A stretch of DNA of 64,000 nt from Candidatus Woesebacteria bacterium RIFCSPHIGHO2_01_FULL_38_10 (GTDB lineage Bacteria > Patescibacteriota > Microgenomatia > UBA8517): assembly GCA_001792215.1 (NCBI GenBank), contig MGGC01000033.1, forward strand, positions 2,527-66,526. The letters are read 5' to 3'. This document shows positions 1 through 64,000 of the stretch, piece after piece. Below the pieces are notes generated by a model. That model saw only the letters and a program-made list of their open reading frames with translations, ran no database searches and was not told where the DNA came from. The translations under genes were made by a program, and so were the position numbers. Position 1 is the stretch's first letter; each line of letters opens with the position of its first letter.

Positions 1-216
1 CTCTTTTCCCGAGAGATATAATGGCACCAATACCAAGTTCTGGGGCGTAACGAACTCCTATTTCTCCATCTCCGCCCACACGTACAACTTGGTCGGTATC
101 ACCGAATTTTTTTTCCCCTCCTGACTCGAATACTACTCTCACTTTAGTTCCTGGCTGTAAATTTTTTGTTTCCTCACCAACCGTAAGAATTGTAAACTCC
201 TTACCACCTCGTCCCA
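1..216 (-). CDS. Hypothetical protein, N-terminal part only; the ORF runs off the window start.
   Basis: Minus-strand ATG at 216..214. Open frame to position 1 translating MGRGGKEFTILTVGEETKNLQPGTKVRVVFESGGEKKFGD... No recognisable family. Confidence 0.3.
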
Positions 217-300
217 TAAATCTAGCCTGAAGTATACTCCACCTAAATTTAATTAACAAGACGTAAATTCAAAACTCACTCTACCAATACTTGTTGATCA

Positions 301-507
301 CTACGAAGATTGACCTTGTTTATCAACTTTTACACCCACTCCCTCCCAGGGTTTTACTAAAATTCGTCTCATAAAACCTCCTCTCGGATTCGGAGACACT
401 CCTAAGTCCATCTTTAACAAACCATCATCACTCACCTGTACCTTTGCTATCACTTTTCCACCATCAACTCTAACTCTTACTGTTCCACTCCATTTTCTCT
501 CAGTCAT
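301..507 (-). CDS. Small hypothetical protein (68 aa).
   Basis: ORF-track entry. Same strand as, and directly upstream of, the partial ORF at 1..216. No motif recognised. Confidence 0.3.
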   Translation of the reverse strand: MTERKWSGTVRVRVDGGKVIAKVQVSDDGLLKMDLGVSPNPRGGFMRRILVKPWEGVGVKVDKQGQSS

Positions 508-826
508 ATTTTCAAATTCTTCTGAATTCTAGCGAAAATTCCCAACTCTGTAAATTAAACCAAACCACTTCGGAAGTGGAAAAACAAAAGGTAGAAAAAT
601 TTCACTTTCGTCCCACTTTCCCTATAAAACCTCCAGTTCCCACCTTCAAACCCAATCGGGTCATAGTTCCCCTTGCTCTCACTGCTTTACGACCCCACGC
701 TAAGCAAACTTCAGCATCCCGACAGCCTCCTGTAATAAATTCCATAGCAACTTCCTCATTACTTCCTTTTAGACTACAACACACAGTGTGGATTCATACA
801 GTATCTTTCCCCTGCATCCTCTATGC

Positions 827-2056
827 TCATTTCTTTATCACATCCTTTCCCATCCATTTACGTAAAACTTCAGGAATGGTAACCGACCCGTCTTCTTGCT
901 GATAATTTTCTAAAATCGCTAAGATCGGACGCTGTGAAAATGCAGTACCATTTAACATATGAACAAACTTTCTTTCACCTCTATCCTCATATTTAATGTG
1001 CAACCTTCTCGCTTGAAAATCAGTGGTAGTAGAAGTTGAAGTCAATTCCCGATATTTTCCCTCCCCCGGAAACCATCCTTCAAGGTCATATTTCCGAGCC
1101 ATAGGAAATCCTAAATCACCCGAACACATCTTACTTACTTGATAAGGAATACCTAATTTTCGCAAGAACTTTTCCTCGAGCGAAAGCAAGTATTCATGCT
1201 CTCGATCCGACTCGTCTTCAGTTGTAAAAGAAAACATTTCAGTCTTATTAAACTGATGCACTCGAAAAGCACCTTTTGTGTCTTTCCCATATGAACCCGC
1301 TTCACGCCGGAAACAAGTTGAATAACCAATATATCTTTTAGGAAGTTCATCTTTTTTTAAAACTTCAACTGAATGAAGCGGTCCGATTGACTGCTCACTA
1401 GTTCCCACCAAAACAAGGTTATCTTTATCTAAAACATACATCTCATCTATTCCGCCATGTTCTATATAACCCATTGACTTCATCGAACCTTCTTTTATAA
1501 TCACTGGAGGAATTATTGGAGTAAATCCTTCTTTAATTAATTCGGCAAATGCAAATTGGGTTAATGCAAACTCAAGTAACACTCCATCTCCTTTTAGATA
1601 AAAAAACCGAGTACCAGAAACTACCGAACCAGAATCTGTGTCAATGATTCCTAAGCTTTCACCCAATACCCAATGAGGCTTTGGGTCAAAATTAAATTTT
1701 CTTGGTTCACCCCATTTTCTAATAACTTCATTTTCGGATTCATCTTTGCCGACTTTTACATCATCAGAAGGTAAGTTTGGAATTTGATAAAGTGCTTCCG
1801 TAAACTGATCTTCAACTTTTATTCTTTTATGTTCGAGTTTTTTTAATACTTCTCTGATTCTTTTTCCTTCCTCGATATTTTTATCCTTAGCGAATTTATT
1901 TTTATCAACCCGAAGTTCTCCAATTTCTTTTAATAAAGTACGCCTTATTTCATCAAGTTCCAAAACTTTATCAACAATTTTTGGATCCAACTGCTTATCC
2001 GCCACTCTCTTTTTAACTTTATCTTTATTTTCGCGAATAAACTGAATGTCTAACAT
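827..2056 (-). CDS. serS: Seryl-tRNA synthetase.
   Basis: 409 aa. N-terminal coiled-coil tRNA-binding arm (MLDIQFIRENKDKVKK...) and a class II catalytic core (FRREAGSYGKDTKGAFRVHQFNKTEMF, GTAFSQRPILAILENYQ). Confidence 0.93.
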   Translation of the reverse strand: MLDIQFIRENKDKVKKRVADKQLDPKIVDKVLELDEIRRTLLKEIGELRVDKNKFAKDKNIEEGKRIREVLKKLEHKRIKVEDQFTEALYQIPNLPSDDVKVGKDESENEVIRKWGEPRKFNFDPKPHWVLGESLGIIDTDSGSVVSGTRFFYLKGDGVLLEFALTQFAFAELIKEGFTPIIPPVIIKEGSMKSMGYIEHGGIDEMYVLDKDNLVLVGTSEQSIGPLHSVEVLKKDELPKRYIGYSTCFRREAGSYGKDTKGAFRVHQFNKTEMFSFTTEDESDREHEYLLSLEEKFLRKLGIPYQVSKMCSGDLGFPMARKYDLEGWFPGEGKYRELTSTSTTTDFQARRLHIKYEDRGERKFVHMLNGTAFSQRPILAILENYQQEDGSVTIPEVLRKWMGKDVIKK

Positions 2057-2105
2057 ATCTTTGATGATAAGAAACTTATAAGACTTATCACTTTAAACCT
2101 TTTTA

Positions 2106-2693
2106 CTATAATCCTAACTCTTCTGATATTCCCTGCAAAGCAGAAAGTGCAATTTCGATAAATTCCCTCAAAGGAATTCCTAATCGAGGTGTACATTTCT
2201 CGATCTGCTTTCTATCAACGCCCGCGGCAAATGACGGAGAGTTCCATTTTTTCAATACAGAGTCCGTAGTAACCGAGGCAAGCTTTTTGTCTGGTTTAAC
2301 CAGGGTAACTGCAACAATTAAACCAGTCAGCTCATCACAACAATAAAGCGCCCATCCCATTTTTTCTCTCGGTTCTGGTACCCCCTCAACATAACCCCAA
2401 GCATGAGAAATGATAGCTTCTTTTATATCTGATTCCGCATCAATTTTCTCCAGCCATTTAATAACTTCTTTTGTGTGTTTATTTTTGGGGTCGTCCTTGG
2501 TTTCTTCATAATCTGCATCATGTAAAAGCCCGACAATCCTCCACTTCTCCTCATCATCAGCAAATCTTTTGGCTAAGGAACCCATCACAGCTTCAACAGC
2601 GTAACAGTGACGCCTCAGATTCTCATTCTTCATATGCTTATGAAGAAGTTCTAGTGCCTGATCTCTTTTCATAAATACCTCACCGCCTTTCAA
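2106..2693 (-). CDS. HD-domain phosphohydrolase.
   Basis: 195 aa with an H..HD metal-binding signature (RRHCYAVEAV ... VGLLHDADYEE). Confidence 0.65.
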   Translation of the reverse strand: MKGGEVFMKRDQALELLHKHMKNENLRRHCYAVEAVMGSLAKRFADDEEKWRIVGLLHDADYEETKDDPKNKHTKEVIKWLEKIDAESDIKEAIISHAWGYVEGVPEPREKMGWALYCCDELTGLIVAVTLVKPDKKLASVTTDSVLKKWNSPSFAAGVDRKQIEKCTPRLGIPLREFIEIALSALQGISEELGL

Positions 2694-2950
2694 AATGAAT
2701 GTCCTGTGTAATAATCATTTCCTTCATTCATATAGCTTCTGGTAACTAAAACAACCCCTTCGAATAGTTTCGTCGTTTGGCGAACCTTCAAGCCAGATAT
2801 TTCCTAAATATTTACAGATATACCTATTATTTTTGGCTAGTTTATTTAAAAAAAGTAAGGCCAAAACGGCAAATATCATAAAAAATGGTATCACCAGTAC
2901 AAAATAAATTAAATCGAAATTATTTTTTTGACTTTTCTTTTTTTTCTTTC

Positions 2951-4408
2951 TTAGCATTTTTTGCGCCGCAAAGTTGGGAAAAGAATAACTTCTTTTATCG
3001 ACCAGCTGTTTGTAAAAAACATTACTAATCTATCAATTCCTATCCCAACTCCTCCAAGTGGTGGCATTCCATACTCCATTGCCTCAATAAAATCCTCATC
3101 AACCTGTTGTGCTTCTTCTCTGTCCTTCCTGACAATCTTCACATCAGTTTCGAATCGTGCTCTTTGCTCCATCGGGTCGGTAAGCTCACTCCAACCATCG
3201 CAAATTTCCTTTCCTCCAATGTAACCTTCAAAACGCTCAACCCAGCCTTCTTTATCGCTACGATCTTTAGATAAGGGACTTACATCCTTCGGATAACCAA
3301 TAATCCATGTTGGATCAATAAGTTTATTCGTAACCTCATGTTCAAAAATTAGATAGATCAGCTGTCCCTTAGTCTCACCGCCGACAATTTCTATACGCTT
3401 TTCACGGCAATAATTCTCTAAAGCTTTTTCAGTCTCTGTGAGAACATCCAGACCGAGGTTAATTTTAATAGCACTAACCATCTCAATTCTTGGCCAACTT
3501 TTTCCAATATTTATTTTTCTACCTCCAACCGTCATTTTCAATTCACCGAAAATTTCTTTAGCCAAATGTTTAAACAATCCCTCAGTCACATCCATAATCC
3601 GCTGGTAGTCAGCATACGACTCATAATACTCAACCATCGTAAACTCGGGATTGTGAGACTGATCAATACCTTCATTTCTGAAATCTTTGCAAATTTCGTA
3701 AACTTTTTCGTAACCGCCAATTACTAGGCGTTTTAAGTAAAGCTCATCGGCAATCCTCAGGTAAAAATCGCTGTCGAGTGCGTTGTGGTAAGTAGTAAAA
3801 GGTTTTGCGTTAGCTCCGCCGTAAAGAGGTTGCAACGTGGGAGTTTCAACTTCCCAAAAACCTAAACCGTCCAGATATCTGCGAAGCTCGCGTACCAGCC
3901 TTGTTCTGACATTAAATCTCTCTCTGACCTCGGGATTAAACAAAAGATCCAAATATCTTTTCCTGTACCTATCCTCAATATCTTTCAACCCGTACCAACT
4001 TGAAGGAAGGGGACGAATGGATTTTGTGAGAAGTTGGAAGTCGGAAACGTCAACTGTAATTTCCCCTGCGGAAGTTTTGGTTACTTTTCCTTTTGCATAC
4101 AAAAAATCACCAATGTCTAAATATTTAAGAAATTTGAAATCTTCTATCAAATTATCTTTCTGAAACCAAAGCTGAATTTGACCCGTTTCATCCTTTAAAT
4201 CAGCAAAAACAACATTCCCGTGTTCCCTCCAACCAATTATTCTCCCAGCAACCTCAACAGTCTTTCCTTTAAAACTCCTCGCTTTTCCAATCGCTTTCGG
4301 TTCTCCTTTAACTTTAGAGGGGTAGGGATTAATTCCTAACTCACGCAGTTTCTCAACTTTCTGAAGTCTAATTTTTCTAATTTCCTGAAGTTTATTCTTT
4401 GCCATCAT
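2951..4408 (-). CDS. lysS: Lysyl-tRNA synthetase, class II.
   Basis: 485 aa. OB-fold N-domain followed by class II motifs (FRNEGIDQSHNPEFTMVEYY, GGVGIGIDRLVMFFTNSWSIKEVILFP). Confidence 0.93.
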   Translation of the reverse strand: MMAKNKLQEIRKIRLQKVEKLRELGINPYPSKVKGEPKAIGKARSFKGKTVEVAGRIIGWREHGNVVFADLKDETGQIQLWFQKDNLIEDFKFLKYLDIGDFLYAKGKVTKTSAGEITVDVSDFQLLTKSIRPLPSSWYGLKDIEDRYRKRYLDLLFNPEVRERFNVRTRLVRELRRYLDGLGFWEVETPTLQPLYGGANAKPFTTYHNALDSDFYLRIADELYLKRLVIGGYEKVYEICKDFRNEGIDQSHNPEFTMVEYYESYADYQRIMDVTEGLFKHLAKEIFGELKMTVGGRKINIGKSWPRIEMVSAIKINLGLDVLTETEKALENYCREKRIEIVGGETKGQLIYLIFEHEVTNKLIDPTWIIGYPKDVSPLSKDRSDKEGWVERFEGYIGGKEICDGWSELTDPMEQRARFETDVKIVRKDREEAQQVDEDFIEAMEYGMPPLGGVGIGIDRLVMFFTNSWSIKEVILFPTLRRKKC

Positions 4409-4467
4409 TTTGTTTGGCTTAAGTTTAACAAACTCGAAGCGAACAGTAAATTAGACCGCTCTTAAAT

Positions 4468-4923
4468 TCATCCAATCGAGACTATTTCGTAGATTATTTT
4501 TCCAGCAGGAGCTTCAACTTCAACCTTTTCTCCAATCTTTTTACCAATTAACGCCTTTCCCAAAGGAGAAGTGTGGGATATTTTTTTTCCGGCTGGATCC
4601 GCTTCCCATTCGCCAACGATATAAAAAACATGTTCCTTCCTACCAGTCCTCAGGGTAACTTTGGTTCCCACAGAAACAGCATTTTTACTGGAACTGGCAA
4701 CAACTTGGGCATTTCTAAACACGTACTCGATCTCAGATATCCTTCCGTCAAGAAACTCTAGATCGTTCTTTGCACTATGATAATCACTATTTTCAGTAAG
4801 ATCTCCCTGAGTCCTCGCATCAGAAAGCCTCTCCACAAGTTCCGGCCTTTTAACATTTTTTAACTCCTCAAGTTCTTTCTTTAATTCTTCTAAACCTTCT
4901 TTTGTTATTTGTATTTTTTTCAT
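4468..4923 (-). CDS. greA: Transcription elongation factor GreA.
   Basis: 151 aa with an N-terminal coiled-coil (ITKEGLEELKKELEELK ... DLTENSDYHSAK) and a C-terminal FKBP-like domain. Confidence 0.9.
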   Translation of the reverse strand: MKKIQITKEGLEELKKELEELKNVKRPELVERLSDARTQGDLTENSDYHSAKNDLEFLDGRISEIEYVFRNAQVVASSSKNAVSVGTKVTLRTGRKEHVFYIVGEWEADPAGKKISHTSPLGKALIGKKIGEKVEVEAPAGKIIYEIVSIG

Positions 4924-5263
4924 ATTTTTATTCTGAATTCTGCACCTTGGTTAAGGAAAAATCAGTTATCAGTCTACAATGTTAATATTACCAAAACTAA
5001 AAAAACTCCCTCAATCATGGGAAAGTGATTTAACTTAACCTCCCCACGAGCTTACCCAACCTTGATATCTTGGGTAAAAAAAGAAAATGAGGGAGTAAAT
5101 GACATATTTTTTAATTTGATTTAAAAGGATTTTAGAGACTTTGTAATAAAATGTCAATACAGACTAATATCATCTTTGGACGCCCTTAAACCAAGGTTCC
5201 TACAAGGATTGTAAAATAGCAGCACTATAAGCTAAAATATACCAATCTTTTTTGAATTTACCA

Positions 5264-5336
5264 GGCGCTGTAGTCTAGAGGCTTAGGACATTGGGTTCTC
5301 ATCCCAAAAACCCGGGTTCAAATCCCGGCAGCGTCA
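5264..5336 (+). tRNA. tRNA-Glu, anticodon CTC.
   Basis: Folds manually as a cloverleaf. Acceptor GGCGCTG/CAGCGTC with one G-T wobble, D stem GTCT/GGAC, anticodon stem TTGGG/CCCAA with loop TTCTCAT (anticodon CTC), T arm CCGGG-TTCAAAT-CCCGG, discriminator A. The CCA end is not encoded. Confidence 0.8.
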
Positions 5337-5399
5337 CCCAAGGCTAAATTTTCCAACTTTACAATTTTTCTATCAAATCCGAGGCTAGAAAAGTTCGAA

Positions 5400-5822
5400 T
5401 CAATTTTGGGTGTTATCGGTTTTCTTTACAGCTTTCTTGGAAATAACCCAATAGGTTGTAGATCCTGCACCCATTTTTTCTAAAACTTTTATATCCTCTA
5501 GTCTCTTTAATTTTGCCTGTGCTGTACGCTTAGGTACTTCCAGGATATCGGTAACATCTGAACTTGTGATTTACCCCTTTGTTACCACAAAATCCACAAT
5601 TTTTAACTCATCTTGATCTAAAACATTTCTGACTGCATGCAGGTCGCCTACAACTGACAAGTGCCTTCCACCCTTGGGGTGGAATAGGTATGCCACCTCA
5701 GGGTAATATTGCATATGCCATCTGAATATGTCACCTGTTAGGTCAACTAGTCCTGTCCGGTAAAATGGGTGTACATATAAATTCATTAATAACACTAGTT
5801 CATTTAAACAAAACAGTTTCAA
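5400..5822 (-). pseudogene. Decayed gene: an 83-aa ORF, then an in-frame TAA, then a winged-helix segment of the kind found at the C-terminus of Fic/DOC-type proteins.
   Basis: ORF 5571..5822 ends VVTKG*. The same frame continues as ITSSDVTDILEVPKRTAQAKLKRLEDIKVLEKMGAGSTTYWVISKK... to a TGA near 5400. It also overlaps the upstream 5800..6753 ORF in another frame. No canonical Fic motif (HPFx[DE]GNGR) is present. Confidence 0.35.
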
Positions 5823-6753
5823 ATTCCTTCAGACTCTTCTTCTTTAAAAAATTTGCAATCTTGACCGGCTCTGAAGAATAACCTAATTTCTCAACCAACC
5901 CTCTTAAGTTTAACTCTTTTCCAAACATCAGACCCATTTTCTTAAAACTCCCTTTTTCATTCCTCTGCCTTTGCCTTTCCCTTGCACAATTAAATACATC
6001 TCTAACTGATAATCCGTAAAAAAGAAAGGGGACAAGAATAATATTATCCAAATTAATATTCTCAAAACTCAGTACATTTTTTACTATTCTTCCTATTCCC
6101 TCTCCCCATTTATTTGTAATTTGGGAACCTGCTCCAGGAAAAATAACCACCACTTCACCATTCACAAGTTTATGAGCAGCTTTTTTAAGACTTCCTTGAT
6201 TGAGTCTGATTATATCTTTTTCAGACAGATTTTCACTTCTGTACAGGGCATTTACAGGGCTGAATAAATCCCTCAAACCTCTAATTGGACTGTCAACTGC
6301 ATATCTTTTTGGCATTATCGGAATAAAATTTTTCTTAAAATTTTTACCAAAATGATAGGCTGTTTTGATAACAATCACACTAACGTCACTTCTTTGAAGG
6401 ATGGACGGAATAATAAAAGGTTCAATAGTAAACTCATGACTTCCAAATAGTAAGACACCTTTCTTTTTACTCTTAATCCAAGTTTCCTCTTTTCCTTCTC
6501 TGTCAATATTTATCCCAATGTTGTCTAAAAAAAATTTAGATGCGTTTTGTAAGCCGTAAGATTCAATGTCCTTGTCCATCTGGAAAAATTTTTCCAATAA
6601 GGGGTAAATTCCGTAAAATCTAGAATCCAGATGATAAACTAGATTAATGAGCGTATTTTTACTTCTCAGATCATCCCAGCTATCTAGTGCCTTAGAAAGA
6701 CCTCCCTCTTTTAGAGATTTATGTATTTCACCAATAAAATTCATTATTTTCAT
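5800..6753 (-). CDS. Hypothetical protein with weak acyltransferase-like motifs (FGSHEFTIEP, VVVIFPGAGSQ).
   Basis: 317 aa ORF. It resembles the PlsC-type H(x4)D and FPEGTR motifs only loosely, and the catalytic Asp is replaced. Confidence 0.35.
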   Translation of the reverse strand: MKIMNFIGEIHKSLKEGGLSKALDSWDDLRSKNTLINLVYHLDSRFYGIYPLLEKFFQMDKDIESYGLQNASKFFLDNIGINIDREGKEETWIKSKKKGVLLFGSHEFTIEPFIIPSILQRSDVSVIVIKTAYHFGKNFKKNFIPIMPKRYAVDSPIRGLRDLFSPVNALYRSENLSEKDIIRLNQGSLKKAAHKLVNGEVVVIFPGAGSQITNKWGEGIGRIVKNVLSFENINLDNIILVPFLFYGLSVRDVFNCARERQRQRNEKGSFKKMGLMFGKELNLRGLVEKLGYSSEPVKIANFLKKKSLKEFETVLFK

Positions 6754-6823
6754 TTCAGTCTAATCGATTTTAACAAATTTTCCTCCCAGATTTTAACTGA
6801 AAACATATAGTGAAGTTTTTCTC

Positions 6824-9280
6824 TTAAGCCACTAAAAAAGGAGAACTCTGTCTAAATTTTACACTTTTTAAACTCCTGGAGCTAACAGGTTTTCTCTTAA
6901 GAACCACTTCCAAAACCTCATCATAATTACTAACAAAGACAAATCTTATATCTTTTTTAGTTTTTTCCGGCACTTCCTCTAGATCTTTTTTGTTGTCTCT
7001 GGGCAAAACGATTGTTTTTAGCCCGGCACGATGGGCGGCAATAACCTTTTCTTTTACCCCTCCTATCTCAAGAACTCTTCCTCTCAAGGTTATTTCCCCA
7101 GTCATGCCAACATCTCTTCTTGTCGGAACGCCAGTAAGTGCAGAAACCAAAGCTGTTGTTATCGCAATTCCTGCTGATGGGCCATCTTTCGGAACTGCTC
7201 CCTCCGGCACATGGATATGAACATCAATCTTTCTGCCAAAATTATTTTCCTGTCCCAATTCTCTCCAATGAGACTTTGCCCAGGTAAAGGCAGCCTTAGC
7301 TGATTCTTTCATCACACTACCTAATTGCCCAGTTAAGGTGAGCTTACCTTTACCAGGCATAAGAGCCACTTCGATAAAAAGAATCTCTCCTCCTGCTGCG
7401 GTAACCGAAAGCCCGGTTGCCATACCAATTTCATCCTTTTTTTCGGCAATTAGTGAAGAAAACTTCTGCGGTCCCAAAAACTTCCTAATTTCATCAACCC
7501 CAATCGACTCTTTCCATTTTTTCTTTTCAGCAACCAGTCTCGCAATTTTCCTACAAACTGTTGCCAAATTACGCTCCAAATTCCTTACTCCAGCTTCCCT
7601 TGTATATCTTTCAATTATCTCGTTGATTGCTTTCTCAGAAATTTTAAGTCCCCGGTTTTCAATACCATGAAGTTTGACTTGCTTGGGCCAGAGAAATTCC
7701 TTTGCTATATTGTATTTTTCCTCCTGAGTATATCCGGGAAAAGTAATTATCTCCATTCTGTCCCTTAAGGCTGGGGGTATTTCTTCTACTACATTCCCGG
7801 TACAAATAAACATCACTTGTGATAGATCAAACGCGACTTCTAAATAGTGGTCTGAAAATTCTCGATTTTGCTCTGGATCGAGAGCCTCAAGAAGAGCTGA
7901 TGATGGATCACCTCTAAAATCAACTCCCAATTTATCAATCTCGTCCAACATAAATACAGGATTTTTGGTTCCTGCGTTCTTTATACCTTGAATAATTCTT
8001 CCAGGAAGTGCTCCAACATAAGTACGTCTGTGGCCTCTTATCTCGGCTTCATCTCTTATTCCACCCAATGACATCCTGACAAACTTTCTTCCCAAGGCCC
8101 TTGCTATTGATTTTCCAATAGAAGTTTTACCAACTCCTGGAGGACCTATAAAACAAAGAATTGTCGACTGAGAATCTGACGTCTCCTTTTCCTTTTGGGT
8201 CTTTTGCCTTTTTTTACCCTTAGATTCACTTTTAACTTTCATAACTGCCAGGTATTCAATTATTCTTTCCTTCACCTTTTCCAAACCGAAATGATCATCT
8301 TCTAAAACTTTTGCGGCATTTTTGATTGAAACGTTATTGGGAGTAACTGCCCCCCAAGGCATTTCTGTTAGCCAATCTAGGTAATTTCTGATGTACCCGC
8401 CTTCAGGGTTGTGAGGAGAAAGTTGGCTTAACCTTTTCAACTCTTTATTGGCTTTTTCCAGCACTTCTTTAGGCATTTTTGACTCTTTTATCTTTCTTTT
8501 GTATTCCTTTAGCTCTTCATTAGATAAATCCCCTTCGTCAATCTCACCCAATTCTTCCTCAATAGTTTTCTTCTTTTCCCTAAGCATCGCCTTTCTCATC
8601 TGATCTTCAAACCTCCTTTGCGTCTTTGAGGAAATTGTCTTTTCAAGCTCAAGCACATTAATCTCATGAAGTAAATAGTGATGTACCCTAAGAAGCCTCT
8701 TTTTAATTGGAAGTGTCTCCAAAAGGTCTTGTTTTTTCCTTGTATCAACCTCTAAAATAGAAGCAATTTTATCAGCCAGTTCAGAGGCGCTAACTTTCCC
8801 CGAAACCAATCTCATTACAGTCATTATTTCTGCCTGTTTACCTAAGTTTATTGCCTTTTTAAACAGTTCCTCGATCTTGTTACTAAGAGCAGTTATTTCA
8901 GGAGATTCATTTTTCTCTTCTAAAATTTCTTCAACCTTTCCCAAAAGAAAATCTTCGTTTTCGACAAGATCTAAAAGTCTTATCCTAGATTTTCCCCGAA
9001 CTACTGCATGAATTTCACCCTCTGTTGACATCATCTGGGTAATCGTACCAATGGTTCCCACTTTATATAGGTCCTCAAAGCCGGGATTCGGAGTCCGGGC
9101 ATCTTTTTGTGTAAGTATCCCAACTATCTTATCTTCCTGGAAAGAAAAGTTTACCGCTGCTACACTTTTTTTTCTTCCAAAGGAAAGAACAGCGTCAGTG
9201 TGGGGAAATACGACTGAACCGCGAATTGCAACAATTGGAATTTTTCTAATATTATTTTGTTTATTTTCTTCCATTAACAA
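6824..9280 (-). CDS. lon: ATP-dependent Lon protease.
   Basis: 818 aa. N-terminal LON domain, AAA+ Walker A (GPPGVGKTSIGKSIARALGRKF), and a C-terminal Ser-Lys protease domain (PKDGPSAGIAITTALVSALTG). Confidence 0.95.
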   Translation of the reverse strand: MLMEENKQNNIRKIPIVAIRGSVVFPHTDAVLSFGRKKSVAAVNFSFQEDKIVGILTQKDARTPNPGFEDLYKVGTIGTITQMMSTEGEIHAVVRGKSRIRLLDLVENEDFLLGKVEEILEEKNESPEITALSNKIEELFKKAINLGKQAEIMTVMRLVSGKVSASELADKIASILEVDTRKKQDLLETLPIKKRLLRVHHYLLHEINVLELEKTISSKTQRRFEDQMRKAMLREKKKTIEEELGEIDEGDLSNEELKEYKRKIKESKMPKEVLEKANKELKRLSQLSPHNPEGGYIRNYLDWLTEMPWGAVTPNNVSIKNAAKVLEDDHFGLEKVKERIIEYLAVMKVKSESKGKKRQKTQKEKETSDSQSTILCFIGPPGVGKTSIGKSIARALGRKFVRMSLGGIRDEAEIRGHRRTYVGALPGRIIQGIKNAGTKNPVFMLDEIDKLGVDFRGDPSSALLEALDPEQNREFSDHYLEVAFDLSQVMFICTGNVVEEIPPALRDRMEIITFPGYTQEEKYNIAKEFLWPKQVKLHGIENRGLKISEKAINEIIERYTREAGVRNLERNLATVCRKIARLVAEKKKWKESIGVDEIRKFLGPQKFSSLIAEKKDEIGMATGLSVTAAGGEILFIEVALMPGKGKLTLTGQLGSVMKESAKAAFTWAKSHWRELGQENNFGRKIDVHIHVPEGAVPKDGPSAGIAITTALVSALTGVPTRRDVGMTGEITLRGRVLEIGGVKEKVIAAHRAGLKTIVLPRDNKKDLEEVPEKTKKDIRFVFVSNYDEVLEVVLKRKPVSSRSLKSVKFRQSSPFLVA

Positions 9281-9339
9281 CTTGCGATCAAAAAGCTAAC
9301 ATTAGCAGTCTAGTTCTTAAAGTGCTAATTGTCAAGTGT

Positions 9340-9834
9340 CTACTTTTTGAGAAGCTTAAACAGATGGAGCTTTTCTACACCAACTGCCGTTATTATTCCT
9401 AAGACAGCTCCACCTAAAATGTCTAAAAAATAGTGAACGTTTCCCAACATTCTTCCTGTTCCTACCAGAACAGCAAGGATTAGAAAATAGTTTCCAACTT
9501 TCTTATTGTGTAACCAAATACTGACAGCCAAACTAAATGCGACAGCTGCGTGGTTGGAAGGAAAAGAACCACCCGAAGGAGTTGTTAAAGTTAAAGGCAT
9601 TGCGCCATTTACTTCAAAGGGTCTGGGAGAGGGAAATAAACTTTTGATCATTGTTGAAAGTGTCCAGGCAATTAGCATGGCTAATATTGTATGCAGGACC
9701 TGTTCCTTTCTCATTCTGCCATCGATGACCCAAAGAATGATCAGTCCTGCAAACATAAACCAGATTAAAAAACTTGCTAAAAAGATGGTTATATTTGAAA
9801 AAAGAATTTGATTCATTTTAATCGTGTATGACAA
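9340..9834 (-). CDS. PAP2-family membrane phosphatase (BcrC/PgpB-like).
   Basis: 164 aa multi-TM protein carrying the PAP2 signature SFPSNHAA. Confidence 0.75.
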   Translation of the reverse strand: MSYTIKMNQILFSNITIFLASFLIWFMFAGLIILWVIDGRMRKEQVLHTILAMLIAWTLSTMIKSLFPSPRPFEVNGAMPLTLTTPSGGSFPSNHAAVAFSLAVSIWLHNKKVGNYFLILAVLVGTGRMLGNVHYFLDILGGAVLGIITAVGVEKLHLFKLLKK

Positions 9835-10540
9835 TTCGTGTTCCGGGATTTAAACTATCAGAACTAACCATCGACTTACCCTCAGGTAAAACTGGTCCTG
9901 TCCAAAAATAAAGCTCTTTGGCAATTTCAGTCGGTAGGTTGACACAACCATGGCTTCGAGGAGTTCCAAAATTGCTATGCCAATAAGTTCCATGTAGTCC
10001 ATAACCCCGCCAGCCTGGAATATCTTCATTCTCAAAATACATTACATAAGGTACGTTGGGAAGATTGTAATAATTATTCCCAGATCCTCCCTCCATTCTT
10101 GTTGCTCTCAATTTAATCCAAATTCTAAACTCTCCAGCCGGTGTTTTCCACCAAGGAAGACCTGTTGAAACTAAACTTTGCAAAAAAAGTTTATCACCTT
10201 CCCAGGCATAGAGTTTTTGGTCAGAAAGGTCAACCTCAATCCAGCGCTCTTCGTTTGCAACTCCTAAAATGTCTATATTTTCATTATCGAAAGCAAGTTT
10301 GGGGATCGGAATCTGTCGACCTTCAAAATATGCTAGGGTCTTTGAATAATCAACCTCACCTGAAAAGTTGAAACAGTTACAACCAAAGCTAACAGCTTCG
10401 CCGTAGGTACCAACCCTGTCCACACTGAAAAGTGTAAAAATAAAAATAAAAATGGACGCGAGACAAAGGTATGATAAAAATATTTTCTCCTTTAAATCTT
10501 CAAGCATAGTATTTACGTGTAACATCAGTTTCAGCAACAA
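9818..10540 (-). CDS. L,D-transpeptidase (YkuD-type catalytic domain).
   Basis: N-terminal TM segment and the catalytic motif HGTYWHSNFGTPRSHGCVNL. Confidence 0.8.
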   Translation of the reverse strand: MLLKLMLHVNTMLEDLKEKIFLSYLCLASIFIFIFTLFSVDRVGTYGEAVSFGCNCFNFSGEVDYSKTLAYFEGRQIPIPKLAFDNENIDILGVANEERWIEVDLSDQKLYAWEGDKLFLQSLVSTGLPWWKTPAGEFRIWIKLRATRMEGGSGNNYYNLPNVPYVMYFENEDIPGWRGYGLHGTYWHSNFGTPRSHGCVNLPTEIAKELYFWTGPVLPEGKSMVSSDSLNPGTRIVIHD

Positions 10541-10658
10541 TATCTGAAAGACCAGTTACATTTTAAAAAAAGATATACTTAAACACTCACTCTACAGTAC
10601 AGTTGATACTCCCGGTACTTTTTTAATTATAACTCACCCTGTTATACTTAAGTCCAGT

Positions 10659-11024
10659 ATGGGAATAGGACATCCTGTCAGAAAAAGTTTTGGCTATGCA
10701 TTTGAAGGAATCAAAACTGCTTTTAAAAATGAACCAAATCTGAAAATCCATTCTTTTTTTGCAATCGCAGCTCTCTTCCTAGGATTCATTCTTAAACTTG
10801 ACAAAATTGAATGGCTTATTTTGACCTTCACCATATTTTGGGTAATATCTTTGGAACTACTTAATACTGTTCTTGAAGCGCTTACCAATTTAGTGAGTCC
10901 AGAAATTAAGCCCTATGCCAAAACCGCAAAAGATGTTTCAGCAGCATCTGTTCTTTTAGCTGCCATTCTTTCAATAATTACCGGAATTGTCCTTTTTCTT
11001 CCCAAAATTATTCTTCTTTTGTGA
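10659..11024 (+). CDS. dgkA: Diacylglycerol kinase / undecaprenol kinase (DgkA family).
   Basis: 121 aa, three TM helices, conserved N-terminal amphipathic segment (FGYAFEGIKTAFKNEPNLKIH). Confidence 0.8.
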   Translation: MGIGHPVRKSFGYAFEGIKTAFKNEPNLKIHSFFAIAALFLGFILKLDKIEWLILTFTIFWVISLELLNTVLEALTNLVSPEIKPYAKTAKDVSAASVLLAAILSIITGIVLFLPKIILLL

Positions 11025-12213
11025 GGATATAAATTAAGTTTGCCTTATCATCAGAGATAAAAAGTACGCCATCTTTATCAAAGACTAAATCCACCGGCCG
11101 ACCTAAAACATCTTCCCCCTTGAGCCAACCAGTAATATAATCACTCATTCCGATAGTACTATCGTCTTGCATTTCCAACTTTACAATTTTATATCCCGTC
11201 GGAACGCTGCGATTCCACGAACCATGAAGCGCTGATAGTAAATCTCCTTGATCTTGCTTCGAAAAAAGGGGGGAATTAATGAATACCAGTCCAAGAGGCG
11301 CAACATGGGAAGGATAGTCAAAAGTGCTTAGAGTCTTTTCCAGAGCTTCGCAAACTGAGACCCTTGGAGGGTATAATTTTTTATCGAAGTCTTTGTCATG
11401 AACATTCTTTCCGTAGCAGTTTGGCCAACCATAATCTTTTCCCTCCTCTATAATATTCAGTTCATCAGGCGGTAAGTCATCGCCAAGAAAATCTCTACCC
11501 ATATCATTTCCCCACATTCTTCCTTTTTCATCAAATGTAAAAAAGACCGTATTTCTCAGACCTTCTGCATAAACTCTAAGATTTTTTCCATCAAGATCTG
11601 AAACAAGTACACTTGAACGGTGCCAGTCATTTTCTATACAAACATCACAAGATGATCCTACACTTGTATATAATTTGTCATCGAACACTTTTATTGTTCT
11701 GGTAAAATGTCTTCCGCCTGCAGGAAGGCTAAAAAGTATCTTTGGATCTTCCGCTTTTAAATCCTGGGTATTAAAGGTAAATTTAACAACTTTGTCTGTT
11801 TCAGCAACGAAAAAATTTTCACCGTGAAAGGTAATTCCATGGGGCTTGTTGAGTTTGTCGATAACCACAACAAATTCATCTACCATTCCATTCCTATCGC
11901 GATCAGGAAGGGCTAAGACCTTCCCCTCACTTGGGATTGAAACGACAATTATTCCGTTTGGATCGAAGGCAAGAACTCGGGGAGACCCAACATCTTTTAG
12001 ATTAGCAAAAACCGCTAATCTAAACCCTTGAGGTATGGATAGCTTTTTATCATAATCAAACCCCTGGGGAAGCTTACTGCCCTCTTTGGGAGGAAAATCT
12101 TTAGTTACCAAACTAGTATCTTGATCTAGATGATAAAGGTTTCTCAATAATGCATAAATTAACCCAAAAGAAATAAAAATAATAATCAAGATAATACCAA
12201 CTCTTTTTAACAT
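11008..12213 (-). CDS. PQQ-dependent sugar (glucose/sorbosone) dehydrogenase-like beta-propeller.
   Basis: 401 aa with a signal/TM N-terminus. Motifs GLRNTVFFTFDEKGRMWGNDMG and DELNIIEEGKDYGWPNCYG are typical of soluble quinoprotein dehydrogenases. Confidence 0.6.
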   Translation of the reverse strand: MLKRVGIILIIIFISFGLIYALLRNLYHLDQDTSLVTKDFPPKEGSKLPQGFDYDKKLSIPQGFRLAVFANLKDVGSPRVLAFDPNGIIVVSIPSEGKVLALPDRDRNGMVDEFVVVIDKLNKPHGITFHGENFFVAETDKVVKFTFNTQDLKAEDPKILFSLPAGGRHFTRTIKVFDDKLYTSVGSSCDVCIENDWHRSSVLVSDLDGKNLRVYAEGLRNTVFFTFDEKGRMWGNDMGRDFLGDDLPPDELNIIEEGKDYGWPNCYGKNVHDKDFDKKLYPPRVSVCEALEKTLSTFDYPSHVAPLGLVFINSPLFSKQDQGDLLSALHGSWNRSVPTGYKIVKLEMQDDSTIGMSDYITGWLKGEDVLGRPVDLVFDKDGVLFISDDKANLIYILTKEE

Positions 12214-12225
12214 TCGATTGTTTCA

Positions 12226-12936
12226 CTATCTATACTTACTAAAAACCAGAAAATCCTTCCAATTACTTTTATTTAGAGAATCTAGTTTTACTGAATCTCC
12301 AACTTTACACTCACCGATCTTTGTCCTTCTCAAATTTTTTAAATACGCACCACAGCCAAGTTTTCTTCCAATATCACGTCCCAATGCCCGAATATAAGTT
12401 CCAGAAGACACCTTACAATTAATTTTCAGAATCGGATAGTTATAAGAAACTAATTCAATTGAATAAATCGTAATTTTCCTTGGTCTTAGACTTAATCTGA
12501 CTCCTTTTCTTGCCAACTCGTAAGCTTTTCTTCCCTTAATTTTTATTGCGGAATACTCGGGAGGAATCTGTTCTTGCCTTCCGGAAAACAACCTCAAGGT
12601 GTTTCTCACTTCTTTTTCACTTGGAGGCAAAAACCCCTTGGCCTTCGAAATAACAACTCCTTCTGCATCGTCTGTGTCGGTTTCTGCCCCTAAAAAAATT
12701 TCTGCTTGGTAAGTTTTCATCGTCCCTTTCGAAATTACACCTAACTTTTTCGTTGCATCTCTCCCGACCCCGACAATTAAAAGCCCTGTTGCATTCGGAT
12801 CCAAGGTCCCGGCATGTCCAACCTTCGCCTCGCCGAAGCCTTTGTGCAAAGGCAGGTTATCCCTGACAATCTTTCTCACCCTGTCAACAACATCGTGTGA
12901 AGTAATTCCTTTGGGTTTGTCTATCAAAAGGAACAC
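12226..12936 (-). CDS. truB: tRNA pseudouridine(55) synthase.
   Basis: 236 aa with the catalytic-Asp motif GHAGTLDPNATGLLIVGVG. Confidence 0.9.
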   Translation of the reverse strand: MFLLIDKPKGITSHDVVDRVRKIVRDNLPLHKGFGEAKVGHAGTLDPNATGLLIVGVGRDATKKLGVISKGTMKTYQAEIFLGAETDTDDAEGVVISKAKGFLPPSEKEVRNTLRLFSGRQEQIPPEYSAIKIKGRKAYELARKGVRLSLRPRKITIYSIELVSYNYPILKINCKVSSGTYIRALGRDIGRKLGCGAYLKNLRRTKIGECKVGDSVKLDSLNKSNWKDFLVFSKYR

Positions 12937-12989
12937 TGAATTATTATTGGTAAAAATTAACTTGAACTTAAAGTCTTGAGAAATATTAT

Positions 12990-13268
12990 CTATCTGCCAC
13001 CTAATCTGGCCAATTCCTCAATTATTTGCTCATCAGTCACGTCTTCTCCTGCAACTAATCGAGAAATTCCCTTTTTCCTCAGAGCTCGTTGAACACGATT
13101 AGATTTCCGACTGCAACTTACTTGCACAGGAAAACCGTCGATAGTCATATCTGTCTTTCCAGCGTAATCTGATTCGGGATCCCTCAAAACACTCGACCCC
13201 AATCTCAAAGCTAAATCTTCAACTCGCCCTTCCGCTTTTTTACCCTTCTTTCGTGCCTCTACTGTCAT
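12990..13268 (-). CDS. Hypothetical protein (92 aa). GC-richer than its neighbours.
   Basis: ORF only. No family recognised. Confidence 0.4.
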   Translation of the reverse strand: MTVEARKKGKKAEGRVEDLALRLGSSVLRDPESDYAGKTDMTIDGFPVQVSCSRKSNRVQRALRKKGISRLVAGEDVTDEQIIEELARLGGR

Positions 13269-13322
13269 AATTTCGGTATTTTACAACAAAAATAACATAA
13301 TCCATAGTTTTCTGACCAAAAC

Positions 13323-14009
13323 TCAGTTTTCAAAAACAATCAAGTCGGTTTTTGCACCGAGAAGGGAAAGGGACTTTTGAAGATCTTTTACCATCGTCTT
13401 CGGGCCGCAGATGTAAAAAAACCTAGCAAAATCATCGATATACTTCTTGAGAAAATCGGTATCAACTCTACCATATTCATAACCTCTAAGTTTCTCCCTA
13501 GTCAGAGTAAGAACAAGATCTCCATTATCGAACATGCTCTTAAACTCTTTCTCTAAAATAATATCGCGGGCTTTTTTGTTAGAAAAAATCAATTTATTCC
13601 CCTTGATTTTGCCGTCTTTTTTAAGCTGTCTTAAAATGGCAATAAATGGCGTAATTCCGGCACCACCAGCTATAAATACCCCGGGCCCTTGATAATTTAT
13701 CGTTCCCCAAGGATTATCAATTAAAAGCTCATCGCCCGGAAGAAGTTTATGAAGCTCTTCGGTCATTCCCCCATGATCCGGATGTCTATCAAGCACATAG
13801 CCTTTGATAATAAATTCCAAAACTAAATCTTCGTTTAATGAAGTAAAAGTAAAGGGATGTTTTTTTCCCTCCCAACCAGGTTTATTAACGGCAATCTCTG
13901 TTGCCTGCCCGGGAGTAAATTTATATCCTTCCGGTTTTTCAACGATAAATCGCTTTACATCGTGGGTCACAAAACTGGTCATTAAAATTTTAACTTTGTA
14001 ACTCGCCAT
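13323..14009 (-). CDS. FAD/NAD(P)-binding oxidoreductase, ferredoxin-NADP reductase-like.
   Basis: 228 aa. FAD-binding barrel (FTPGQATEIAV...HPFTFTS) and an NAD(P)-binding GGAGITPFIAILRQL motif. Confidence 0.7.
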   Translation of the reverse strand: MASYKVKILMTSFVTHDVKRFIVEKPEGYKFTPGQATEIAVNKPGWEGKKHPFTFTSLNEDLVLEFIIKGYVLDRHPDHGGMTEELHKLLPGDELLIDNPWGTINYQGPGVFIAGGAGITPFIAILRQLKKDGKIKGNKLIFSNKKARDIILEKEFKSMFDNGDLVLTLTREKLRGYEYGRVDTDFLKKYIDDFARFFYICGPKTMVKDLQKSLSLLGAKTDLIVFEN

Positions 14010-14019
14010 TTTAGTGATA

Positions 14020-14412
14020 CTAATATTCTTGTTCTTCTCCTTTTACAGCTTCCTCGCGGGTTTTGTGAACAGTTTTGTCTGGATGGTTTGGCGGGGAGTA
14101 AATTGTGTAAAGTTTTAGCTCTTTATCGGCAGATGTATTGATAATATTATGTTCACTCCCGGCCGGAACGATAATTGCAAAACCATCCCCTGCCTCTGAC
14201 ACCTCTTTGTCAATTATTACTTTTGCCAGTCCTGCCTCGATTCTGAAAAATTGATCTACATTGGGGTGAACTTCCGCTCCAATCTCCTCACCCGGTTTTA
14301 GACTCATAACAACCAGTTGTAAATATTTACCCGTAAAAAGGACTTTTCTAAAATTACTGTTTCCTAAAGTCGTTTTTTCTATACCATCAATATATCCCTT
14401 CATAATTTTCAC
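14020..14412 (-). CDS. Cupin-domain protein.
   Basis: 130 aa with a cupin-like pattern of His/Glu-containing beta-strands (GAEVHPNVDQFFRIEAG...PAGSEHNI). Confidence 0.55.
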   Translation of the reverse strand: MKIMKGYIDGIEKTTLGNSNFRKVLFTGKYLQLVVMSLKPGEEIGAEVHPNVDQFFRIEAGLAKVIIDKEVSEAGDGFAIIVPAGSEHNIINTSADKELKLYTIYSPPNHPDKTVHKTREEAVKGEEQEY

Positions 14413-14418
14413 CTCCCA

Positions 14419-15078
14419 TTAATATCTCAATATCCTAACTATAATCCTATTAAAAACAATAAAAATCAAGTCTATAAATATGGGTACTAGTAATATTTTA
14501 TCGGCTTTTTGAATCAAGTTAACCAATTCAGGATCACTTTTGAAGGATATACTCACTCCCAAAAAATAAAAAGCTCCCAATAAAAACAAAAATATAATTG
14601 CAATCTCCCACGCCCCGGACAGGTCACTCTTGCTCAGATACATCGTATTGGATATGGTAAATATTAAGTAGGTAGTTAAAGTTATGTAATAAGGGTTATT
14701 GCTGTGCCCTTGCGAGAGGAAAAGATAAATAAGTATGCTGATCAATCCAACTCCGAATATAAATGGTGCAATGCCGATTAAAAATCTCCTGAAAAAGTCG
14801 GACCTTGCTATAGAAACACTTCCTAGTTTTACATAACTTTTCTCAAACTCAGGAGTTAGCTTAAATTTTCCAACTGGGACGAACAAAAGTATTGCAGTAA
14901 TAAAGTGGGAGAGTTCATGAACAGCGGTTCCAGGTAAGAAAAGTAGCGAAGTAAGGTAGACCGTCAACTTCTTACTTTTAGTCAAGCGATAAAAAGACTC
15001 AGAAAATTTTCTATAAATATCTTTAGAAAGAAAATACAAAAAGACAATTTCAAATATGAATATTAAAAGATGGTACAT
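14419..15078 (-). CDS. Polytopic membrane protein with an HExxH motif (putative membrane zinc metalloprotease).
   Basis: 219 aa, several TM helices, HELSH motif (TAVHELSHFITAILLF). Confidence 0.45.
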   Translation of the reverse strand: MYHLLIFIFEIVFLYFLSKDIYRKFSESFYRLTKSKKLTVYLTSLLFLPGTAVHELSHFITAILLFVPVGKFKLTPEFEKSYVKLGSVSIARSDFFRRFLIGIAPFIFGVGLISILIYLFLSQGHSNNPYYITLTTYLIFTISNTMYLSKSDLSGAWEIAIIFLFLLGAFYFLGVSISFKSDPELVNLIQKADKILLVPIFIDLIFIVFNRIIVRILRY

Positions 15079-15120
15079 TGCAATAACCGGCTTTAATACA
15101 TTATTCTAAATCTAAATCAA

Positions 15121-16332
15121 ATGAAACGGAAATTTCCCAAAATACAAAAATTAAAATTCTCCAAGACTGCTAAACTAACTGTTTCTTTTCTTTTTCTTGC
15201 GGCTTTTTTAACTTTTAGATTTTATGCCTTTGAATCAAAAAATAAACTCTCTCGGGTAAATCAAGAATTGTCGAACCTGCAAAAGGAGAAAGACGAGAAT
15301 ATTAAGAAATTAGAAAGTTTTGAAAAAGACTTGGAAAATCTTAAAAAAGAAGATCAGTATAAAAAAAATGTGGCTTTACAAGAAGAAATTGCAAACATTC
15401 AAAAAACTTATAAAGGTGCTGTATTGATTTACGAAGATTTGATTAAACTTAAAGAAAAGACTGATAAAACAAAACAATTTGATGAACTGTTTACAAAAAT
15501 ACTGGTTGATCTTTCCAGTCGTGATTTCCTGAAAGCCCAGGAAAAGATAAATAATTTAAGTCAAAACATTAAAGGCGAAGAAGCTAAACTTGCCGCCAGT
15601 TTCACAATTCCCCAAAGTGTCCCTGAAAATGATCTTGCGCCGGAGACTGGTTATAGCAGACAAAGGGTTTTGACTGACGCAGAAACTTTTATGGTAAGTA
15701 TTGTTGCTGGAGATTTGGGAACAACTAAAGTGGTTGTTGATACCGCATCAGACAGTGATTGCTTTGACAACTGTCCTACCCTACCTCTGGCAACTTATGT
15801 CTCAAGAAATGGTGCTTTTGCCGGAGTTAATGGAAGCTATTTTTGTCCAGCTGAGTATCCGTCCTGTGCTGGGAAAACAAACTCATTTGACCTTCTGGTT
15901 ATGAACAAAAACAAAACCTACTTCAATTCTGGAAACAATGTTTATAGCGGCAATCCCGCCGTCATCTTCGGGGGTAATTATATAAGATTTGTCGGAACTG
16001 TTTCAGAATGGGGAAGAGACACGGGTCCCAACGGGGTTTTATCCAATTTTCCCTTACTTCTTTCTGGGGAAAATATCAGTTTTGGCGGCGATGAAGATCC
16101 CAAAAAAGGCAGTAAAGGAGCAAGGTCTTTCGTTGCCAATAAAGGAAATACTATCTTTATAGGAGTAGTTCACAATGCGACCGTTGCCGAATCAGCCAGA
16201 GTTATGAAAGCTCTGGGAATGGAAAACGCTTTAAATTTAGATAACGGAGGATCAACTGCCTTATGGTACGGAGGTTATAAAGTCGGTCCTGGCAGAAATT
16301 TACCCAATGCAATCATTTTTATAAGAAAGTGA
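15121..16332 (+). CDS. Phosphodiester glycosidase (NAGPA/DUF2233) domain protein with an N-terminal TM segment and coiled-coil.
   Basis: 403 aa. The C-terminal domain contains SYFCPAEYPSCAGKTNSFDLLVMN and LNLDNGGSTALWYGG, typical of this family. Confidence 0.6.
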   Translation: MKRKFPKIQKLKFSKTAKLTVSFLFLAAFLTFRFYAFESKNKLSRVNQELSNLQKEKDENIKKLESFEKDLENLKKEDQYKKNVALQEEIANIQKTYKGAVLIYEDLIKLKEKTDKTKQFDELFTKILVDLSSRDFLKAQEKINNLSQNIKGEEAKLAASFTIPQSVPENDLAPETGYSRQRVLTDAETFMVSIVAGDLGTTKVVVDTASDSDCFDNCPTLPLATYVSRNGAFAGVNGSYFCPAEYPSCAGKTNSFDLLVMNKNKTYFNSGNNVYSGNPAVIFGGNYIRFVGTVSEWGRDTGPNGVLSNFPLLLSGENISFGGDEDPKKGSKGARSFVANKGNTIFIGVVHNATVAESARVMKALGMENALNLDNGGSTALWYGGYKVGPGRNLPNAIIFIRK

Positions 16333-16337
16333 TTTTT

Positions 16338-17693
16338 TTAGAGGCTTCTTAAAATTCCCCTGGCAGCCATAATTCCAGTAGCTGCGGCTCCTGTTATTGT
16401 TCCTGAAAGACCAGAAGCGTCGCCAGCGACATAGACGTTTTTCAGAGCCGTTTGCATATCGTAAGTGGTTAAAACAAACGACGAGCGGAATTTCACTTCA
16501 GGAGCATACAAAAGCGTTGATCCTGAGTTAACTCCGGGCATAACTACATCCAACTTTTCCAGACCTTCAATAATATTTGTCACCAACCGATGAGGTAAAG
16601 CCATTGAAATATCTCCTGGTGTAACTTTATTGGAGGGCAAGGATGCTCTTACTATTGACTTTGAAAGTCTTGACGGTGTACTTCGACGGCCTCTTCGTAA
16701 ATCAGTTAATCTTTGAATAATTGGCTTGCCACCTCCAATAGTTGACGCCAAACGAGCGATTGATTCTGCGTAAGCAATTGAATTTTCAACAGGTTCGGTT
16801 AAATTGACTTCACAAACAAAGGCAAAATTAGAATTTTCAGATTCATGGTTTGAGGTTGAATGACCATTAACACAAACATAGTCACCGTACTCTTCAATGG
16901 TCACCATACCGTTCGGACAAGAACAAAAAGTACGCATGATATCATCGTATGTTTTGGTCCTAACCTTAAGAACAATTTCGTATAAGCTATCAGCATACTT
17001 TCGCATAACTGATTTGGGAAACTCCACCCTGACCCCCACTTCAACCATCCCATATTGATATCTAATGCCAACCCTGTCAGCTAAATCTTGAAGCCATTTA
17101 GCCCCGATCCTTCCGGGAACAAGAAGAATCTTTTTGGCAAAGTATTTATTCTCCTTTTCATCGATAACACCTAAACACTTTTGATCCTTAATAATTAAAT
17201 CAACAATTTTGGTGTCCTCAATTAAATTTATCCCGTTTGTCAGCAGATAATTCTCAATAACTTTAATTATTTTTCTCAATCTATCCGTTCCAACATGCTG
17301 AGCACGACGAACAATAAGCTCAATATCATTTTTCTGGGCTTCTTCTACCAGCGCACTAACCTCATCGATATTCTTCGGATAATACTCACTGTCAACTCCA
17401 AAACCTGTAAACGCCTTATCAATTTCATCTAAAATTTTTTGGTAATTTTCCGGGTCTAGTAAATGAAACGTTCGCTCATGCGATAGTTTTGCAGTATAAA
17501 TAAGCTTCCCATCAGAGTAAGTGCCTGCCCCTCCGAATCCGCTCATTACCTCATTTTCTTTTCTTTTTTCCAACCTTGAACCCATGTCTATCAAAGCAGC
17601 ACTAAGCTTCCTTTTCGACTTGATAAACTCCAAACAAGCAAAAATTCCGGCAGGTCCGGCCCCCACAATAATGACGTCAAAACTTTTCTTCAT
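16338..17693 (-). CDS. FAD-dependent dehydrogenase (COG2509-like).
   Basis: 451 aa with an N-terminal dinucleotide-binding motif (DVIIVGAGPAGIFA) and GGAGTYSDGKL. Confidence 0.65.
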   Translation of the reverse strand: MKKSFDVIIVGAGPAGIFACLEFIKSKRKLSAALIDMGSRLEKRKENEVMSGFGGAGTYSDGKLIYTAKLSHERTFHLLDPENYQKILDEIDKAFTGFGVDSEYYPKNIDEVSALVEEAQKNDIELIVRRAQHVGTDRLRKIIKVIENYLLTNGINLIEDTKIVDLIIKDQKCLGVIDEKENKYFAKKILLVPGRIGAKWLQDLADRVGIRYQYGMVEVGVRVEFPKSVMRKYADSLYEIVLKVRTKTYDDIMRTFCSCPNGMVTIEEYGDYVCVNGHSTSNHESENSNFAFVCEVNLTEPVENSIAYAESIARLASTIGGGKPIIQRLTDLRRGRRSTPSRLSKSIVRASLPSNKVTPGDISMALPHRLVTNIIEGLEKLDVVMPGVNSGSTLLYAPEVKFRSSFVLTTYDMQTALKNVYVAGDASGLSGTITGAAATGIMAARGILRSL

Positions 17694-17863
17694 AACCAGT
17701 TCAATTATATGAAATAAAATTACAAATTCAAATTAGAGAGCTTATGACGTCCTCCCCGCGCAGATAGCGCGGGGTTTACTTCTAAAAGAAGACAACATAT
17801 CAGGTTCGATTCATCCCCACCCTGAAAGGGCGGGGTTTTCCCGAAACTGATATAATAAACCCC

Positions 17864-18472
17864 ATGTATGGTGAAGTATTTTTTGACGTCGAAACCAAAA
17901 AATTATTTAGCGATATAAAAGGAGATAACCCGGCAGACTTGGGAGTTTCTATTGTTTCTCTTTACACAAGAATATTAGATAATAGTTATCAGGAAGTTAA
18001 AGGAAAGTTACAAAGTTTTTGGGAACATGACTTTGATCGTATGTGGAAAATCTTTCAGGAGGCCGATCGCATCATAGGTTTTAACTCAATTGCCTTTGAT
18101 GTTCCGGCGCTTTCCCCATATTCCAATTTTTCTTTCAAAAAACTTCCTCATTTTGACATAATGGCAAAGGTCAAAGATATTTTCGGAAAAAGAATAAGTT
18201 TAGACGCAATTGCCAAAGAAACTTTGGATCGAGAAAAAAAAGAAACCGGACTTAAGGCTGTTTATTATTGGGAAAAAAAAGATAATGAAAGTTTAGAAAA
18301 GCTAAAAAAATACTGCGAGGATGATGTTTTAATAACTCGGGATATCTACGACTTCGTCCTGAAAAATGGACACCTTCTTTTTAAAGACAGGTGGAATACT
18401 TTAAGGAAGGTCAAGCTTGATTTTTTTTATCCAGAAAAGTCCTCGAAAGATACACAAATTGGCTTGTTTTGA
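17864..18472 (+). CDS. DEDDy-type 3'-5' exonuclease (RNase D / DnaQ-like fold).
   Basis: 202 aa. Exo I (FDVETKK), Exo II (IGFNSIAFDVPAL) and Exo III (YCEDDVLITRDIY) motifs. Confidence 0.65.
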   Translation: MYGEVFFDVETKKLFSDIKGDNPADLGVSIVSLYTRILDNSYQEVKGKLQSFWEHDFDRMWKIFQEADRIIGFNSIAFDVPALSPYSNFSFKKLPHFDIMAKVKDIFGKRISLDAIAKETLDREKKETGLKAVYYWEKKDNESLEKLKKYCEDDVLITRDIYDFVLKNGHLLFKDRWNTLRKVKLDFFYPEKSSKDTQIGLF

Positions 18473-19698
18473 AAGCCTGTTATAATTTTAAGCTTCACTG
18501 CAATCAACAGCCCAATCGGGTGCTTTACTGTTAACCACATTTAATACTGCTCCAACCACTTGTCTTTCGGTTGGAGATCACTCATGGCGAGATTGCAGAT
18601 GCTAAGGTCTTCGACCTTTAAGCTCTTATCTTATAAATTGATTTGTTACTTGTTCACAACCCTCTTTAAGTATTGGACAAGATAATGGCCTTGATCGTCT
18701 GTGATTGTCCTTTGATCTTGTGGCAAAACGCCCGGGATCGCAGACTGGTCCTTCATTAGTAATAATTCTGGCGGGACAATTATAGCAAACTTGATTCCAG
18801 ACTTTTTCCTGTTCAACCGCACCCACATCTAACTATATGCATATCTCTAATTTCTAAATCAATCCTGTAATTAATTACTAAAACAGTGTTACACTGAAAA
18901 TTGACGCTCCAAAATTTCATATAATCGGGAGTAAACTATATACAAATAACTCTAGATCAGATTTTACCTTTTGCGTATAACAAGAAGCTAAAACTTAGAG
19001 CTACACTCCAGCGGAGGCAATTACAATCACCTCATTAATCAGTGTTATTGAAAAGCCCAGAACGACTAATCCGCCAACAAATAACCCACCTTTAATAAAT
19101 GGGTTTTCTTTTAATGTTTTTTATTCTTCCTGATAACACAACTTTAGGAACTAACTTCAAAATTAATTTTTTAGGGTCATTCAGAAACCAGAATCGCACC
19201 TTCAAAGTTTCTTGCAACTGGACAGCTTCCTGTACTTCTATCCGGATACACACATCCTCCCTTACCTGGCAGATTTTTTCTTAATTCACATATCTCGTCC
19301 TTCTTCGGTTTCATAAATTTTCCGTCAACATTATCATTAGTTCTGTCCTGCGTCCCGCTAGTTAATTCCTGCTCCCTTTTTATAACTCTATATTTACAAT
19401 GAGACATTCCAGCGCTTTTAAATTTTACACAAGTTTTGCAGACAGGCCAAATCACCTCCGAGGTTACCAACTGACTTCACCTCGGAGGAGTCCCTTCGGG
19501 CCACCGTCCGAGGTAGTTATTAAGGGAAGTACGAAACTTGTATTTTAGAGAAAAATTCTCCCGTCGGGCAGAAAATCTATTTCGTATAAAGTTCTAAGAT
19601 ATTTCATGCCCAAAATGCTTTACTTTGCAACTTTATAAGTAACATAGACATAAAATATGTTAAAATTAGCCTTACAATTGTTTTTTCTTTTATTATAT

Positions 19699-19772
19699 TG
19701 CCCGGTCGGCTAAAGGTAGGCCAGATGGCTCTGGACCATCTAATCCACGTTCGAATCGTGGCTGGGCAGCCA
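19699..19772 (+). tRNA. tRNA-Gln, anticodon CTG, with an encoded CCA end.
   Basis: Manual cloverleaf. Acceptor TGCCCGG/CTGGGCA (U1-A72, one G-T wobble), D stem GGCT/GGCC, anticodon stem GATGG/CCATC with loop CTCTGGA (anticodon CTG), T arm CCACG-TTCGAAT-CGTGG, discriminator G73, then CCA. U1-A72 and G73 are known tRNA-Gln identity features. Confidence 0.85.
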
Positions 19773-21344
19773 AGTAGGACGAGAGGGTCGCAAAGACCCC
19801 TTTTGGGTTGATTTATCGGGCAATTCGTTAGGTTCGAAAATCTTCGCTCCATTTTTTGCCAAATTAGCCACTTTCGAACCGTTAGTCTCAAGCACTGCAT
19901 TGTGTATCAGTTTGAAGGCTTTGGAATACTCGTAAGCCAGAACTCCTTGGGTTAGGGTCATGTTAGTAAATACCAGATTGATAAGTCGTCTTTGTTCTTC
20001 CAAAAGGTGGCATTCTTTGGCTCGCAGGTAGATTTCTTTGGCTCTCTGGGAGAGTTCATAAAGGTTAATCCCCAAATCAAAGTGGTTATTCTTGGCTTTG
20101 GTATGTTTCTCAATCGCTGCCACAATGTCTGCCTTCTCTTGGGTATATTGCCTGAATTTCTGGTCATAAAAGGCTTTGGTGATCTTTTCATCCAGTTTGT
20201 CGTCATACAGGCGGTCTAAGCGCTTCTCAACCTGCGCCAGGCGGATTTGTAGTTCTTTGAGGCTGCTGGTTTCGTATTCAGTGGCATCCTGATGGCTTTC
20301 TTTGAGAGCCTTTTTAAGCCATTCGGCAATATGGCTGTTTTTTAACTGTAGTCCTTCAAAGCCTGTTAATAGCTGGTTCTCAATCACATCCTCTCTTGTC
20401 CATTTCTTCTGGGAGCAGTTGCGGTAGTGATTACAATGTCCATAGATAATGTTCTTGTGAATTTCCCAGGTGACCGTGCCTTTACACTCGGCGCATTTGA
20501 GTAATTGCTTAAAGAGAAACATATGTCTATTTATTTTAGGTGTATTTTTACCAGCCAGCACTAACTGTATCTTATCAAAAATCTCCTGACTTATTAAAGG
20601 CTCATGTTTGCCCTGATAAATCTCTCCGTTCCACCTGATCTTACCGATGTAAAACGGGTCTTTGAGAAGTTGATGGACACGGCTTTTGTAGATTCTGCCT
20701 CCTGTTGACGAGCGAAGTCCCGCCTCAAACATTAAATCAGCCAGTTTTTTGACCGAGCAGTCTCCTTCTGAATACTGTTCAAGGAATCTGCTTATAAGAG
20801 GAGCGGTGATTTCATCCTGGACATGGGTTTTATGTCCACGCTCACCAACGGTTTTATATCCTGGCAGTGGTCGGCAAGGTAACCATCCCTGTGACAGCTT
20901 CTCCTTTTGCCCCTTCTTTACTTCCTCGGATAAGTTATCAATGTAGTTTTTGGCAAAGATAATGCGCACACCCCAATTGAGTTTGTCTTGGGAGCGGGAG
21001 TTTTTGTGGAGGATAAGGGAATCTTTGACCAGATGGACTTGGCGTTCTTCGTCCTCCTCCAGCCATTCGTCGATCATCACCGCATCTTTAAAGTTTCTGG
21101 TTAAGCGGTCAACCTTCTCGCAAATGATAATTTTAATGTTGTTTTTCTTAACATACTCCGTCATGGATGAGAAGATCTCTCGTTGTTTCCTCCCGCTTGC
21201 CGATTCAGAGATGGAGAAGATTTTAGTCACTCCAAAGACCAGCTTCTCGGCGTAGCCCTTGAGTAGCTTCTCCTGGGCTGGCAGTGAGTAGCCTGTTTCT
21301 TCTTGTTCTCGACTTGATACTCGGCAGAGCAGGACAGCTTTCAT
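19740..21344 (-). CDS. Large serine recombinase (integrase).
   Basis: 534 aa. N-terminal resolvase/invertase catalytic domain with the Ser nucleophile (LLCRVSSREQEETGYSLPAQ), a recombinase domain, a zinc ribbon (CAECKGTV...CNHYRNC) and a coiled-coil. Its last 30 nt overlap the 3' half of tRNA-Gln on the opposite strand. Confidence 0.9.
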   Translation of the reverse strand: MKAVLLCRVSSREQEETGYSLPAQEKLLKGYAEKLVFGVTKIFSISESASGRKQREIFSSMTEYVKKNNIKIIICEKVDRLTRNFKDAVMIDEWLEEDEERQVHLVKDSLILHKNSRSQDKLNWGVRIIFAKNYIDNLSEEVKKGQKEKLSQGWLPCRPLPGYKTVGERGHKTHVQDEITAPLISRFLEQYSEGDCSVKKLADLMFEAGLRSSTGGRIYKSRVHQLLKDPFYIGKIRWNGEIYQGKHEPLISQEIFDKIQLVLAGKNTPKINRHMFLFKQLLKCAECKGTVTWEIHKNIIYGHCNHYRNCSQKKWTREDVIENQLLTGFEGLQLKNSHIAEWLKKALKESHQDATEYETSSLKELQIRLAQVEKRLDRLYDDKLDEKITKAFYDQKFRQYTQEKADIVAAIEKHTKAKNNHFDLGINLYELSQRAKEIYLRAKECHLLEEQRRLINLVFTNMTLTQGVLAYEYSKAFKLIHNAVLETNGSKVANLAKNGAKIFEPNELPDKSTQKGSLRPSRPTWLPSHDSNVD

Positions 21345-21390
21345 AGGTTTTTGTTGCTAACACAACACATAAATGAAACTTCAAGTAATA

Positions 21391-21993
21391 TCAACTTGAA
21401 CTATCATCTTTGTTGTCCTCTAACTGTTTTTTATTAAATTCCATTTCTAACTTTGTTATTTCCTTTGACAATTTTTCCTCTTCTGGGGTAAGGGGTTTTT
21501 GCTCTGCTTCGTCAATGCCTCCTACTATCTGATGTTTGCCGATTGATTCTCCAAATTCTGTCCTGTGCATTTCCCATAATGCTTTGACTTCCTGGACAGT
21601 TGCTGGCTCGCCTGCCTGCATTTGCTTTTTTAATGCCTGCAGTTTACTCCAGAATGCTTCCGTGATCAGATATGCTCTTTTCTGCCTGATTTGAGTTGAC
21701 TTCTTTTTCAAGCTCTCCAAGTCTTCTGTTAACTTCTTATCTGCCCGTTTAATCCACTGGTATTTAACCGACCAGCGTTCAATCGTCCTTTCTGAGGGTA
21801 AATTCCCAAGTTTAGTGCCAAAAATCACCGACAACTCTCCTACAGGATTCCGACATATTTGCTGCCATGCTTGGATCAGCTTGGAAACACTTCCTACTTC
21901 GCAATAAAGGAGGAATGCAGTATATTGACTTTCTGTCTCTCCAGGCATCTTTGAAGTTATTAGTTTTTCTGGTTGGTCACTTATTTTGTTCAT
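21391..21993 (-). CDS. Hypothetical protein (200 aa) in the recombinase operon.
   Basis: ORF closely packed with the neighbouring minus-strand genes. No motif recognised. Confidence 0.5.
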   Translation of the reverse strand: MNKISDQPEKLITSKMPGETESQYTAFLLYCEVGSVSKLIQAWQQICRNPVGELSVIFGTKLGNLPSERTIERWSVKYQWIKRADKKLTEDLESLKKKSTQIRQKRAYLITEAFWSKLQALKKQMQAGEPATVQEVKALWEMHRTEFGESIGKHQIVGGIDEAEQKPLTPEEEKLSKEITKLEMEFNKKQLEDNKDDSSS

Positions 21994-22204
21994 GTTTTTT
22001 TATCCTCCTGTAAAATATCTGGTCAATCTTATTAGCTGCCCTAATTCGTTCTCCCATAGGCAGCGATTCGTCGTCGGCTTTATTAAGATGTCTTTCAAAA
22101 ACTGCATAACTTCTTGGATTCCAAGAGCTATAAATTCCTACTCTCAATAAAAGAGATCGAGCTTGTTTTCTTTCTAACTTTGTTAACAATTCTCGATGTT
22201 TCAT
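21977..22204 (-). CDS. Hypothetical small protein (75 aa).
   Basis: ORF overlapping its neighbours by a few nucleotides, a typical operon arrangement. Confidence 0.4.
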   Translation of the reverse strand: MKHRELLTKLERKQARSLLLRVGIYSSWNPRSYAVFERHLNKADDESLPMGERIRAANKIDQIFYRRIKKHEQNK

Positions 22205-22560
22205 GGTTGTTTTGTTTTTGAAACTTGTTTATTAAAAATCTTGTCTACTTTCTCCCTAAATTCCTGATACTTTTCTGGCGATACTGGTTCATATGGCGCT
22301 TCGGTTGCTCTTCCTGGAAGTGTCTTAGAATCTTTAAGAAATCTTCTCTCTCGATAAAAATCAGTAATATAAGGAATGGCAATCGTAAATGTTTGAAACA
22401 CAATTGCCCCACGGTCACCCCTTGCCATTGCTTCCTGAACTAACCTGGCTTGATTTTTCGACAGCTGATACTCCCTCTTTGAAACCGTGATAACTGTCCA
22501 AAGCTCCTCAAAATCATCGTCATTTAATGTGCCTGGCGTCAATTCCTCTTTTGCTGACAT
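22201..22560 (-). CDS. Hypothetical protein (119 aa).
   Basis: ORF showing translational coupling (overlapping start/stop). Confidence 0.45.
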   Translation of the reverse strand: MSAKEELTPGTLNDDDFEELWTVITVSKREYQLSKNQARLVQEAMARGDRGAIVFQTFTIAIPYITDFYRERRFLKDSKTLPGRATEAPYEPVSPEKYQEFREKVDKIFNKQVSKTKQP

Positions 22561-23242
22561 GTTCGCTCGCCTCCTTTCTGATCTGTATTGCGTCTCGTTT
22601 TACAAAATTCCATAGGGTTGCCAACCAATTTTTTCGAACCTTACCAGTTGATTCGTGCCAATTCACCATGTCGTCATATTTGCTCATAACAAAGGCAAGC
22701 GAAACCTGATAACGCTGCGCTGTATCCTGGAACTCAGCTTCGCCAAGGCTGGTAATGTCAGAATACTTTCCTTTAAGAGGAACTAAAACTTTCTCTTTAT
22801 TTATTTCTCTTTCAGTATCTGAAGAAATCTCTGAAGTAGTCTCTGGGATAGATTGTTGGTTTTCTTCAAATAAGTTTGTGGAATTTCCACAAACAAGTTT
22901 GCTGATATTCCCCAGATTGAGTTTGAAATGCCGTTTTGCAGGTATACCTTTTCGTTTAACTTCAACGAGTTTTAGATTTTTAATTTTCTGAATTGCCCCA
23001 TCCTGTTCATACCTTGAAAGAGCAGTTTCTTCCTCAATCTCGTCGATAGTTTTATAGATCCACTCTGGGTTTTGACCTTTTCCCCACCAGTATAAAAGTT
23101 GTGATAACAACAATCCTGCCTTTACCGATCCTATTGCTTTTGCTAATAAAGGATTGAAGGCTATGGGTTTGATACTTAGAACTTCCAACAATTTCTTGTT
23201 GTAGTTCGGACTACTGGTTTTATGTGTTTGGTTATTTTCCAT
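22520..23242 (-). CDS. Hypothetical protein with an N-terminal winged-helix region reminiscent of plasmid/phage replication initiator or replisome-organiser proteins.
   Basis: 240 aa. N-terminal segment LLSQLLYWWGKG...IDEIEEETALSRYEQDGAIQKIKNLKLVEV resembles RepA/DnaD-type wHTH domains. This is a weak call by inspection only. Confidence 0.35.
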   Translation of the reverse strand: MENNQTHKTSSPNYNKKLLEVLSIKPIAFNPLLAKAIGSVKAGLLLSQLLYWWGKGQNPEWIYKTIDEIEEETALSRYEQDGAIQKIKNLKLVEVKRKGIPAKRHFKLNLGNISKLVCGNSTNLFEENQQSIPETTSEISSDTEREINKEKVLVPLKGKYSDITSLGEAEFQDTAQRYQVSLAFVMSKYDDMVNWHESTGKVRKNWLATLWNFVKRDAIQIRKEASEHVSKRGIDARHIK

Positions 23243-23411
23243 ACGGTTTACTTTTATTTAGGCAACTTGTTTTCTTCTCTATCTGAGCCAAAGTTTCAAA
23301 ATATCCTAAAAGCGCAACACCCATCTTTGTAACCTCTTGCATGGTTAAATTGAGGCGAAAATCCTCCTCAAGTATTTTTTTCAGTTCCAGTAATAAAGAT
23401 TGGCTGATCAT
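23235..23411 (-). CDS. Candidate small ORF (58 aa, below the ORF-track cutoff).
   Basis: Minus-strand ATG at 23411. Translates MISQSLLLELKKILEEDFRLNLTMQEVTKMGVALLGYFETLAQIEKK... and overlaps the start of the 22520..23242 gene by 8 nt. Confidence 0.2.
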
Positions 23412-23418
23412 AAGTTTG

Positions 23419-23730
23419 CTACAATTTCTGTTGCCACAGCTTTTCTTTCAAACTTTTGATAACGGCAACAGCTTTCCTAAAATCGACCATTAAATCGGGG
23501 GAATTTTCAGGGGAGAAGTTGAATTGTTGAAGGAGTTCTTTTCTCTGGGGAAAATCTCTGAAGATAAAAACAAACTGCTTGGAATTGTTCTCTGATTTCT
23601 TGATGCCTATAATCTGCCCACCCTTGAGGATCAAAAAGACCGAGGCATAAAAATTGACCGATAAGTAATTTTGGTTTATATTTGCATCAGACATAGGCCG
23701 TTGTTCGCAGCCCATAAAAAAGGACTGCAT
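23419..23730 (-). CDS. Hypothetical protein (103 aa), first gene of the minus-strand operon that ends with the recombinase.
   Basis: ORF directly upstream of the small ORF at 23411. Preceded by a repeat-rich non-coding region. Confidence 0.35.
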   Translation of the reverse strand: MQSFFMGCEQRPMSDANINQNYLSVNFYASVFLILKGGQIIGIKKSENNSKQFVFIFRDFPQRKELLQQFNFSPENSPDLMVDFRKAVAVIKSLKEKLWQQKL

Positions 23731-23758
23731 AACTCCAGCACACTGCCATTTTTTGCGT

Positions 23759-23892
23759 GTTGCTATCGTGCAGTCCGTTTATTGCGTCCGATTATGTCTG
23801 AAAAACCTCTTGCAGGAAAAAAGAGGATTTATGCTTGGCGTTTCGAAGATCCTGCGGCGTGTCCTTTATTGCGTAGTTGCTTTCGTGCGGTC
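23759..23892. repeat. Imperfect repeated motifs, candidate iterons or operators.
   Basis: ttgctatcgtgcagtcc at 23759-23775 matches ttgctttcgtgcggtct at 23876-23892. (g)tttattgcgt at 23776-23786 matches tttattgcgt at 23864-23873. Confidence 0.35.
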
Positions 23893-24246
23893 TTGCTGTC
23901 CGAATCCTATTGCTTCACTAATTCCGATTAAAGGCAGATGTGCCTTCTATAAGTAATTCTTACAGAATTTATTCTGATAGTCAAGGGGTAGTGAAAAACC
24001 CTCAAAATTGATAGAATATAAGCATAAAGCCTAAACCCTTTTGGGGCATGGCTAAGAAAACCGATCAAGGTAGGAAGCTCCTCGTCAGAGCACCTTGATC
24101 GGTCATATCCCGAAAGGGGTATGGGTAGTCGAAAGGCTATCGCTGGCGGGGAGCTTTTTGTTTGGATTTGACAATCTCCCCGACACGAAGTTAACATGCA
24201 ACACTCAAGGCTAAATTATCGGTTTATGTCTGAGGGGAGGTGAAAA

Positions 24247-25119
24247 ATGAAAATGACAAATAAAAATAAGTCTAATTTTCTACCTGTTATCCTTATCCTT
24301 GCCATAGTTGCCATTCTTGCTGTAGTTTTAGCCCCTCGCATGGTTAGTCAATCAAAGATTGCTCAGACCTTGCAATCCAGCGCCAAGGACAAAGAAGTTG
24401 CAGAGCTTCTGGCTACGATGAGCAAGAACCCAAATAAGGACTCACAGGAGTATAAAGAAGCTCGCCAGAAGTTTTGCCTTTTGACAGCCAGACCAGTAAA
24501 AGAGCGAGAAAAGGCAATCGCCAACATTCGTGAGTTTCTGGGTATACCTGACATCCCAGTGGAGTTCCTTTGTAGCAGGTTTGCGGGTAAGCCAGATGAC
24601 AGCGAGACTGATTATAATAACCCAACCAGCGAACACTATGAAGCTGCACGCCACGGTTTTGAAGTCGATCCAAAAACCAACTACCTCATTGGAGTTGGAG
24701 ACGCCGAGCGCAGGACAGGAAGAAAAGAGGACGGCACCCGCTGGTCTGAACCACTGCCAGAGTATGATTACTCAGGTCGTTACAGCACACCAGAGGAAGT
24801 TAGAAAGGTCGCTGAGAAGTTTCTAACGGATCACAAGGACATTTTTGGTATTGATCTTACTAAGATGACCTACAAGTATGAAGGCACAAAGCCAGGCAAC
24901 TTCTTCATGCACTGGGAAGACAAAAGTGTCTCGGTAACCAAAGAGCATGAAGTCTGTGGGGATGTAGATCAGAACCGAGAGGGCGCATACCAAGACGCCA
25001 AAGGAGTATGGTGCATTAAGCAGAAGTCGACGAATTATCAAAGGATCGACATCGCTATCACCAACGGCGGGCAGATCATTATCTATCGCAACAACATCAA
25101 CGATCTGGACAAACTCTAA
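24247..25119 (+). CDS. Hypothetical membrane-anchored or secreted protein. GC-richer than the host genes.
   Basis: 290 aa with an N-terminal hydrophobic segment (FLPVILILAIVAILAVVLAP) and no recognisable domain. Confidence 0.55.
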   Translation: MKMTNKNKSNFLPVILILAIVAILAVVLAPRMVSQSKIAQTLQSSAKDKEVAELLATMSKNPNKDSQEYKEARQKFCLLTARPVKEREKAIANIREFLGIPDIPVEFLCSRFAGKPDDSETDYNNPTSEHYEAARHGFEVDPKTNYLIGVGDAERRTGRKEDGTRWSEPLPEYDYSGRYSTPEEVRKVAEKFLTDHKDIFGIDLTKMTYKYEGTKPGNFFMHWEDKSVSVTKEHEVCGDVDQNREGAYQDAKGVWCIKQKSTNYQRIDIAITNGGQIIIYRNNINDLDKL

Positions 25120-25152
25120 AACTGGTTGCTTGGTTTCTGCCAATATAAAAAC

Positions 25153-25296
25153 ATGAGAAGAAACTGGATGTTGGGATTTCTGGGGTTTCTTGGACTTCTG
25201 GGGATTCCAGGAATTTTAACCCAAGATTGGAAGGATATACTTTGGCTTCTTTGGCTTGCCTGGTTTACTTATTTTTTACCCCAAAAGAAAAAATAA
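25153..25296 (+). CDS. Candidate small membrane peptide (47 aa).
   Basis: ATG at 25153. Translates MRRNWMLGFLGFLGLLGIPGILTQDWKDILWLLWLAWFTYFLPQKKK, two hydrophobic segments. Below the ORF-track size cutoff. Confidence 0.25.
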   Translation: MRRNWMLGFLGFLGLLGIPGILTQDWKDILWLLWLAWFTYFLPQKKK

Positions 25297-25419
25297 CTCC
25301 CTACAGTCTGCAACAAATGCCCAACGAGGCTTCTGAAGCTAAATACAGGTGAAACTATGCCACCCCAGGCACGAAAGGCTGTTACGAGCCAACACAGGGG
25401 GTTACGATTAAGGCAATTC

Positions 25420-28284
25420 TCATATTCTGTATTTTTGTTGCCGTTTCTTGAAGGCTTCCGATCCACCTTCTAACACCTTAACCGCTCTATTCCGAATCTT
25501 AGGTTCTTCTATTGAACCTGAGATATACGAGATTTTTCCGTTGCTATCTCTATTTGCCAAAATAACCTGTTCTGCATCGCTGTTTATAACAACATTGCCG
25601 TTATTGGATACCAAGATAATCTGTCGATACTTTTTAGCTTCTCTTATAGAACCAATAAGCTCGTCCATAATAAATTCGTTATCCAGATGATCATCGTGTG
25701 AGTCGATAATGATAGGTTTGTCTCCTTCAGCTAAATAAATCTTAATAAGAACCGTAGCTTTTTGCCCCAATGAAAGTTTATTAACGCTCGTATTTTTGTA
25801 TTTAACAACGGGGATAACTGTAAGGTAGCTGTCATATAAGAATTTATAGAAATCACCAACACTTATCACACTTGAAGTTTTTATTTTACCTTTCAAGTCA
25901 TTACTCAAGTGCTCAAGCTCATCAACTAAAACATTCACCTTAGTTTCATCGCCAGCTGCAACTGCCTTATAGAATCCTACCAAACCCTTAAACACCCAAG
26001 TATCCCCATCTTCTGGTCTAACCATAACCTTCCTATTGTCGACTACATCCTCTGCATTTTTTAGTAATTGTTTAGAATTAAAATTAACTTCTGCAACAAA
26101 ATCAAGGTCAGAAAGCACCTGTGCCTTGTCTACAGAAAATAACGAGATAATCTCATCGTATTTTTTCTTCAACTCAAGAAATGCAGTAACCATTTGAGTA
26201 AACAGCTCTTTCCTTTCTTTGATCTCAGATGCAAGCTCTTTCTTCTTTTTCTTTAAGTTTTTATTTTCCTCCTCAGCTTTATTTAGAGCAATTTCCGTTT
26301 CCCTCTTTTTATCAAGTAGTGATGTGTGACTTCGTATTCCTGCTTCGAACTGATCAATATCTTTTTGAGCTTTTCCAATGTTCTCAATTGCCTTATTTAT
26401 CTCTTGCTCGATATAATCTAATTTCTCCTGCAATTTGTCTTTATCTGCGTATGCTAAATCAGGGAAGGATTCTGGGACTTTTAACTTCTTAAGCAATTGA
26501 TTGATTGAAGAAATGTAAGAGTTAAATGTTGGAAACTCTTGGTCAATAAAAGCAATCGCCTGTGTTAATTCCTCCTTTAACTTAATGAGCAGGTCTCTCC
26601 TGTTTTTTAAGTTTGCTATGGCTTCTTGCTTTCCTTTTGCGATTTTAACCTTTTTGCTATTCAGACTTTTCTCAAGTTCTGCAATTCTCTGGTTTATGTC
26701 TTTCAATCCTACCTTGAGCTGTTTTTCTTTAACCTTTGCTTTTTCGACAATTTCTGTTTTTGTCGCTTGCTCTGTTGACTCGATTGACTGTGACTTCTGT
26801 AGAATTTTCTGTTTAAGGTCACCAATCTTTGTCTGGATTTTTGAAAATTCGTATTTTTCTACTGAATTTTGTATCTTTGGACTTTGGAAAATTAAGTCAT
26901 TAACATACTCGTCAAGATCCGATTTCTCTCCAATATACTGTTCTAATTCCCCCTGGGCGATATAAGCAATTTGCCCCTCTTCAAAAAACGATAGGTCTGT
27001 AGCTTTTTTTGAAAATGTTGTCTTATCCTTGAAAGTTAACTCAGTTTTTAAGTCAGGGTTCTGATCCGAAATTCTCTTAATAAAAGAGTTCTCGTCGCCA
27101 GAATTAACTCTATCGATGTAACAGTTAGCAATCTGGTCAACAAAGGCTGTCTTACCAGTCCCTTTTCCTCCTGCTACTGCGACTAAGCCTGGATTAAGAT
27201 TTATATCTGTCTTGGCAATAGACAATTCGTCGTTAATTTTCGACTCTGTAATTTTTATCTGGTCGATTGTTAAATTACTTCTGGGTGGTATTGGGCAACC
27301 TGGTTGGATTGAAACTCTATCTTCTGGTTCATATAAAAGCTGTTTTAATCCTTCAAATGTTGGGTCTGCTTCTACCCAACAAAATCTCAAATCACAGGCA
27401 TCAGTCTTTTCACCACACTTATGTGTAGATACACCCCTTTTTGCACACGGGACTCCCACTTCATCAATGCAATGACTGTCTGATCCGTGTATACAAGATT
27501 TCAGAGTCTTAAACTCCTCTTTAAACTTCTTTTCACCTTCTTTATAGGGTTGTTTTCCAAGACACCACTGTATAGTTTTAGGATTAGAGGAAAAAACCAT
27601 ATCCGATTTCTGAAGAAGTCCTTTTCTCATAAGATGATCTTGACCATTCCAGTCAATCAAATTCGACAGTTCTTCGGGAAGAACAAGAAGATATTTTCCC
27701 TTGAAACGGCTATCTCCACTTAATAGCTCTGTTATTTCTTCATGGCTAACAACCGCATTCGATGCACCCAATTCCAGAGGGTTTCTTCCTTTGAAGAGTG
27801 CATGTTGAGATATAAGTTGTTTTCCTAAAACAGTTAAGTTGGATAGTTTTAATTTGCGACTCTCATCCTTGCTCTGGGGGTTACCTTCGTAATAAAAATG
27901 GAGATCATGTAGGAAATGTTCTTCTATATCTTGAGGAGATACTTCATCAGAAAAAATTACATGGTAATTTAGTCTTCGTGGATCAGTTCCGTCTTTTCTG
28001 CTTGAAATGACGCTGTTTAATCGAAACTCAATGTTCGGCAGAACCAACGAGATGTTTTTCAGTCTTCCTGCTTTTCTAAACTCCAGAATCTTCTTATATC
28101 CTTCTATTGAGAAGTAATCCGTTATTCCTACAGCAGCCAGATCAAGCCCCTCAAGTTTTTTAAGAAACTTATTCCAATCTGGCTCACCATTTGCCAGCTT
28201 AGGATATTTATTAGCGAGTATTGAAAGAGGACTGTGAACATGCAAATCCCACTTTCGCCATTCAGAACCTCTTGGATATTCCAT
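25420..28284 (-). CDS. PHP-domain phosphoesterase fused to an ABC/SMC-like ATPase with long coiled-coils, resembling the single-gene Ppl (PHP-like) anti-phage architecture.
   Basis: 954 aa. N-terminal PHP motifs (WDLHVHSP...AAVGITDY...). Walker A VAVAGGKGTGKTAFVDQ. Extensive coiled-coil. C-terminal ABC signature-like LSLGQK followed by Walker B PIIIDSHDDHLD. Confidence 0.7.
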   Translation of the reverse strand: MEYPRGSEWRKWDLHVHSPLSILANKYPKLANGEPDWNKFLKKLEGLDLAAVGITDYFSIEGYKKILEFRKAGRLKNISLVLPNIEFRLNSVISSRKDGTDPRRLNYHVIFSDEVSPQDIEEHFLHDLHFYYEGNPQSKDESRKLKLSNLTVLGKQLISQHALFKGRNPLELGASNAVVSHEEITELLSGDSRFKGKYLLVLPEELSNLIDWNGQDHLMRKGLLQKSDMVFSSNPKTIQWCLGKQPYKEGEKKFKEEFKTLKSCIHGSDSHCIDEVGVPCAKRGVSTHKCGEKTDACDLRFCWVEADPTFEGLKQLLYEPEDRVSIQPGCPIPPRSNLTIDQIKITESKINDELSIAKTDINLNPGLVAVAGGKGTGKTAFVDQIANCYIDRVNSGDENSFIKRISDQNPDLKTELTFKDKTTFSKKATDLSFFEEGQIAYIAQGELEQYIGEKSDLDEYVNDLIFQSPKIQNSVEKYEFSKIQTKIGDLKQKILQKSQSIESTEQATKTEIVEKAKVKEKQLKVGLKDINQRIAELEKSLNSKKVKIAKGKQEAIANLKNRRDLLIKLKEELTQAIAFIDQEFPTFNSYISSINQLLKKLKVPESFPDLAYADKDKLQEKLDYIEQEINKAIENIGKAQKDIDQFEAGIRSHTSLLDKKRETEIALNKAEEENKNLKKKKKELASEIKERKELFTQMVTAFLELKKKYDEIISLFSVDKAQVLSDLDFVAEVNFNSKQLLKNAEDVVDNRKVMVRPEDGDTWVFKGLVGFYKAVAAGDETKVNVLVDELEHLSNDLKGKIKTSSVISVGDFYKFLYDSYLTVIPVVKYKNTSVNKLSLGQKATVLIKIYLAEGDKPIIIDSHDDHLDNEFIMDELIGSIREAKKYRQIILVSNNGNVVINSDAEQVILANRDSNGKISYISGSIEEPKIRNRAVKVLEGGSEAFKKRQQKYRI

Positions 28285-28286
28285 AT

Positions 28287-30608
28287 TTATTTTTTATCAA
28301 TCTTATAAGCGCTGCTGATGATAGCGTCAAAACTGTTAATTCTGCTTACTGCTGTATGGGGCAGGAGTTTATAAATCCACTGCTTGTTGGTTGCTCCAGA
28401 GGCGATTTTACACCATTCTTCAGCTTGTTTTGCCTTCTCCAAGACCTCTGGGTCTTTTTTGTCGAGTTTACTTTTATCTTTAACCTCCACCAAGTAATTA
28501 GCGTCTTTTCTTTCAACAATAAAATCGGGGTTGTAGTTACCGTAAATATACTTAATCGGTAGTTGCCCGTTCCTAAGTCTCAACCAGCTCACTACAGATT
28601 TATCTCTTTCCAGAGAGTCCGCTAACAGTTTCTCCTGGGTTGAATCAAAAACATAGGCTGGGTAAACACTTTTGTCATATCCCTTGATGATGTTGCCTCT
28701 GGATTCTGCTTCGCTCACTTCGTCTTTATCCAATGGCACAGCCGAGACCTTTACGACTTTCAGATAAGGTTCAAACGGCAACTGCTCATCAAGAACTCCA
28801 AACTTGATTCTTGTTTGTTCTTGGAGCTTCTCCTGAAGCTGAGGCAGAATATCATTTAAGATTGTCTGTTCATGCAGTTTAACCAGTTTCGATAGCTCTT
28901 TTCCTGTTACCTGGAGTTGATCAAGGTAGTGTTTTACGATCTTTTGTAAGATTGCCTTGAAAGAGATGTCAAACTCGGACATCTCCAAGATAATCAACCT
29001 AACGATGCGATTAACAGGATTGATTTCTTCTTTGATCTCGACTTCTCCAGCGTCTTCTGTTTGTCTGGAAACAATGTCTGTCTTAACCATTCTTGGCTTA
29101 ATCTTCTTTAATTCCTCCAAACGCAACTTAATCGGGAAGAACTCCAGTTTATTGCTGGAATAAACTTTCGCTTCGACAGCAGGTATCTTGATCCAAAGTT
29201 TTTTATTACCTGTTGGTTTGATCTCAACAGTCTTTAATTCTTCTTTCTTTTCAGCCTTTTTAACCCCAATCCCCTCAGCCACTTCATGGGCAACCGCTAT
29301 CACTCTGGCAAAGTTGTCATGGGAGATAATGTCGAGCGAGTCAAGTTCCTCAACGCCTGAAAGCTCGCCAAACGGTAGCCTAAGCCCTCTGCCGATAGTT
29401 TGCTCGATCAAAGTCTTACTGATTGAAGCCCTGAAGGGGATAATGGTGTAGACATTTTTGACATCCCAGCCTTCTTTGAGCTTGTCAACATGAACAACAA
29501 TCTCGTTTTTGTTAACTGGATAAGGTTCTTCCAAACGGAGAAGCTGATTGATTGAATCTACCTCGCTCTCGCTGGTTACCAATAGAGTTTTGTCCTTGTA
29601 ATAGCCATCAAAGAAACTGTCGCTTTCGATTAGAGCTTTAACATCTTTGGCGTGCTGAATGTTCTTGGTCGTTAGGAGAGTAACTGGTAAAACAAACGGC
29701 AATTTATTGTTTTTGCAGTATGCCTCGATAAGTGCTTTCTTCTCTCGGTGTCTCCTGATACCATCCTCAAGTTTCACTAACTCAAGGTCACCTTTGTAGG
29801 TGTAGTCATCACTTCTGGCTATAACATACGGAATCTTGATATAACCACCCTTAGCGCCATTGCCGTTGTGTAAGCTCGCCAAAGCCTTCTTAGAATCGTT
29901 TATGGCGTCTCCAAGGGTGTAAGAATAAACCACATTGTCGCTAATGGGTGTTGCCGTAAATTCCAGTCCCAACTCTGGTTTGAGATGGTTGATCGCTTTG
30001 ATCGACTTTACTCCCCGATACCTGTGACTCTCGTCCATTAAAATAACCAGATCCTTTTGCTGGAGAAGCTCGGCAAAGCTCGACCCCAGTGTTTCTTGAT
30101 AGCGGTGGAATCTAAACTCGACATCGGTTCTTTCGTTGAAAATCTTCTGGATATTAAAAACATAAATGTTAACCGCATCAAAAAGCTGATTGCCAAAGTT
30201 AGCATAGGTGTAATTTTCTCCTGTAATCAAATTAAACATTGGGAAATCAGTCAAACCATCCAGGACATATTTTTTGCTTGAAGGGGTAAAGTTATCGATA
30301 GTTTTGGTATAAATGGTTTCTCCTGGAGTTAGAATGAAAAAGTCTTTTAGCCCCTTCGTGTAGTAAAGATAAGCGATCATGGCTGCCATCAGTCTTGTTT
30401 TCCCCACACCTGTTGCCAGAGCAAAAGTAAAGGAAGGAAACTCTGTATCAAACTTCACATTTCCCACCAACCTCGCCTCAATATCTTCCAATTTGTCCCT
30501 GTCTAACTTAACCCCAGAAAGGATTGCGTCTAATTTGATCAATGAAAGCTCTTGTGGCTTTCTCAGGCTTAATTCTTTGGTTAATTTTTCTGTTATGTTC
30601 ATGCTCAT
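28287..30608 (-). CDS. res: Type III restriction enzyme, Res subunit (SF2 helicase-like ATPase plus C-terminal PD-ExK endonuclease).
   Basis: 773 aa. Walker A ALATGVGKTRLMAAM, DEAH-like MDESHRY, C-terminal D...LVEVKDK nuclease motif. Translationally coupled to the Mod gene. Confidence 0.85.
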   Translation of the reverse strand: MSMNITEKLTKELSLRKPQELSLIKLDAILSGVKLDRDKLEDIEARLVGNVKFDTEFPSFTFALATGVGKTRLMAAMIAYLYYTKGLKDFFILTPGETIYTKTIDNFTPSSKKYVLDGLTDFPMFNLITGENYTYANFGNQLFDAVNIYVFNIQKIFNERTDVEFRFHRYQETLGSSFAELLQQKDLVILMDESHRYRGVKSIKAINHLKPELGLEFTATPISDNVVYSYTLGDAINDSKKALASLHNGNGAKGGYIKIPYVIARSDDYTYKGDLELVKLEDGIRRHREKKALIEAYCKNNKLPFVLPVTLLTTKNIQHAKDVKALIESDSFFDGYYKDKTLLVTSESEVDSINQLLRLEEPYPVNKNEIVVHVDKLKEGWDVKNVYTIIPFRASISKTLIEQTIGRGLRLPFGELSGVEELDSLDIISHDNFARVIAVAHEVAEGIGVKKAEKKEELKTVEIKPTGNKKLWIKIPAVEAKVYSSNKLEFFPIKLRLEELKKIKPRMVKTDIVSRQTEDAGEVEIKEEINPVNRIVRLIILEMSEFDISFKAILQKIVKHYLDQLQVTGKELSKLVKLHEQTILNDILPQLQEKLQEQTRIKFGVLDEQLPFEPYLKVVKVSAVPLDKDEVSEAESRGNIIKGYDKSVYPAYVFDSTQEKLLADSLERDKSVVSWLRLRNGQLPIKYIYGNYNPDFIVERKDANYLVEVKDKSKLDKKDPEVLEKAKQAEEWCKIASGATNKQWIYKLLPHTAVSRINSFDAIISSAYKIDKK

Positions 30609-32272
30609 ACTTTGAATTTCTTGAGTAAAACATCAGGAATTTTCCTGATTTCTACATTTTCTGGTAATTTAATTTTACTCGATATGGTTTTGGCATAAAC
30701 GATCAGATAATCGGCTGCATCGCCAACTTCTCGCAAGATAGCACTTACATAATCTTGGTTGAGATATTGCTCGGTTACATGAGCGATAGTCCTTCCTGAA
30801 ACGCCGTGTAGGGCATTATTTGGATTAAGGAGTTTGAATCCTTCGACCTTCAAAACTGCCCGAATAAGAGTGCCGTTATATACTTTTGGATTTAGAACTG
30901 TCAATCTCAAGTCGTCATCTGCTACAAAAAGACTGTCCCCCAATTCAAAATACTTAAATCCACTCCCGCCCCTCCAATTTATTTCCTTACTGATTCCAGT
31001 CTGATCCTTACCCTCGACAACCTCTTTTAATCGCTTTAAGCAGTGCGTTTTAACTTGATCGCTAAACTCAACCATGATCCACTTTCTTCCCATCTTGTGT
31101 GCAACTGCCCCTGTAGTTCCCGAACCCGCAAAACTGTCAAGAATCCAATCGCTCTCTTTTGATCCTATCTCTAAGATTCTCTTTATCAACTTTTCAGGTT
31201 TCTTGCCCTTGGGAAATTCCACATTCCCTTCTTTTGCTATTCCTTGCCAACCGATGTCGTCCCAGAAGTTCGTTAGAGGTTCAACAATGCCCTTCTCGCC
31301 ATTTACTGTCCTAACTTTATCCTCTAAAAAGAGGATTCTATTTCCTTTATAGAAAAACATATCACTAAAATCTTCTCGTTTAAGTAAGTAGACTTTTTCA
31401 CCATCACTTTTTGATTTATCGATAAGTTCTCTTGCTGCCTGACTCACTCCCTTATAGTTTGGTAGTGCAAAACGGATCACCCCTTCTGGATTACCCACCG
31501 CAAACTTAACAACCTCTTTTTCAAATACTTTACTGGACAGTTTTTTCCTTGCCTCTGATGCAGAAGAGTATCCCAGCTCAGTTGCAACTTTATCCGCTAA
31601 ATTGATAAATCGCCATTTTTGATAATCCTCTGAGTAGTTCTCGATGAACTTGCTGTATTGCCTATCATATTTTTCTCTTAACACATGTTGTTGTTTGTAA
31701 CGCCATTCAGTTTTGTCTTTGCAGTAAACGATGAGATATTCGGTCACATTTACAGGAGCTGGGTTTATTGCCTTATGTCCTGTAGCAGCACTCCTTTTTA
31801 TGCTTATATTAACTACACGATTCTTACGACCAAATATCTCATCAAGGAGAACGCTCAAATAGGCAACCTCCGTATCATCAATTTCAACAAAAATTACTCC
31901 ATCTTTTTTTAATAAGTCGTGAAGAAGTTTTAGTCTGTCCCTCATCATCGTGAGCCAGATAGAATGCTCTAAGCCATCATCGTAGTATTCAAACGCAGAA
32001 CCAGTATTGAATGGAGGATCAATATAAATCAGCTTAATTTTGTTTCTAAAATCTTGCAGCAATGCCTTAAGCGCTAATAGATTATCGCCCTTTATGAGCA
32101 TGTTTTCAGCATCTCTATCACCGTAAGCTGCCTTTTCGAGAAATATACGAGGTTCAGATACTCTGGGGTCTTTTTTGTCTACCCAAAGATATTTTTTCTC
32201 TTTGAGATCATAGTAAAGACTTTTGTCTTTGTGATACCAGGTTAATTCTAATTTTTTATCGTTTTTAGTCAT
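30605..32272 (-). CDS. mod: Type III restriction-modification Mod subunit (N6-adenine DNA methyltransferase, beta-class motif order).
   Basis: 555 aa. Motif IV IYIDPPFNTG precedes motif I DSFAGSGTTGAVA. Overlaps the Res start by 4 nt. Confidence 0.85.
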   Translation of the reverse strand: MTKNDKKLELTWYHKDKSLYYDLKEKKYLWVDKKDPRVSEPRIFLEKAAYGDRDAENMLIKGDNLLALKALLQDFRNKIKLIYIDPPFNTGSAFEYYDDGLEHSIWLTMMRDRLKLLHDLLKKDGVIFVEIDDTEVAYLSVLLDEIFGRKNRVVNISIKRSAATGHKAINPAPVNVTEYLIVYCKDKTEWRYKQQHVLREKYDRQYSKFIENYSEDYQKWRFINLADKVATELGYSSASEARKKLSSKVFEKEVVKFAVGNPEGVIRFALPNYKGVSQAARELIDKSKSDGEKVYLLKREDFSDMFFYKGNRILFLEDKVRTVNGEKGIVEPLTNFWDDIGWQGIAKEGNVEFPKGKKPEKLIKRILEIGSKESDWILDSFAGSGTTGAVAHKMGRKWIMVEFSDQVKTHCLKRLKEVVEGKDQTGISKEINWRGGSGFKYFELGDSLFVADDDLRLTVLNPKVYNGTLIRAVLKVEGFKLLNPNNALHGVSGRTIAHVTEQYLNQDYVSAILREVGDAADYLIVYAKTISSKIKLPENVEIRKIPDVLLKKFKV

Positions 32273-32274
32273 AT

Positions 32275-32937
32275 TTATAAATTCTCTGCTAAGAATCTCT
32301 GCACGCCTTCAAGCATAGCCTTAACATCTTCTGTTTTGTAATCCTCAAACTTACCATGATCAGCGCTGTCTCTTATTGCCTTCCACGCCTGAATTTGTTT
32401 TTGAAGCAAGCGACTATAAACTTCTTTATCTGCGAGCTTTGTATTGAGTGATCCTATGTCATCGCCCGATTTGACATCGACAGTATGTTTCTGTGCAATT
32501 TGTCTCAGTCCATTTTCTAATACTGCTCCCACCAAAGAAGCAGCAGAGTCTTTGTAGCTGTTATCCAAGAGATGCTGAGCCATTTCGATAAAATCTGTGA
32601 AGATTTCAGCGCTTACTAAGTTTCTTACTCTTGTTAAATAACCAAGTTCCAAATCTTCTTTTAATGCCGTGAGGATGCCAATACCGTGGTCTACATCGCT
32701 TGGGTGGGCTGTTTTTACCCCGTCAACAAAGTTTTTGTAGTAAGGGCTGTCTTCTCCACAAACCATAGATATAAAGTTTTGTGAGTTATTCTTCCATTCG
32801 TGAAATAGAGGGCTATTGACCGTGGAGGGTGCAATAACATGCTCCGAACTGTTATTTCTTTTTGTTGCTGCGACTTTTTGCCCTTTTTCGAGCAGTTGTC
32901 CAACCCGCTCAATTAGCTTATTTGTTGTTGTGTTCAT
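32275..32937 (-). CDS. Hypothetical protein with an Rx4H motif in a predicted helical C-terminal region, a possible HEPN-like (DUF4145-type) partner of the R-M genes.
   Basis: 220 aa. AIRDSADHGKF matches the HEPN Rx4-6H signature. Sits between the HTH gene and Mod. Call made by motif inspection only. Confidence 0.4.
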   Translation of the reverse strand: MNTTTNKLIERVGQLLEKGQKVAATKRNNSSEHVIAPSTVNSPLFHEWKNNSQNFISMVCGEDSPYYKNFVDGVKTAHPSDVDHGIGILTALKEDLELGYLTRVRNLVSAEIFTDFIEMAQHLLDNSYKDSAASLVGAVLENGLRQIAQKHTVDVKSGDDIGSLNTKLADKEVYSRLLQKQIQAWKAIRDSADHGKFEDYKTEDVKAMLEGVQRFLAENL

Positions 32938-33125
32938 ATTTTTATTTTCATTAGCTTTTCTAAATCTCCAGGTCTGTATCTTCGATCTCCTCGCTTGTTG
33001 AGTCTTATAGCCTTCAGTTTACCGCTTTTATCCCATCGTCTAAGTGTCTCCACATGCACATTTAACACCTCAGCAGCTTGTTTAATGGTTAGTAGTTTTG
33101 GTAACTCGTCTTTATTCTTCGGCAT
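32934..33125 (-). CDS. Excisionase-family / MerR-like helix-turn-helix DNA-binding protein (copy 1), first gene of the defence operon.
   Basis: 63 aa. LTIKQAAEVLNVHVETLRRWDKSGKLKAIR is the classic Xis/AlpA-type HTH. Overlaps the next gene by 4 nt. Confidence 0.75.
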   Translation of the reverse strand: MPKNKDELPKLLTIKQAAEVLNVHVETLRRWDKSGKLKAIRLNKRGDRRYRPGDLEKLMKIKI

Positions 33126-33173
33126 AACTCAACTTAATTATACAAAAATTAAAGGAAAAAGGGTATACTAACC
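33126..33173 (-). promoter_or_regulatory. Putative promoter for HTH copy 1 (TATAAT-like -10 element); conserved with the region upstream of HTH copy 2.
   Basis: Sense-strand sequence upstream of the ATG reads ...TTTTTGTATAATTAAGTTGAGTT-ATG. The same GTATAATTA(A/T)GTTGAG core occurs upstream of the 36221 start codon. Confidence 0.35.
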
Positions 33174-34097
33174 TTGATGCGTAAAGTCGTCCCTCCGAAA
33201 CTCGTATGGAAGTATATCGGTGATGAGAGTTCTGAAAAGCGGAAGGAGTCGGAGGAGAGGGTAAGACAGGTTTATGATCGTATTTTTACGGCAGCAAGGG
33301 AGAATATGCGGCAGCGGAAGCATCAAGAAATTGGTAAAATTAAAGGGTCTAATATGAAGATGAAAAATAAGTTTGCTGTAGTTACGGGTTCATCTACTGG
33401 CATCGGTCAGGCTATTGCCATTGAGTTAGCCAAAAAAGGTGCTTTTATTGCTCTGGCTGGTCGCACGCAGGACAAGCTACTAAAAACAAAGAGTTTAATT
33501 ACTGAGAATGGTGGACAGGCAGAAGTATTTTTAGGGGATTTTACCAAGTTGGATTCGCTGGAAGCTCTTATTGCCTTAATTAAGCAAAAAACAGATAAAG
33601 TAGATGTCTTGGTGAATGTGGCTGGTATTTGGCATGGCGAGGATGAGGTTTATGCAGGTAAGGATTTTGAGTCTTTTCCTAAGCAAGTTATTCTTGACAC
33701 TTACGCAGTTGGCTTAACTGCGCCAACACTTCTTGCTCATGCTTTTATCCCCCTTATGCCAAAAGGAGGAAGGATTATCAATATCTCTGGAACATTTGAA
33801 AACGGAGCAAAAGGCTGGTTACCGTATTTTGTCTCCAAGAAGGGTATCGAAGATTTAACCATTGGACTTGCCGAGGAATTGAAGGATAAAGGAATACTGG
33901 TAAACGCCATTTCTCCTTCTGACACGGCTACTGATGCTTATAAAAAGTATTTTCCTCAGTATATTGGAGAAGTAATTGATCCGAAGGAGATTGGTAAATA
34001 TGCGGTATATTTGTGTTCAGAAGAAGCAAACGATATTACTGGCAAGGTTTTTGTCCTGAAAAAAGGCAAAGAACCCTATGAAGGTTATCACACTTAA
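33174..34097 (+). CDS. Short-chain dehydrogenase/reductase (SDR).
   Basis: Rossmann motif AVVTGSSTGIGQAIA and a catalytic YxxxK region (YFVSKKGIEDL). The true start is probably the internal Met near 33355 (MKMKNKFAVVTG); the listed N-terminal extension is doubtful. Confidence 0.8.
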   Translation: MMRKVVPPKLVWKYIGDESSEKRKESEERVRQVYDRIFTAARENMRQRKHQEIGKIKGSNMKMKNKFAVVTGSSTGIGQAIAIELAKKGAFIALAGRTQDKLLKTKSLITENGGQAEVFLGDFTKLDSLEALIALIKQKTDKVDVLVNVAGIWHGEDEVYAGKDFESFPKQVILDTYAVGLTAPTLLAHAFIPLMPKGGRIINISGTFENGAKGWLPYFVSKKGIEDLTIGLAEELKDKGILVNAISPSDTATDAYKKYFPQYIGEVIDPKEIGKYAVYLCSEEANDITGKVFVLKKGKEPYEGYHT

Positions 34098-34695
34098 TAT
34101 GAGCAAGGTTAAAGTTTTAATTGAAGGTTATGCTAAGAAAACCAAAGAAGGATGGTTAGCCTCATCTTCTACTACTCTTATTGAAGACGGTGGGAAAAAG
34201 ATAATTGTCGATCCTGGGATCAACAGGGAGTTACTGTTTCGAAAACTTAAAGATCAAGGCTTGACTCCTAACGGCATCGATATTGTCTTTATGACCCATT
34301 ACCACCCAGACCACATGTTTTTGACTTCAGTTTTTGAGAAAGCCATGGTAGTTGATGGCGATACCGTTTATGAAAAAGATAATGAAACTGGGTATGAGGG
34401 TAGAGTTCCAGGAACGAGCCTGGAGGTAATCCTTACTCCTGGACACGCTCATGAACACGCTGCCTTACTTGCTACAACCGAGAGGGGGAAAATCGTTGTT
34501 GCTGCGGATGTTTTTTGGTGGACAGACGAGGAAAAGCAACAAACGGATAATGTTAAGGCTCTGGTTAATAAGGAAGATCCTTTTACTAAGGATCGGGAAG
34601 CCTTGAAAGCAAGTAGAAGGAAAGTTTTAGAGATAGCTGATTGGATTATCCCTGGACATGGTAAAATGTTTAGGAATCCTAAAAAGAAAGGATAA
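34078..34695 (+). CDS. Metallo-beta-lactamase-fold hydrolase.
   Basis: 205 aa with the HxHxDH motif (MTHYHPDHMF) and later His/Asp ligands (PGHAHEHAA). Confidence 0.75.
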   Translation: MKVITLNMSKVKVLIEGYAKKTKEGWLASSSTTLIEDGGKKIIVDPGINRELLFRKLKDQGLTPNGIDIVFMTHYHPDHMFLTSVFEKAMVVDGDTVYEKDNETGYEGRVPGTSLEVILTPGHAHEHAALLATTERGKIVVAADVFWWTDEEKQQTDNVKALVNKEDPFTKDREALKASRRKVLEIADWIIPGHGKMFRNPKKKG

Positions 34696-34697
34696 AA

Positions 34698-35183
34698 ATG
34701 AAAAAGTTAATTCCACCAGATTTCCAAATACCAGAAGTTTTAGAAGCAGACAGGTTTAGATTGAGAATGCTGAAAGTTACAGATGTGGTTAAAGATTATG
34801 ATGCTGTAATGACCAGCATTGATCATCTCCAGGGCATATTCGGTGTTCGCTCTAAATGGCCTTCAAAAGATTTGACATTTGAGCAAGACTTGATTGATTT
34901 AGGCTGGCATCATAAAGAGTTCCAAACACGCTCATCCTTCGCTTATACGGTTATGAACCCAGGTGAAAGTCAATGTTTGGGCTGTGTCTATATTTTTCCT
35001 CCGACAAAATCTGGCTTTGATGCTGAAGTTTATATGTGGGTTAGAAAAAGTGCATACGATGAGGGCTTAGATCCCATTTTATACGAAACAGTTAAAAACT
35101 GGATTGCAGAAAAGTGGCCTTTTAAGAAAGTTGCCTACCCTGGAAGAGAGATCGATTGGGAAACATGGAAGTCTTTGGAATAG
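34698..35183 (+). CDS. Hypothetical protein, possibly a GNAT-like acyltransferase.
   Basis: 161 aa. Weak resemblance to the GNAT core (YTVMNPGESQCLGCVYIFP). Low-certainty call. Confidence 0.35.
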   Translation: MKKLIPPDFQIPEVLEADRFRLRMLKVTDVVKDYDAVMTSIDHLQGIFGVRSKWPSKDLTFEQDLIDLGWHHKEFQTRSSFAYTVMNPGESQCLGCVYIFPPTKSGFDAEVYMWVRKSAYDEGLDPILYETVKNWIAEKWPFKKVAYPGREIDWETWKSLE

Positions 35184-35563
35184 CGGGCAAGGATTAAGGT
35201 GTTGCTACAAAAAGTTTTAGGTTACGGCTAAAAGCTGCTGGGTAGATTTAAGTGTTGTTTCTGGAAATTCCAGGATGTCTAACCAGTTTGCTGACCTAAA
35301 ATCGTTCCATTTGTCCAGCAAGACTGGACGCTAAGCGACCGTAAGCTCTCAAATGGGTCGATTTGGCTTGCTAAATGTCCACTTTCTTATTAGGAGTCTC
35401 GGACCGTACCCTTGTTATTCAGCGGCCTTTTTTACTCTCGAAGATACGACCTTACGGTCGTGAAGATAGAGCTGTTCGCTGAAAAGCTGAATTAGTTGTC
35501 GTTTTCTCTCAATATCTCCATTACTTAAGATGTTCCTTGCGTAGTCCCTTACGTCCATTGTTT

Positions 35564-36031
35564 TCATCTGGGTTGATATCTTGCCTTAGGATCATCACCG
35601 TCAAACCTATTACTTGCTTCAAGTTTACAGGCAGACGCCAGGATTTCACTTGCGGTCGAAGTGCTGGTGTCAGCGGGAAGAATACAATGGAGTTGAATAC
35701 CTGTTTTACCCTCATATGTTGTGAGTTCAAAACCTGGGAAAATTGTTAATTCATAACCTTCTTGTTCCAGTTTTTTTGCTTCTGTGCAAAGGCTTTCCAG
35801 CACAGAGTCTTTGGGGTCATTAACAAAGTTGTGATCTGTAAGCGCAATAGCATCAAGTTTCTGCCTCCTGCAAAAAGCAACAAATTCTTTCGCAAAATCT
35901 TCTTTTGTATAGTCTTTACTTATTTTCTTTCCCTTCCAACGAGCATCAAGGCAAGTATGACAATGTAAGTCGCACTTAAAGAATTTAGCCTCTTTAAGCT
36001 GATATTTATCTGTGTTTGTATAGTCAGTCAT
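35564..36031 (-). pseudogene. Truncated PHP-domain gene, paralogous to the N-terminus of the 954-aa PHP-ATPase; the ATPase part is missing.
   Basis: 155 aa. KCDLHCHTCLD...AIALTDHNF...ELTIFPGFEL...GIQLHCILPADTS parallels WDLHVHSP...AVGITDY...ISLVLPNIEF...LNYHVIFSDEVS of the 25420..28284 protein. It is followed by about 380 bp with no ORF. Confidence 0.55.
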
Positions 36032-36221
36032 ATTTATTTTTCTTTAATAGATTCTCCAAATCTCTTGGGTCATAACGCCTATCGCCACGCTCGTTGACCC
36101 GAATGGCTTTCAGTTTTCCGCTTTTACCCCACCGTCTCAATGTCTCCACATGGACATTCAGCACTTCAGCTGCTTGGCGGATAGTTAACAGTTTTGGTAA
36201 AGTCGTCTTATTCTTCGGCAT
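36024..36221 (-). CDS. Excisionase-family / MerR-like HTH protein (copy 2), a near-identical paralog of 32934..33125.
   Basis: 65 aa. MPKNKTTLPKLLTIRQAAEVLNVHVETLRRWGKSGKLKAIRVNERGDRRY versus MPKNKDELPKLLTIKQAAEVLNVHVETLRRWDKSGKLKAIRLNKRGDRRY. The upstream promoter-like sequence is also conserved. Confidence 0.75.
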   Translation of the reverse strand: MPKNKTTLPKLLTIRQAAEVLNVHVETLRRWGKSGKLKAIRVNERGDRRYDPRDLENLLKKNKYD

Positions 36222-36286
36222 ACCTCAACATAATTATACAATTTTTGACCAAAAAGAGTTATACTTGTTTTGGTAAAATAAAAAGA
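36222..36286 (-). promoter_or_regulatory. Putative promoter for HTH copy 2, conserved with 33126..33173.
   Basis: Sense strand reads ...TTGGTCAAAAATTGTATAATTATGTTGAGGT-ATG. The TATAAT box sits at the same distance from the start codon as in copy 1. Confidence 0.35.
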
Positions 36287-36675
36287 ATGAAAACTGTTGT
36301 AATTTGCGGTAGCAGAAGGTTTAAAAAAGAAATAAGAGAGTTTGGAAGCAAACTGATTAAAGCAGGAATTGTTGTCTTTTCGCCCTATCTCCATGAAGGT
36401 AAAGACGAGTGGGATAAACTATCACTCCAATATAAAAAGTTCGTTGCTTTGGGTCTTACTCACAACCATTTTTATAAAATCAGGATGGCTGATGTTGTGT
36501 TTGTCTACAACAAAGATGGTTATGCTGGTGTAAGCACTGCCTTGAGCTTGGGTATGCTGTTGCTCTTGGGAAGCCAATTTACGCCCTATCGGATAAAGAT
36601 GAAGAACTTTGCAGACTAACTCTGTTCCGTGAGGTAGTTAAAACACCAAAAGAACTTATAAATAAACTAAAATGA
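36287..36675 (+). pseudogene. Nucleoside 2-deoxyribosyltransferase-like (SLOG/NDT-fold) protein with an apparent -1 frameshift near 36545.
   Basis: Starts MKTVVICGSRRFKKEIREF... At 36544 the reading frame that continues the family-like sequence (ELGYAVALGKPIYALSDKDEELCRLTLFREVVKTPKELINKLK*) is the -1 frame. In that frame the stop overlaps the next gene's ATG (ATGA at 36672). Confidence 0.5.
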
Positions 36676-37109
36676 AAATCGTAATTTGTGGCTCAATGGC
36701 TTTTGCACAGGATATGCTTAATGCTAAATGTCTTCTGGAGGAGAAAGGCTATCGAGTTGTTCTCCCCGAAGGCACAGATGAATACTGCAAAGGAAAATTA
36801 AAGAAACTTGCAAATGGATGGGGAACGGTTGAGGGAGCAAAGAGGAAGATCGATAACGATCTTATAAAAAAGCATTATAACGAAATAAAAGACGGTGATG
36901 CCATTTTAGTTATAAACAAGAGTAAAAACGGAATAAAAAATTACATCGGTGGTAATAGCTTTCTCGAAATGGGCTTTGCCTACATTCTGAATAAGAAGAT
37001 TTACACGCTAAATGATCTTCCAGACAGTCTTCCTATCTTTTATCAGGAACTTATTGCTATGCAACCTATATCACTTAGAGGAGATTTAAATAAAATTAAA
37101 AATGGGTAA
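36672..37109 (+). CDS. Nucleoside 2-deoxyribosyltransferase-like (SLOG/NDT-fold) protein, paralog of the upstream gene.
   Basis: 145 aa. Starts MKIVICGSMAFAQDM. The Rossmann-like layout is typical of the NDT/LOG superfamily. Confidence 0.6.
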   Translation: MKIVICGSMAFAQDMLNAKCLLEEKGYRVVLPEGTDEYCKGKLKKLANGWGTVEGAKRKIDNDLIKKHYNEIKDGDAILVINKSKNGIKNYIGGNSFLEMGFAYILNKKIYTLNDLPDSLPIFYQELIAMQPISLRGDLNKIKNG

Positions 37110-37570
37110 AGAATGTGACCATACCAGCGTTGGTATGATAATCAAAAGAGGAGAAGAGACACTTCTTATCGAGCGCAAGAAGCCTCCTTTTGGATTTGCC
37201 CCTCCTTGCTGGACATGTAGACAATAAAGGTTCTTTTGAAAATGCAGCCAAAGAAGAAGTTGAGGAGGAAGTAGGATTATCCCCGAAAGACATAAAACTT
37301 CTTTTGGAAGGGAGAAAGGACAATTCTTGCAGGCGGGAAGGTGGCTCTTGGCATTACTGGAAAATATACCAGGTTGATGCGGATAGAGATATAAAACGGA
37401 GTGAAGACGAAACAAAGCAAGCTGGATGGTTTAGTCTCGATCAAATAAAATCACTTGCCCAAAAAACTGAAAGATATTTAGCTGGAGAAATTCCTGAAGA
37501 AGAGTGGAAACAATCTCCTGGAATCGAACCTGTCTGGCTTGAATGGTTTAGAGAACTTGAGATGGTTTAA
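37102..37570 (+). pseudogene. Nudix hydrolase with an apparent +1 frameshift at a C-run near 37200.
   Basis: The N-terminal piece (MGKECDHTSVGMIIKRGEETLLIERKKPPFGF) is in frame 1. The Nudix box (GHVDNKGSFENAAKEEVEEEVGL) continues in frame 2 (ORF 37190..37570). The junction gcccctcc looks like a one-base-longer homopolymer. Confidence 0.55.
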
Positions 37571-37590
37571 TTTAATATAAATCAAAAACT

Positions 37591-38167
37591 ATGGCTAAGG
37601 ATGACGTTGAAATAGAAATAAAAATATCAACTGACAAAAGAACTTTTGGGAAGGTTAAGCAATACCTTAAAGAACACGCTAAGTTTATCGGTAGCTCACA
37701 GGAAATGGACAAATACTAATTCTCCCCATAGAGACTTCTTAGAGCTTAAACACCCCGAAGAATACCTCAGAATAAGGGTAAAGGGTGGCGGTGGTGCTAT
37801 AACATACAAAAAGGTTTACTTTAATGAAAAAGGTTGGAAAACCCATGCTGACGAATACGAAAGCAAGATAGATGATACGGGACAACTTGAGAAAATTTTC
37901 TCAGTTTTAAACTTTGACAATTTTTTGACAATCGACAAACAAAGAGAAAGTTACGAATTTGAGGACAGATTTGAAATCGATTTGGATATTGTGAAAGGAC
38001 TGGGGTATTTTGTTGAAATAGAGGCAATGAAAGATTTCGGCGGAAGAGACGCAACTTATGATGAAGTTGCTAACTTTGCCCAAAAATTAGGCCTGAATTC
38101 TAAAAACCAAGATAATGATGGCTATGTCCTTATGATTATGAAGAAAAAAGGATTAGCGAAAAATTAA
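37591..38167 (+). pseudogene. CYTH-domain (triphosphate tunnel metalloenzyme) protein with an apparent +1 frameshift near 37720.
   Basis: The N-terminal CYTH signature EIEIK (MAKDDVEIEIKISTDKRTFGKVK...) is in frame 1 and ends at TAA. The body continues in frame 2 (SPHRDFLELKHPEEYLRIRVKGG...FEIDLDIVKGLGYFVEIE). Confidence 0.5.
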
Positions 38168-38556
38168 AACGATTCTTCAAACTCTACTCCTATCGGACAA
38201 TGATCTGAACCCCTCACTTCTGAAAAAATAGACGCACTTGTTAATTTGGGCTTAATTTTTCGGGAGACAAAAGCATAATCTATTCTCCAGCCCAGACCTC
38301 GTTCTCGGGCGTGGGGAAAATATAACAGCCAGGTGTAATTGCCACTTTCTTGATGAAACTGTCTAAAAGTGTCAACAAAACCCAACTCTATCAACCTGTC
38401 TATTTCTTTTCTCTCTTCTGGCGTGAACATTATATTGTTTTTGTTTTGCTTCGGTCTTGCTAAGTCAACCTCTTTGTGAGCGATGTTAAAATCGCCGATT
38501 AAGATAGCCCTTTCATTTCGAACCTTACCCAAGTAGTCAAAGAGGGCAGAATACAC
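38164..38556 (-). pseudogene. xth: Exodeoxyribonuclease III (Xth), C-terminal half only; N-terminal catalytic half missing.
   Basis: 130 aa with the C-terminal ExoIII/AP-endonuclease motifs (GDFNIAH, WRIDYAFVS, GSDHCPIGVEF). The upstream DNA (38557-38648) is non-coding, then a SET-domain gene follows on the other strand. Confidence 0.65.
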
Positions 38557-38648
38557 TTGGAGTAACTGGTTATGGGCTCGAATGGGTCTGAACCGAGATA
38601 CTCAGCTCACCCTCCCAAAGACAACAACATCTTTGTTATAATCACATC

Positions 38649-39056
38649 ATGAAAAATATTCTCGCTTCAAACAACGTATATATCAGTAAATCAAGAATTC
38701 TTAATGCGGGCCGAGGGGTTTTTGCCAGACGTGATATTAAAAAAGACGAAATAATTGAAAGATGCCCTGTTATTGAAGTTCCAAAATACGATACGTCTAA
38801 TTTAAGAGAAAGTATTCTTGTTACTTATTTCTTTTATTTCGGAAAAAATAAGCAACGTTTAGCAATTGCCTTGGGTTTTGGATCAATATATAACCATACT
38901 TATAAACCAAACGCAAGATTCAAGACAAAACAAAAAGATATGATAATTGATTTTATTGCCTTAAATGATATTAAAAAAGACGATGAGATAACATTTAATT
39001 ACTACAATCGTAGTAAACCCAAAGACAAGAAAAGTCCATTATGGTTTGAAGTGTGA
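38649..39056 (+). CDS. SET-domain protein (putative lysine methyltransferase).
   Basis: 135 aa with GRGVFA, the NH-xx-PN motif (YNHTYKPNARF) and an ELTFDY-like motif (DDEITFNYY). Confidence 0.7.
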   Translation: MKNILASNNVYISKSRILNAGRGVFARRDIKKDEIIERCPVIEVPKYDTSNLRESILVTYFFYFGKNKQRLAIALGFGSIYNHTYKPNARFKTKQKDMIIDFIALNDIKKDDEITFNYYNRSKPKDKKSPLWFEV

Positions 39057-39090
39057 AATTGCCTACAGAATAATCAGGTACTAGAGCGGT

Positions 39091-39507
39091 ATGCCCAATC
39101 ATTATCACTTGCTGGTTAAACAGCTTGAAGATAGCGGAGTGAGGAAATTCATATCAAATTTTCAAAATGGATTTGCTAAGTTTTTTAATATTTGAAATAA
39201 AAGACCTGGTCCTTTATTCCAACGACCATTTAAGGCAAAACATCTTTCAAAAGATGAGGAATTTTTGCATGTGTCAAGATATATTCACTTAAACCCTGCG
39301 ACTTCTTTTGAAATGTCTTTAGATAATCTGAAAAATTTAAATATTACTTCACTACCTTTTTATATGAACAATATCCAAAATAACATGATAAAAATTGAAC
39401 CGATCTTAAAATTAATTGGTTCTCCTGAAAAATATTGGCAGTTTTTAGAAAATCAGTTGGATTATCAAAGAAAATTAAATAAAATAAAACATCTAATATT
39501 GGATTAA
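39091..39507 (+). pseudogene. Degenerate IS200/IS605-like (COG1943, Y1 HUH) transposase/RAYT remnant, N-terminally truncated with an in-frame TGA.
   Basis: HuH motif MPNHYHLLV, then GPLFQRPF...EEFLHVSRYIHLNP (catalytic Tyr region). In-frame TGA at 39193-39195. About 60 aa that normally precede the HuH motif are missing. Confidence 0.55.
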
Positions 39508-39861
39508 TTAAAGTAAAGAGAGTTGTGTACGCATATAACACCCGAAGGGTGATTTTTTTAATAATTTCAGTATTTGTCTAACTAAAGAAACTTTTTTAAC
39601 AACCTTTCTCTTCAGAGGTTTTTCCAACCAGACCGAAAGAATGAGCCATTTTCCCTTATCGTTCTTCTTTACTACAACTTCTATCTCTTGATTTGCAAAA
39701 GTACGCTGATAAACCCAAACCCCTTTCAAACTTTCATATCTTGATTTATCGGGAAACCTCCAAGTTGCCCAAACATCGCCTTGTTTTATTCCCCGCTCGC
39801 GCATGCGTTTAATAGCATGCTTAGTAAAAATTAAACCTTTATATTCATTTTGCATTGTCAA
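39508..39861 (-). CDS. DUF4258-like small protein (toxin-like).
   Basis: 117 aa. FTKHAIKRMRERGIKQGDV matches the conserved H..eRM.eRgI core of DUF4258. The gene overlaps its upstream partner by 4 nt. Confidence 0.45.
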   Translation of the reverse strand: MTMQNEYKGLIFTKHAIKRMRERGIKQGDVWATWRFPDKSRYESLKGVWVYQRTFANQEIEVVVKKNDKGKWLILSVWLEKPLKRKVVKKVSLVRQILKLLKKSPFGCYMRTQLSLL

Positions 39862-40184
39862 CCTTTTCTGAAGATCTCCTGAAGAATCTCTTGGGAAAAA
39901 ACTTTAGTTTCCTTTTTTATTAAATCTTCGATATCATCTTCAACCAATTCTTCAATAAATTGGAGAATCTTTTCATCATATGGACATTCATAAAACAGAG
40001 ATAAAAATTGATGATGATGTTCTTTGGGTAGTCTATCTAAAATACACCCCAATACTCTATGATGAACCATCTCGTCAATAATCTGCCAAATTTCTTCTTT
40101 TTCTTCAGGGGTTTCTGTAATTTTACTTATCTCCCTTTCAAGATTATCCAAAGTTATTAAATGATCGTAAAAAAGCTTCGACAT
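39858..40184 (-). CDS. Hypothetical acidic protein (108 aa), possible partner (antitoxin?) of the DUF4258-like gene.
   Basis: ORF translationally coupled to 39508..39861. Confidence 0.4.
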   Translation of the reverse strand: MSKLFYDHLITLDNLEREISKITETPEEKEEIWQIIDEMVHHRVLGCILDRLPKEHHHQFLSLFYECPYDEKILQFIEELVEDDIEDLIKKETKVFSQEILQEIFRKG

Positions 40185-40185
40185 A

Positions 40186-41133
40186 CTAGTTATTCAACTT
40201 AGGCACGATATTTTCATTATACTCGATAGGTCCTAAGGAAATTTTATTTTCCGGATCATCTACAAAAAAAAGTACAACTAGCCCTTTTTTATACGTCGGT
40301 CCCCCCAAATAATCCATCACTTCCGGACTGCCACCAAAGTGCTTTCCAGTCCAGGCAGCTGGGCCTGAATCGGCAACGGCGGCAACAACTACCTTTCCAT
40401 TTAGGGTATCTACAATTAAAACTTTTCTATACTTGTACCAGTCTCTTAAATATCTGGTTCTTATATTCCAGTCAGGCAGATAAAGTGTTTGCACTACCGC
40501 ATACCATTTTTCTATATCAATCAAATCCCTCGTGAGATCTTCTTTTAAAAAAGCAAAATACCCCCAGGCTCCAAGACCTGGCGCCATTCCTTCCTCTAAT
40601 ATCTCTTTTCCATGTTCATAAAGACTATCTCCGGGAAAACGTCTTAAATGCTGCTCAGCTCCAATATAACCATAAGTGGTATTTAAGTGTTCTCCTTCTA
40701 AACTCGCTTTTGACTTAACTCCAATTATATTTTGGAAAACTTGTTCTAGGAACTTTTCTTCTTGATATGTTAAAGGTCTTGGCCTCTCAGGCAGAAGGGA
40801 TTTTAGTATTTGAACGATTAAACCTTCATTCTGTCCCCTCTCAGAAATTTTTTTCTGGGCTTTGAATTTTTCAAAGAGTTCATGTGGAGGAAGGAGAGAC
40901 TTAATGTTGGTTGGAGGGTTCAGAAGAAGTGTCCCTGCAATTGCTCCTGCTCCTAGAATTCTTGCCGAGTGTTGTCTTACTTTTCCAGGATCAATTCCTT
41001 TACTTTTAAAAAACTTTTCAACATGGGGATGAATTTGGGAAAGCCTTCGTCTAGCTTCAAGGTGTTTAAGTTTCAGTTTTTGACGAACCGTCTCAGCTGT
41101 CAACTTTCTTTTTGTTTTTTTTCGGGCAGACAT
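40186..41133 (-). CDS. Hypothetical protein, basic N-terminus, possible C-terminal RlpA/3D-like (double-psi beta-barrel) domain.
   Basis: 315 aa. The C-terminal AVADSGPAAWTGKHFGGSPEVMDYLG weakly resembles DPBB lytic-transglycosylase-like cores. Confidence 0.4.
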   Translation of the reverse strand: MSARKKTKRKLTAETVRQKLKLKHLEARRRLSQIHPHVEKFFKSKGIDPGKVRQHSARILGAGAIAGTLLLNPPTNIKSLLPPHELFEKFKAQKKISERGQNEGLIVQILKSLLPERPRPLTYQEEKFLEQVFQNIIGVKSKASLEGEHLNTTYGYIGAEQHLRRFPGDSLYEHGKEILEEGMAPGLGAWGYFAFLKEDLTRDLIDIEKWYAVVQTLYLPDWNIRTRYLRDWYKYRKVLIVDTLNGKVVVAAVADSGPAAWTGKHFGGSPEVMDYLGGPTYKKGLVVLFFVDDPENKISLGPIEYNENIVPKLNN

Positions 41134-41142
41134 TACAGAAAT

Positions 41143-42498
41143 TTAAGGTTGTAAAACAAATTTGAGCCTTCTTAAAGTTTTAAGTTTCCCCAAAATCACA
41201 ATTGATTCATTTATAGGAGGAGTTACCCTACTTCCGGTTATAGCAACCCTCAAATCCATAAAAAAACTTCCTGTTTCAAAACCTTTATCCTTAATCAAAC
41301 CCGTCAAAACACTATTAATCTGGTCTAAATTCCACTCCCTCAGTTTTTTCAAAATCGTAATTGCCTCCTTTAAATGGACTGAAGCATTTTTTCCTAATAA
41401 TTTCTGCTTAACTTTAGGTTTTTCAAAGAAAAAGCCTGCAAGCGTCCCTATCTCTGAAACTTTCGTCAATCTTTCTTTGACAAGAGGAGTAATTCTCAAA
41501 AGTGTTTTATAATCCACATTTTTAGGTAGAAATTCCAGAAAAAGTTTCGCCAACTCTTTATCGGTTTTCTGTCTTATATAGTATCCGTTAAACCAATCAA
41601 GTTTTGCTCTATCAAAAATTGGATTGGACTTCTGAAAACCTCTGGGATCAAAAATCTTTACAAATTCCCCAAGGCTAAAAATTTCCCTATTATCCTTTGG
41701 GGCCCAACCTAAAAGAATAACATAATTAAGAATCGCCTCAGGTAAATAGCCATCGCCAATCATCACTTCACACGAGACGCTCCCTTTTCTTTTAGACAAT
41801 TTTCCTCCATCAGGGTCTAATATGTCTGTTAAGTGTCCAACCTCAGGCCTTTTATAACCAAGATATTTATAAACCAGAAGGTGTATCGGAGTTGACGGCA
41901 TCCAATCGTGCCCGCGGAGTACGTGCGTAATTCCCATAGCGTGATCATCTACAACAACTGCTAAATGATAAGTCGGAAGATTGCTAAATTCCTCTGACTT
42001 CAATAATGTCGTATCGGCGACCAAATCGGTTTTCCAAAAAATCTCTTTATTAATAATAAAATCGTGATAACCGAGAACTTCATTGTCAGGAACTTTCAAC
42101 TTAATAGCTCCAGTCTCATAGTCTTTACTTCTACACGGATCACGAAGAATATTTGAATAGCCTTCGCTTTTCGGATTCTTGGGTTTACATCTGCAGTAAA
42201 AAGCATTACCTGACTCAATCAATCTTTTAGCTTCTTTAAGGTATATTCCTTGTTTTGCCCTTTCAGTTTGAACATAATATTCATCCCATTTCAAACCAGA
42301 TTTGATTAAAGAGTTTTTGAGGTTTTCAACCGATCCCGTAACCAGCCTTTTTTGGTCGGTATCTTCTATTCTTAAGACAAATTTCCCACCACTTTTTTTT
42401 GCTAAGGCATATGAATAGATAGCGGTTCGCAATCCTCCTATGTGGAGCAATCCTGTCGGAGAAGGCGCAAAGCGGGTTTTTACTTTTGACATCTTCAA
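41143..42498 (-). CDS. gltX: Glutamyl-tRNA synthetase.
   Basis: 451 aa. HIGH region FAPSPTGLLHIGGLRTA, a KMSKS-like LSKRKGS, and an anticodon-binding C-domain. Confidence 0.9.
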   Translation of the reverse strand: MKMSKVKTRFAPSPTGLLHIGGLRTAIYSYALAKKSGGKFVLRIEDTDQKRLVTGSVENLKNSLIKSGLKWDEYYVQTERAKQGIYLKEAKRLIESGNAFYCRCKPKNPKSEGYSNILRDPCRSKDYETGAIKLKVPDNEVLGYHDFIINKEIFWKTDLVADTTLLKSEEFSNLPTYHLAVVVDDHAMGITHVLRGHDWMPSTPIHLLVYKYLGYKRPEVGHLTDILDPDGGKLSKRKGSVSCEVMIGDGYLPEAILNYVILLGWAPKDNREIFSLGEFVKIFDPRGFQKSNPIFDRAKLDWFNGYYIRQKTDKELAKLFLEFLPKNVDYKTLLRITPLVKERLTKVSEIGTLAGFFFEKPKVKQKLLGKNASVHLKEAITILKKLREWNLDQINSVLTGLIKDKGFETGSFFMDLRVAITGSRVTPPINESIVILGKLKTLRRLKFVLQP

Positions 42499-42600
42499 CT
42501 AAATTTTACCACCAAAGGACTCTTTTATCATTTGCCATTTTACGAACAGTTTACATGCTTGTAGCGAATTCAAGTAAGATGGGTATATAATTATTTTGCT

Positions 42601-43662
42601 ATGGCTTCTTTAACCGAAACAGCGATTGTCTCACGAAAGGCTATAAAGTACACAGTTCTTCTGATCATCATTATTGTTGTTGCCAGACTTGCCTTTAAAG
42701 GCGGTGTTTCTGTCTATAAGCGCCTTTTCCCACCCAAACCACCCAAACCCACAGTCTCCTTTGGAAAACTTCCTTCCATTCCCTTTCCTCCTAAAAACCA
42801 ACCTGAAAACTTAAGTTATAGCCTTGAAACCACCTCAGGTCGTTTACCTGAATTTCCTCAACAAGTTGAGGTTTATTTCATGCCTCCAACAGCCACCAAC
42901 ATTCAGGCACTAGAACAAGCAAAACATAAGGCAAGTGCTCTGGGATTCAGTTCAGAAGGAAAACTTATTATTGAAAATGTCCAAAACGTTTATCTTTTTC
43001 CCAAAGCAAGAACTCCTTCCAATTTAACCATGAACATCATTACTGGAATTTTTTCCATAAATTATGATCTCCGATCCAACCCAAGAATCACCGAGGGAGT
43101 GCCACCGTCTCCAGAATCTCTGGAGAAAAAAGCTATGTCTTTGCTCTCCAAAGCTGGTTATCTTGATACGGATTTAAAAGAAAGCATTGTAACCCGAAAA
43201 CTTTTAAAAGCCGAAGGCGAAAATTTTGTTTCGGTAAGCTCTCTTTCTGAGTCGAATTTGGTCAAAATAAATTTATTTAGAAAAAATTTGGGCAGTAAAA
43301 AGGATATTCCTTCTGTCACACCTGACATGCCAGAAGCAAATGTTTGGTTTCTCTTCGCCGGATCTAAAGGAGAAATAATCGCCGCTGAATATCATCATTA
43401 TCCCAGAGATGAAAAACAATCATCCACCTACCCTTTAAAAACGGCTGAACTAGCCTGGCAGGAATTAAATTCTGGCAAAGCCTATATTGCTAACTTAGGC
43501 GAAAACAAATCTGAAAAGATAGCAATTAGAAATGTTCATCTTGCTTACTTTGATGCAGGTCTATATACAGAGTATTTTCAACCAGTTGTAGTTTTTCAAG
43601 GAGATAACGATTTTTATGCCTTTGTTCCGGCTGTAACTGAGGAATATTTAGCCAAAAAGTAA
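42601..43662 (+). CDS. Hypothetical membrane-anchored protein.
   Basis: 353 aa with an N-terminal TM segment (VLLIIIIVVARLAF). No motif recognised. Confidence 0.5.
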   Translation: MASLTETAIVSRKAIKYTVLLIIIIVVARLAFKGGVSVYKRLFPPKPPKPTVSFGKLPSIPFPPKNQPENLSYSLETTSGRLPEFPQQVEVYFMPPTATNIQALEQAKHKASALGFSSEGKLIIENVQNVYLFPKARTPSNLTMNIITGIFSINYDLRSNPRITEGVPPSPESLEKKAMSLLSKAGYLDTDLKESIVTRKLLKAEGENFVSVSSLSESNLVKINLFRKNLGSKKDIPSVTPDMPEANVWFLFAGSKGEIIAAEYHHYPRDEKQSSTYPLKTAELAWQELNSGKAYIANLGENKSEKIAIRNVHLAYFDAGLYTEYFQPVVVFQGDNDFYAFVPAVTEEYLAKK

Positions 43663-43668
43663 GTATTC

Positions 43669-44592
43669 TCACTCATCTTTCCTTACTCTCTTCCACTCAT
43701 AATTTTTAAAAATCCAGTCAATAAGTTTTCTTGTTTCCCCAAATCTATCCTCACTCCCCAGAACCGCAATCATTATTTTCCTGTCACCCCTCTCAACATA
43801 AGTAACCAGATTTTCTCTGGCATTTTCAGTCCAACCGGTTTTTACTCCCAAAACTCCTTCCACTTCACCCACAAGCTCATTGAGATTCCTTAAGCCATGG
43901 ACAACCTTACCATCTTCACTTGTTACCACCATCTTTTTGCTGGCAACGGTTTTTTTAAAAAAGGGTCTCTGCATAGCAACAGCCGATATAAAAACAAGAT
44001 CTCTTGCAGTTGTCAGATGATTATCTCCATCCAAACCTGTCGGGTTTTTGAAAGAACTACTCGTCAATTCCAAATTTTTCACCTTGTCATTCATTGCCTC
44101 AATAAAAGCATTCCTCCCTCCCGGATAATTTTCTGCCAAAACCTCAGCTGCATCATTGGCACTGGCAATTAAAAGTCCAGACAAAAGATTTTTAACTGAA
44201 ATTTTTTCCCCCTCAACAAGGTGCATTTTTTGCCCCTCGATATTTATTTTACCCACAGTCAAAATTTTCTCCATTGGATACTTGTCCATTGAAACCAACG
44301 CAGTAACAATTTTGGTTGTTGAAGCTGGCAAAAGGGGAGTGTCTGAATTTGCATCGAAAAGAATTTTTCCTGAGGGTAAATCGCTGGCCATAATCGATTG
44401 GGCAGATAACTCCGGAAAGACAAAACTTTCTTTCAAAAAAGGAACCTGAGCATAATAAACTTTTCTTTGACCCTCTTTGGTTGTCGGAGTTGATAACTTA
44501 TAAGATTTATCAGTTTTTTTAAATTCACTCAGCTTCAGAGAGAAAGTTGATATTAAGATAAAGGTAGTTATCAAAAGGTAAAAGAACTTCAT
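43669..44592 (-). CDS. D-alanyl-D-alanine carboxypeptidase (S11 peptidase, PBP5/6-like).
   Basis: 307 aa with a signal peptide. SxxK (ASTTKIVT), SxN (SANDAAEV) and KTG (KTGWTE) motifs. Confidence 0.8.
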   Translation of the reverse strand: MKFFYLLITTFILISTFSLKLSEFKKTDKSYKLSTPTTKEGQRKVYYAQVPFLKESFVFPELSAQSIMASDLPSGKILFDANSDTPLLPASTTKIVTALVSMDKYPMEKILTVGKINIEGQKMHLVEGEKISVKNLLSGLLIASANDAAEVLAENYPGGRNAFIEAMNDKVKNLELTSSSFKNPTGLDGDNHLTTARDLVFISAVAMQRPFFKKTVASKKMVVTSEDGKVVHGLRNLNELVGEVEGVLGVKTGWTENARENLVTYVERGDRKIMIAVLGSEDRFGETRKLIDWIFKNYEWKRVRKDE

Positions 44593-44788
44593 GAAAGATG
44601 ACCTTTAAGAATAATTCAAAGTTTAGAGTCCAAAAGGAAAAATTACAACAGGAGGTAATTGCCCGAGATTTCTAAAGATTAATCGCTACACCCAAAATAC
44701 TATTTTTAGAGTTGCAAACCAGAGTATTTTGGGTTCATAATTGTTTAACGAGATTCATAAACTCGAGTTAAACAAGTATATCAACAAT

Positions 44789-46189
44789 TTAAGACTTTTG
44801 GGAAATTGATACTTCTATTCCCAACTCCTTAAGCTGCTCTTCAGTTGCCTGATTGGGAGCACTCATTACCGAAGTCAACCCTCCGGCTGTCATCGGAAAG
44901 GCAATAACTTCCCGAAGACTTGGCTCTCCCATTACAGCCATTAAAAATCTGTCAATCCCTGGAGCAATTCCGCCGTGCGGCGGCACACCATATTTGAAAG
45001 CATCAAGCATGTGTTTAAACTTTCCTTTTTGCTTGTCAGTAAACCCAATAAGCCCAAAAACCTTCGCTTGAACTTCTGGCTGGTGGATTCTTACACTTCC
45101 TCCTCCAACTTCATAACCATTTAAAACCATATCATGCTGAAGTCCTCTTACTTTTAGAGGATCTTTATTAAGTAAACTGACATCATCCGGATGGGGAGCT
45201 GTAAACATATGGTGTGACGGAGCAAATTTGGCTGATCCTGATCCGTGATAAAAATCTTCCTTTACTTGTTTACTGAAAAGCGGAAAGTTGACAATCCAAG
45301 CAAAGGCAAGTTCATCTTTATCATTTTCATCTTTTCTTAAGTCAGGTTTATCCGATCCATATTTTTCCAGAGCCTCTTTATGAGATATTCTTGGCCAGGG
45401 AACTTTGGCAATTTTCTTCTCAGGAAATATTTTCTTGACCAAACTTGTAAAAAGCTCCTCGCTGAGTGCCAAAATATCCTCCTGAGTCACAAAACTCATC
45501 TCAAGATCCAGTTGGGTAAACTCTCCGTAAGCTCGATCAGCTCTTGGATCCTCATCCCGAAAACATCTGGCTATTTGGAAATATCTCTCAAATCCGGCTA
45601 CCATCAGAAGTTGTTTGTACTGTTGGGGAGACTGGGGGAGGGCATAAAATTTTCCCGGCTGCAAGCGTGAAGGAACGATAAAGTCCCGTGCTCCTTCCGG
45701 AGTTGTTTTGGTCAAAATTGGAGTTTCAATCTCAACAAAATCACGTTCAAACAGCCAGTTTCGGATAAATTGAACCGCTTTTGAGCGAAGCCTCAAATTC
45801 TTCGCCATTCGAGTTCGGCGAAGATCCAAATATCTGTATTTTAAACGCGTACTTTCTTCAATCTCCAATCCGTCTGAATCAAGTGGAAAAGGAACTTCTC
45901 CGGCTCGCGAGAGAGTCACTAAACTTTCAATTTCAACCTCAACCTTACCTGTTTCCAAATTTGGGTTTACTAAGTTTTCGGGACGCTTTTTGACTTCACC
46001 GATTATCTCAACAACCGACTCATTTGCCATTTTTGCCAAATCTCTGCCCACACACTGAACAATCCCTGATCTGTCGCGAAGGTCAATAAAGGTGATTTTC
46101 CCATGATCCCGGAGTGTATCAACCCAACCTTTTAGCAAAACCTTCCTGCCAACTTTATTAAGCGTCTTTCTTGCCAAAGTTCTTTGCAT
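44789..46189 (-). CDS. aspS: Aspartyl-tRNA synthetase (compact form).
   Basis: 466 aa. Class II motifs FRDEDPRADR and GGGSVRIH...GIAPGIDRFLM, and an OB-fold N-terminus. Shorter than typical bacterial AspRS. Confidence 0.88.
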   Translation of the reverse strand: MQRTLARKTLNKVGRKVLLKGWVDTLRDHGKITFIDLRDRSGIVQCVGRDLAKMANESVVEIIGEVKKRPENLVNPNLETGKVEVEIESLVTLSRAGEVPFPLDSDGLEIEESTRLKYRYLDLRRTRMAKNLRLRSKAVQFIRNWLFERDFVEIETPILTKTTPEGARDFIVPSRLQPGKFYALPQSPQQYKQLLMVAGFERYFQIARCFRDEDPRADRAYGEFTQLDLEMSFVTQEDILALSEELFTSLVKKIFPEKKIAKVPWPRISHKEALEKYGSDKPDLRKDENDKDELAFAWIVNFPLFSKQVKEDFYHGSGSAKFAPSHHMFTAPHPDDVSLLNKDPLKVRGLQHDMVLNGYEVGGGSVRIHQPEVQAKVFGLIGFTDKQKGKFKHMLDAFKYGVPPHGGIAPGIDRFLMAVMGEPSLREVIAFPMTAGGLTSVMSAPNQATEEQLKELGIEVSISQKS

Positions 46190-46288
46190 AAGTGAAATTC
46201 TTTCTTTCCTACTTTCCTAAGCGCTATTCTACTTTAACTAACTCCTTCTTGACAAGCACAAGGGGAAATTCTGTATAATATCCCTCGT

Positions 46289-46522
46289 ATGTCAGAAAAA
46301 CCTCCAAAAAAATTAACAACAGAATTGGACGGCGAAAATGTAACTTTAGATGTAGGTCGCAATTTAATGTCAGATGGAAGTATAGTTCTTGTTGACCGTG
46401 TACCGCATGCTAGGCACGAAGGTTCTTTTCAAATAGCTCAGGTTAAACCAGGAGAACAAGGTAAACCAGGAAAATTAATTAGAGGAAAAGTAGTGCGAGC
46501 TTCCACTTCCGAGACGGAATAG
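46289..46522 (+). CDS. Hypothetical small protein (77 aa).
   Basis: ORF only. Confidence 0.3.
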   Translation: MSEKPPKKLTTELDGENVTLDVGRNLMSDGSIVLVDRVPHARHEGSFQIAQVKPGEQGKPGKLIRGKVVRASTSETE

Positions 46523-46534
46523 ACCGACACTCTC

Positions 46535-47101
46535 TTACAAACCAACCTCTTTTACAATTTCTCTAAGCAGTTCCTCTTTTGTCTTTGATCCGTCTAAATG
46601 AATTGTTGATGGAGGAAGAAGGTCTTTCGCAATTTTATTCATTAAAGTAAGATCCTTCAAAGTAAACCTGGGTTTTTTGCCTTCTTCTTTTTGCCTTTGC
46701 TGAGAAATTTGCGGATCTGTTTCAAAACTAAAAATTAAATCTGTAAGTGACAAAAAAGGTTTCAAAAATAAAGAAAGCTCTCGATATTGTCTTGCAGTAA
46801 TTAAACCTTTCTCCTTAAGGAGATTTATAAAAACAATCTGATCCCAAAGTCCCCTATCTAGGATTAAAAATTCAGGTTTACTCTCAGTGCCAGAGTTCTT
46901 AAACTCTAAGATTTTATTAACAATTGAAAATATCACCCAAATTTGCTGTTCAAAATGAGCTCCTTTCTTATCCTTGAAAGGGCACATTCTGTAGCCTTCG
47001 TAAACCGGAGAAACTTTTTCTTCTCCCAAATAATCAATAAGCCTTTTGACTAAAGCAGATTTCCCTGACTTGGGAGTTCCTGTAAATTCAATTACTTTCA
47101 T
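46535..47101 (-). CDS. P-loop kinase-like protein (deoxynucleoside/nucleotide kinase-like).
   Basis: 188 aa with Walker A GTPKSGKS near the N-terminus. Confidence 0.45.
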   Translation of the reverse strand: MKVIEFTGTPKSGKSALVKRLIDYLGEEKVSPVYEGYRMCPFKDKKGAHFEQQIWVIFSIVNKILEFKNSGTESKPEFLILDRGLWDQIVFINLLKEKGLITARQYRELSLFLKPFLSLTDLIFSFETDPQISQQRQKEEGKKPRFTLKDLTLMNKIAKDLLPPSTIHLDGSKTKEELLREIVKEVGL

Positions 47102-47121
47102 AATCCTAAAAAGCTTTAAAC

Positions 47122-48624
47122 TTAACTGTCTAATCTTCTCAATTGCTTTGCTATTGAGTGTTTGGCTTGCAAAGTTACCACAAAATCAAGCCAGCGACTG
47201 CTCGGCTTTTTCGGACTTTTCCCCTTGATAACCTCCACTACATCGCCGCTTTCAAGTTTTTTACTAAGAGGAGAAATTTTCTCATTAACTTTTGCACTCT
47301 TTACATATTTGCCTAAACCAGTATGAACTGCATAGGCAAAGTCGATAGGAGTAGCACCAGAGGGCAAATCATAAACATCACCTTTTGGAGAAAAGACAAA
47401 GATTCGCCTACTCAAGGTATCAAATTTAACGGCTTTTAAAAACTCTTCTGAGTCGGTAATCACTTTTTGCCATTCTGTTAACTGTTTTACCCAGGCAAGT
47501 TTATCTTTATCTACACTTATGCCCCTTGCCAATAGTTCATCTTTTACTCCTTTTGACTTTGCTTGAGAATATGCCCAATGAGCAGCCATTCCAAATTCTG
47601 CTTGCTCATGCATAGTATAAGTTCTAATTTGCACTTCAATAATTTTCTGCCCAGGGCTAAAGACTATTGTGTGGATTGACTGATAACCGTTTGGTTTGGG
47701 CTGGGCAATAAAATCTGAAACTCCTATGTGAGGAACCAGTTTATAGCATTGATGGACTATTCCTAAAGCGGCGTAACATTGGGAAACTGTATCAACTAAA
47801 ATCCTTAGTGCACCAATGTCATAAATTCTCTCAAAATTCCAATTAACCCCAGGCCTCTCTAATTTTTTCCATAGGGAATACAAATGCTTTTTTCGAGTAT
47901 CAATTTTTGCTTTTATAGCCTGATCAGACAATTTTTTAAGAAGAGTCCTTTTCATTTTTTTAATCCGCAAATCTGCCTTTTTATAATGAACTTGCGACTT
48001 TTCTTTAACTTTTTCGTATTCGGCAGGATAAACATAAGGGAATGCCAAATCATCAAGTTCGGCCTTAACTTCTCCCATTCCAAGTCTTTCCACAAGAGGA
48101 GCAAATACTTCCAGTGTTTCCTTGGCTATTCTTTCCTGCTTTTCTTCTGCTACATACGAAAGCGTCTGCATATTGTGAAGCCTGTCAGCAAGTTTAACCA
48201 AAACAACTCTTAGATCTTTTGCCATTGCCAAAAACATCTTTCTTAGGTTTTCAACAAATTCTTCTTCCTTTTTTCCACGCAACTTGACGTTTGAGACTTT
48301 TGTGACACCGCTAACCAATCCGGTTACTTCTTCACCAAAATTGTCAATAATATCTTCATTTGTAGCCGCTCCATCCTCTACAACATCATGTAAAAGTCCT
48401 GCCGCAATCGTCTTTATGTCAAGCTTCCAATTTGCCAAATTTTTAGCAGTTTCCAGTTCATGCAACACATAAGGGTCTCCGGACAAGCGTTTCTGTCCAC
48501 TATGGGCTAGTTTTGAAAATTTCCAGACTTTTTTCAAAAACTTAACATCCAATTCGTCGGCATTGTACCCTTTGATTTTGACTATCAACTTTTCAAACTC
48601 CTTTTCCAAAGATCTCTTCATCAT
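47122..48624 (-). CDS. rel: RelA/SpoT-family (p)ppGpp synthetase/hydrolase.
   Basis: 500 aa. HD hydrolase domain (GLLHDVVEDG), synthetase domain (YDIGALRILVD), TGS domain (VFSPKGDVYDLPSGATPIDFAYAVHTGLG). Confidence 0.85.
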   Translation of the reverse strand: MMKRSLEKEFEKLIVKIKGYNADELDVKFLKKVWKFSKLAHSGQKRLSGDPYVLHELETAKNLANWKLDIKTIAAGLLHDVVEDGAATNEDIIDNFGEEVTGLVSGVTKVSNVKLRGKKEEEFVENLRKMFLAMAKDLRVVLVKLADRLHNMQTLSYVAEEKQERIAKETLEVFAPLVERLGMGEVKAELDDLAFPYVYPAEYEKVKEKSQVHYKKADLRIKKMKRTLLKKLSDQAIKAKIDTRKKHLYSLWKKLERPGVNWNFERIYDIGALRILVDTVSQCYAALGIVHQCYKLVPHIGVSDFIAQPKPNGYQSIHTIVFSPGQKIIEVQIRTYTMHEQAEFGMAAHWAYSQAKSKGVKDELLARGISVDKDKLAWVKQLTEWQKVITDSEEFLKAVKFDTLSRRIFVFSPKGDVYDLPSGATPIDFAYAVHTGLGKYVKSAKVNEKISPLSKKLESGDVVEVIKGKSPKKPSSRWLDFVVTLQAKHSIAKQLRRLDS

Positions 48625-48673
48625 ATTTCTATAAGATTGAAAAATTATCTTTTGCTACACTTCCAAGATTTTT

Positions 48674-50575
48674 TCAAAAAAACTTTATATCTCTAATCCT
48701 AAGTTCCAAATTTTTTCTGCCATTCCAGTCATTCTCGAAAATATTATAAGCAACATCTATAGTTTTTCTAGTCAAAAACCTTGAAAAAAGCTCTCCGAGT
48801 CCAAATCCAATTACTGCAAAAACTTTCCCGTCCTTTTCAAGGCTAAGTCTCAAATGACTTCCCTCTTTCCCAAGCATTCTTGCATTTAAAACGTTAACAC
48901 TTCTGGTTACAAATGTCGGTGTTGGGTTACCTATTCCTGTTGGCTCAAAACCCTTCAAAGCTTCTGCCAAATCCCAAACGATATTACTAAATTCAAGCTC
49001 AGTATCGATTCTTACTTTCCTTTGTAGAAGCTCATCAGTCAGTAATAATGATGAAATTTTATCAAATTCCTGAGCAAAAACTTCAATTTTATCTGTCTTT
49101 ATCGTAAATCCAGCGGCCATTGAATGACCACCTCCGCCGACTATCAGTGAATCCAATTTTCGGATACTCTCAATTATGTTAAAACCCGGAACGGATCTGG
49201 CCGATGCTTTGGAAAATCCTTCCCCGCGTGAAACCACGACCACAGGTCGCCAGAATTCCTCAACCAGTTTTGAGGCAGCCAAACCGATAACACCCTCATG
49301 ATACGATTCATGCGCCAAAACTATTGCCCCTTGCCAATTTTTCACCCGTGCCTTTTCTCTGGCATGCAAAACCACCTTGTCCAAAATCTTCTGTCTTTGA
49401 GCATTTGTTTTACCCAGTAGTTTAGCTAGTTCAAATGCCCTTTTCTTATTTGTGGTACACAAAAGTCTCAAAGAATCTAGTGCATGCTCCATTCTCCCCA
49501 TCGCATTAATTCTTGGAGCAATTATGTAATTAACTTCGTATGTCCCAATTTTTTTAAGGTTCGGAACCTTTCGCACCTTTTGGCTAGTCAAACCCGACTC
49601 CTGAAACAGTGCAATAAGCCCGGGTCGCTTTGTCTTATTTAAGCTTACCAAACCGTATCTTACTAAAGACCTGTTTGGGCCAATTAAGGGTAACTGATCG
49701 GCAATCGTCCCTATGGCGCAAAGGTCTAAACTTTCATTATTTTCCGTTTGGAGGTTTGGAGTTTTGGTGATCTTTATTTTTCTTTTGATTTCTCTTGCCA
49801 ACACCCAGGCAATTCCCGATCCACTTATCTTTTCCGTATGAATTATCGAATATGCTTTGGGAAGCTTTTTCCCCTTCTTATGATGATCAGTTATTATCAC
49901 ATCAATTCCCAGCTCACTCGCAGCATCAACCGCATCGTGGGCGACAATACCATTATCAACAGTTACTATAACTTTTAATTTTTCATTTTTACTTTTTAAT
50001 TTTTGAATGCTATCTGCATTCAAACCGTATCCTTCAGAAAACCTGTCCGGGATATAAGGAAGAACATTTCGGCTAAAAGAATAAAGACATTCCCAAAGTA
50101 TTGCTGTTGCACAAATTCCATCAGCATCATAGTCTCCATATATAACAATGCCTTCTTCACTCTTAATAGCGTCCTTGATCCGTCTTATAGTCTCTTCGAT
50201 TTCCTTTTGATTTATACTTAAACTTTTTACTGAAATCTTTTCAGGATGAACTGGGTTAAAAAACTCCTCTTTTTCCCTTTTTCCCTTTAACCCTCTATTT
50301 TCCAAAAGTACGTCAATTATCTTACCAACTTTGAACTTACCCAGTATCTCCCACTTTTTATCCGCCTTCGCAGAAAACCTACGAGCTGTCAAGCTCGCGG
50401 ATGAATGCGAAGCATTTTCCGCTTCGGCGGATTTTGCTCCGACGAAGCGGGCGGAGAAGATACCACTGGCGTAAGCCAGTGGAGCTTCATCCTGATTAGT
50501 CATTTTATTCACGCTTAAAGTATAATGGTAACAAATGAAAATAAACTTACCAAAAAAAGTAAAACAAATCATCAA
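48674..50575 (-). CDS. recJ: Single-stranded-DNA-specific exonuclease RecJ; the listed N-terminus includes a GC-rich, possibly non-native segment.
   Basis: DHH motifs (IYGDYDADGICATAIL, VIITDHHKK), DHHA1 domain (GGGHSMAAG), OB-fold C-terminus. The conserved RecJ N-terminus (KKWEILGK...) is preceded by about 45 aa encoded by a GC-rich hairpin-rich stretch. Confidence 0.85.
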   Translation of the reverse strand: MMICFTFFGKFIFICYHYTLSVNKMTNQDEAPLAYASGIFSARFVGAKSAEAENASHSSASLTARRFSAKADKKWEILGKFKVGKIIDVLLENRGLKGKREKEEFFNPVHPEKISVKSLSINQKEIEETIRRIKDAIKSEEGIVIYGDYDADGICATAILWECLYSFSRNVLPYIPDRFSEGYGLNADSIQKLKSKNEKLKVIVTVDNGIVAHDAVDAASELGIDVIITDHHKKGKKLPKAYSIIHTEKISGSGIAWVLAREIKRKIKITKTPNLQTENNESLDLCAIGTIADQLPLIGPNRSLVRYGLVSLNKTKRPGLIALFQESGLTSQKVRKVPNLKKIGTYEVNYIIAPRINAMGRMEHALDSLRLLCTTNKKRAFELAKLLGKTNAQRQKILDKVVLHAREKARVKNWQGAIVLAHESYHEGVIGLAASKLVEEFWRPVVVVSRGEGFSKASARSVPGFNIIESIRKLDSLIVGGGGHSMAAGFTIKTDKIEVFAQEFDKISSLLLTDELLQRKVRIDTELEFSNIVWDLAEALKGFEPTGIGNPTPTFVTRSVNVLNARMLGKEGSHLRLSLEKDGKVFAVIGFGLGELFSRFLTRKTIDVAYNIFENDWNGRKNLELRIRDIKFF

Positions 50576-52013
50576 AAATCTAGAAGAAAAAGGGGTTGAA
50601 ATCTACATTGTCGGCGGGGCAGTTCGCGACATTCTAATGGCAAAGTTAGTATATGATTGGGATTTTACAACAAATGCAACGCCAGATACTATCCAAAAAT
50701 TATTTCCTGATTCCTTCTATGACAATAAATTCGGAACCGTTGGAATTCCAAGCGAAGTTGAGGGAGAAAGATCTTATGAAATTACGACCTTCAGAACCGA
50801 ACATGGGTATTCTGATGCCAGACGGCCTGACAAAGTTGAATGGGGGAAAACTTTGGAAGAAGATCTCAAAAGACGAGATTTTACGATTAATGCAATGGCC
50901 CTTCGACTCACTTCGTTCGCTCAGAGTAAACCCGCAAAACACTCATCGGGTGACCGGCTTGTCCGCCGAAGCCTCGGCAAAGGCGGAGTGGACTCCCGTG
51001 GGGCAGACGCTTGGAACGAAAACGAAGCAGAGGTTGAATTAATAGATCTTTATGCCGGCAAGAAAGATCTTGATAATAAACTCATCCGAGCAGTTGGTGA
51101 TCCGAACGAGCGATTCTCAGAGGATGCTCTTCGTATGATGCGGGCAGTAAGAATTGCCTCAGAACTTAATTTTAAGATCCAGCCGGCAACCCTTACAGCA
51201 ATCCAAAAAAACGTTAGTTTAATCGCAAAAATTGCAAGAGAAAGAGTCAGGGATGAACTTCTTAAAATACTTTCCTCTCCGCACGCTTACCAAGGAATGA
51301 CACTTTTCCGAGAAACTGGTCTGATGGAAAAAATCTTGCCGGAAATGCAACAAACATTCGGGGTAGATCAAAAGTCGCCGGGAAGACACCACATCCACGA
51401 CGTGGGAACACACCTGATGCTTTCCTTAAAACATGTGCTCCAAAGAAACCCCGATCCCATCACAAGATTTGCGACTCTTATACACGATATTGGAAAGCCG
51501 CACACGAAAAAAGTGTTGGAAAACGGTGTTATCACTTTCTACAATCATGAAATGGTCAGTGCAAAGATAGCCAGAAGAATTGCAGCAAGACTTAAGTTTT
51601 CCAAAAAGCAAAGTGAAAAACTCTATAAACTAGTTCGTTGGCATCAATTCTCGGTTGATGAAACCCAAACAGATTCGGCCTTAAGACGCTTTATAAGAAA
51701 TGTTGGAGTAGAAACCGTTCTGGACATCTTGGATTTAAGAGTCGGTGATAGATTAGGAGGAGGAGCAAGAGAAACCTCATGGCGATTGGAAGAATTTAAA
51801 AAGCGTCTAATTGAGGTCCAAAAACAACCATTTACAGTTCATGATTTAAAAATCTCAGGCTTTGATGTCATGGAGGCATTCAAAATTCCCCCAGGACCGA
51901 AAGTAGGAGAGGTGCTAGAAAAACTTTATAAGGAGGTAGTTGAGAAAAAAATTGAAAACGAAAAGGACGCACTCTTAAAACGCTTAGGGGTCATTTCAAA
52001 ACCTCACATCTAA
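50535..52013 (+). CDS. cca: CCA-adding enzyme (tRNA nucleotidyltransferase, Pol-beta head plus HD domain).
   Basis: 492 aa. GGAVRDILM, RRDFTINAMA, HD region (HHIHDVGTHL...IHDIGKP). Contains a roughly 42-aa GC-rich insertion after RRDFTINAMA. Confidence 0.85.
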   Translation: MKINLPKKVKQIIKNLEEKGVEIYIVGGAVRDILMAKLVYDWDFTTNATPDTIQKLFPDSFYDNKFGTVGIPSEVEGERSYEITTFRTEHGYSDARRPDKVEWGKTLEEDLKRRDFTINAMALRLTSFAQSKPAKHSSGDRLVRRSLGKGGVDSRGADAWNENEAEVELIDLYAGKKDLDNKLIRAVGDPNERFSEDALRMMRAVRIASELNFKIQPATLTAIQKNVSLIAKIARERVRDELLKILSSPHAYQGMTLFRETGLMEKILPEMQQTFGVDQKSPGRHHIHDVGTHLMLSLKHVLQRNPDPITRFATLIHDIGKPHTKKVLENGVITFYNHEMVSAKIARRIAARLKFSKKQSEKLYKLVRWHQFSVDETQTDSALRRFIRNVGVETVLDILDLRVGDRLGGGARETSWRLEEFKKRLIEVQKQPFTVHDLKISGFDVMEAFKIPPGPKVGEVLEKLYKEVVEKKIENEKDALLKRLGVISKPHI

Positions 52014-52032
52014 TTACTTCTAGGTGACTTAA

Positions 52033-52914
52033 TTAAGGTAAGCTTTCGCAAACTTTCCCATCACCATCTCGGTCGAGTTTGTGAACGTCATTAGCTACCC
52101 CACCGCAAGTTTCAAAAACACCTTGCGCCTCAGCTTGAGTTTTAAAATCACTACAGTTATATTTATTCAAACTACACTCAATAGTATCCGTGGACTGGTT
52201 CACAGTAACATTATCGTCTTCATTTGGCACTTTTGATACATCCGATACTTCTTCTTGGCAACTACTCCATAACCCGCGTCTTTCCTCCCTTGCCTCTTTC
52301 TCTGCCTCTTTAAACAATAGTTGATATTTAACATCAGGTGGATAAGTTGCACCTAGCGCATATCCCTCTTTTACCAAATATTCATTAACAAATACTTCAT
52401 TCTCGCTCTTACTCTTACTGTTACTCTTACTCACATACACATACCTCAGCAGTCTCCCATACCTATCCCTTTCCGAAACATCTCTCTCGAGCCTCACCTG
52501 TCTACCCAAAACCAGCTCTTCATTTTTCCTTTTAGCCTCTTCAGAAAAACAATTTTCAACTTGCGATATCTCGGGCGCATCAATGCCTATGTATCTAACT
52601 GTTTCGCCATCTTCTCGACCAGAGAAAGATTGTCCTTGCAAGAATACAGCCACCGTATCACCATCGATTACTTTTATAACTTTTGCCGTGCTGCCATTAT
52701 TTATATTTACTACCCTTTCACCCATTACCTCGGAAGTCGAGGCCGAATTTTCTTGAGAAGATTGCAGTATGTTAACATCCGACAGCTCTCTAACAAGAGG
52801 TTTTTGCAGTCTACTCACAAAAACAAAGATAAAAACCATGTTCAAAAATAAGGAAAAAAGAAGTAAGCTTTTTCTTTTACTCATTTGGAAAAAAGGCAGG
52901 GATGTCTGAAACAA
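52033..52914 (-). CDS. Secreted thermonuclease (SNase-like) with a C-terminal Excalibur calcium-binding domain.
   Basis: 293 aa with a signal/TM N-terminus. SNase motifs ([38 protein letters not shown]). Excalibur motif [10 protein letters not shown]. Confidence 0.8.
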
Positions 52915-52926
52915 AAAGGTCCATGC

Positions 52927-53871
52927 TCAACCGGTTTTACTTTTTTTCGAAGGATTTTTCCTAAAAACCTTATCCCAGCTGACCAAAAGTGGAACTGCAA
53001 CAAAGGGTGAAGAATAAGTTCCCAGGATAGTGCCCAGAAAAAGGGCAACAGCAAACCACCTGATGCTTACTCCACCAAGAAGAATTAAAGATGTGAGCAT
53101 AAAGAGAATTGTAAAAGAGTTGTTAAGAGAACGAACCATTGTCTCAGTTACAGCCTGATTGGCAAGTCTGGAAAAAGAATCTTTCAGCAAGTTGGATGAC
53201 TTTTTGGACCGGTCATCAAACTTTTTCTGTGATTCCCGGATTCTATCAAAAACAACAATTGTGTCATGAACAGAAAAGGATAAGGTAGTCAAAAGAGCGG
53301 TAACAAAAAGAAAGTCGATCTCAACATTATAAAAGTGACCTAAAAAAGAATAACCTGCGATCAATAAAAAACTATCATGAAACATGGCTAGGATTGCACT
53401 TATGCCAAACTTCAAATTTTTAAATTGATAAGCCACCCAAGCCAGTATCACTCCCGAGGCAATCAGGATTGCATAAATGGTTTTTCTTACAAGTTCAGGT
53501 CCTATCGAAGGGCCAACTGTCTCAAAACGCAGTTCCTCAACCCCGGAATAAGATAGATTTTCAAGAACTTTTTTAAGCTTTTCCTTACCTTCCTTATCCA
53601 AAGATGCCAACCTTAAAAGATATTTATTGTCTCCTAATGCTTGAATAGAATTAAGTTTTAACCCCTCTTCTTCCAATTTTTTATCTATTCCTTCAGTTGA
53701 AATCCCTTTTTCAAATTTATACTCAATTAAAGAACCACCTTTAAAATCAACTCCAAATTTTAATCCCCACTTAAAAAGACCAAGAATTCCCAATACAATC
53801 ATTAACCCCGAAAGAGTAAAAAAGATAAATTTGTAGCGCATCCAATCCATAGGTGCAATTCTGCAGGACAA
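52927..53871 (-). CDS. secF: Protein translocase subunit SecF.
   Basis: 314 aa, six TM helices, conserved FGVDFKGGS periplasmic-domain start. Confidence 0.85.
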   Translation of the reverse strand: MSCRIAPMDWMRYKFIFFTLSGLMIVLGILGLFKWGLKFGVDFKGGSLIEYKFEKGISTEGIDKKLEEEGLKLNSIQALGDNKYLLRLASLDKEGKEKLKKVLENLSYSGVEELRFETVGPSIGPELVRKTIYAILIASGVILAWVAYQFKNLKFGISAILAMFHDSFLLIAGYSFLGHFYNVEIDFLFVTALLTTLSFSVHDTIVVFDRIRESQKKFDDRSKKSSNLLKDSFSRLANQAVTETMVRSLNNSFTILFMLTSLILLGGVSIRWFAVALFLGTILGTYSSPFVAVPLLVSWDKVFRKNPSKKSKTG

Positions 53872-53885
53872 AGTAACAAATACGA

Positions 53886-55274
53886 CTAAATATTAATTCT
53901 TCGCGTCGTGTCCTTTGCCACTTTTTTTTCTTTTACGAATACTCTCAATAAATTTCTACTAACAATGATTCCCGTAAAAAGGCTAATCGCAATACCCAAT
54001 GCAAGCGTTATGGCAAAACCCCTGACAGGTCCTGATGTATGTAAAAAAGGAAAGTCCAAGGGATTAGCCAAAACAAAAGCTGCAACCAAAGTTGCAATAT
54101 TTGCATCTCTTATCGAATCCCAAGCTCTGCCAAACGAATACTCCAAAGCGTCCTGAAAATCTCTTTCTTTTATTTCCTCCTTAAGCCTCTCAAAAATTAA
54201 GATATTTGAATCCACCGCCATTCCCACACTTAGCAAAAATCCCGAAATTCCAGGTAAGGTCAAAACAATAGGTATCAGTTTATACAAAGCCAGAGTCAAA
54301 ATCCCGAATGTGATTAAGGCGACATTCGCGATCAATCCCAACTTTCCATATATAAAAACCATAAAAAGCAAAACCATAAAAAGCCCAATCAAACCTGCAT
54401 TGATACTTTTTTTGATCGATTCCGCCCCTAATGTAGCTCCAACTGTTCTTTGCTCAACCAGTCTGATAGATACGGGTAAAGCTCCAGCATTAAGTTGTAT
54501 AGCCAGATTTTTTGCCTCATCTGAACTAAAATTTCCTGTAATTTGAGCCGAGCCTCCAATAATTTTTTCTTGAACAACCGGAGCCGATATAGGATTATCA
54601 TCCAAAAGAATTGCAATTGGTTTACCAACATTCTTTTCCGTTAACCTGGCAAACTTACCAGAACCTTCATTAGTAAATTCCAAAGAAACGGAAGGTTTTC
54701 CGGTAGTTCTATCAAAAGTCACATCAGCACTCTTAAGATCAGCTCCAGTTAAATCGGTAGGGTTAATTCCAGAACCTTCTTCTCCAATTTCAGCAAAAGT
54801 TAGCTGGGCAGTTTTGCCAATAAGATCAATTGCTTTCTCTACCTCCTTGACTCCGGGAAGTTCAACAATAATCCTATCTTTACCCTGAAAAGAAGAGACT
54901 AAAACATTGGGTTCGGAAATTCCAAAAAGATTTACTCTTTTTTCGATCACCTTTCTTACCGATTCAATAGCTTTTTTCTTCTTACTCTCATCAACACTTC
55001 CAGTATCTGCTTCAAAAGCCAGGTGTGATCCTCCTGCAAGATCAAGTCCTAAAACCAAATCAAAATTCTTTTTAAAAGAGATTCCGCCAATCTTTACATT
55101 TAAATTAGGTCTTGTCAAAGTCTTATTGACAGAAATTCCAGGAAGATTTACTTTGATGGGAATTTCTTTTGGCAGACTTATAAATCCGGCCACCAAAGCC
55201 AAAATCAAAACCAAAATTAATTTTTTAAGTGGGGAAAAAAACATAAATTTAAATTTCGGTCTAATTTCTCCCAA
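53886..55274 (-). CDS. secD: Protein translocase subunit SecD.
   Basis: 462 aa. An N-terminal TM helix, a large periplasmic domain (LGLDLAGGSHL) and a C-terminal six-TM bundle. Adjacent to secF. Confidence 0.85.
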   Translation of the reverse strand: MGEIRPKFKFMFFSPLKKLILVLILALVAGFISLPKEIPIKVNLPGISVNKTLTRPNLNVKIGGISFKKNFDLVLGLDLAGGSHLAFEADTGSVDESKKKKAIESVRKVIEKRVNLFGISEPNVLVSSFQGKDRIIVELPGVKEVEKAIDLIGKTAQLTFAEIGEEGSGINPTDLTGADLKSADVTFDRTTGKPSVSLEFTNEGSGKFARLTEKNVGKPIAILLDDNPISAPVVQEKIIGGSAQITGNFSSDEAKNLAIQLNAGALPVSIRLVEQRTVGATLGAESIKKSINAGLIGLFMVLLFMVFIYGKLGLIANVALITFGILTLALYKLIPIVLTLPGISGFLLSVGMAVDSNILIFERLKEEIKERDFQDALEYSFGRAWDSIRDANIATLVAAFVLANPLDFPFLHTSGPVRGFAITLALGIAISLFTGIIVSRNLLRVFVKEKKVAKDTTRRINI

Positions 55275-55304
55275 AAAAAATCTTTGGGATTCTCTGAAGG
55301 AAGT

Positions 55305-55889
55305 TTAGCTTACAAGTTCTTCCTCATCGCCAATTATCATAACCCGACTGCGGGAAAGAATTCCCAAAAGGAAAGGGTCTCGCCTTTTTTTCCTGAACTC
55401 ATATTCATCCCTACTCATAACAGTATAGTTTATTTCCTGACCTCTTAATGTCTCTTCCTGACGGATCAGAGTGGCAAGTTCAGGCAAAACCACATCCCCA
55501 ACTACCAGAATATCTACTTCATCATCTTTTTTTCTTGGCTTTCCTCTCACAAATTTTCCTGAAAACATCACAAAGACTATTTTTCCTATTTTTTTACTGT
55601 TTTCAATAATTCCTTTACCTAATCCTTTAGACTTGGCAACTATCGCTATCAAATCTCCAAAAAAGGAGTAGTCTTTTCTTATCCAATAGTAAAGTCTATT
55701 TCCCCTGGCTTCATTTTTTAGAATACCTGCTTTATGAAGACGGTTAAGCTCCCTTCTTACAGCGTTTATCTCCTCTTTGGTTTTCCTAACTATTCCCCGA
55801 ACATGATACATCTCATTGATGTCCGACAAAAAAAGTTCCAAAATCTTAACTCTTACTTTTGAAGTAATTATGTCTGAAAGATCCGCCAT
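55305..55889 (-). CDS. Putative winged-helix transcriptional regulator with a C-terminal domain of unknown function.
   Basis: 194 aa. The N-terminal segment (KVRVKILELFLSD...VRGIVRKTKEEINAVRRELNRLHKAGIL) resembles ArsR/MarR-type wHTH. Confidence 0.4.
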   Translation of the reverse strand: MADLSDIITSKVRVKILELFLSDINEMYHVRGIVRKTKEEINAVRRELNRLHKAGILKNEARGNRLYYWIRKDYSFFGDLIAIVAKSKGLGKGIIENSKKIGKIVFVMFSGKFVRGKPRKKDDEVDILVVGDVVLPELATLIRQEETLRGQEINYTVMSRDEYEFRKKRRDPFLLGILSRSRVMIIGDEEELVS

Positions 55890-55925
55890 CTATCGATTAG
55901 GCAGGCTTTAGCAGAAGTGGAAATC

Positions 55926-57146
55926 TTAGTATACTACTTCGCTTCCAAAAGGAATAGCTTCTATCCAAATCACTCCTCTAATAAAACCAATTTCCTTTCC
56001 TTTCTTATCAAAAAACTTGGTTCTTGAACTTTGAAAATCCTTCTTCCAAATTCCCTCAATTACATCTCCATTTTGGAATATAAGGGCTTTTCCTTCGCCT
56101 ACTGTGGTATAAAACATGTGCTTCTCTTTGTCAACAGGACCTTTCTCTTTAACGAATTGAACTACTACATTTTTTGCAATTAATCCTATCTTTGTCTCAA
56201 AATCCTGATGCTCTTTTCCTCCGTTGAATCTTAAGTAATGGTTACCTGTCAAATCATATTTCCAACCAACATCATAATCAACCATTCCATCCCAAAACTT
56301 AAAAGATATCTCGGTTGCATTAGGAGCTGGAACTGGCTTTTCATCAATAAATTTCCAAACCGTAAAGTTTTCATCCCAAGCATTTCCTTCACTGTCTTTA
56401 TAGCCAAAACCACGCTTTTTAGCTTCCTCAAAAATTTTATCCGTATAACCTTCAAACGAATGTTCCCAGGCAGATTTTGTACCCAGACGGTATTGATCTC
56501 TTTTTACCGCCGGATAGCCAAGATTAGTACCAGCATCCATTGCATTACCATTTGCACTCCTCCAGCCTAATTTGACCAATCTTTTGAAGGCGTCGACTTC
56601 AGGAGCAACCTCTCCCTTATATTTAACTCCCCCAGGACAATTATTACAGATATTATTTGCTCCTCCTGAATGAACAAGAAGTGGGTAGTTACCGAACTCA
56701 GAGGCCCAATCAATAAAGTAAACTCGGATACTTCTAATGGGTGCAATTTTTACATCTTCAGCCGAAGCTCCGCAATAATAAACAGCCAGAAACCTGGTTA
56801 TTCCGCCCTCGGCAACTGCTTCATAGATAAGATCTGCCTTGGATAATCCAGACTGGGAACGTGAATCCAAATGATTCTCGATAACTGCAGTTATTGGTCG
56901 CCTTTCTTCCCAAATAACCTTTTCAGGTTTGGAAAACATTTTACCGTTTATTGGACATTCTTCATCCTTGGGCAAATTTGGATCAATTCGGGCCCGCCCT
57001 TTTTCAACTTCCCTTGGAACAAGAGGTTCTTTCTTTAAGAAAGAAAAAAACGCCCAAGAGCTACCCAAGGATAAAAGAAAAAGACCTAAAAAACTTAGAA
57101 CTAACATTGCCTTCTTTCCTAAAATTAGATTTTTTACTTTTTCCAT
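55926..57146 (-). CDS. DUF3048-like secreted/lipoprotein-type protein.
   Basis: 406 aa with an N-terminal TM/signal segment. Motifs IENHLDSRSQSGL and AEGGITRFLAVYY fit the DUF3048 pattern (called from memory of the family). Confidence 0.45.
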   Translation of the reverse strand: MEKVKNLILGKKAMLVLSFLGLFLLSLGSSWAFFSFLKKEPLVPREVEKGRARIDPNLPKDEECPINGKMFSKPEKVIWEERRPITAVIENHLDSRSQSGLSKADLIYEAVAEGGITRFLAVYYCGASAEDVKIAPIRSIRVYFIDWASEFGNYPLLVHSGGANNICNNCPGGVKYKGEVAPEVDAFKRLVKLGWRSANGNAMDAGTNLGYPAVKRDQYRLGTKSAWEHSFEGYTDKIFEEAKKRGFGYKDSEGNAWDENFTVWKFIDEKPVPAPNATEISFKFWDGMVDYDVGWKYDLTGNHYLRFNGGKEHQDFETKIGLIAKNVVVQFVKEKGPVDKEKHMFYTTVGEGKALIFQNGDVIEGIWKKDFQSSRTKFFDKKGKEIGFIRGVIWIEAIPFGSEVVY

Positions 57147-57151
57147 AAAAC

Positions 57152-57604
57152 CTAGCGCTTTTGGGCGATTTTTAACGCCTTTTTTTCCTCATCGGAAAGT
57201 TCATGTTTACTCTTCCCCCCTTTTATGTCTCTTACATAAACCCTGGTTCTCTCTCTCGTATGCAAACCAGTAATTACAACACCGTTATCTTTTCCATTCA
57301 AAAGTGCAATTGAAAAACTTTGATCTCCACCCATTTCATTAAATGGGTTAAAACGCACCAATCCTAATTTCTGAATGTGCAAAAGGTTATCTTGCTTAAT
57401 AACTTCAATTCCTTTTTGAAAAGCCTTTAAACTTTTTGAGTTTTCGTCAAAACTTTTTAACACAGAATTTAGTATTTTGATAAGATTCCCGTTCTTAACC
57501 CCTTTGGAAAATTTCAGAAAAAAAAGGAAAACCCACGACAGCGAAACTGTTAATAAAAAAAGGTAAACAACCAATCCAACTAAAACAAGTTTGCTAACCT
57601 GCAT
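57152..57604 (-). CDS. Hypothetical membrane protein (150 aa).
   Basis: N-terminal TM helix. No motif recognised. Confidence 0.4.
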   Translation of the reverse strand: MQVSKLVLVGLVVYLFLLTVSLSWVFLFFLKFSKGVKNGNLIKILNSVLKSFDENSKSLKAFQKGIEVIKQDNLLHIQKLGLVRFNPFNEMGGDQSFSIALLNGKDNGVVITGLHTRERTRVYVRDIKGGKSKHELSDEEKKALKIAQKR

Positions 57605-57733
57605 ACTGACCTACGCGCATTTATAAAAGTATCAAAGAATAACCTCAAACATTTTTGCATCTTGAAATCAGAGTGTCAAGGAGATATAAAAGTAAAACTC
57701 CAGCCTAAAATTCCAAATTCAATCTAAAAAAAT

Positions 57734-58039
57734 ATGGCAAAAAGAAGAACCAAAAAGCAAAAAAAATGGGCAAAACATAAATTTTCAGCATCTTGGAAAA
57801 CTGAGATTCCAGGTTTTCCCTCTAATCTTAGAGCAAACTTAGTCGAAGCTAATGTCAAGAGGCAGTTTAAAAATAAAAAATCCAAAGATTTTCATTCAAA
57901 AAAACTTAAAAAAATAACCAAAGATATGGCTAGAACCAGCGTTTCAGGCTCGGTAAAAAAAGATATATATAAAAGTCTGTTCTTCGCTTCGATCATTGTA
58001 AGTTTGGAGATAGTGTTATACTTAGCTTTGAATAAGTAA
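57734..58039 (+). CDS. Hypothetical lysine-rich protein with a C-terminal TM segment (101 aa).
   Basis: ORF only. Confidence 0.35.
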   Translation: MAKRRTKKQKKWAKHKFSASWKTEIPGFPSNLRANLVEANVKRQFKNKKSKDFHSKKLKKITKDMARTSVSGSVKKDIYKSLFFASIIVSLEIVLYLALNK

Positions 58040-58153
58040 ACCAGTTTTTTTAGTCCAACTGCCCTAAGAAAGAGCTCCAGTTTACTTAGCCTTCTTTAAA
58101 AGAAGAGTTTTTTAAACTGGAAGACCATTTGGGAAGGGGGTGAAACGAAATTT

Positions 58154-58291
58154 ATGTATTGTGTAAAGTGTAGAACCAAAAGAGAAGGCAAAAACCATGA
58201 AGATGTGACAATGAAAAACGGTAAAAAAGCCACAAGAGCTGTTTGTGAAGTTTGCGGTACCAGGATGTTTAAAATTAAGGGTAATGCTTAA
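58154..58291 (+). CDS. Candidate small zinc-ribbon protein (45 aa).
   Basis: MYCVKCRTKREGKNHEDVTMKNGKKATRAVCEVCGTRMFKIKGNA contains two CxxC pairs. Below the ORF-track size cutoff. Confidence 0.35.
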   Translation: MYCVKCRTKREGKNHEDVTMKNGKKATRAVCEVCGTRMFKIKGNA

Positions 58292-58364
58292 AAGAATAAA
58301 TTCTATTTAATCTCCCAAGAGAGCCCTTTTAAGGGGTTCTCTTGTATTAGGAAATCTTTTCCAA

Positions 58365-58970
58365 ATGAAAAAAGACTTCTCCGAAGTTTTTAAAATCTTT
58401 AAAAAACATTATCAAAGAATCCCTTTGGAAATATTCCATAACAATGCCTACAAAACCCTCATATCAACACTTCTTTCTTCAAGAACCAAAGATGAGGTTA
58501 CTTTAGAAGCATCAAAGAGACTATTTAAAAAGGCGCCAGATATTGGAAAACTTCAGCAATTGAATCTACAAACAATCGAGCAGTTGATCTATCCTGTTGG
58601 TTTTTATAAAACCAAAGCAAAACACCTAAGACGACTGGCCAGAGTAGTAATCAAGAAATACAAAGGTAAAATCCCCAAAACAAGAGATTGTTTGACGCAG
58701 TTGTCCGGCGTTGGAAGAAAAACTGCAAATTTAGTTCTAAACCATGCTTTTAGAATTCCGGCAATCGCCGTTGACACACACGTTCACAGAATCAGCAACA
58801 TCTTGGGTTGGGTAAGCACAAAAACTCCTGAAACTACGGAAAAAGAATTAGAAAAAATCTTGCGGAAAAAATACTGGACTGATATTAACCGCCTCTTCGT
58901 TTCCATCGGAAGACAATATACAACCAAAAACAAGCTTGAAAATTTCTTGAAAAAAGAGAAGGTTATCTAA
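58365..58970 (+). CDS. nth: Endonuclease III-like HhH-GPD DNA glycosylase.
   Basis: 201 aa with a helix-hairpin-helix and Gly/Pro-Asp loop (LSGVGRKTANLVLNHAF...AVDTHVHR). Confidence 0.8.
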   Translation: MKKDFSEVFKIFKKHYQRIPLEIFHNNAYKTLISTLLSSRTKDEVTLEASKRLFKKAPDIGKLQQLNLQTIEQLIYPVGFYKTKAKHLRRLARVVIKKYKGKIPKTRDCLTQLSGVGRKTANLVLNHAFRIPAIAVDTHVHRISNILGWVSTKTPETTEKELEKILRKKYWTDINRLFVSIGRQYTTKNKLENFLKKEKVI

Positions 58971-59045
58971 CCTAACTTTTTGACTAAACCTTAAAAAATC
59001 AATCACCTTCAAGAACTATCAAAAAAATCTCATAAACAGCTCAAT

Positions 59046-59735
59046 TCAATAATCTAAACTTTTTCCTTCCTCAGCCTCATCTACTATCCCGACAATATCA
59101 CCTTTAGAGAATTTTGCTATTATCCAGCCGGTCGCAAAACCTCCAATATGGGCAAACCAGGCAACTCCGCCAATTTGAGCAATTGCAATCGATCCGACTC
59201 CTGAAAATATTTGGGTGGCAAACCAATAAATAAGCATTAGTGATGCTGGCAAATTAACTATTCGACTAAATAATCCAAAAGGAATTAAGGTTTCAATCTG
59301 ATGTTTGGGGAAAAATACTAAATACGCACCTAATATTCCAGCAACAGCCCCGCTTGCCCCAAGCATTGGAATATCAGAATTCGGAGAAAGTAAATATTGC
59401 GCCAAACCTCCTACAACTCCGGAAAAAAGATAGATCAATAAATATTTAATATGCCCAAATCTCTCCTCCACATTATCTCCGAATATTTTCAAAAACCACA
59501 TATTGGAAATTATATGTAAAAACCCTGCATGCAAAAACTGGCTTGTGATAAATGGAGTAAACGTTATGTAATTTGTAAAATCTACATTAGCGGGAATTAA
59601 GGCGTAAGAATTGATAAACCCTTCCGTATCAAGTACAAAAAGTTCCAATCCAAAAACAAATGCGTTAACCAATATTACTATTACTGTTATTAAAGGATAC
59701 TTATGGCTTTTATGAGAATCTCTGAGAGGAAACAT
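59046..59735 (-). CDS. Rhomboid-family intramembrane serine protease.
   Basis: 229 aa. GxSG (GASGAVAGILGAY) and catalytic His (AHIGGFATG) in TM helices. Confidence 0.85.
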   Translation of the reverse strand: MFPLRDSHKSHKYPLITVIVILVNAFVFGLELFVLDTEGFINSYALIPANVDFTNYITFTPFITSQFLHAGFLHIISNMWFLKIFGDNVEERFGHIKYLLIYLFSGVVGGLAQYLLSPNSDIPMLGASGAVAGILGAYLVFFPKHQIETLIPFGLFSRIVNLPASLMLIYWFATQIFSGVGSIAIAQIGGVAWFAHIGGFATGWIIAKFSKGDIVGIVDEAEEGKSLDY

Positions 59736-59773
59736 TATAGATTAGCTCAAAACTCAAATGTCAAAAGTTAAAA

Positions 59774-60433
59774 TTAAAAAGCAGTTATTGCAACAGCAAA
59801 GGTATTTTGGGCATAAATACAACCCCAAACATACTCGCCACCGGTCAAAAGTTTTCTATGGCCTAAAGTATTTTCCCAAAGTGATACAGTTTCTCCGGGA
59901 GTACTACCACCAAAAGCCAAAAATTCAGCCAATGTTGAATACTTTTCAAATATCCACTCCAAATCAGACCGCCTTTTTTGCATATTGCTAAAACCTTGAT
60001 GACCATCAAGTTTTCCCAACTCAAGAAGTTCATTTAATCGAATTGAGGCAATTGTACATAGTTCATCCCTTTGATCCAAAGAATTAACACCAAACTCCTG
60101 TCTTTTTTTGTTTACCTCTTGCCAAAGCTCAGGTCCTCCCCAATTCGCAATGACGACATTACTGGGTTTTTTCGTTGAAAATCCCGATGTTGGTGTTGCA
60201 GCTATCTTCTCTTTAATAGAATTCTCTAAAGAAGATTTGTCCTCTTCCCAATTAATTTCCGATTCTCCAGCTAACGATAAAAAATAATTTTCAGTATTAA
60301 TTTGACCTTGTTTAAAACCTATAAAATAACCAAAACGAAAGACTGCAAAAATAAGAAGTAAAAAAAAAGGCAAAGTTAAAGAGACAAGTATGACTTTCGC
60401 GATCAATATTACTATATATCTTGAAAACTCCAT
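59774..60433 (-). CDS. Membrane-anchored protein with a possible CAP/SCP (PR-1-like) domain.
   Basis: 219 aa. N-terminal TM helix. The C-terminal segment GHRKLLTGGEYVWGCIYAQN weakly resembles the CAP domain GHYTQVVW motif. Confidence 0.4.
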   Translation of the reverse strand: MEFSRYIVILIAKVILVSLTLPFFLLLIFAVFRFGYFIGFKQGQINTENYFLSLAGESEINWEEDKSSLENSIKEKIAATPTSGFSTKKPSNVVIANWGGPELWQEVNKKRQEFGVNSLDQRDELCTIASIRLNELLELGKLDGHQGFSNMQKRRSDLEWIFEKYSTLAEFLAFGGSTPGETVSLWENTLGHRKLLTGGEYVWGCIYAQNTFAVAITAF

Positions 60434-60449
60434 ATATCTCCACCTTTCA

Positions 60450-60899
60450 TTAAAAGGCTTTGTCCGTATCCAGTATTATTGTTACTGGTCCATCAAGCTC
60501 TACCTTAATTTTCATATAGCCTCCGAACTCTCCGCTTTCAACTCTGACCCCAATCTCTTTTAATTTAAAAATAAAAAAGTTGTAAAGTTCTTCCGCTATT
60601 TTTGGATCAGCTGCGTGGATAAAAGAGGGTCTATTTCCTTGGGAGGTATCCGCATATAAAGTAAATTGCGAAACGACAAGTATCGACTCATCAATATCCC
60701 TTATTGATAAATTCATCTTCCCTTTTTTATCCGCCATTACCCGAAGTCTCCCTATCTTCTCAGCTAGATTTTCAGCTAAAACTTGCGTATCACCCTCTCC
60801 CACCCCCAGTAAAATAAAAAAACCCTTTTCAATCTTCCCAATCACCTTACCATCCACTTCAACCAACGCCTTTTTCACTCTCTGGACAACCAAACGCAT
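60450..60899 (-). CDS. dtd: D-aminoacyl-tRNA deacylase.
   Basis: 149 aa. MRLVVQRV...GFFILLGVGEGD...SQFTLYAD pattern and C-terminal GP motif region. Confidence 0.9.
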   Translation of the reverse strand: MRLVVQRVKKALVEVDGKVIGKIEKGFFILLGVGEGDTQVLAENLAEKIGRLRVMADKKGKMNLSIRDIDESILVVSQFTLYADTSQGNRPSFIHAADPKIAEELYNFFIFKLKEIGVRVESGEFGGYMKIKVELDGPVTIILDTDKAF

Positions 60900-60918
60900 G
60901 AGAAGTATTTTACCACGC

Positions 60919-61125
60919 TTAAGCTTTTTTATCTTTCTCCACTAAATCCCAGAAGTATTTGATTAAAAATATTATCCAGCCAACGACAATTATTAAAAAA
61001 GTGATATTTACCAGTGTTCCCTCGGGCTGAAGAAAAGCATAAATTGCTCCCATTGTAAAAATAAAAAGGAGTCCTCCTAAAAATACAAAATATTCAGCCA
61101 AGAAACGAAAAATTTTTTTAATCAT
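60919..61125 (-). CDS. Small membrane protein (68 aa).
   Basis: Two predicted TM helices. ORF only. Confidence 0.35.
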   Translation of the reverse strand: MIKKIFRFLAEYFVFLGGLLFIFTMGAIYAFLQPEGTLVNITFLIIVVGWIIFLIKYFWDLVEKDKKA

Positions 61126-61528
61126 GGAAAATAATCCCCCATATATATTCTACTCAAATTTTGATTAGACAAAATAGAAAATCCCTAAGATCGCCTGAAA
61201 GTAATATTCCCTAATACTTTACCTAGAAATATTCTTTAGTATATTGTAGTTTATTGTATTCTTTAAAAATATACTGACAACTTCTGAAAGGGGGGAAAGA
61301 AAATGGGTCAAGCTTTAAGAGTTGAGCCAAAAGAGTTATTACCTTAAATTACTTATTTATTATTTCCCTTCGTAATAACCCAGCACAATATCATCTTCAC
61401 TTTCGTAACCCCTAAGTCTTCCGTAAAGGTATCCTAATCTATAATCAACACTTCAAAAAGAACTAAGTTTTTCTGTTTTATCGAACATATTATTAATTAT
61501 TTGAATAAAAACAGATATCATTATAAAT

Positions 61529-62308
61529 ATGATTTATTTTGAGATAGCAAAATTCCAATTTTTAAGGTTTTTGACATACCCCTTAGAAATACTTACCTCC
61601 GTCTTAAAAAGATTAGTAGATACAGCTTTCCTAATTGTTCTTTGGTCTATCATTATTAAAAATACTTCAGGATTGATAACCCTGCCTGAAATAGTCTCAT
61701 ATTTTCTTCTCGCTTCTGGGATAGAGGAAATTGTAATGGCTCACTGGGGATTTTTAGGTGACTACCTTGGATGGAGAATAAAACTGGGAAAATTCAGTAA
61801 CTACCTGCTTAAACCTGTAAGTATAATTCCACAATTGTATGCTTCGGCAATAGGCAGAAACGGCATGAGAGTAATTTTGGCAATAGTAAGCATAATTGCA
61901 GGAATAATAATTCATCCTCCTCAAAACTCCTTATCAGTAGCTTTATTTCTCGTATTTTTTATTACCGCTCTCTTTACAGGATTGGCTTACAACATTATTT
62001 TAGGAACAATGTACTTTCACTTTGTCGACGCAAGCGGAGTAAAGAATGCGATTTCCCATATGTCGAGATTACTTTCAGGTGCAATGGTTCCAATTTATCT
62101 TTTTCCTGAAAACTTTAAGAATTTAATACTTTTAACGCCTTTTCCCGGAATGGTATATGGACCTGTTAATGCTCTTAAGACTAATCAGCTAAACCAAGAG
62201 GTCATTGTTCAGTTATTTGTAATTATCTTTTGGATGCTAATACTTAATGTTGGCGCATACCTATTTTGGAACCAATCGATTAAAAAATATGAAGCTGTTG
62301 GAACTTAA
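61529..62308 (+). CDS. ABC-2-type transporter permease.
   Basis: 259 aa multi-TM protein upstream of a second permease and an ABC ATPase. Confidence 0.55.
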   Translation: MIYFEIAKFQFLRFLTYPLEILTSVLKRLVDTAFLIVLWSIIIKNTSGLITLPEIVSYFLLASGIEEIVMAHWGFLGDYLGWRIKLGKFSNYLLKPVSIIPQLYASAIGRNGMRVILAIVSIIAGIIIHPPQNSLSVALFLVFFITALFTGLAYNIILGTMYFHFVDASGVKNAISHMSRLLSGAMVPIYLFPENFKNLILLTPFPGMVYGPVNALKTNQLNQEVIVQLFVIIFWMLILNVGAYLFWNQSIKKYEAVGT

Positions 62309-63113
62309 ACAAAAAGTTATCAATAAAATCCTGCTTATAAAGGCAATAACAATTTATACTTTCCAGCAGGAAACTGCTTATTGGGCAAATACATGGGCAC
62401 ATGTATTATCAACTTTCTTCTATATGCTATCGATGATTTTATTTATCGATGTAGTATATTCAAATGTTAATCTGGTTGCAGGTTACACAAAAAATGAGAT
62501 GCTTTTATTCCTTCTTATGGCGCAAGCTACTTATTATTTAAGCTGGACTATCTACGGGAATCTTATTGACCTAGTCGAAAACGTCAATAATGGAAATCTC
62601 GACCTTGTTTTAGTAAAACCAATTTCTTCCTTGTTTTATATTACTTTCAGACGAATCAGATTGTTTAGAGTAGCTATGGATGGTATTCCCCCATTAATTT
62701 TTCTTGCGCTTGCTATCAACTGGAGTGCACTAAATATATCTTTTCTGCCACTTCTAATAGGAATAATTATTTCAGTCATGGGGACAGTTTGTTCACTTTC
62801 CTTTCATCTTTTGGCAACCTTACCTGTGTTTTGGGTTGGTGAATCCCGAAATATAGTGGAATTTACTTCACATTTTGAATACAACGTAGGGAAAATAATT
62901 CCTCTTGAAGGCTATGGAAAAGATTTCAAATTTTTTTTCAGTACTATTTTTCCATTCCTAATATCAACAGGTTTTTCTACATCAGTAATCCTTGGTAAAT
63001 CTGAACCTTTACCAACCTTATTGTGGGGTTTAACTGTTACAATATTAATGCTTACGGTAAGACAATTTGCTTGGAATAAAGCTCTAAAAGTTTATACATC
63101 TGCATCATCATAA
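62247..63113 (+). CDS. ABC-2-type transporter permease (second subunit).
   Basis: 288 aa multi-TM protein between the first permease and the ATPase gene. Confidence 0.55.
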   Translation: MLAHTYFGTNRLKNMKLLELKQKVINKILLIKAITIYTFQQETAYWANTWAHVLSTFFYMLSMILFIDVVYSNVNLVAGYTKNEMLLFLLMAQATYYLSWTIYGNLIDLVENVNNGNLDLVLVKPISSLFYITFRRIRLFRVAMDGIPPLIFLALAINWSALNISFLPLLIGIIISVMGTVCSLSFHLLATLPVFWVGESRNIVEFTSHFEYNVGKIIPLEGYGKDFKFFFSTIFPFLISTGFSTSVILGKSEPLPTLLWGLTVTILMLTVRQFAWNKALKVYTSASS

Positions 63114-63157
63114 ACAAGTTTGTTCACTCCTTGCCTTTGGCGAGTTTGAATAAAAAC

Positions 63158-64000
63158 ATGGTAGTAAATGTTAAAAATCTAACAAAGGTTTATAAAGTAA
63201 AAAAAACAGCTGGTTTCTTAAAGGATACCTTTTACCCAACGTTTGGAGAAGTGCTGGCAGTTAATAATATTTCTTTTTCAATTGAGAAAGGCGAATCTGT
63301 AGCACTCCTAGGTCCAAACGGAGCTGGAAAAACAACTACCATGAAAGTTCTGACTGGTCTTATTTATCCTACCTCCGGAAACATTAACGTTTTAGACTTC
63401 TTTCCTTTTGACAGAAAAAGAGAATTCCTTAAAAAAATTGGTTTAGTGATGGGTAATAAAACCTCGCTTGAATGGGATTTAACACCCATGCAAAGCTTCC
63501 AATTAAATAAACGAATTTATAACATTAGTGAAAGTAAATTTAATTTAAAAATCAAAGAGTTGTCAGAACTCTTAAGTGTTGAAAAACTCCTAAACACTCA
63601 GGTTAGAAAATTGTCTCTTGGTGAACGAATGAAAATGGAACTAATTAGTTCAATCATTCATAACCCTGATGTTTTATTTTTGGACGAGCCAACAATTGGC
63701 CTTGATATAATCTCAAAACAAAAAATTAGAGACTTTCTGAGAGAAATCCAAAGAAATTCTGAAGTAACCATTCTTTTAACAAGTCACGACATGGACGATG
63801 TAGAAAAAGTAACAGACAGAGTTATCGTAGTAAACGAAGGCTCAATTATTTTTGACGACTCCATGAGCAAACTTCTTTATAAATACAAAAATAAGAAATA
63901 TCTGACGCTTATCTTCACAGAAAAAGTAAAGTCCTTCAAGGTCAAAAGGTTCGGGAAAATTGTTGATAAGAAACCGCTATCTTATACTATTGAAATAAAA
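63158..64000 (+). CDS. ABC transporter ATP-binding protein (3' end beyond the window).
   Basis: ATG at 63158. Walker A GPNGAGKTTT, signature LSLGERMK, Walker B VLFLDEPTIGLD. Not in the ORF track because no stop codon falls inside the window. Confidence 0.85.
   Translation, partial: MVVNVKNLTKVYKVKKTAGFLKDTFYPTFGEVLAVNNISFSIEKGESVALLGPNGAGKTTTMKVLTGLIYPTSGNINVLDFFPFDRKREFLKKIGLVMGNKTSLEWDLTPMQSFQLNKRIYNISESKFNLKIKELSELLSVEKLLNTQVRKLSLGERMKMELISSIIHNPDVLFLDEPTIGLDIISKQKIRDFLREIQRNSEVTILLTSHDMDDVEKVTDRVIVVNEGSIIFDDSMSKLLYKYKNKKYLTLIFTEKVKSFKVKRFGKIVDKKPLSYTIEIK

What the first reader, a model, noticed from the sequence alone, without database searches (positions are those of the whole stretch)
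19699..21344. tRNA-Gln(CTG) with its 3' half overlapped by the C-terminus of a large serine recombinase
A well-folding tRNA-Gln (U1-A72, G73, encoded CCA) lies on the plus strand at 19699-19772. A 534-aa serine recombinase on the minus strand stops at 19740, so its last 10 codons are encoded over tRNA positions about 45-76. Integrase-tRNA abutment is the hallmark of an integrated element. It is classic for tyrosine integrases and much rarer for serine integrases, so the overlapping C-terminal tail may have been created by the integration junction. Downstream are small phage/plasmid-like genes and the defence loci. I found no obvious direct repeat of the tRNA 3' end downstream.
Basis: partly seen in the sequence, partly recalled or inferred. 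Interest (0 to 1): 0.6.

Follow-up and report, generated by a model that had tools for sequence, protein, structure and literature searches.

The report
Serine integrase split by tRNA integration
The tRNA-Gln/recombinase overlap is the left junction of an integrated mobile element: its large serine integrase carries its own attachment site inside the last codons of its gene, so insertion at the tRNA's acceptor end replaces the enzyme's natural 32-residue tail with a few codons read backwards off the tRNA, a habit shared by a very large integrase family in Patescibacteria (CPR) bacteria.

Summary
Observation confirmed. tRNA-Gln(CTG) lies at 19699-19772 (+). A 534-aa large serine recombinase (LSR, 19740-21344, -) ends 33 nt inside it.

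In 60 of 69 complete homologous loci the ORF runs antisense into a tRNA 3' end: Asn, Gln, Leu or Asp, including 11 intron-split tRNA-Asn genes.

Four related elements are identical up to ...CGTCCTACTTG-GCTG and diverge at tRNA position 70. attL and attR share only a 4-bp core (tRNA 71-74). Dyad symmetry puts the crossover at positions 71-72.

The conserved native tail (W-D/N-D-F-R...QQLL) lies orphaned upstream on the integrase strand. In the window it is at 35220-35315, behind a Gln-type GCTG core. That implies a ~15.5-kb element carrying a replication initiator, a TerS-like gene, LOOT RNA, type III R-M and a Ppl-like gene.

The predicted attP 26-mer, and the contiguity of integrase C-terminus with tail, both occur in other genomes.

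No empty site, circular form or full-length Gln-type gene was found. The distal boundary, the tandem history and any regulatory role of the tail swap are inferred.

The closest analogue is the archaeal SSV-type 'suicidal' tyrosine integrase.

The parts
19699..19772 (+). tRNA-Gln(CTG). Positions 1-70 are host-derived, 71-72 (19767-19768, CA) is the inferred crossover dinucleotide, and G73-C74-C75-A76 (19769-19772) are inferred to be supplied by the element.
   Evidence: ARAGORN, Rfam, cloverleaf fold, identity break after GCTG in four elements, dyad centre
19767..19770 (.). attL 4-bp core CAGC (GCTG on the integrase strand) = tRNA positions 71-74
   Evidence: attL and attR share only this core, with zero extra identity on either side. 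The 4th base tracks the target tRNA: C in Asn-type sites, G here.
19740..21344 (-). Large serine integrase, prophage form, 534 aa. Residues 1-526 are native; the last 8 codons (PSHDSNVD, 19743-19766) plus the stop are antisense tRNA.
   Evidence: Pfam PF00239/PF07508/PF13408, >2600 homologs, AF2 model of a homolog and Foldseek hits to solved LSR-att complexes
19773..19815 (.). P' half-site inside the integrase 3' codons (GSLRPSRPT). On the tRNA strand it forms a hairpin GGGTCGCAAAGACCC followed by CTTTTGG (19785-19809), i.e. a replacement terminator-like trailer for the tRNA.
   Evidence: Terminator scan. Family-wide, P' hairpins average -13.2 vs -5.9 kcal/mol for background, p=5e-19.
21391..21993 (-). 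TerS-like (small terminase-like) protein, 200 aa
   Evidence: phrog_6299, E=5e-12
22520..23242 (-). Replication initiator (O-like / DnaD-like), 240 aa. It is flanked by small ORFs 21977-22204, 22201-22560, 23232-23411 and the DUF5659 ORF 23419-23730.
   Evidence: phrog_9773 E=2.5e-26, phrog_6493 E=1e-13; DUF5659
24024..24145 (+). LOOT RNA (Rfam RF03000), antisense to the integrase; a recurrent component of the core module
   Evidence: Rfam 86.9 bits, gathering score 46.4. Own covariance model: 21 hits in 85 sources, all antisense to and 1.5-4 kb upstream of the integrase.
24247..25119 (+). 290-aa ORF of unknown function in the core module (also present in L109)
   Evidence: ORF list; no Pfam/PHROG/PADLOC hit; called gene in all population contigs
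25300..25410 (.). ~110-nt conserved non-coding block marking the boundary between the core module and the variable cargo; function unknown
   Evidence: 84-97% identical in 13 loci, always 30-60 nt after variable defence/cargo genes. No covariation, no Rfam hit.
25420..33125 (-). Cargo operon: Ppl-like ATPase (25420-28284), type III restriction enzyme (28287-30608), type III methyltransferase (30605-32272), HEPN protein (32275-32937), HTH_17/MerR-like 63-aa protein (32934-33125; possible regulator or excision factor)
   Evidence: Pfam, PADLOC REase_III 1e-87, MTase_III 8e-129, Ppl 2e-24, ORFs, gene tables
33174..35183 (+). Further cargo on the opposite strand: SDR (33174-34097), metallo-beta-lactamase fold (34078-34695), 161-aa ORF (34698-35183)
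   Evidence: Pfam
35217..35319 (-). Detached native C-terminal tail of the integrase (P arm): core GCTG 35319-35316, then DKWNDFRSANWLDILEFPETTLKSTQQLLAVT (35315-35220) and stop 35219-35217. Inferred attR of the ~15.55-kb element.
   Evidence: Tail HMM E=2e-9 on the integrase strand. Gln-type core. Integrase C-terminus is contiguous with this tail in P0121/P0122/P0127. The predicted attP 26-mer is exact in L108.
35320..36221 (-). Probable remnant of an older element: a P'-like half-site (35320-35345, codes *RPVLL), a Ppl N-terminal fragment (35564-36031) and a second HTH_17 gene (36024-36221)
   Evidence: Sequence, PADLOC Ppl N-term E=9e-9, Pfam HTH_17. No detectable integrase homology upstream of RPVLL.

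Best explanation
The overlap is attL of an integrated element whose large serine integrase carries attP inside its own reading frame.

Free form (inferred). The gene encodes 558 aa: the LSR body, a disordered linker ending ...SRPTWL, then a small helical tail DKWNDF...QQLLAVT. The attP core GCTG is the last base of the Trp codon plus the Leu codon.

Integration. The enzyme recombines this core with CAGC, positions 71-74 of tRNA-Gln. The 2-bp exchange is most probably at C71-A72.

Consequences, as seen in the sequence:
(i) The tRNA keeps its host body (positions 1-70) and receives G73, CCA and a hairpin+T trailer from the integrase 3' codons.
(ii) The integrase loses its 32-aa tail and reads on through antisense tRNA for 8 codons (PSHDSNVD) to the first stop.
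(iii) The tail-coding P arm ends up ~15.5 kb away, at 35.3 kb.

The element carries a replication initiator, a TerS-like gene, LOOT RNA, and a cargo of type III R-M, a Ppl-like ATPase and other genes.

At 35.3 kb the tail abuts a P'-like half-site rather than host DNA. This suggests the element landed on the attL of an older element that has since decayed (tandem accretion).

Status of the steps. Shown by comparison: the junction position, the 4-bp core, the family-wide pattern, and the existence and cognate nature of the tail. Inferred: the exact crossover dinucleotide, the 35.3-kb boundary, the tandem history, and any function of the tail swap.
For: Window anatomy.

Junction. Four Gln-clade elements in different hosts are identical through CGTCCTACTTGGCTG and diverge at tRNA position 70. 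L113 and L114 are 100% identical over the 79 nt before that point.

Family survey. Of 69 complete loci, 47 overlap an ARAGORN tRNA (Asn 37, Gln 8, Leu 1, Asp 1), 11 overlap a group-I-intron-split tRNA-Asn, and 2 a T-arm-like remnant.

Detached tails. The tail HMM finds fragments on the integrase strand 2-10 kb upstream of the integrase, E from 1e-14 to 1e-4. The site motif GCT[CG]-N6-TGG.A..A.TT. occurs 24 times on the integrase strand and 3 times on the other.

Core. attL/attR identity is exactly the 4-bp core in most loci, including the window. The L073 attL/attR and L042 intact attP triplet agrees. The core sequence tracks the target tRNA: GCTC for Asn, GCTG for Gln, GTGC for Leu, GCGG for Asp.

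Crossover. Dyad symmetry of 13 attP sites peaks at the last two core bases: 102/182 complementary, against at most 68 for other centres and a null maximum of 77.

Window tail. HMM E=2e-9. P0121, P0122 and P0127 show the window-clade C-terminus contiguous with DKWNDF.... The predicted attP 26-mer is found exactly in L108.

Boundary. L111 shows the order tail - cargo - RrnaAD - block. Variable cargo precedes the block in 10 loci.

tRNA repair. P' hairpin statistics and CCA supplied at 32 of 54 attL junctions.

Enzyme. The AF2 model puts the core codons at the junction between a disordered linker and a 3-helix tail. LSR fold confirmed.
Against: - No empty attB and no excised or circular attP form of this element was found. 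Every population contig long enough is occupied.
- No full-length Gln-type integrase carrying the DKWNDF tail was found. The contiguous versions are stumps of 67-75 aa, and L108 has only ~25 nt of integrase sequence before the core.
- The left flank of the 35.3-kb site is P'-like, not host-like, so it is not a simple attR. BLAST finds no further integrase remnant there.
- Close relatives L113-L116 have no WDDF-type tail within the fetched DNA.
- The crossover dinucleotide rests on symmetry and covariation, not on biochemistry.
- The family is almost absent from the viral contig collection.
Confidence: 0.8

Rival explanations
1. The element is only ~5.6 kb (19.77-25.41 kb) and its P arm is the conserved ~110-nt block. 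Under this reading the type III R-M/Ppl region and the 35.3-kb tail belong to one or two separate, older islands stacked at the same tRNA.
For: The block, the LOOT RNA and the integrase are the only DNA shared with L001, and in L001 the block abuts what looked like a host ksgA gene. The block lies 3-5.4 kb upstream of the integrase in 12 loci, and the sequences beyond it are unrelated between loci. The 35.3-kb site has a P'-like left flank, as expected of another element's own attP.
Against: The edge of the block carries no consistent GCTC/GCTG core; the window has TCGTA there. It is more conserved than the integrases, and across both Asn- and Gln-targeting clades. In every locus it follows variable defence or cargo genes on the integrase strand. 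L111/L112 show the order tail - 7 kb cargo - RrnaAD - block, so L001's 'ksgA' is cargo. Elements delimited by orphan tails are mostly 5-10 kb or more.
Confidence: 0.13
2. The junction is real but is a fossil. The element is fixed and immobile in this lineage, and the tRNA-tailed integrase is an inactive or domesticated relic, so the overlap has no present function.
For: All 21+ contigs carrying the flanking genes have the same occupied arrangement, with no empty site or circle. The neighbouring older element is clearly decayed. Only stumps of the attP-spanning gene form were found for the Gln clade.
Against: The 534-aa ORF is intact, with all invariant family residues. Near-identical integrases (90-98% aa) sit at different tRNA-Gln genes in different hosts, which implies recent mobility. 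The detached tail retains an open frame and the conserved residues.
Confidence: 0.25
3. tRNA-Gln is itself part of the mobile element (an element-borne tRNA), and the overlap is simply compact gene packing, not a recombination junction.
For: Phages and islands often carry tRNA genes. blastn extended the window/L001 match across the whole tRNA.
Against: The tRNA bodies of window, L001, L113 and L114 differ at many positions with compensatory stem changes, while the adjoining element DNA is 93-100% identical right up to position 71. The tRNA-side flanks are syntenic host genes such as Lon and YkuD. Homolog clades sit at chromosomal tRNA-Asn genes, some containing group I introns.
Confidence: 0.02

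Closest known systems
Large serine integrases of temperate phages and ICEs (PhiC31, Bxb1, Listeria A118/LI, TP901-1, SPbeta)
   Same: Same domain order: resolvase catalytic domain, recombinase domain, and a zinc ribbon with a coiled-coil insertion. Foldseek E from 1e-21 to 1e-13 to solved integrase-att complexes. Minimal attB/attP identity (4 bp here) around a 2-bp crossover, with dyad-symmetric attP half-sites.
   Different: - The target is the acceptor end of a tRNA gene. In the surveys read, serine integrases insert within protein-coding genes while tRNA sites are used by tyrosine integrases (PMC5357655).
- attP lies inside the integrase ORF, so integration swaps the C-terminus.
- P' doubles as a CCA plus terminator-like trailer for the tRNA.
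- No recognised RDF is present.
- Sequence identity to characterised LSRs is only 13-19%.
SSV-type 'suicidal' tyrosine integrases of archaeal viruses and plasmids (SSV1, pTN3, pT26-2)
   Same: [quoted passage not shown]
   Different: - Different enzyme superfamily: tyrosine versus serine.
- Archaea versus CPR bacteria. The review states that self-disrupting recombinases are found exclusively in Archaea (PMC8371274).
- SSV integration yields two inactive pseudogenes. Here only a ~32-aa tail after a disordered linker is detached, and all catalytic and DNA-binding domains stay in one ORF.
- The identity core is 4 bp rather than tens of bp.
Tyrosine-integrase genomic islands and prophages at tRNA 3' ends (P4-like, Islander/TIGER-type islands)
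   Same: Integration at the 3' part of a tRNA gene, with the element restoring the displaced 3' end; tandem accretion at one tRNA.
   Different: Those elements leave direct repeats of typically 15 bp or more of the tRNA 3' segment. Here no such repeat exists and only 4 bp are shared. The enzyme family also differs.
Integration-dependent immunity of mycobacteriophages (attP inside the repressor gene; from my own knowledge, not checked here)
   Same: The concept that integration changes the C-terminus of an element protein and thereby its activity or stability.
   Different: There the affected gene is the repressor and the recombinase is a tyrosine integrase. Here the integrase itself is affected, and a regulatory effect is only hypothesised.
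Phage satellites / integrative plasmids (PICI-like layout)
   Same: Integrase at one end beside a replication initiator and a TerS-like gene, no virion structural genes, a defence-gene cargo, and a size of 5-16 kb. Relatives carry a GpA-type large-terminase ATPase.
   Different: No helper phage, induction or packaging evidence. The element has a serine rather than tyrosine integrase, carries LOOT RNA, and has a CPR host.

Membership tests
Large serine recombinase (serine integrase) | N-terminal resolvase-type catalytic domain with the nucleophilic serine | tested here: met
   PF00239 E=2.8e-18, residues 4-153. R8-V9-S10-S11 are nearly invariant across 27 and 34 homologs.
Large serine recombinase (serine integrase) | Recombinase domain followed by a zinc ribbon with an inserted coiled coil | tested here: met
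   PF07508 E=5e-14. PF13408 scores 21.3 bits, below its 25.3 cut-off, but the four Cys (C284, C287, C304, C310) are invariant. The AF2 model of homolog P0108 shows beta ribbons 282-304 and 455-469 flanking helices 337-441.
Large serine recombinase (serine integrase) | Structural similarity to solved LSRs | tested here: met
   Foldseek with the homolog model: 9y66/9dxd/9dxh E~1e-19 to 1e-21, Bxb1 9iu2 4e-16, PhiC31 9rah 2e-14, LI 4kis 2e-13. Sequence-only search of the PDB is weak (TP901-1 N-terminal domain, E=1e-3).
Large serine recombinase (serine integrase) | Short att sites with minimal attB/attP identity around a non-palindromic 2-bp crossover; imperfect dyad in attP | tested here: met
   4-bp shared core. 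The dyad peaks at TC/TG, which is non-palindromic. This is comparative evidence; strand exchange itself was not observed.
Large serine recombinase (serine integrase) | Catalyses unidirectional attP x attB recombination; excision needs an RDF | not testable with these tools
   Needs biochemistry. No RDF was recognised; the HTH_17 proteins at 32934-33125 and 36024-36221 are only candidates.
SSV-type suicidal integrase | Tyrosine recombinase catalytic fold | tested here: not met
   The protein is a serine recombinase.
SSV-type suicidal integrase | attP within the integrase ORF, so the gene is partitioned on integration into a tRNA gene | tested here: met
   This is a functional resemblance only, not membership.
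SSV-type suicidal integrase | Partition inactivates the enzyme (two pseudogenes) | tested here: inconclusive
   Only the ~32-aa tail after a disordered linker is removed. The activity of the truncated form is unknown.
tRNA-targeting tyrosine-integrase island | Direct repeat of the tRNA 3' segment (roughly 15 bp or more) at the far end of the island | tested here: not met
   No repeat found; only 4 bp shared.
LOOT RNA (Rfam RF03000) | Match to the covariance model above the gathering score | tested here: met
   86.9 bits vs 46.4, full length. Also found in L025 and L037, and 21 loci with my own model.
Phage satellite (PICI-like) | Integrase + replication module + packaging-redirecting gene(s), no structural genes, helper-dependent induction | tested here: inconclusive
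   The gene layout fits. Helper dependence is not testable. Only 2 weak family members occur in IMG/VR.

The most novel reading that the evidence does not exclude
The tail swap is a built-in directionality switch. Under this reading the free element makes a full-length integrase whose tethered 3-helix tail is needed for, or licenses, attP x attB integration. The prophage can only make a tail-less, tRNA-tailed enzyme with different activity: either excision-competent without a separate RDF, or locked until an intact copy arrives. This would be a bacterial, serine-recombinase counterpart of archaeal 'suicidal' integrases, operating across thousands of CPR genomes. It would also offer tRNA-targeting LSRs with a 4-bp core that might be retargeted through the core and the tRNA half-site.
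Probability: 0.25. Interest if true: 0.85.

Novelty: new variant of a known kind. Interest (0 to 1): 0.68.

Why it matters
1. Self-splitting integrase genes have been described as exclusive to Archaea and to tyrosine recombinases (PMC8371274). Here a very large bacterial serine-integrase family (>2600 homologs in one search) shows a milder version of the same design. That makes the question of why attP would sit inside the integrase gene testable in a second, unrelated enzyme family.

2. It gives the site rules for an abundant class of mobile elements in Patescibacteria, whose mobilome is poorly known. The rules are: tRNA-Asn/Gln/Leu/Asp acceptor end, a 4-bp core at positions 71-74, and tandem stacking. 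These elements move defence systems (type III R-M, Ppl-like, type I/II R-M) and metabolic cargo.

3. It gives a genomic context to LOOT RNA, an orphan Rfam family, as a core component of these elements.

4. Serine integrases are major genome-engineering tools. A clade whose attB is a conserved tRNA end, with a core that co-varies with the target, is a natural starting point for retargetable integrases.

5. For annotation: the 'conserved' C-terminal xDSNLQP motifs in these proteins are antisense tRNA, not protein features.

Tried and rejected
1. I first placed the distal end at 25377, because a 67-bp block is shared with L001 next to 'ksgA', and I proposed a crossover at AG. I rejected this. 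The block is ~110 nt, conserved across clades, lacks an att core, and always follows variable cargo. L111 shows tail - cargo - RrnaAD - block.

2. Block as a structured RNA: RNAalifold gives -8.6 kcal/mol with zero compensatory pairs and there is no Rfam hit. Left unexplained.

3. I thought the 50-aa ORF 35415-35567 was an integrase C-terminal remnant. BLAST does not support this, so I withdrew it.

4. Search for an empty site or circular form through exact-protein contig look-ups of the flanking exonuclease, the Ppl-like gene and the 155-aa ORF: every informative contig is occupied. L106 looked rearranged but is collinear.

5. The metagenome scan for the predicted attP found L108. It is a linear chromosomal fragment with a half-site stump, not a free element.

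6. Viral-contig scans for the family (2 weak loci) and for the Gln-type site motif (none).

7. Terminal-overlap test for circular contigs on 16 whole-contig loci, including the intact-tail L040: none.

8. Close relatives P0005/P0006 were fetched to obtain a clean Gln-type attR. No WDDF tail lies within reach, but they did fix the attL boundary.

9. Rfam scan of the ORF-poor 18.45-19.72 kb spacer: nothing credible.

10. Literature: no paper found on serine integrases at tRNA genes in CPR, or on attP inside a serine integrase ORF. LOOT is not discussed in the main text of its discovery paper and no supplements are held.
Full report
**1. The observation**

ARAGORN finds tRNA-Gln(CTG) at 19699-19772 on the plus strand. 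Rfam's tRNA model scores 51.9 bits, and the sequence folds as a perfect cloverleaf with U1-A72, G73 and CCA.

A 534-aa ORF on the minus strand (19740-21344) carries Resolvase, Recombinase and zinc-ribbon domains. Its last codons read ...R-P-T-W-L-P-S-H-D-S-N-V-D-stop:
- W (TGG) is the reverse complement of CCA.
- L (CTG) is the reverse complement of C71-A72-G73.
- D-S-N (GAT-TCG-AAC) is the T-loop read backwards.

There is no repeat of the tRNA 3' end elsewhere in the window.

The window comes from a Candidatus Woesebacteria genome (Patescibacteria/CPR) from groundwater; P0001 is 100% identical.

**2. The tail follows the tRNA, not the protein**

The integrase has more than 2600 homologs. Among the best 120, about 90 end either in antisense-tRNA peptides (...RPxWL-P-R-E-DSNLQP...) or within 2-3 codons after W-L/L-L. 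Fourteen carry a different, protein-like tail, W-D-D-F-R-T-L-K-W...Q-L-L-Q.

Close relatives (79-98% identical) diverge exactly after W-L.

At the DNA level, four related elements in different hosts (window, L001, L113, L114) are identical through ...CGTCCTACTTGGCTG and differ from the next base on. That base is tRNA position 70. Their tRNA-Gln bodies, three CTG and one TTG anticodon, differ with compensatory stem changes, so they are host genes.

**3. Family survey**

One scan of species-representative genomes returned 80 loci across Patescibacteria, with 45-97% amino-acid identity. Among the 69 complete genes:

| Class | Loci |
|---|---|
| ORF runs 13-63 nt antisense into an ARAGORN-called tRNA (Asn-GTT 37, Gln 8, Leu-CAG 1, Asp-GTC 1) | 47 |
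| ORF runs into a tRNA-Asn 3' half preceded by the group I intron S element (Rfam Intron_gpI confirmed in all four loci tested) | 11 |
| T-arm-like remnant | 2 |
| Intact W-D-D-F tail | 3 |
| Other tails | 6 |

So 60 of 69 are fused to a tRNA end. The clade that is at least 80% identical to the window integrase is always at tRNA-Gln.

**4. The missing tail is at the other end**

An HMM built from the 14 protein-like tails was searched against six-frame translations of all loci. It finds short orphan fragments on the same strand as the integrase, 2-10 kb upstream of it, in many tRNA-fused loci (E from 1e-14 to 1e-4).

All share one DNA architecture: [flank]-GCTC-N6-TGG-GAY-GAY-TTY. This motif occurs 24 times on the integrase strand and 3 times on the other.

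In simple cases the flank is a hairpin followed by a T-run, which is what a host tRNA terminator looks like.

L073 (attL and attR) together with the intact gene of L042 (attP) form a clean triplet.

In most loci, attL and attR share exactly four bases and nothing more on either side. Those bases are GCTC, the reverse complement of tRNA-Asn G71-A72-G73 plus the next base.

The core changes with the target: GCTG for Gln, GTGC for Leu, GCGG for Asp.

Across 13 reconstructed or intact attP sites, dyad symmetry is maximal when the centre is the last two core bases. That gives 102 of 182 positions complementary, against 68 or fewer for any other centre and a shuffled maximum of 77. This places the 2-bp crossover at tRNA positions 71-72, which are non-palindromic (GA or CA), and it explains the covariation.

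**5. What integration does**

On the tRNA side, everything 3' of position 72 comes from the element: the discriminator, a true CCA in 32 of 54 junctions, and a hairpin. That hairpin is far more stable than other antisense windows of the same genes, with a mean of -13.2 versus -5.9 kcal/mol (p=5e-19). In the window it is GGGTCGCAAAGACCC followed by CTTTTGG, at 19785-19809.

Native host trailers, read from the attR flanks, encode CCA in only about 4 of 14 cases (sequences). The window's own tRNA-Glu is followed by ACC-C, not CCA.

On the integrase side, an AlphaFold model of an intact homolog (P0108, mean pLDDT 80.7) shows this order:
- the canonical LSR domains;
- a disordered linker, residues 489-515;
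- a three-helix module, residues 517-551, pLDDT about 72-76.

The core codons sit at the junction between linker and module, so integration removes a discrete mini-domain and nothing else.

Foldseek confirms the LSR fold against solved integrase-att complexes, Bxb1, PhiC31 and the Listeria LSR.

**6. The window element**

The tail HMM hits the window once on the integrase strand, at 35330-35220 (E=2e-9). The sequence there is CGT-CCA-GTC-TTG-CTG-GAC-AAA-TGG-AAC-GAT-TTT..., which translates as RPVLL-DKWNDFRSANWLDILEFPETTLKSTQQLLAVT-stop. It has the Gln-type core GCTG at 35319-35316. attL and this site share only GCTG.

Joining the two halves predicts an attP of CGTCCTACTTG-GCTG-GACAAATGGAA and a 558-aa native protein. 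Two independent checks support the pairing:
- (a) Short ORFs from other genomes (P0121, P0122, P0127) have the window-clade C-terminus ...KIFEP.(K/E)LPDKSTQK.SLRPSRP.WL directly continuous with DKWNDF...QQLLAV. Others (P0129-P0135) are the same tail behind unrelated flanks.
- (b) The predicted 26-mer occurs exactly once in the metagenome collection, in L108, with a tail 90% identical to the window's.

The element is therefore best delimited as 19767-35317, about 15.55 kb. Its contents, starting from the tRNA:
- the integrase;
- a TerS-like gene (phrog_6299, 5e-12);
- small ORFs;
- a replication initiator (phrog_9773, 2.5e-26);
- a DUF5659 ORF;
- LOOT RNA on the opposite strand;
- a 290-aa ORF;
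- a ~110-nt conserved block;
- cargo: a Ppl-like ATPase, type III restriction enzyme and methyltransferase, a HEPN protein, an HTH_17 protein, an SDR, an MBL-fold protein and a 161-aa ORF.

Relatives L113-L116 carry a GpA-type terminase ATPase beside the integrase.

The layout is that of an integrative plasmid or a phage satellite. The family is nearly absent from the viral contig collection.

**7. Caveats on the distal end**

I first took the block at 25.3-25.4 kb for the element's end. I withdrew that for three reasons:
- It lacks an att core.
- It is conserved at 84-97% across Asn- and Gln-targeting clades.
- In all ten further block-bearing survey loci examined it follows variable defence or cargo genes.

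In addition, L111 shows the order tail - cargo - RrnaAD - block. The block's function is unknown: it shows no covariation and has no Rfam match.

The 35.3-kb site is also not a simple attR. Its left flank resembles an integrase P' half-site (inner CGTCC, codes RPVLL) for about 25 nt, after which no integrase homology is detectable. L108 looks the same.

In L047 and L065 the orphan tail is fused to the end of a second, different or decayed LSR gene.

The simplest reading is tandem accretion. A newcomer recombines with the attL of a resident element, where the tRNA half-site and core are intact. The resident integrase gene, now fused to the newcomer's tail, then decays.

The Ppl N-terminal fragment and the second HTH_17 gene at 35.5-36.2 kb fit such a gutted older element. 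This history is inferred.

No empty site or excised circle was found. Every population contig that reaches the junctions is occupied, and none of 16 whole-contig loci is circular.

**8. Comparison with what is known**

The protein is a member of the large serine integrases (see the membership table).

What differs from characterised members:
- The target is a tRNA acceptor end. In the streptococcal surveys I read, tRNA sites belong to tyrosine integrases while serine integrases disrupt protein-coding genes (PMC5357655).
- attP is placed inside the integrase ORF.

The closest functional analogue is the archaeal SSV-type 'suicidal' tyrosine integrase, which also carries att within its gene and targets tRNAs (PMC7253208). 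A 2021 review states that such self-disrupting recombinases are found exclusively in Archaea (PMC8371274).

Here the enzyme family, the domain of life, the length of identity (4 bp) and the severity of the split (only a tethered tail is lost) all differ. It works like an SSV-type integrase in one respect but is not a member of that family.

I found no paper describing this arrangement in the searchable library. That library is incomplete, so prior description elsewhere cannot be excluded.

**9. Verdict**

- I rate it a new variant of a known kind: a serine integrase element with an in-ORF attP and a tRNA target.
- Confidence is high for the junction and the family-wide mechanism of tail replacement. 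It is moderate for the 35.3-kb boundary. It is low for any regulatory role of the tail swap.

Noticed in passing
window 24024-24145 (+); also L011 6206-6326, L014, L019, L013, L020-L022, L025, L026, L032, L037, L040, L056-L058, L062, L065, L072, L082, L087: LOOT RNA (Rfam RF03000, an orphan sRNA family) is a recurrent component of these integrase elements. There are 21 covariance-model hits in 85 sources, every one antisense to the integrase and 1.5-4 kb upstream of it, in Gln-type, Asn-type and intact-tail loci. This suggests an element function such as replication or copy control.
   Followed up: partly
L025 11622-11829, L037 11621-11817, L044 11624-11924, L073 11609-11828 (and about 7 more loci): tRNA-Asn(GUU) genes of many Patescibacteria are interrupted by a group I intron in the anticodon loop (Rfam Intron_gpI 55-77 bits), which is why ARAGORN misses them. 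The integrase elements still use their 3' ends.
   Followed up: partly
window 25300-25410; L011 3237-3340; L111 9131-9197; 10 further loci: A ~110-nt non-coding block is conserved at 84-97% across elements whose integrases are only 52-62% identical. It always lies just downstream of variable cargo genes. It shows no RNA covariation, has no Rfam match and has no att core. It could be an origin, a pac site or an insulator.
   Followed up: partly
window 35320-36221: A Ppl-like N-terminal (PHP) fragment of 155 aa and a second HTH_17 gene sit beside the detached tail. They look like the remains of an older element gutted by deletion. Only about one half-site length of integrase-like sequence is retained, as in the unrelated contig L108. 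This may reflect selection to keep a functional attR.
   Followed up: partly
L024 994 and 3054: Two orphan tails lie 2 kb apart, each preceded by a nearly identical hairpin flank (AAGCCCAATAAAC[A/T]GGGCTTTC...). This may be a small integrase-less element mobilised in trans.
   Followed up: no
window 5264-5338: The host tRNA-Glu(CTC) is followed by ACC-C rather than an encoded CCA. So this genome does not consistently encode CCA, whereas the element-repaired tRNA-Gln has one.
   Followed up: partly
window 18473-19698: A 1.2-kb stretch between the RNase H-like exonuclease gene and tRNA-Gln has no convincing ORF and no Rfam match. Two sigma-70-like promoter matches lie just upstream of the tRNA (19639-19699).
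   Followed up: partly
L035 (contig labelled Candidatus Methanodesulfokora), L019 and L045 (labelled archaeal), many TPA contigs labelled Gammaproteobacteria/Pseudomonadales: Family members appear on contigs whose record titles name archaea or proteobacteria, but the gene content looks like Patescibacteria. This is probably mis-binning or mislabelled MAGs rather than true host range.
   Followed up: no
L113 4220-5767; L114 7847-9394: Close relatives of the window element carry a 515-aa GpA-type large-terminase ATPase next to the TerS-like gene and the integrase. This points to DNA packaging and a phage or satellite lifestyle for part of the family.
   Followed up: no

Follow-up and report, generated by a model that had tools for sequence, protein, structure and literature searches.

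A predicted type III restriction-modification pair and a TrlF-family ATPase gene in a mosaic defence-gene array of a Candidatus Woesebacteria genome

A 64,000-nt stretch of DNA from Candidatus Woesebacteria bacterium RIFCSPHIGHO2_01_FULL_38_10 (hereafter the window) carries five minus-strand genes packed almost without spacing, and raises the question whether they form one defence system, a stack of separable ones, or a chance gathering at a recombination hotspot. The original prediction had described a composite operon of five genes with junctions of 2 to 4 nt, and the list of open reading frames reproduces its coordinates and spacing:

33137 to 33142, minus strand: TATAAT box, a candidate promoter of the array; perfect match, 11 nt upstream of the HTH start codon
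33125 to 32934, minus strand: HTH protein, 63 aa; start codon at 33125
32937 to 32275, minus strand: HEPN-like protein, 220 aa
32272 to 30605, minus strand: Mod, 555 aa
30608 to 28287, minus strand: Res, 773 aa
28284 to 25420, minus strand: TrlF, 954 aa

From the HTH gene onward, the first and third junctions are overlaps of 4 nt and the second and fourth are gaps of 2 nt, and position 33173 is the final base ahead of a divergent SDR ORF. The TATAAT box and its surroundings are kept between the window and the sister locus L001, and the 51-nt segment from 33169 to 33119 is 90% identical to positions 2899-2949 of L097. The box may serve as the promoter of the array and would yield a near-leaderless transcript. 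A search for TGnTATAAT did not match it; the candidate promoter is a plain TATAAT with TG directly before it. Within the array, internal sigma-70 promoters and terminators were not seen beyond chance, with counts at or below shuffle expectation and hence uninformative either way. Because of the 2- to 4-nt junctions and the lack of internal signals, the five genes probably form one transcript. All five domain assignments were correct when checked with Pfam, PADLOC and NCBIfam profiles. Together with the TATAAT box just upstream of the HTH gene, these matches uphold the description of a composite, co-directional array of defence-type genes.

Type III restriction-modification (R-M) systems methylate host sites and cut unmodified invader DNA; their hallmarks are the hemimethylation of an asymmetric site and an ATP-dependent cleavage that needs two inversely oriented unmodified sites. 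The window Mod matches N6_N4_Mtase (PF01555, 6.4e-41) and, over residues 5-553 of 555, the PADLOC model MTase_III (PDLC03636, 8e-129). Its motif order, with DPPF at 85 and then FAGSG at 381, indicates a beta-class methyltransferase. Res matches ResIII (4.9e-21), RE_endonuc (3e-7) and PADLOC REase_III (1.4e-87), and the motifs GVGKT (66-70), DESH (192) and PD..EVK (694-710) indicate an SF2 helicase with a C-terminal PD-(D/E)xK nuclease. As in EcoP15I and EcoP1I, both proteins carry type III domains and motifs, and mod lies directly upstream of res in the same direction and overlaps it by 4 nt, which is the type III gene order. At the level of sequence the pair qualifies as type III R-M, and by family biology it would methylate host sites and cut unmodified invader DNA. 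It differs from the known systems in its short Res (773 aa versus 871-989 positions in the PADLOC REase_III models), which covers just part of the curated NCBIfam models, and in its neighbours, with the HTH and HEPN-like genes ahead of the pair and TrlF behind it. Relatives of Res, 70-95% identical, occur across CPR lineages and DPANN.

The 220-aa protein scores 21.1 bits against HEPN PF05168, just under the gathering score of 22, and 11 of 20 members of its family match this model (best 3.1e-7). It contains the Rx4H motif RDSADH at 189-194, in which R189 and H194 are invariant across the family, and its profile found no match among solved structures when compared by sequence with PDB chains. 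The clade is small (154 homologues, mostly CPR), and its genes occur with type III R-M, type IIG R-M or CBASS, or stand alone. The protein is likely an Rx4H RNase that might act as an accessory or abortive effector. A HEPN-MNT toxin-antitoxin identity was rejected, because a minimal nucleotidyltransferase gene adjoins the HEPN-like gene neither in the window nor in any of 10 sister contexts. Linkage of HEPN proteins to R-M has been published as multi-pronged defence, with at least 16 HEPN clades linked (Anantharaman et al. 2013, PMC3710099). The window resembles these cases in encoding a small HEPN-like protein with an Rx4-6H motif beside R-M genes, but its clade falls just below the Pfam HEPN cutoff, lacks MNT and is also found with CBASS and a type IIG enzyme.

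The 954-aa product of the last gene had been called Ppl-like. It falls in the catalogued TrlF family (NF045780; 482.9 bits versus a cutoff of 350, with residues 5-953 on profile positions 1-944 of 944), and the TrlF proteins of L014 and L097 also exceed this cutoff (501 and 612 bits, respectively). An N-terminal PHP phosphoesterase (approximately residues 11-275) is followed by an ABC/SMC-like ATPase head that a coiled coil of about 240 aa divides in two. The protein contains the motifs HVH (15-17), GSDSH (267-271), Walker A GGKGTGKT (372-379) and the signature LSLGQ (837), and an invariant Cys/His cluster at residues 264-302. A Pfam search on the window protein alone gave no PHP match, and domain-level modelling was required. 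In the model the N-terminal domain has the (beta/alpha)7 barrel of PHP proteins with HxH at its start and a GSDxH-type motif at its end; the confidence of the model is low over residues 200-335, a stretch that contains the last PHP motif as well as the Cys cluster. Foldseek matched the ATPase to JetC, Smc, MukB, Rad50 and RecN (5e-9 to 1e-4); by sequence, the TrlF profile gave at most a marginal Rad50 match and coiled-coil noise among PDB chains. PADLOC v2 holds no TrlF model, and partial matches to Ppl appear. These are restricted to the C-terminal 117 residues for the PADLOC Ppl model (1.9e-24) and are best over residues 832-950, about 120 C-terminal residues, for the curated Ppl equivalog NF042955 (104.8 bits versus a cutoff of 1000). 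Membership in Ppl was rejected on this cutoff, so that the earlier label stands for the architecture and not for the family.

Ppl was kept solely as an architectural analogue. The single-gene system of E. coli also joins an N-terminal PHP phosphoesterase and an ABC-type NTPase in one protein of about 900 aa, with co-linear C-terminal ABC motifs, whereas TrlF forms a separate family with the long coiled coil and the Cys/His cluster. Ppl combines a PHP exonuclease (3'-5', ssDNA) with an NTPase and senses 3'-OH DNA ends (PMC12904381), and it is likely a mechanistic analogue of TrlF. TrlF would then combine an ABC ATPase of the SMC/Rad50 kind with a metal-dependent putative nuclease of the PHP type, and by analogy with Ppl and Rad50-Mre11 it might sense DNA ends or abnormal DNA structures and degrade them. 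The literature searched contained no study of the TrlF ATPase family and no origin of its name (name matches concerned laser-fluorescence spectroscopy and tropolone-biosynthesis genes called trlF), and nothing on a PHP domain plus ABC ATPase linked to R-M or conflict systems. The family comprises 1526 clusters at 50% identity (E<=1e-30). With its size, its presence in bacteria and archaea and on plasmids, and its repeated occurrence in operons with three R-M types, TrlF is a priority for experimental testing.

At the head of the array, the 63-aa protein is of the HTH_17/MerR type (HTH_17, 3.7e-12) and also matches PADLOC mad1 (8e-14). Homologues with 79-95% identity head both TrlF-only and R-M cassettes, consistent with a role as operon-head regulator. 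Alternatively, the protein could be a recombination directionality factor. The likeness to mad1, a small HTH_17 regulator whose deletion has a limited effect on defence (10.1101/2023.03.30.534895), does not extend to the MADS system as a whole: the genes mad6, mad7 and mad8, defined as mandatory in the same study, are absent from the window, and a weak mad8 match (1.3e-3) lies on the TrlF coiled coil. MADS membership was therefore rejected, the generic mad1 regulator being the only real match.

The array adjoins tRNA-Gln and a 5.4-kb insertion with a serine recombinase and LOOT RNA. On one alternative reading, only the R-M genes would be defensive, TrlF being a housekeeping DNA-repair enzyme (a fused SbcCD/Rad50-Mre11 analogue) and the HTH protein the excisionase of the adjacent element. 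The SMC/Rad50-like fold of TrlF would fit this reading, as would the Cu-ATPase, CsoR and amidase genes that neighbour TrlF in Chloroflexi, the score of the HTH protein above the cutoff of the TIGR01764 'excise' domain (37.1 versus 28.8 bits) and the serine recombinase 4 kb beyond TrlF. However, TrlF is distributed patchily across bacteria and archaea, is enriched beside R-M genes, and occurs on at least 190 plasmids, where it stands alone inside defence islands; it is common on those of Klebsiella and E. coli. The last 4 nt of the HTH gene are shared with the gene that follows; near homologues stand first in the defence cassettes of L089 and L014, and the flanks examined there contain no recombinase. 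The recombinase and LOOT RNA belong to an insertion that is separable from the adjacent array and absent from L091; this also weakens the idea of one integrative island carrying the operon as cargo. We rate this combined reading of TrlF and the HTH protein as very improbable.

Comparison with sister loci illuminated how the array was assembled. The tract from 33103 to 28276 (HTH, HEPN-like, Mod and Res) is 88.9% identical at the DNA level to L096, a locus without TrlF, and the tract from 28295 to 25387 (TrlF) is 80.9% identical to L001, a locus with HTH-TrlF only. Two further features mark the inner junction and the 3' end of the array:

28276 to 28295, minus strand: mosaic breakpoint, the sole overlap of the L096-type and L001-type tracts, 20 nt at the Res stop and TrlF start
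25321 to 25401, minus strand: conserved non-coding element of about 85 nt at the 3' boundary of the variable genes

The Res/TrlF junction, AAAAAATAAATATG, is the same as the HTH/TrlF junction in L001. Judged from these alignments, the array is a mosaic, a junction of two HTH-headed cassettes. An earlier version of this view, a type III block inserted into an HTH-TrlF pair, was revised, as the window HTH belongs to the L096-type R-M tract. If this is read correctly, the locus is a natural experiment in defence-operon assembly, with a 20-nt junction between the two cassettes and with each parental form still represented in sister genomes. The modules appear to be separately mobile: closer relatives of the R-M half lack TrlF, and closer relatives of the TrlF half lack R-M.

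The mosaic bears directly on the idea of an obligate system whose five genes are subunits or steps of one machine. The 2- to 4-nt junctions would suit such a machine, the same locus was recovered, identical, from several samples, and HTH-Mod-Res-TrlF recurs in L014. Yet the halves have closer relatives apart and the breakpoint coincides with the boundary of two genes; the HEPN-like gene was found in none of the 79 surveyed TrlF loci and occurs elsewhere with CBASS or a type IIG enzyme; and both the order of Res and Mod and the type of ATPase differ among sister cassettes. One obligate machine is very improbable. As a coherent five-gene system, the original prediction did not survive the finding of closer relatives of each half (L096, L001), the 20-nt breakpoint and the 65 of 79 TrlF chains that contain no R-M gene.

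Among sister loci, the flanks of this region are conserved and the cargo varies:

L001: HTH-TrlF
L002 and L004: HTH-TrlF-type II MTase-REase, the TrlFs 75% identical to that of the window
L096: HTH-HEPN-like-Mod-Res and five unknown genes without defence annotation
L097: Mod-Res (type III) and a divergent TrlF, 28% identical
L086 and L089: HTH-HEPN-like-Res-Mod and an OLD/AriA-like or AAA_13 ATPase in the place of TrlF
L014 (Saccharibacteria): HTH-Mod-Res-TrlF (type III)
L098: the same Mod-Res pair without any ATPase

The region may therefore be described as a variable chromosomal defence-gene slot in a Woesebacteria-like (CPR) bacterium, which would be bounded by the conserved TATAAT promoter and the small HTH_17 gene at its 5' side and by the ~85-nt element at its 3' side. 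Behind the last cargo gene, copies of the latter with 77-88% identity occur in L002, L004, L096, L097 and L091. As a structured RNA the element found no support, with no Rfam match, a fold z-score of 0.0, one invariant 5-bp hairpin and no covariation. Such a slot might be nothing else than a recombination hotspot or 'genomic sink', an idea discussed in 10.1101/2024.01.29.577857, with no interplay of, or selection for, R-M and ATPase. The kept flanks with variable cargo, the five genes without defence annotation in L096, and the neighbouring serine-recombinase element and tRNA-Gln agree with pure co-location. The combination of R-M and TrlF, however, recurs independently: it occurs in other phyla, with R-M of other types, and with TrlFs of 28% and 45% identity. 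Within 10 kb on either side, moreover, the R-M genes are gathered in the same-strand chain of TrlF itself. We consider co-location alone an unlikely explanation.

This concentration was quantified across the 79 TrlF loci. In 14 loci, R-M genes belong to the chain of same-strand genes that contains TrlF. The partners are of types I, II and III, and on the same strand TrlF is most often accompanied by R-M families and HTH_17. Relative to the remaining +-10 kb flanks, R-M genes are enriched in the chain with an odds ratio of about 11 (Fisher test), a figure that counts non-independent genes, since R-M genes come as operons, and that is set against flanks and not a matched control defence gene. 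The recurrent pairing suggests a favoured combination, but could alternatively reflect a shared insertion hotspot without selection for it.

Restriction-linked ABC-ATPase nucleases are known in PrrC (EcoprrI) and RloC, the latter with a Rad50-like coiled coil (PMC2610378, PMC3458546). TrlF resembles them as an ABC ATPase fused to a nuclease-type domain and genetically linked to R-M, and its location in L050 and L078, with hsdM/S on one side and hsdR on the other, is that of prrC. It differs in its domain order (PHP then ABC, versus N-terminal ABC and C-terminal HEPN-type anticodon nuclease), in a coiled-coil apex without a zinc hook (no CxxC), and in a facultative linkage to R-M; no match to PrrC or RloC was found in the Pfam, NCBIfam and PADLOC profile searches. 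TrlF might accordingly be a back-up effector of the PrrC/PARIS type, latent on the R-M complex and unleashed by phage anti-restriction, in which case the pairing would be functional and directional. Guards of such kind have been published (PMC2610378; 10.1101/2024.01.29.577857), and the operonic distance of TrlF from type I, II and III R-M in 14 loci, its PrrC-like position in L050 and L078, and the OLD/AriA-like and AAA_13 ATPases that sister cassettes have at this place would be expected of a guard. Against this, chains with TrlF mostly contain no R-M gene, the plasmid-borne copies are solitary, those of Chloroflexi lie beside housekeeping genes, and L098 keeps the same Mod-Res without any ATPase. 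The partner R-M types are also unrelated, which makes a specific protein-protein latch unlikely, and we rate the guard function as improbable.

The explanation that we favour, with slightly better than even confidence, is a recombinant stack of layered, probably co-transcribed, separable defence modules. Each layer could act and move on its own, and together they would provide layered immunity. The two likeliest reasons for the pairing would be that R-M cleavage makes DNA ends that such nucleases attack, or that the nuclease covers phages evading restriction. Of the cooperative or layered module proposed originally, the layered part is retained, with R-M and an ABC-ATPase nuclease recurring under one HTH, interchangeable parts and the roughly 11-fold chain enrichment, and the evolutionarily coherent five-gene part is not. 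A stronger version would make TrlF a general restriction-linked amplifier within a true two-step system of R-M and ABC-ATPase nuclease under one HTH. The SMC-like ATPase would recognise DNA ends or stalled complexes that R-M enzymes of type I, II or III leave behind, and degradation of the cut invader DNA would then fall to the PHP nuclease. CPR cells may lack a RecBCD-type end-degrading nuclease, which is an assumption, and in that case TrlF would supply this missing degradation step. The second step would be interchangeable among TrlF, OLD/AriA-like and AAA_13 ATPases, and the slot flanked by the HTH gene and the ~85-nt element would be a dedicated cassette-exchange site, recombining at compact stop-NN-ATG junctions. 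This amplifier role is possible, though we hold it doubtful. In either case, TrlF/R-M loci offer a concrete system to ask whether stacked defence modules cooperate or merely co-reside.

The separable stack involves no new principle. HEPN with R-M, ABC-ATPase nucleases beside R-M and embedded defences have already been published (PMC3710099; 10.1101/2024.01.29.577857), and the arrangement is of a known kind, namely embedded or multi-pronged defence. In a study of guilt-by-embedding and HEC systems, ABC-ATPase/nuclease genes were the commonest embedded class in defence operons (Payne et al. 2024, preprint; 10.1101/2024.01.29.577857). The window shares with these the nesting or appending of defence genes to other defence operons. 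That study, however, centred on Hma systems in cultured bacteria, whereas the present case concerns type III R-M in a CPR genome together with TrlF. The terminal ATPase of L086, in the position that TrlF takes in the window, shows weak matches to the HEC-01A and HEC-02A models.

The original prediction described five packed minus-strand genes, and the ORF listing contains them exactly as given (in gene order; L-numbers below denote comparison loci from other genomes):

33125..32934, minus strand: HTH gene, 63 aa
32937..32275, minus strand: HEPN-like gene, 220 aa
32272..30605, minus strand: type III Mod gene, 555 aa
30608..28287, minus strand: Res gene, 773 aa
28284..25420, minus strand: TrlF gene, 954 aa

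Neighbouring genes either overlap by 4 nt (HTH/HEPN-like and Mod/Res) or are separated by 2 nt (HEPN-like/Mod and Res/TrlF). Position 33173, initially taken as the end of the locus, immediately precedes a divergent short-chain dehydrogenase ORF, whereas the HTH start codon lies at 33125. A perfect TATAAT box (33142..33137, minus strand), conserved in L001, is located 11 nt 5' of this codon. In a motif scan of the array, no internal promoter or terminator signals exceeded the frequency in shuffled sequence (17 promoter-like matches vs 21.2 ± 4.9 and 11 terminator-like matches vs 9.0 ± 3.3). Thus, the single transcription unit proposed from the tight junctions is not contradicted, although such a scan is no proof of one transcript. 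Several metagenome assemblies, independent of one another, yielded this identical five-gene locus. A HEPN-like protein with 100% identity is on record for Candidatus Woesebacteria bacterium RIFCSPHIGHO2_01_FULL_38_10, which makes a CPR/Patescibacteria origin of the window most likely.

The first gene encodes an HTH_17/MerR-type protein that scores above the cutoff of the excisionase domain TIGR01764 and is similar to PADLOC mad1. This protein most likely regulates the array promoter; close homologues head cassettes of differing content. Deletion of the related mad1 had a limited effect on defence (10.1101/2023.03.30.534895). The second product falls slightly under the Pfam HEPN cutoff (21.1 vs 22 bits), but 11 of 20 members of its family match this model (best 3.1e-7), and the RDSADH motif contains two residues invariant in the family, R189 and H194. 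The protein probably acts as an accessory RNase of the Rx4H type, which agrees with the published linkage of many HEPN clades to R-M in a "multi-pronged defence" (PMC3710099). The HEPN-like gene is independently mobile. It adjoins type III Res-Mod genes in L086, L089, and L091, lies 3' of an MmeI-like type IIG enzyme in L090, overlaps Cap15 of a CBASS operon in L092, is solitary in L087, L088, and L093, and occurs in 0 of 79 surveyed TrlF loci. At the sequence level, the third and fourth products are a complete type III R-M pair, as first proposed. Mod matches N6_N4_Mtase and, over its full length, PADLOC MTase_III (8e-129), with DPPF at 85 preceding FAGSG at 381; Res matches ResIII, RE_endonuc, and PADLOC REase_III (1.4e-87) and contains the GVGKT, DESH, and PD..EVK motifs. 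The pair should work as a type III R-M system. Relatives of the ~770-aa Res, 70-95% identical, are found in DPANN archaea and several CPR lineages, and L098 has this family in a bare Mod-Res pair.

The 954-aa protein, originally called Ppl-like, is a TrlF member and not a Ppl member. Over its entire length it matches the curated NCBIfam equivalog "TrlF family AAA-like ATPase", at 482.9 bits against a cutoff of 350, whereas its Ppl match reaches 104.8 bits against a cutoff of 1000 and is confined to the C-terminal ~120 residues; Ppl is retained as an analogue. Between the PHP and ABC domains lies a Cys/His cluster (residues 264-302, window 27379-27495), in which C264, C280, H288, C290, and C297 are invariant in TrlF relatives down to 51% identity, and C302 is invariant among the 13 sequences of an N-terminal alignment and almost so in an alignment of 27. 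Structure models fail to resolve this cluster (pLDDT below 50); it is a probable metal-binding module. The TrlF family comprises 1526 representatives at 50% identity (E<=1e-30) from many bacterial and archaeal phyla. In a plasmid collection, at least 190 records, mostly from enterobacteria, match TrlF over at least 80% of its length; these copies are annotated TrlF by PGAP and located inside defence islands. No paper on the TrlF ATPase family was found in the literature searched.

Comparison of related loci revealed that the array is a mosaic. The tract 33103..28276, spanning the HTH, HEPN-like, Mod, and Res genes, aligns continuously with L096 (88.9% DNA identity), where five unrelated unknown genes come after this four-gene set and TrlF is absent. 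The TrlF tract (28295..25387) is 80.9% identical to L001, which contains an HTH homologue (79% identical), then TrlF directly, and nothing else. The two homology tracts overlap solely at 28295..28276, and AAAAAATAAATATG, the junction of the Res stop and the TrlF start, recurs without change where the HTH stop meets the TrlF start in L001. Thus, for either half of the array, a closer relative exists in which the other half is missing. An obligate five-gene machine would account for the tight packing, but with both halves found apart it is highly improbable.

The genes at the position of TrlF in L096 (7411-11302) are co-directional, encode proteins of 337, 210, 115, 327, and 288 aa, and have no Pfam, NCBIfam, or PADLOC matches; judged by position, they are candidates for a novel defence cassette. 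The L001 record (contig CAZOVJ010000002.1; 16S gene starting at 21307) is labelled as an uncultured Gammaproteobacteria MAG. It shares the layout of HTH-TrlF, LOOT RNA, serine recombinase, and tRNA-Gln with the CPR-like window at ~80% DNA identity, and may carry a wrong bin label or reflect an element that crossed phyla.

Combinations of R-M genes with TrlF or other ATPases recur in several arrangements:

L097: Mod-Res (Res 92% identical to that of the window), then a TrlF-family protein (611.7 bits, 28% identical to that of the window)
L014 (Saccharibacteria): HTH_17, type III Mod, Res, and TrlF (501 bits), tightly packed
L002 and L004: HTH, TrlF (75% identical to that of the window), type II MTase, type II REase (5.9e-61)
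L086: HTH, HEPN-like, Res, Mod, then an OLD/AriA/GajA-like ATPase
L089: HTH, HEPN-like, Res, Mod, then an AAA_13/SMC_N ATPase

Among 79 genomic TrlF loci, 57 have partners, defined as same-strand neighbours within 150 nt. The commonest Pfam families among these 142 partner proteins are ResIII (9), Eco57I (7), and HTH_17 (7), followed by N6_Mtase (6), N6_N4_Mtase (6), and Methylase_S (5). R-M cluster genes account for 26 of 162 genes in TrlF chains (runs of closely spaced same-strand genes) vs 17 of 1018 elsewhere in the ±10 kb flanks, an odds ratio of 11 that is indicative only, as the genes counted are not independent. The coupling of R-M and TrlF suggested by the window thus recurs with types I, II, and III, but is facultative and its halves are separable: R-M genes share the TrlF chain in 14 of 79 loci (10 of 47 with full flanks). 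Pure co-location in a hotspot would suit the varying cargo between conserved flanks, but we consider it unlikely beside the independent recurrence with divergent TrlFs and other R-M types. In the remaining loci, TrlF is solitary or beside housekeeping genes. Such neighbours, together with the excisionase-domain score of the HTH protein, could suggest a housekeeping repair function for TrlF next to an excisionase; given the R-M partners and the plasmid defence islands, this explanation is barely plausible. In L050 and L078, TrlF is inserted between hsdM/S and hsdR, a placement like that of prrC in the EcoprrI locus. A PrrC-like guard would fit this position, but considering that most TrlF chains lack R-M genes and that the partner R-M types are unrelated, it is quite improbable for the array.

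Sequence, fold, and synteny are what the present analysis covers, and the mechanism outlined here is inferred or drawn from family knowledge. By analogy with Ppl, TrlF is best regarded as a putative self-contained sensor-effector, with an SMC/Rad50-like ATPase engaging DNA ends or structures and a PHP metal-dependent nuclease. E. coli Ppl is summarised as a PHP 3'-5' ssDNA exonuclease with an NTPase, which responds to nucleotide depletion and 3'-OH ends by becoming active (PMC12904381). On balance, we lean towards layered defences that are probably co-transcribed yet separable, with a favoured pairing of R-M and ATPase. The pairing would be favoured either because restriction creates ends that a TrlF-type nuclease could attack, or because the nuclease handles phages escaping restriction.

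The arrangement was initially regarded as uncharacterised. This applies to the particular module combination, which is new, but the embedding of defence genes in one another, most commonly of the ABC-ATPase/nuclease class, has been described (10.1101/2024.01.29.577857), as has the association of HEPN with R-M (PMC3710099). Also new are the mapping of the junction, whose two parental forms both still exist, and the recurrent same-operon link of the TrlF family with R-M types I, II, and III. Searches for MADS, PrrC/RloC, and HEPN-MNT memberships identified none of these systems.

The array is flanked by the dehydrogenase gene and a conserved non-coding element, beyond which a further segment follows:

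25401..25321, minus strand: ~85-nt element directly 3' of the TrlF stop codon
about 19.95-25.31 kb: ~5.4-kb segment with a convergent 290-aa gene, a LOOT RNA, small ORFs, and a large serine recombinase
24028-24141, plus strand: LOOT RNA (Rfam RF03000, 86.9 bits, gathering score 46.4)

The ~85-nt element trails the last cargo gene, whatever its identity, in L002, L004, L096, L097, and L091 (77-88% identical). It has no Rfam match, significant fold, or covariation, and might serve in recombination, bind a protein, or signal a 3' end. The recombinase ORF (19740-21344, minus strand) overlaps tRNA-Gln with its 3' end. In L091, the ~85-nt element directly abuts the tRNA-Gln spacer and the rest of the 5.4-kb segment (about 19948-25313) is absent; the spacer (14615-14833) is 86% identical to window 19728-19947, the last ~70 recombinase codons, and no gene is called there. 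Thus, the recombinase/LOOT segment adjoins the array as a separable insertion and is not its vehicle, and the recombinase ORF seems, from this alignment, to run across the junction of its element into flanking sequence. The LOOT RNA is full length in five loci (75-90 bits), in a common backbone segment adjoining the defence array, whose strand is the opposite one in every case (elsewhere L001 13722-13832, L002 17151-17258, L096 12445-12559, and L098 14670-14792). A family of serine-recombinase elements appears to carry this RNA as a constant part, and an overlapping 89-aa ORF (23928..24197) is probably spurious.

A second small HTH_17 gene (65 aa, 36221..36024, minus strand) overlaps a 155-aa ORF (36031..35564, minus strand), which in the gene calls of L081-L084 is followed by an extra 50-aa ORF; 36221..35564 may be another HTH-headed mini-cassette. 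Several sister genomes (L002, L004, L086, L096) carry a ~600-aa S26 signal-peptidase-domain gene 2-3 nt ahead of the HTH-headed array, and in L097 (2899-2949) the 51-nt promoter segment of the window (33119-33169) is found 5' of the S26 peptidase gene instead. This gene may be part of the variable cargo slot or mark a second hotspot.

Follow-up and report, generated by a model that had tools for sequence, protein, structure and literature searches.

Ppl (PplA; NCBIfam NF042955, PADLOC PDLC02208) is an anti-phage system that consists of one gene and was reportedly described by Gao et al. 2020. Both its anti-phage activity as a single gene and a phage counter-defence protein have been described (PMC11482910). 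As far as the accounts in PMC12904381 and PMC13434339 convey, Ppl is a single-stranded DNA 3′-5′ exonuclease that is inhibited by NTPs and activated by 3′-OH ends (Xu et al., Mol Cell 2026). This mechanism is recent and concerns one enterobacterial plasmid clade only, which is a small branch of the very large TrlF family, with more than 7,000 clusters at 50% identity in bacteria and archaea. For TrlF-family members outside the Ppl clade, no demonstrated defence phenotype was found in the literature consulted, where the Photorhabdus temperature-restriction paper is the only relevant one on TrlF and gives no biochemical function for it. The one genetic study of the namesake TrlF, on the trlR-trlF-trlG locus of Photorhabdus laumondii from which the family takes its name (Hapeshi et al., 2020, PMC7554251), placed every temperature-tolerant mutation in trlG; trlF had none.

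In the Wadjet and Lamassu systems, the SMC-like ATPases JetC and LmuB, each composed of a head and a coiled coil, are paired with a nuclease against foreign DNA, the latter being a separate subunit (JetD and LmuA, respectively), and kleisin/KITE-type partners are also present. In Mre11-Rad50/SbcCD, a metal-dependent phosphoesterase nuclease and a Rad50-type ATPase with a coiled coil act on DNA ends; Mre11 is calcineurin-like and forms a separate chain, and the complex is a core one. In PrrC, which is encoded within a Type Ic restriction-modification (R-M) locus, a nuclease is fused to an ABC ATPase, and the coiled coil of RloC resembles that of Rad50; the effector of both is a tRNA-cleaving domain.

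The window analysed here is a stretch of 64,000 nucleotides from the groundwater bacterium Candidatus Woesebacteria bacterium RIFCSPHIGHO2_01_FULL_38_10, and the reduced-genome host supposed in a preliminary description of the locus is thereby confirmed. An ORF of 954 aa, uninterrupted from ATG to stop, lies exactly at 25420..28284 on the minus strand. Its product scores 482.9 bits (E 3.2e-144) against NF045780, “TrlF family AAA-like ATPase”, with aa 5-953 aligned to positions 1-944 of the 944 in the profile, where the curated cutoff is 350 bits. More than 4,761 homologues are found at E <= 1e-5 in a 90% clustered database, and 7,229 and 1,526 clusters at 50% identity are matched at E <= 1e-3 and E <= 1e-30, respectively; identical copies of the protein occur on 7 contigs from independent samples. 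Given this family match and the number of homologues, it is not a chance ORF. Authentic E. coli Ppl and Pseudomonas syringae TrlF score 477 bits (full length) and 578 bits on the same family model. Against the Ppl model NF042955, in contrast, the window protein reaches only 104.8 bits, mainly over aa 832-950, below the equivalog cutoff of 1000 bits that authentic Ppl passes with 1330 bits, and it scores 83.9 bits on the PADLOC Ppl model. By these profiles, the window protein is a TrlF family member and no Ppl equivalog; both proteins clear the cutoff of the TrlF-family model from end to end, so Ppl is one clade of this family and the window protein belongs to a sister clade. The “Ppl-like” label of the preliminary description is thus borne out at the family level.

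The N-terminal region (aa 1-335; 27280..28284, minus strand) is, judged by its motifs and predicted fold, a PHP-fold phosphoesterase/nuclease domain whose metal site is formed by an N-terminal HxH and a C-terminal DxH. The motifs WDLHVHSP and GITDY are located at aa 12-19 and 53-57, and among 62 clade members D13, H15, H17, D56, E86, H108, D269, and H271 are invariant while H266 is kept in at least 90%. Six of these residues, H15, H17, E86, H108, D269, and H271, align with the PHP catalytic residues of Ppl, so that loss of the metal ligands, which would have spoken against a PHP enzyme, is not seen. A Foldseek search with the N-terminal domain model returned PHP enzymes for all of the top nine matches (prob 1.00, E 2.3e-5 to 2.7e-3), the best being 3o0f (2.3e-5), RNase AM (9etk, 3.5e-5), and PHP domains of Pol III alpha. 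The isolated model has a pLDDT of 66.9 and TM-scores of 0.28-0.38 when normalised to the query and up to 0.51 when normalised to the target; in the full-length AF2 model, the same region has a pLDDT of roughly 80-95 with short dips. Pfam PF02811 (PHP) gives no match at E <= 1 on aa 1-335, and it likewise misses Ppl and P. syringae TrlF or matches them only marginally; the PHP assignment therefore rests on motifs and fold.

Furthermore, the PHP domain contains a clade-specific Cys/His insert at aa 279-302 (27379..27450, minus strand), a putative zinc site. All of the 62 sequences have C280, H288, C290, and C297, and at least 90% of them have C302. In a second set, comprising the window protein and 79 TrlF-family loci that were retrieved with two peptide patterns and are biased towards its branch, 24 of the 80 sequences contain this CHCC insert, and 22 of the 24 belong to the clade with the Walker B sequence DSHDD; Ppl and P. 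syringae TrlF lack it.

The remaining part of the protein has an SMC/Rad50/RecN-type organization, in which the Walker A lobe and the Walker B/signature lobe are separated by a long antiparallel coiled coil. The N-lobe of the ATPase head (aa 336-474; 26863..27279, minus strand) carries Walker A, GGKGTGKT, at G372-T379 and the Q-loop residue Q444. It is followed by the coiled-coil arm (aa 475-717; 26134..26862, minus strand) with its apex at about aa 601-614. About 100 aa of further helices then lead, in the AF2 model, to the C-terminal ATPase lobe; this C-lobe region (aa 718-954; 25420..26133, minus strand) harbors the signature LSLGQK (837-842), Walker B IIIDSHDD (858-865, with the Asp at D861), the D-loop HLD868, and the H-loop position S893-N894-N895. 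All the PHP, Walker A, signature, and Walker B motifs quoted in the preliminary description are found in the translation, while its coiled coil of roughly 400 aa was an overestimate, the model giving about 245 aa. The AF2 model (overall pLDDT 85.5) matches heads with coiled coils of SMC, MukB, JetC, Rad50, and RecN, with RecF also among the structural matches, which agrees with the designation “SMC-like”. “OLD-like” holds loosely, for an ABC-type head; no Toprim or OLD match was obtained in Pfam, NCBIfam, or PADLOC, and the chain ends with the ATPase C-lobe. Neither a zinc hook nor a hinge is present at the coiled-coil apex, where the loop 601-614 is short, and no Cys occurs in aa 389-954. A PDB sequence search with the window protein, Ppl, and the clade profile yielded Rad50/SMC N-lobes and coiled-coil noise but no solved structure of Ppl or TrlF.

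JetC and LmuB are top structural matches of the window protein, which would likewise pair an SMC-like ATPase with a nuclease against foreign DNA. PADLOC, for its part, gives weak LmuB and JetC matches of low significance confined to the coiled coil. Unlike Wadjet and Lamassu, the window protein carries its PHP domain in cis and has no conserved partners.

Two residues of the head are unusual. D861 of Walker B is followed by S862, whereas elsewhere in the family this residue is Gln; the catalytic Glu of ABC ATPases is missing, and the H-loop His position is occupied by N894. The family-typical forms of the two motifs are DQPE[ED]xLD for Walker B and [ST]H for the H-loop. DSH is found in all of 26 sub-clade members, and SNN in all of the 25 whose C-terminus is present. 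Because of the Ser at the catalytic-Glu position and the Asn at the H-loop, the head of this sub-clade is more likely a nucleotide-binding sensor or dimerisation switch than a fast ATPase, as far as these residues indicate.

Ppl has the same domain order as the window protein, PHP followed by an ABC/SMC-like head whose two lobes are separated by helices, and the two share the HxH, E, H, and GSDxH motifs of PHP, Walker A, the signature, the Walker B Asp, the D-loop, and a C-terminal “EGG..AF..R” tail. Both genes are accessory and solo-capable, and both are carried on mobile DNA. Clear BLAST similarity to Ppl is confined to the last ~115 aa (32% identity, E 2e-18), with short patches only elsewhere, and hhalign of the clade profile against Ppl (probability 99.1%) aligns the C-terminal lobe alone; the full-length kinship with Ppl thus rests on the NCBIfam HMM. 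The differences are distinct: Walker B reads DSHDDHLD in the window protein and DQPEDDLD in Ppl, the H-loop SNN and SHS, and PHP motif II TDY (Tyr57) and SDH (His), respectively. In addition, the window protein is 63 aa longer and has the CHCC insert after GSDSH, which Ppl lacks. The genomic settings differ as well, being an R-M operon on a CPR chromosome for the window gene and an enterobacterial IncF plasmid for Ppl. With its changed Walker B and H-loop, the window protein could follow a regulatory logic differing from that of Ppl.

The TrlF gene is the last in a tightly packed string of five genes on the minus strand. The string starts with an HTH_17/MerR-type, excisionase-like leader of 63 aa (32934..33125; Pfam HTH_17 3.7e-12, PHROG excisionase/transcriptional regulator 2.2e-10), which overlaps the next gene by 4 nt. 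This next gene, the first cargo gene, encodes a HEPN-like protein of 220 aa (32275..32937) with a weak Pfam HEPN match (E 3.6e-4, 21.1 bits versus a cutoff of 22); an Rx4H motif, RDSADH, is seen in its translation. Then follow the Type III methyltransferase Mod of 555 aa (30605..32272; Pfam N6_N4_Mtase 6.4e-41, PADLOC MTase_III 8e-129) and the restriction subunit Res of 773 aa (28287..30608; Pfam ResIII 4.9e-21 and RE_endonuc, PADLOC REase_III 1.4e-87), again with an overlap of 4 nt. Two nucleotides separate the Res stop from the TrlF start that follows it (junction TAAATATG), so the physical coupling to a type III R-M system proposed earlier is real. Promoter and terminator scans over the operon gave sites no more numerous than in shuffled sequence. 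A small regulator is located upstream in P. laumondii as well (trlR, 79 aa), a likeness to the 63-aa HTH_17 gene in position and size alone.

The operon lies on an integrative element. One end of the element is marked at 19699..21344 by a tRNA-Gln (19699-19772, plus strand; ARAGORN) and a large serine recombinase gene (19740-21344, minus strand; Pfam Resolvase, Recombinase, Zn_ribbon_recom) whose 3′ end overlaps the tRNA. It is followed by a backbone (21391..23242, minus strand) consisting of a small-terminase-like gene (21391-21993), small ORFs, and a replication-initiator O/DnaD-like gene (22520-23242), with matches to PHROG 6299 (5e-12) and PHROG 9773 (2.5e-26). The backbone genes are common to two other TrlF-carrying loci, L008 and L010, at 38-64% identity, while the neighbouring cargo differs. 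No duplicated tRNA-Gln fragment marking the far end of the island was found; as integration by serine integrases does not create a long repeat, the right-hand boundary, at or beyond ~33.2 kb, stays undefined. A phage-borne origin was considered and rejected: no member of the clade was found in IMG/VR, and matches occur in only 7 of 50,697 phage records.

From these features and by homology to Ppl, the window gene probably encodes a single-polypeptide TrlF-family nuclease-ATPase carried as mobile defence cargo and working by a Ppl-type mechanism; its most likely function would be that of an NTP-gated, DNA-end-directed nuclease. In this protein, a PHP-fold metal-dependent phosphodiesterase is fused to an SMC/Rad50-type head split by the antiparallel coiled coil of ~245 aa. 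The head would bind NTP and keep the PHP nuclease off until an invader exposes DNA ends or drains nucleotides; the released PHP domain would then degrade DNA from free 3′ ends, and replication of the invader would be halted. The place of the gene behind Res suggests that its product acts together with restriction, for instance in the breakdown of restriction fragments.

The strongest competing explanation is that the protein is an accessory of R-M rather than an autonomous system. It could serve as a post-restriction exonuclease for the fragments made by Res in a minimal-repair host, or as a guard in the style of PrrC and RloC, which is silenced by R-M and fires when R-M is inhibited. PrrC and RloC give a precedent for an ABC-type NTPase with a nuclease at R-M operons, like the window gene, a likeness in architecture and location alone, and their tRNA-cleaving effector is replaced here by a PHP domain. 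The translationally coupled junctions of the window operon are consistent with this explanation. Among the operon-like neighbours at the 79 loci, R-M systems (Types I, III, and IIG) predominate: when positions are compared within this set, R-M genes fill 11-13% of the slots from -3 to +1 but 0-5% of those more distant, and all but four of the 41 R-M neighbours are on the same strand (37 of 41). The TrlF gene even lies inside Type I (hsd) operons in L014 and L037, and behind Mod-Res in L020. Nevertheless, R-M genes are found within four genes in only 22 of the 79 loci, and 57 have none. The type of the partner R-M system also varies, which argues against a specific protein-protein interface, and Type III R-M was for both reasons rejected as a conserved specific partner. 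Moreover, plasmid copies including Ppl are solo genes, and Ppl defends alone (PMC11482910). As most homologues stand alone, the TrlF-family protein is probably autonomous, and a purely accessory role in R-M is doubtful.

A role in housekeeping repair or chromosome maintenance, as a fused analogue of SbcCD/Mre11-Rad50 replacing repair genes missing from a reduced CPR genome, is very unlikely. A nuclease combined with an SMC/Rad50-like head and a coiled coil does parallel Mre11-Rad50, Rad50, RecN, RecF, and SMC are among the structural matches, and the UniRef name is “ATPase involved in DNA repair”. However, the nuclease here is a PHP domain in the same chain, the coiled-coil apex is without zinc hook or hinge, and the distribution is that of a mobile accessory gene. 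When one genome per species was scanned over 185,579 species, 201 relatives were confirmed; the 79 loci span many bacterial phyla and archaea, only seven of them being in CPR genomes, and the closest relatives, with 57-85% identity, belong to unrelated phyla. Neighbourhoods are not conserved beyond R-M and mobile-element genes. On plasmids, 1,141 records have a match, 825 of them conjugative, and a Klebsiella plasmid copy adjoins an Abi family gene. This sparse spread across phyla, the plasmids, and the integrative element at the window locus confirm that the gene is accessory and not a core SMC of the lineage, the alternative that had been left for checking.

That the protein is half of a TrlF-TrlG module, dependent on a partner with AlbA_2 and HATPase_c_4 domains, deserves hardly any weight: the P. 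laumondii TrlF belongs to NF045780 like the window protein, and on a P. syringae plasmid TrlF is followed, with an overlap, by a SLFN_AlbA_2 and HATPase_c_4 protein, but no TrlG-like ORF adjoins the window gene, TrlG is not among the top neighbour families, a homologue occurs in one of the 79 loci, and identity to a TrlG-linked TrlF is ~22%.

The autonomous, Ppl-type nuclease-ATPase carried as mobile defence cargo thus remains the preferred explanation. As a defence gene it is credible and for the most part expected, with a few unusual features in its sequence; the practical value is modest, and current NCBI annotation would already label it “TrlF family AAA-like ATPase”. The interest lies in the sister clade, which is well populated, has replaced the two residues most tied to hydrolysis in ABC ATPases, and has gained a probable zinc-binding insert, and in the repeated placement of TrlF-family genes at the 3′ end of R-M operons. 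The sub-clade bears on whether the family generally works by sensing NTPs without hydrolysing them, on whether R-M and end-directed nucleases cooperate, and on defence in ultra-small CPR genomes, for which, to our knowledge, very few immune systems have been characterised. A more specific and tentative possibility is that the DSHDD/SNN/CHCC sub-clade is a hydrolysis-impaired, nucleotide-sensing Ppl machine recruited as terminal exonuclease or guard of Type I, III, and IIG R-M operons, which would load on DNA ends made by Res or fire when R-M is blocked. Post-restriction degradation is provided elsewhere by RecBCD. If this possibility is true, repair-poor CPR bacteria would obtain a RecBCD-like post-restriction degradation from the sub-clade protein, and classical R-M would be functionally coupled to an SMC-like nuclease in a way not described before.

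The gene studied here is a complete open reading frame (ORF) of 954 aa at 25420–28284 on the minus strand, from ATG to stop, exactly where the preliminary description had placed it. All of the motifs quoted there are found: WDLHVHSP (aa 12–19), GITDY (53–57), GGKGTGKT (372–379), LSLGQK (837–842) and IIIDSHDD (858–865). The identical protein is deposited in GenBank as OGM18807.1, “hypothetical protein A2686_02090”, from a Candidatus Woesebacteria MAG (GCA_001793025.1), so that a reduced-genome host had been correctly named. Four further genes on the same strand lie directly upstream: Type III Res (28287–30608, −), Type III Mod (30605–32272, −), a 220-aa HEPN-like ORF as the first cargo gene (32275–32937, −; near-threshold Pfam HEPN match, E 3.6e-4) and a 63-aa HTH_17/MerR-type gene (32934–33125, −). 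Because neighbouring genes overlap by 4 nt or stand 2 nt apart throughout, the five are translationally coupled as one string; the proposed coupling to Type III restriction-modification (R-M) is borne out, and the gene packing strongly suggests co-transcription.

Towards its C-terminus, the HEPN-like protein encoded upstream of Mod has the Rx4H motif RDSADH; the protein may be a HEPN RNase or an abortive-infection component. At 32936–33169 and 36032–36265 lie the two copies of a diverged direct repeat, each about 235 nt long (73–79% identity, spacing 3096 nt). They correspond to a pair of HTH_17/MerR-like leader genes, paralogous to each other (33125..32934 and 36221..36024), and to the regions upstream of these genes. 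A 155-aa ORF headed by the second leader (35564–36031) matches PHP below threshold (E 0.006). The pair could be cassette leaders that were duplicated or are exchangeable.

In an alignment of 62 sequences from several phyla (51–86% identity), the PHP metal-binding residues D13, H15, H17, D56, E86, H108, D269 and H271 are invariant and H266 is kept in at least 90%. In the ATPase part, G372/G375/G377-K378-T379, Q444, S838/G840-Q841-K842 and D861 are likewise invariant. The Pfam PHP HMM detects the N-terminal domain neither in this protein nor in Ppl, a single-gene anti-phage protein; in a superfamily alignment, the conserved PHP residues match the HxH, E, H and GSDAH motifs of Ppl. A full-length AlphaFold model is confident (pLDDT 85.5, pTM 0.66), and its Foldseek matches in the PDB are SMC-family heads with coiled coils: MukB (E 3.8e-9), JetC (4e-9), Smc (5.7e-9) and Rad50 (1.1e-8), then RecN, LmuB and RecF. 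Modelled separately, aa 1–335 give lower confidence (pLDDT 66.9); even so, PHP-fold enzymes make up all of the best nine matches (BAD_1165 phosphoesterase, RNase AM, Cv1693, and Pol III alpha and DnaE1 through their PHP domains), and PolC comes at rank 12. Of the SMC/OLD-like head proposed earlier, the SMC part stands; “OLD-like” fits only in the sense of a generic ABC-type head, since the protein has no Toprim domain. The coiled coil covers about 245 aa (475–717) in the model, not roughly 400, and its apex has no Cys, so a zinc hook is absent.

Pfam gives only a sub-threshold SMC_N match for the protein. The NCBIfam model NF045780, “TrlF family AAA-like ATPase”, matches at 482.9 bits (cutoff 350, E 3e-144) over its full length, aa 5–953 aligning with profile positions 1–944. 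The Ppl model NF042955 (104.8 bits, cutoff 1000) and the PADLOC Ppl model (83.9 bits) match weakly, mainly at the C-terminus. The PGAP-annotated Ppl WP_015059139.1, carried by an IncF plasmid of E. coli, was decisive: the Ppl model gives it 1330 bits, and the TrlF model also matches it over its full length, at 477 bits. Ppl is therefore a clade nested within the broad TrlF family. For a TrlG-partnered TrlF from a Pseudomonas syringae plasmid, the TrlF model gives 578 bits. Pairwise resemblance to our protein is low: by BLAST, the P. syringae TrlF aligns over its full length at 22% identity, and Ppl shows 32% identity over the last ~115 aa, with short patches around Walker A and the HxH motif. 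On these sequence comparisons, the protein is placed in a sister clade to Ppl, about equally far from the family centre. It is a Ppl-like member of the TrlF family in which a PHP nuclease is fused to a nucleotide-binding head of SMC type. The name TrlF derives from the trlR-trlF-trlG temperature-restriction locus of Photorhabdus laumondii, where trlF is annotated “histidinol phosphatase” and the selected mutations were all in trlG (PMC7554251).

Most of the family, including Ppl and the P. syringae TrlF, has Walker B “hhhDQP[ED][ED]xLD” and H-loop “[ST]HN”. The sub-clade containing our protein has “IIIDSHD[DE]HLD” (26/26 loci) and “SNN” (all 25 with the C-terminus present); in 22 of the 26, an insert with invariant C280, H288, C290 and C297 follows GSDSH. 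In ABC ATPases, the Walker B Asp is normally followed by the catalytic Glu, and Gln in place of this Glu is a classic hydrolysis-dead substitution; the H-loop His likewise aids hydrolysis. The catalytic-Glu position is Gln in the TrlF family as a whole and Ser in the sub-clade, where Asn occupies the H-loop His position. Probably, the sub-clade head serves mainly to bind nucleotides, as a switch or sensor. An intermediate group (L028, L029, L032, L038, L042, L044, L045) retains “DQPE” and already has H-loop “TNN”, suggesting that the His-to-Asn change preceded DSHDD. In other branches (L023, L046, L057, L066, L021, L063, L073), “WDLQVHT” has Gln for the first His of HxH, and the PHP metal site may be altered.

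A pattern scan of one genome per species (185,579 species) gave 201 confirmed relatives, from which 79 loci were retrieved; selected by two peptide patterns, they are biased towards the branch of our protein. Among 124 operon-like neighbours (same strand, gap of 200 nt or less), Pfam families of R-M components were the commonest: ResIII (9), N6_N4_Mtase, Methylase_S and Eco57I (7 each), N6_Mtase and SWI2_SNF2 (6 each), EcoEI_R_C (4) and HSDR_N (3). By BLAST clustering, an R-M gene lies within four genes of trlF in 22 of the 79 loci, at similar frequency in the sub-clade (9/26) and the other motif clade (13/46). R-M genes take 11–13% of slots at positions −3 to +1 and 0–5% farther out, and 37/41 R-M neighbours share the strand of trlF. 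R-M genes are a small fraction of genes; the “enrichment” is judged from this rarity, the positional decay and the strand bias, not from a genome-wide background rate. A Saccharibacteria locus has trlF after Mod-Res, as in the window. In two Patescibacteria loci, trlF lies within a Type I hsd operon, resembling PrrC inside its Type Ic locus; the order is hsdR-hsdM-trlF and a further R-M gene, with overlapping junctions (L014:4213–12252; L037:3150–11033). Such arrangements would suit an obligate R-M accessory or guard, which we consider unlikely. In two other Microgenomates loci (L008, L010), the cargo next to trlF is methyltransferases and not Type III R-M. On a conjugative IncFII plasmid of Klebsiella pneumoniae (NZ_CP024835.1, 14175–16979), a solo family gene adjoins an “Abi family protein”, and an “ATP-binding protein”/“UvrD-helicase domain” pair lies ~5.5 kb upstream, past IS21 and IS66; this part of the plasmid resembles a small defence island.

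The 79 loci extend from Patescibacteria to Acidobacteriota, Cyanobacteria, Bacteroidota and several archaea, and copies 57–85% identical to our protein occur in unrelated phyla. By tblastn, 1,141 of 72,556 plasmids (825 of the 1,141 conjugative) and 7 of 50,697 phage records match; the clade was not found in IMG/VR. In the window, the gene belongs to an integrative element with genes for a large serine recombinase, whose 3′ end overlaps tRNA-Gln, and small-terminase-like, replication-initiator O/DnaD-like and excisionase-like HTH proteins. Its backbone (19699–25119) also includes several small ORFs and the gene for a 290-aa protein whose N-terminus has a hydrophobic segment, and resembles satellite or PICI-like elements in layout. 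No att repeat was found that would mark the right-hand boundary of the element. The same backbone genes, at 38–64% identity, accompany trlF in L008 and L010. Thus the gene is mobile accessory cargo, not a core SMC gene of the lineage. A housekeeping Mre11-Rad50 analogue, to which the Rad50-like head might point, is quite improbable given this scatter. The closest homologue outside the species (85% identity) is on CAZOVJ010000002.1, labelled uncultured Gammaproteobacteria, with a serine recombinase gene downstream and no Mod/Res homologue detected on the locus; it represents either a recent transfer between phyla or a mis-binned contig. Half of a TrlFG-type two-gene module, as the P. syringae pair might suggest, is the least credible reading, a TrlG-like partner being found at 1 of the 79 loci.

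Ppl, which has PHP and ATPase domains, protects against phage as a single gene and is counteracted by gp130 of phage Bas63 (PMC11482910). According to reviews of the work of Xu et al., it is an ssDNA 3′–5′ exonuclease, inhibited by NTPs bound at both the PHP and NTPase domains; it requires 3′-OH ends, which phage homing endonucleases produce (PMC12904381, PMC13434339). The NTP inhibition agrees with a switch or sensor role of the head. By analogy, our protein would degrade DNA from free ends once nucleotide binding to the head is relieved. Family and context point to action against invading DNA, and overall a mobile, Ppl-like TrlF-family nuclease with such a defence role is the most likely explanation, one we favour with some confidence. 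It is not a system of a new kind, since under current NCBI rules the protein would already have a name, and the mechanism of its closest characterised relative is published. In the literature searched, no description was found of the sub-clade's changed Walker B and H-loop, of its CHCC insert or of the repeated siting of the gene at the 3′ end of R-M operons; together, these features make a new variant of modest follow-up value.
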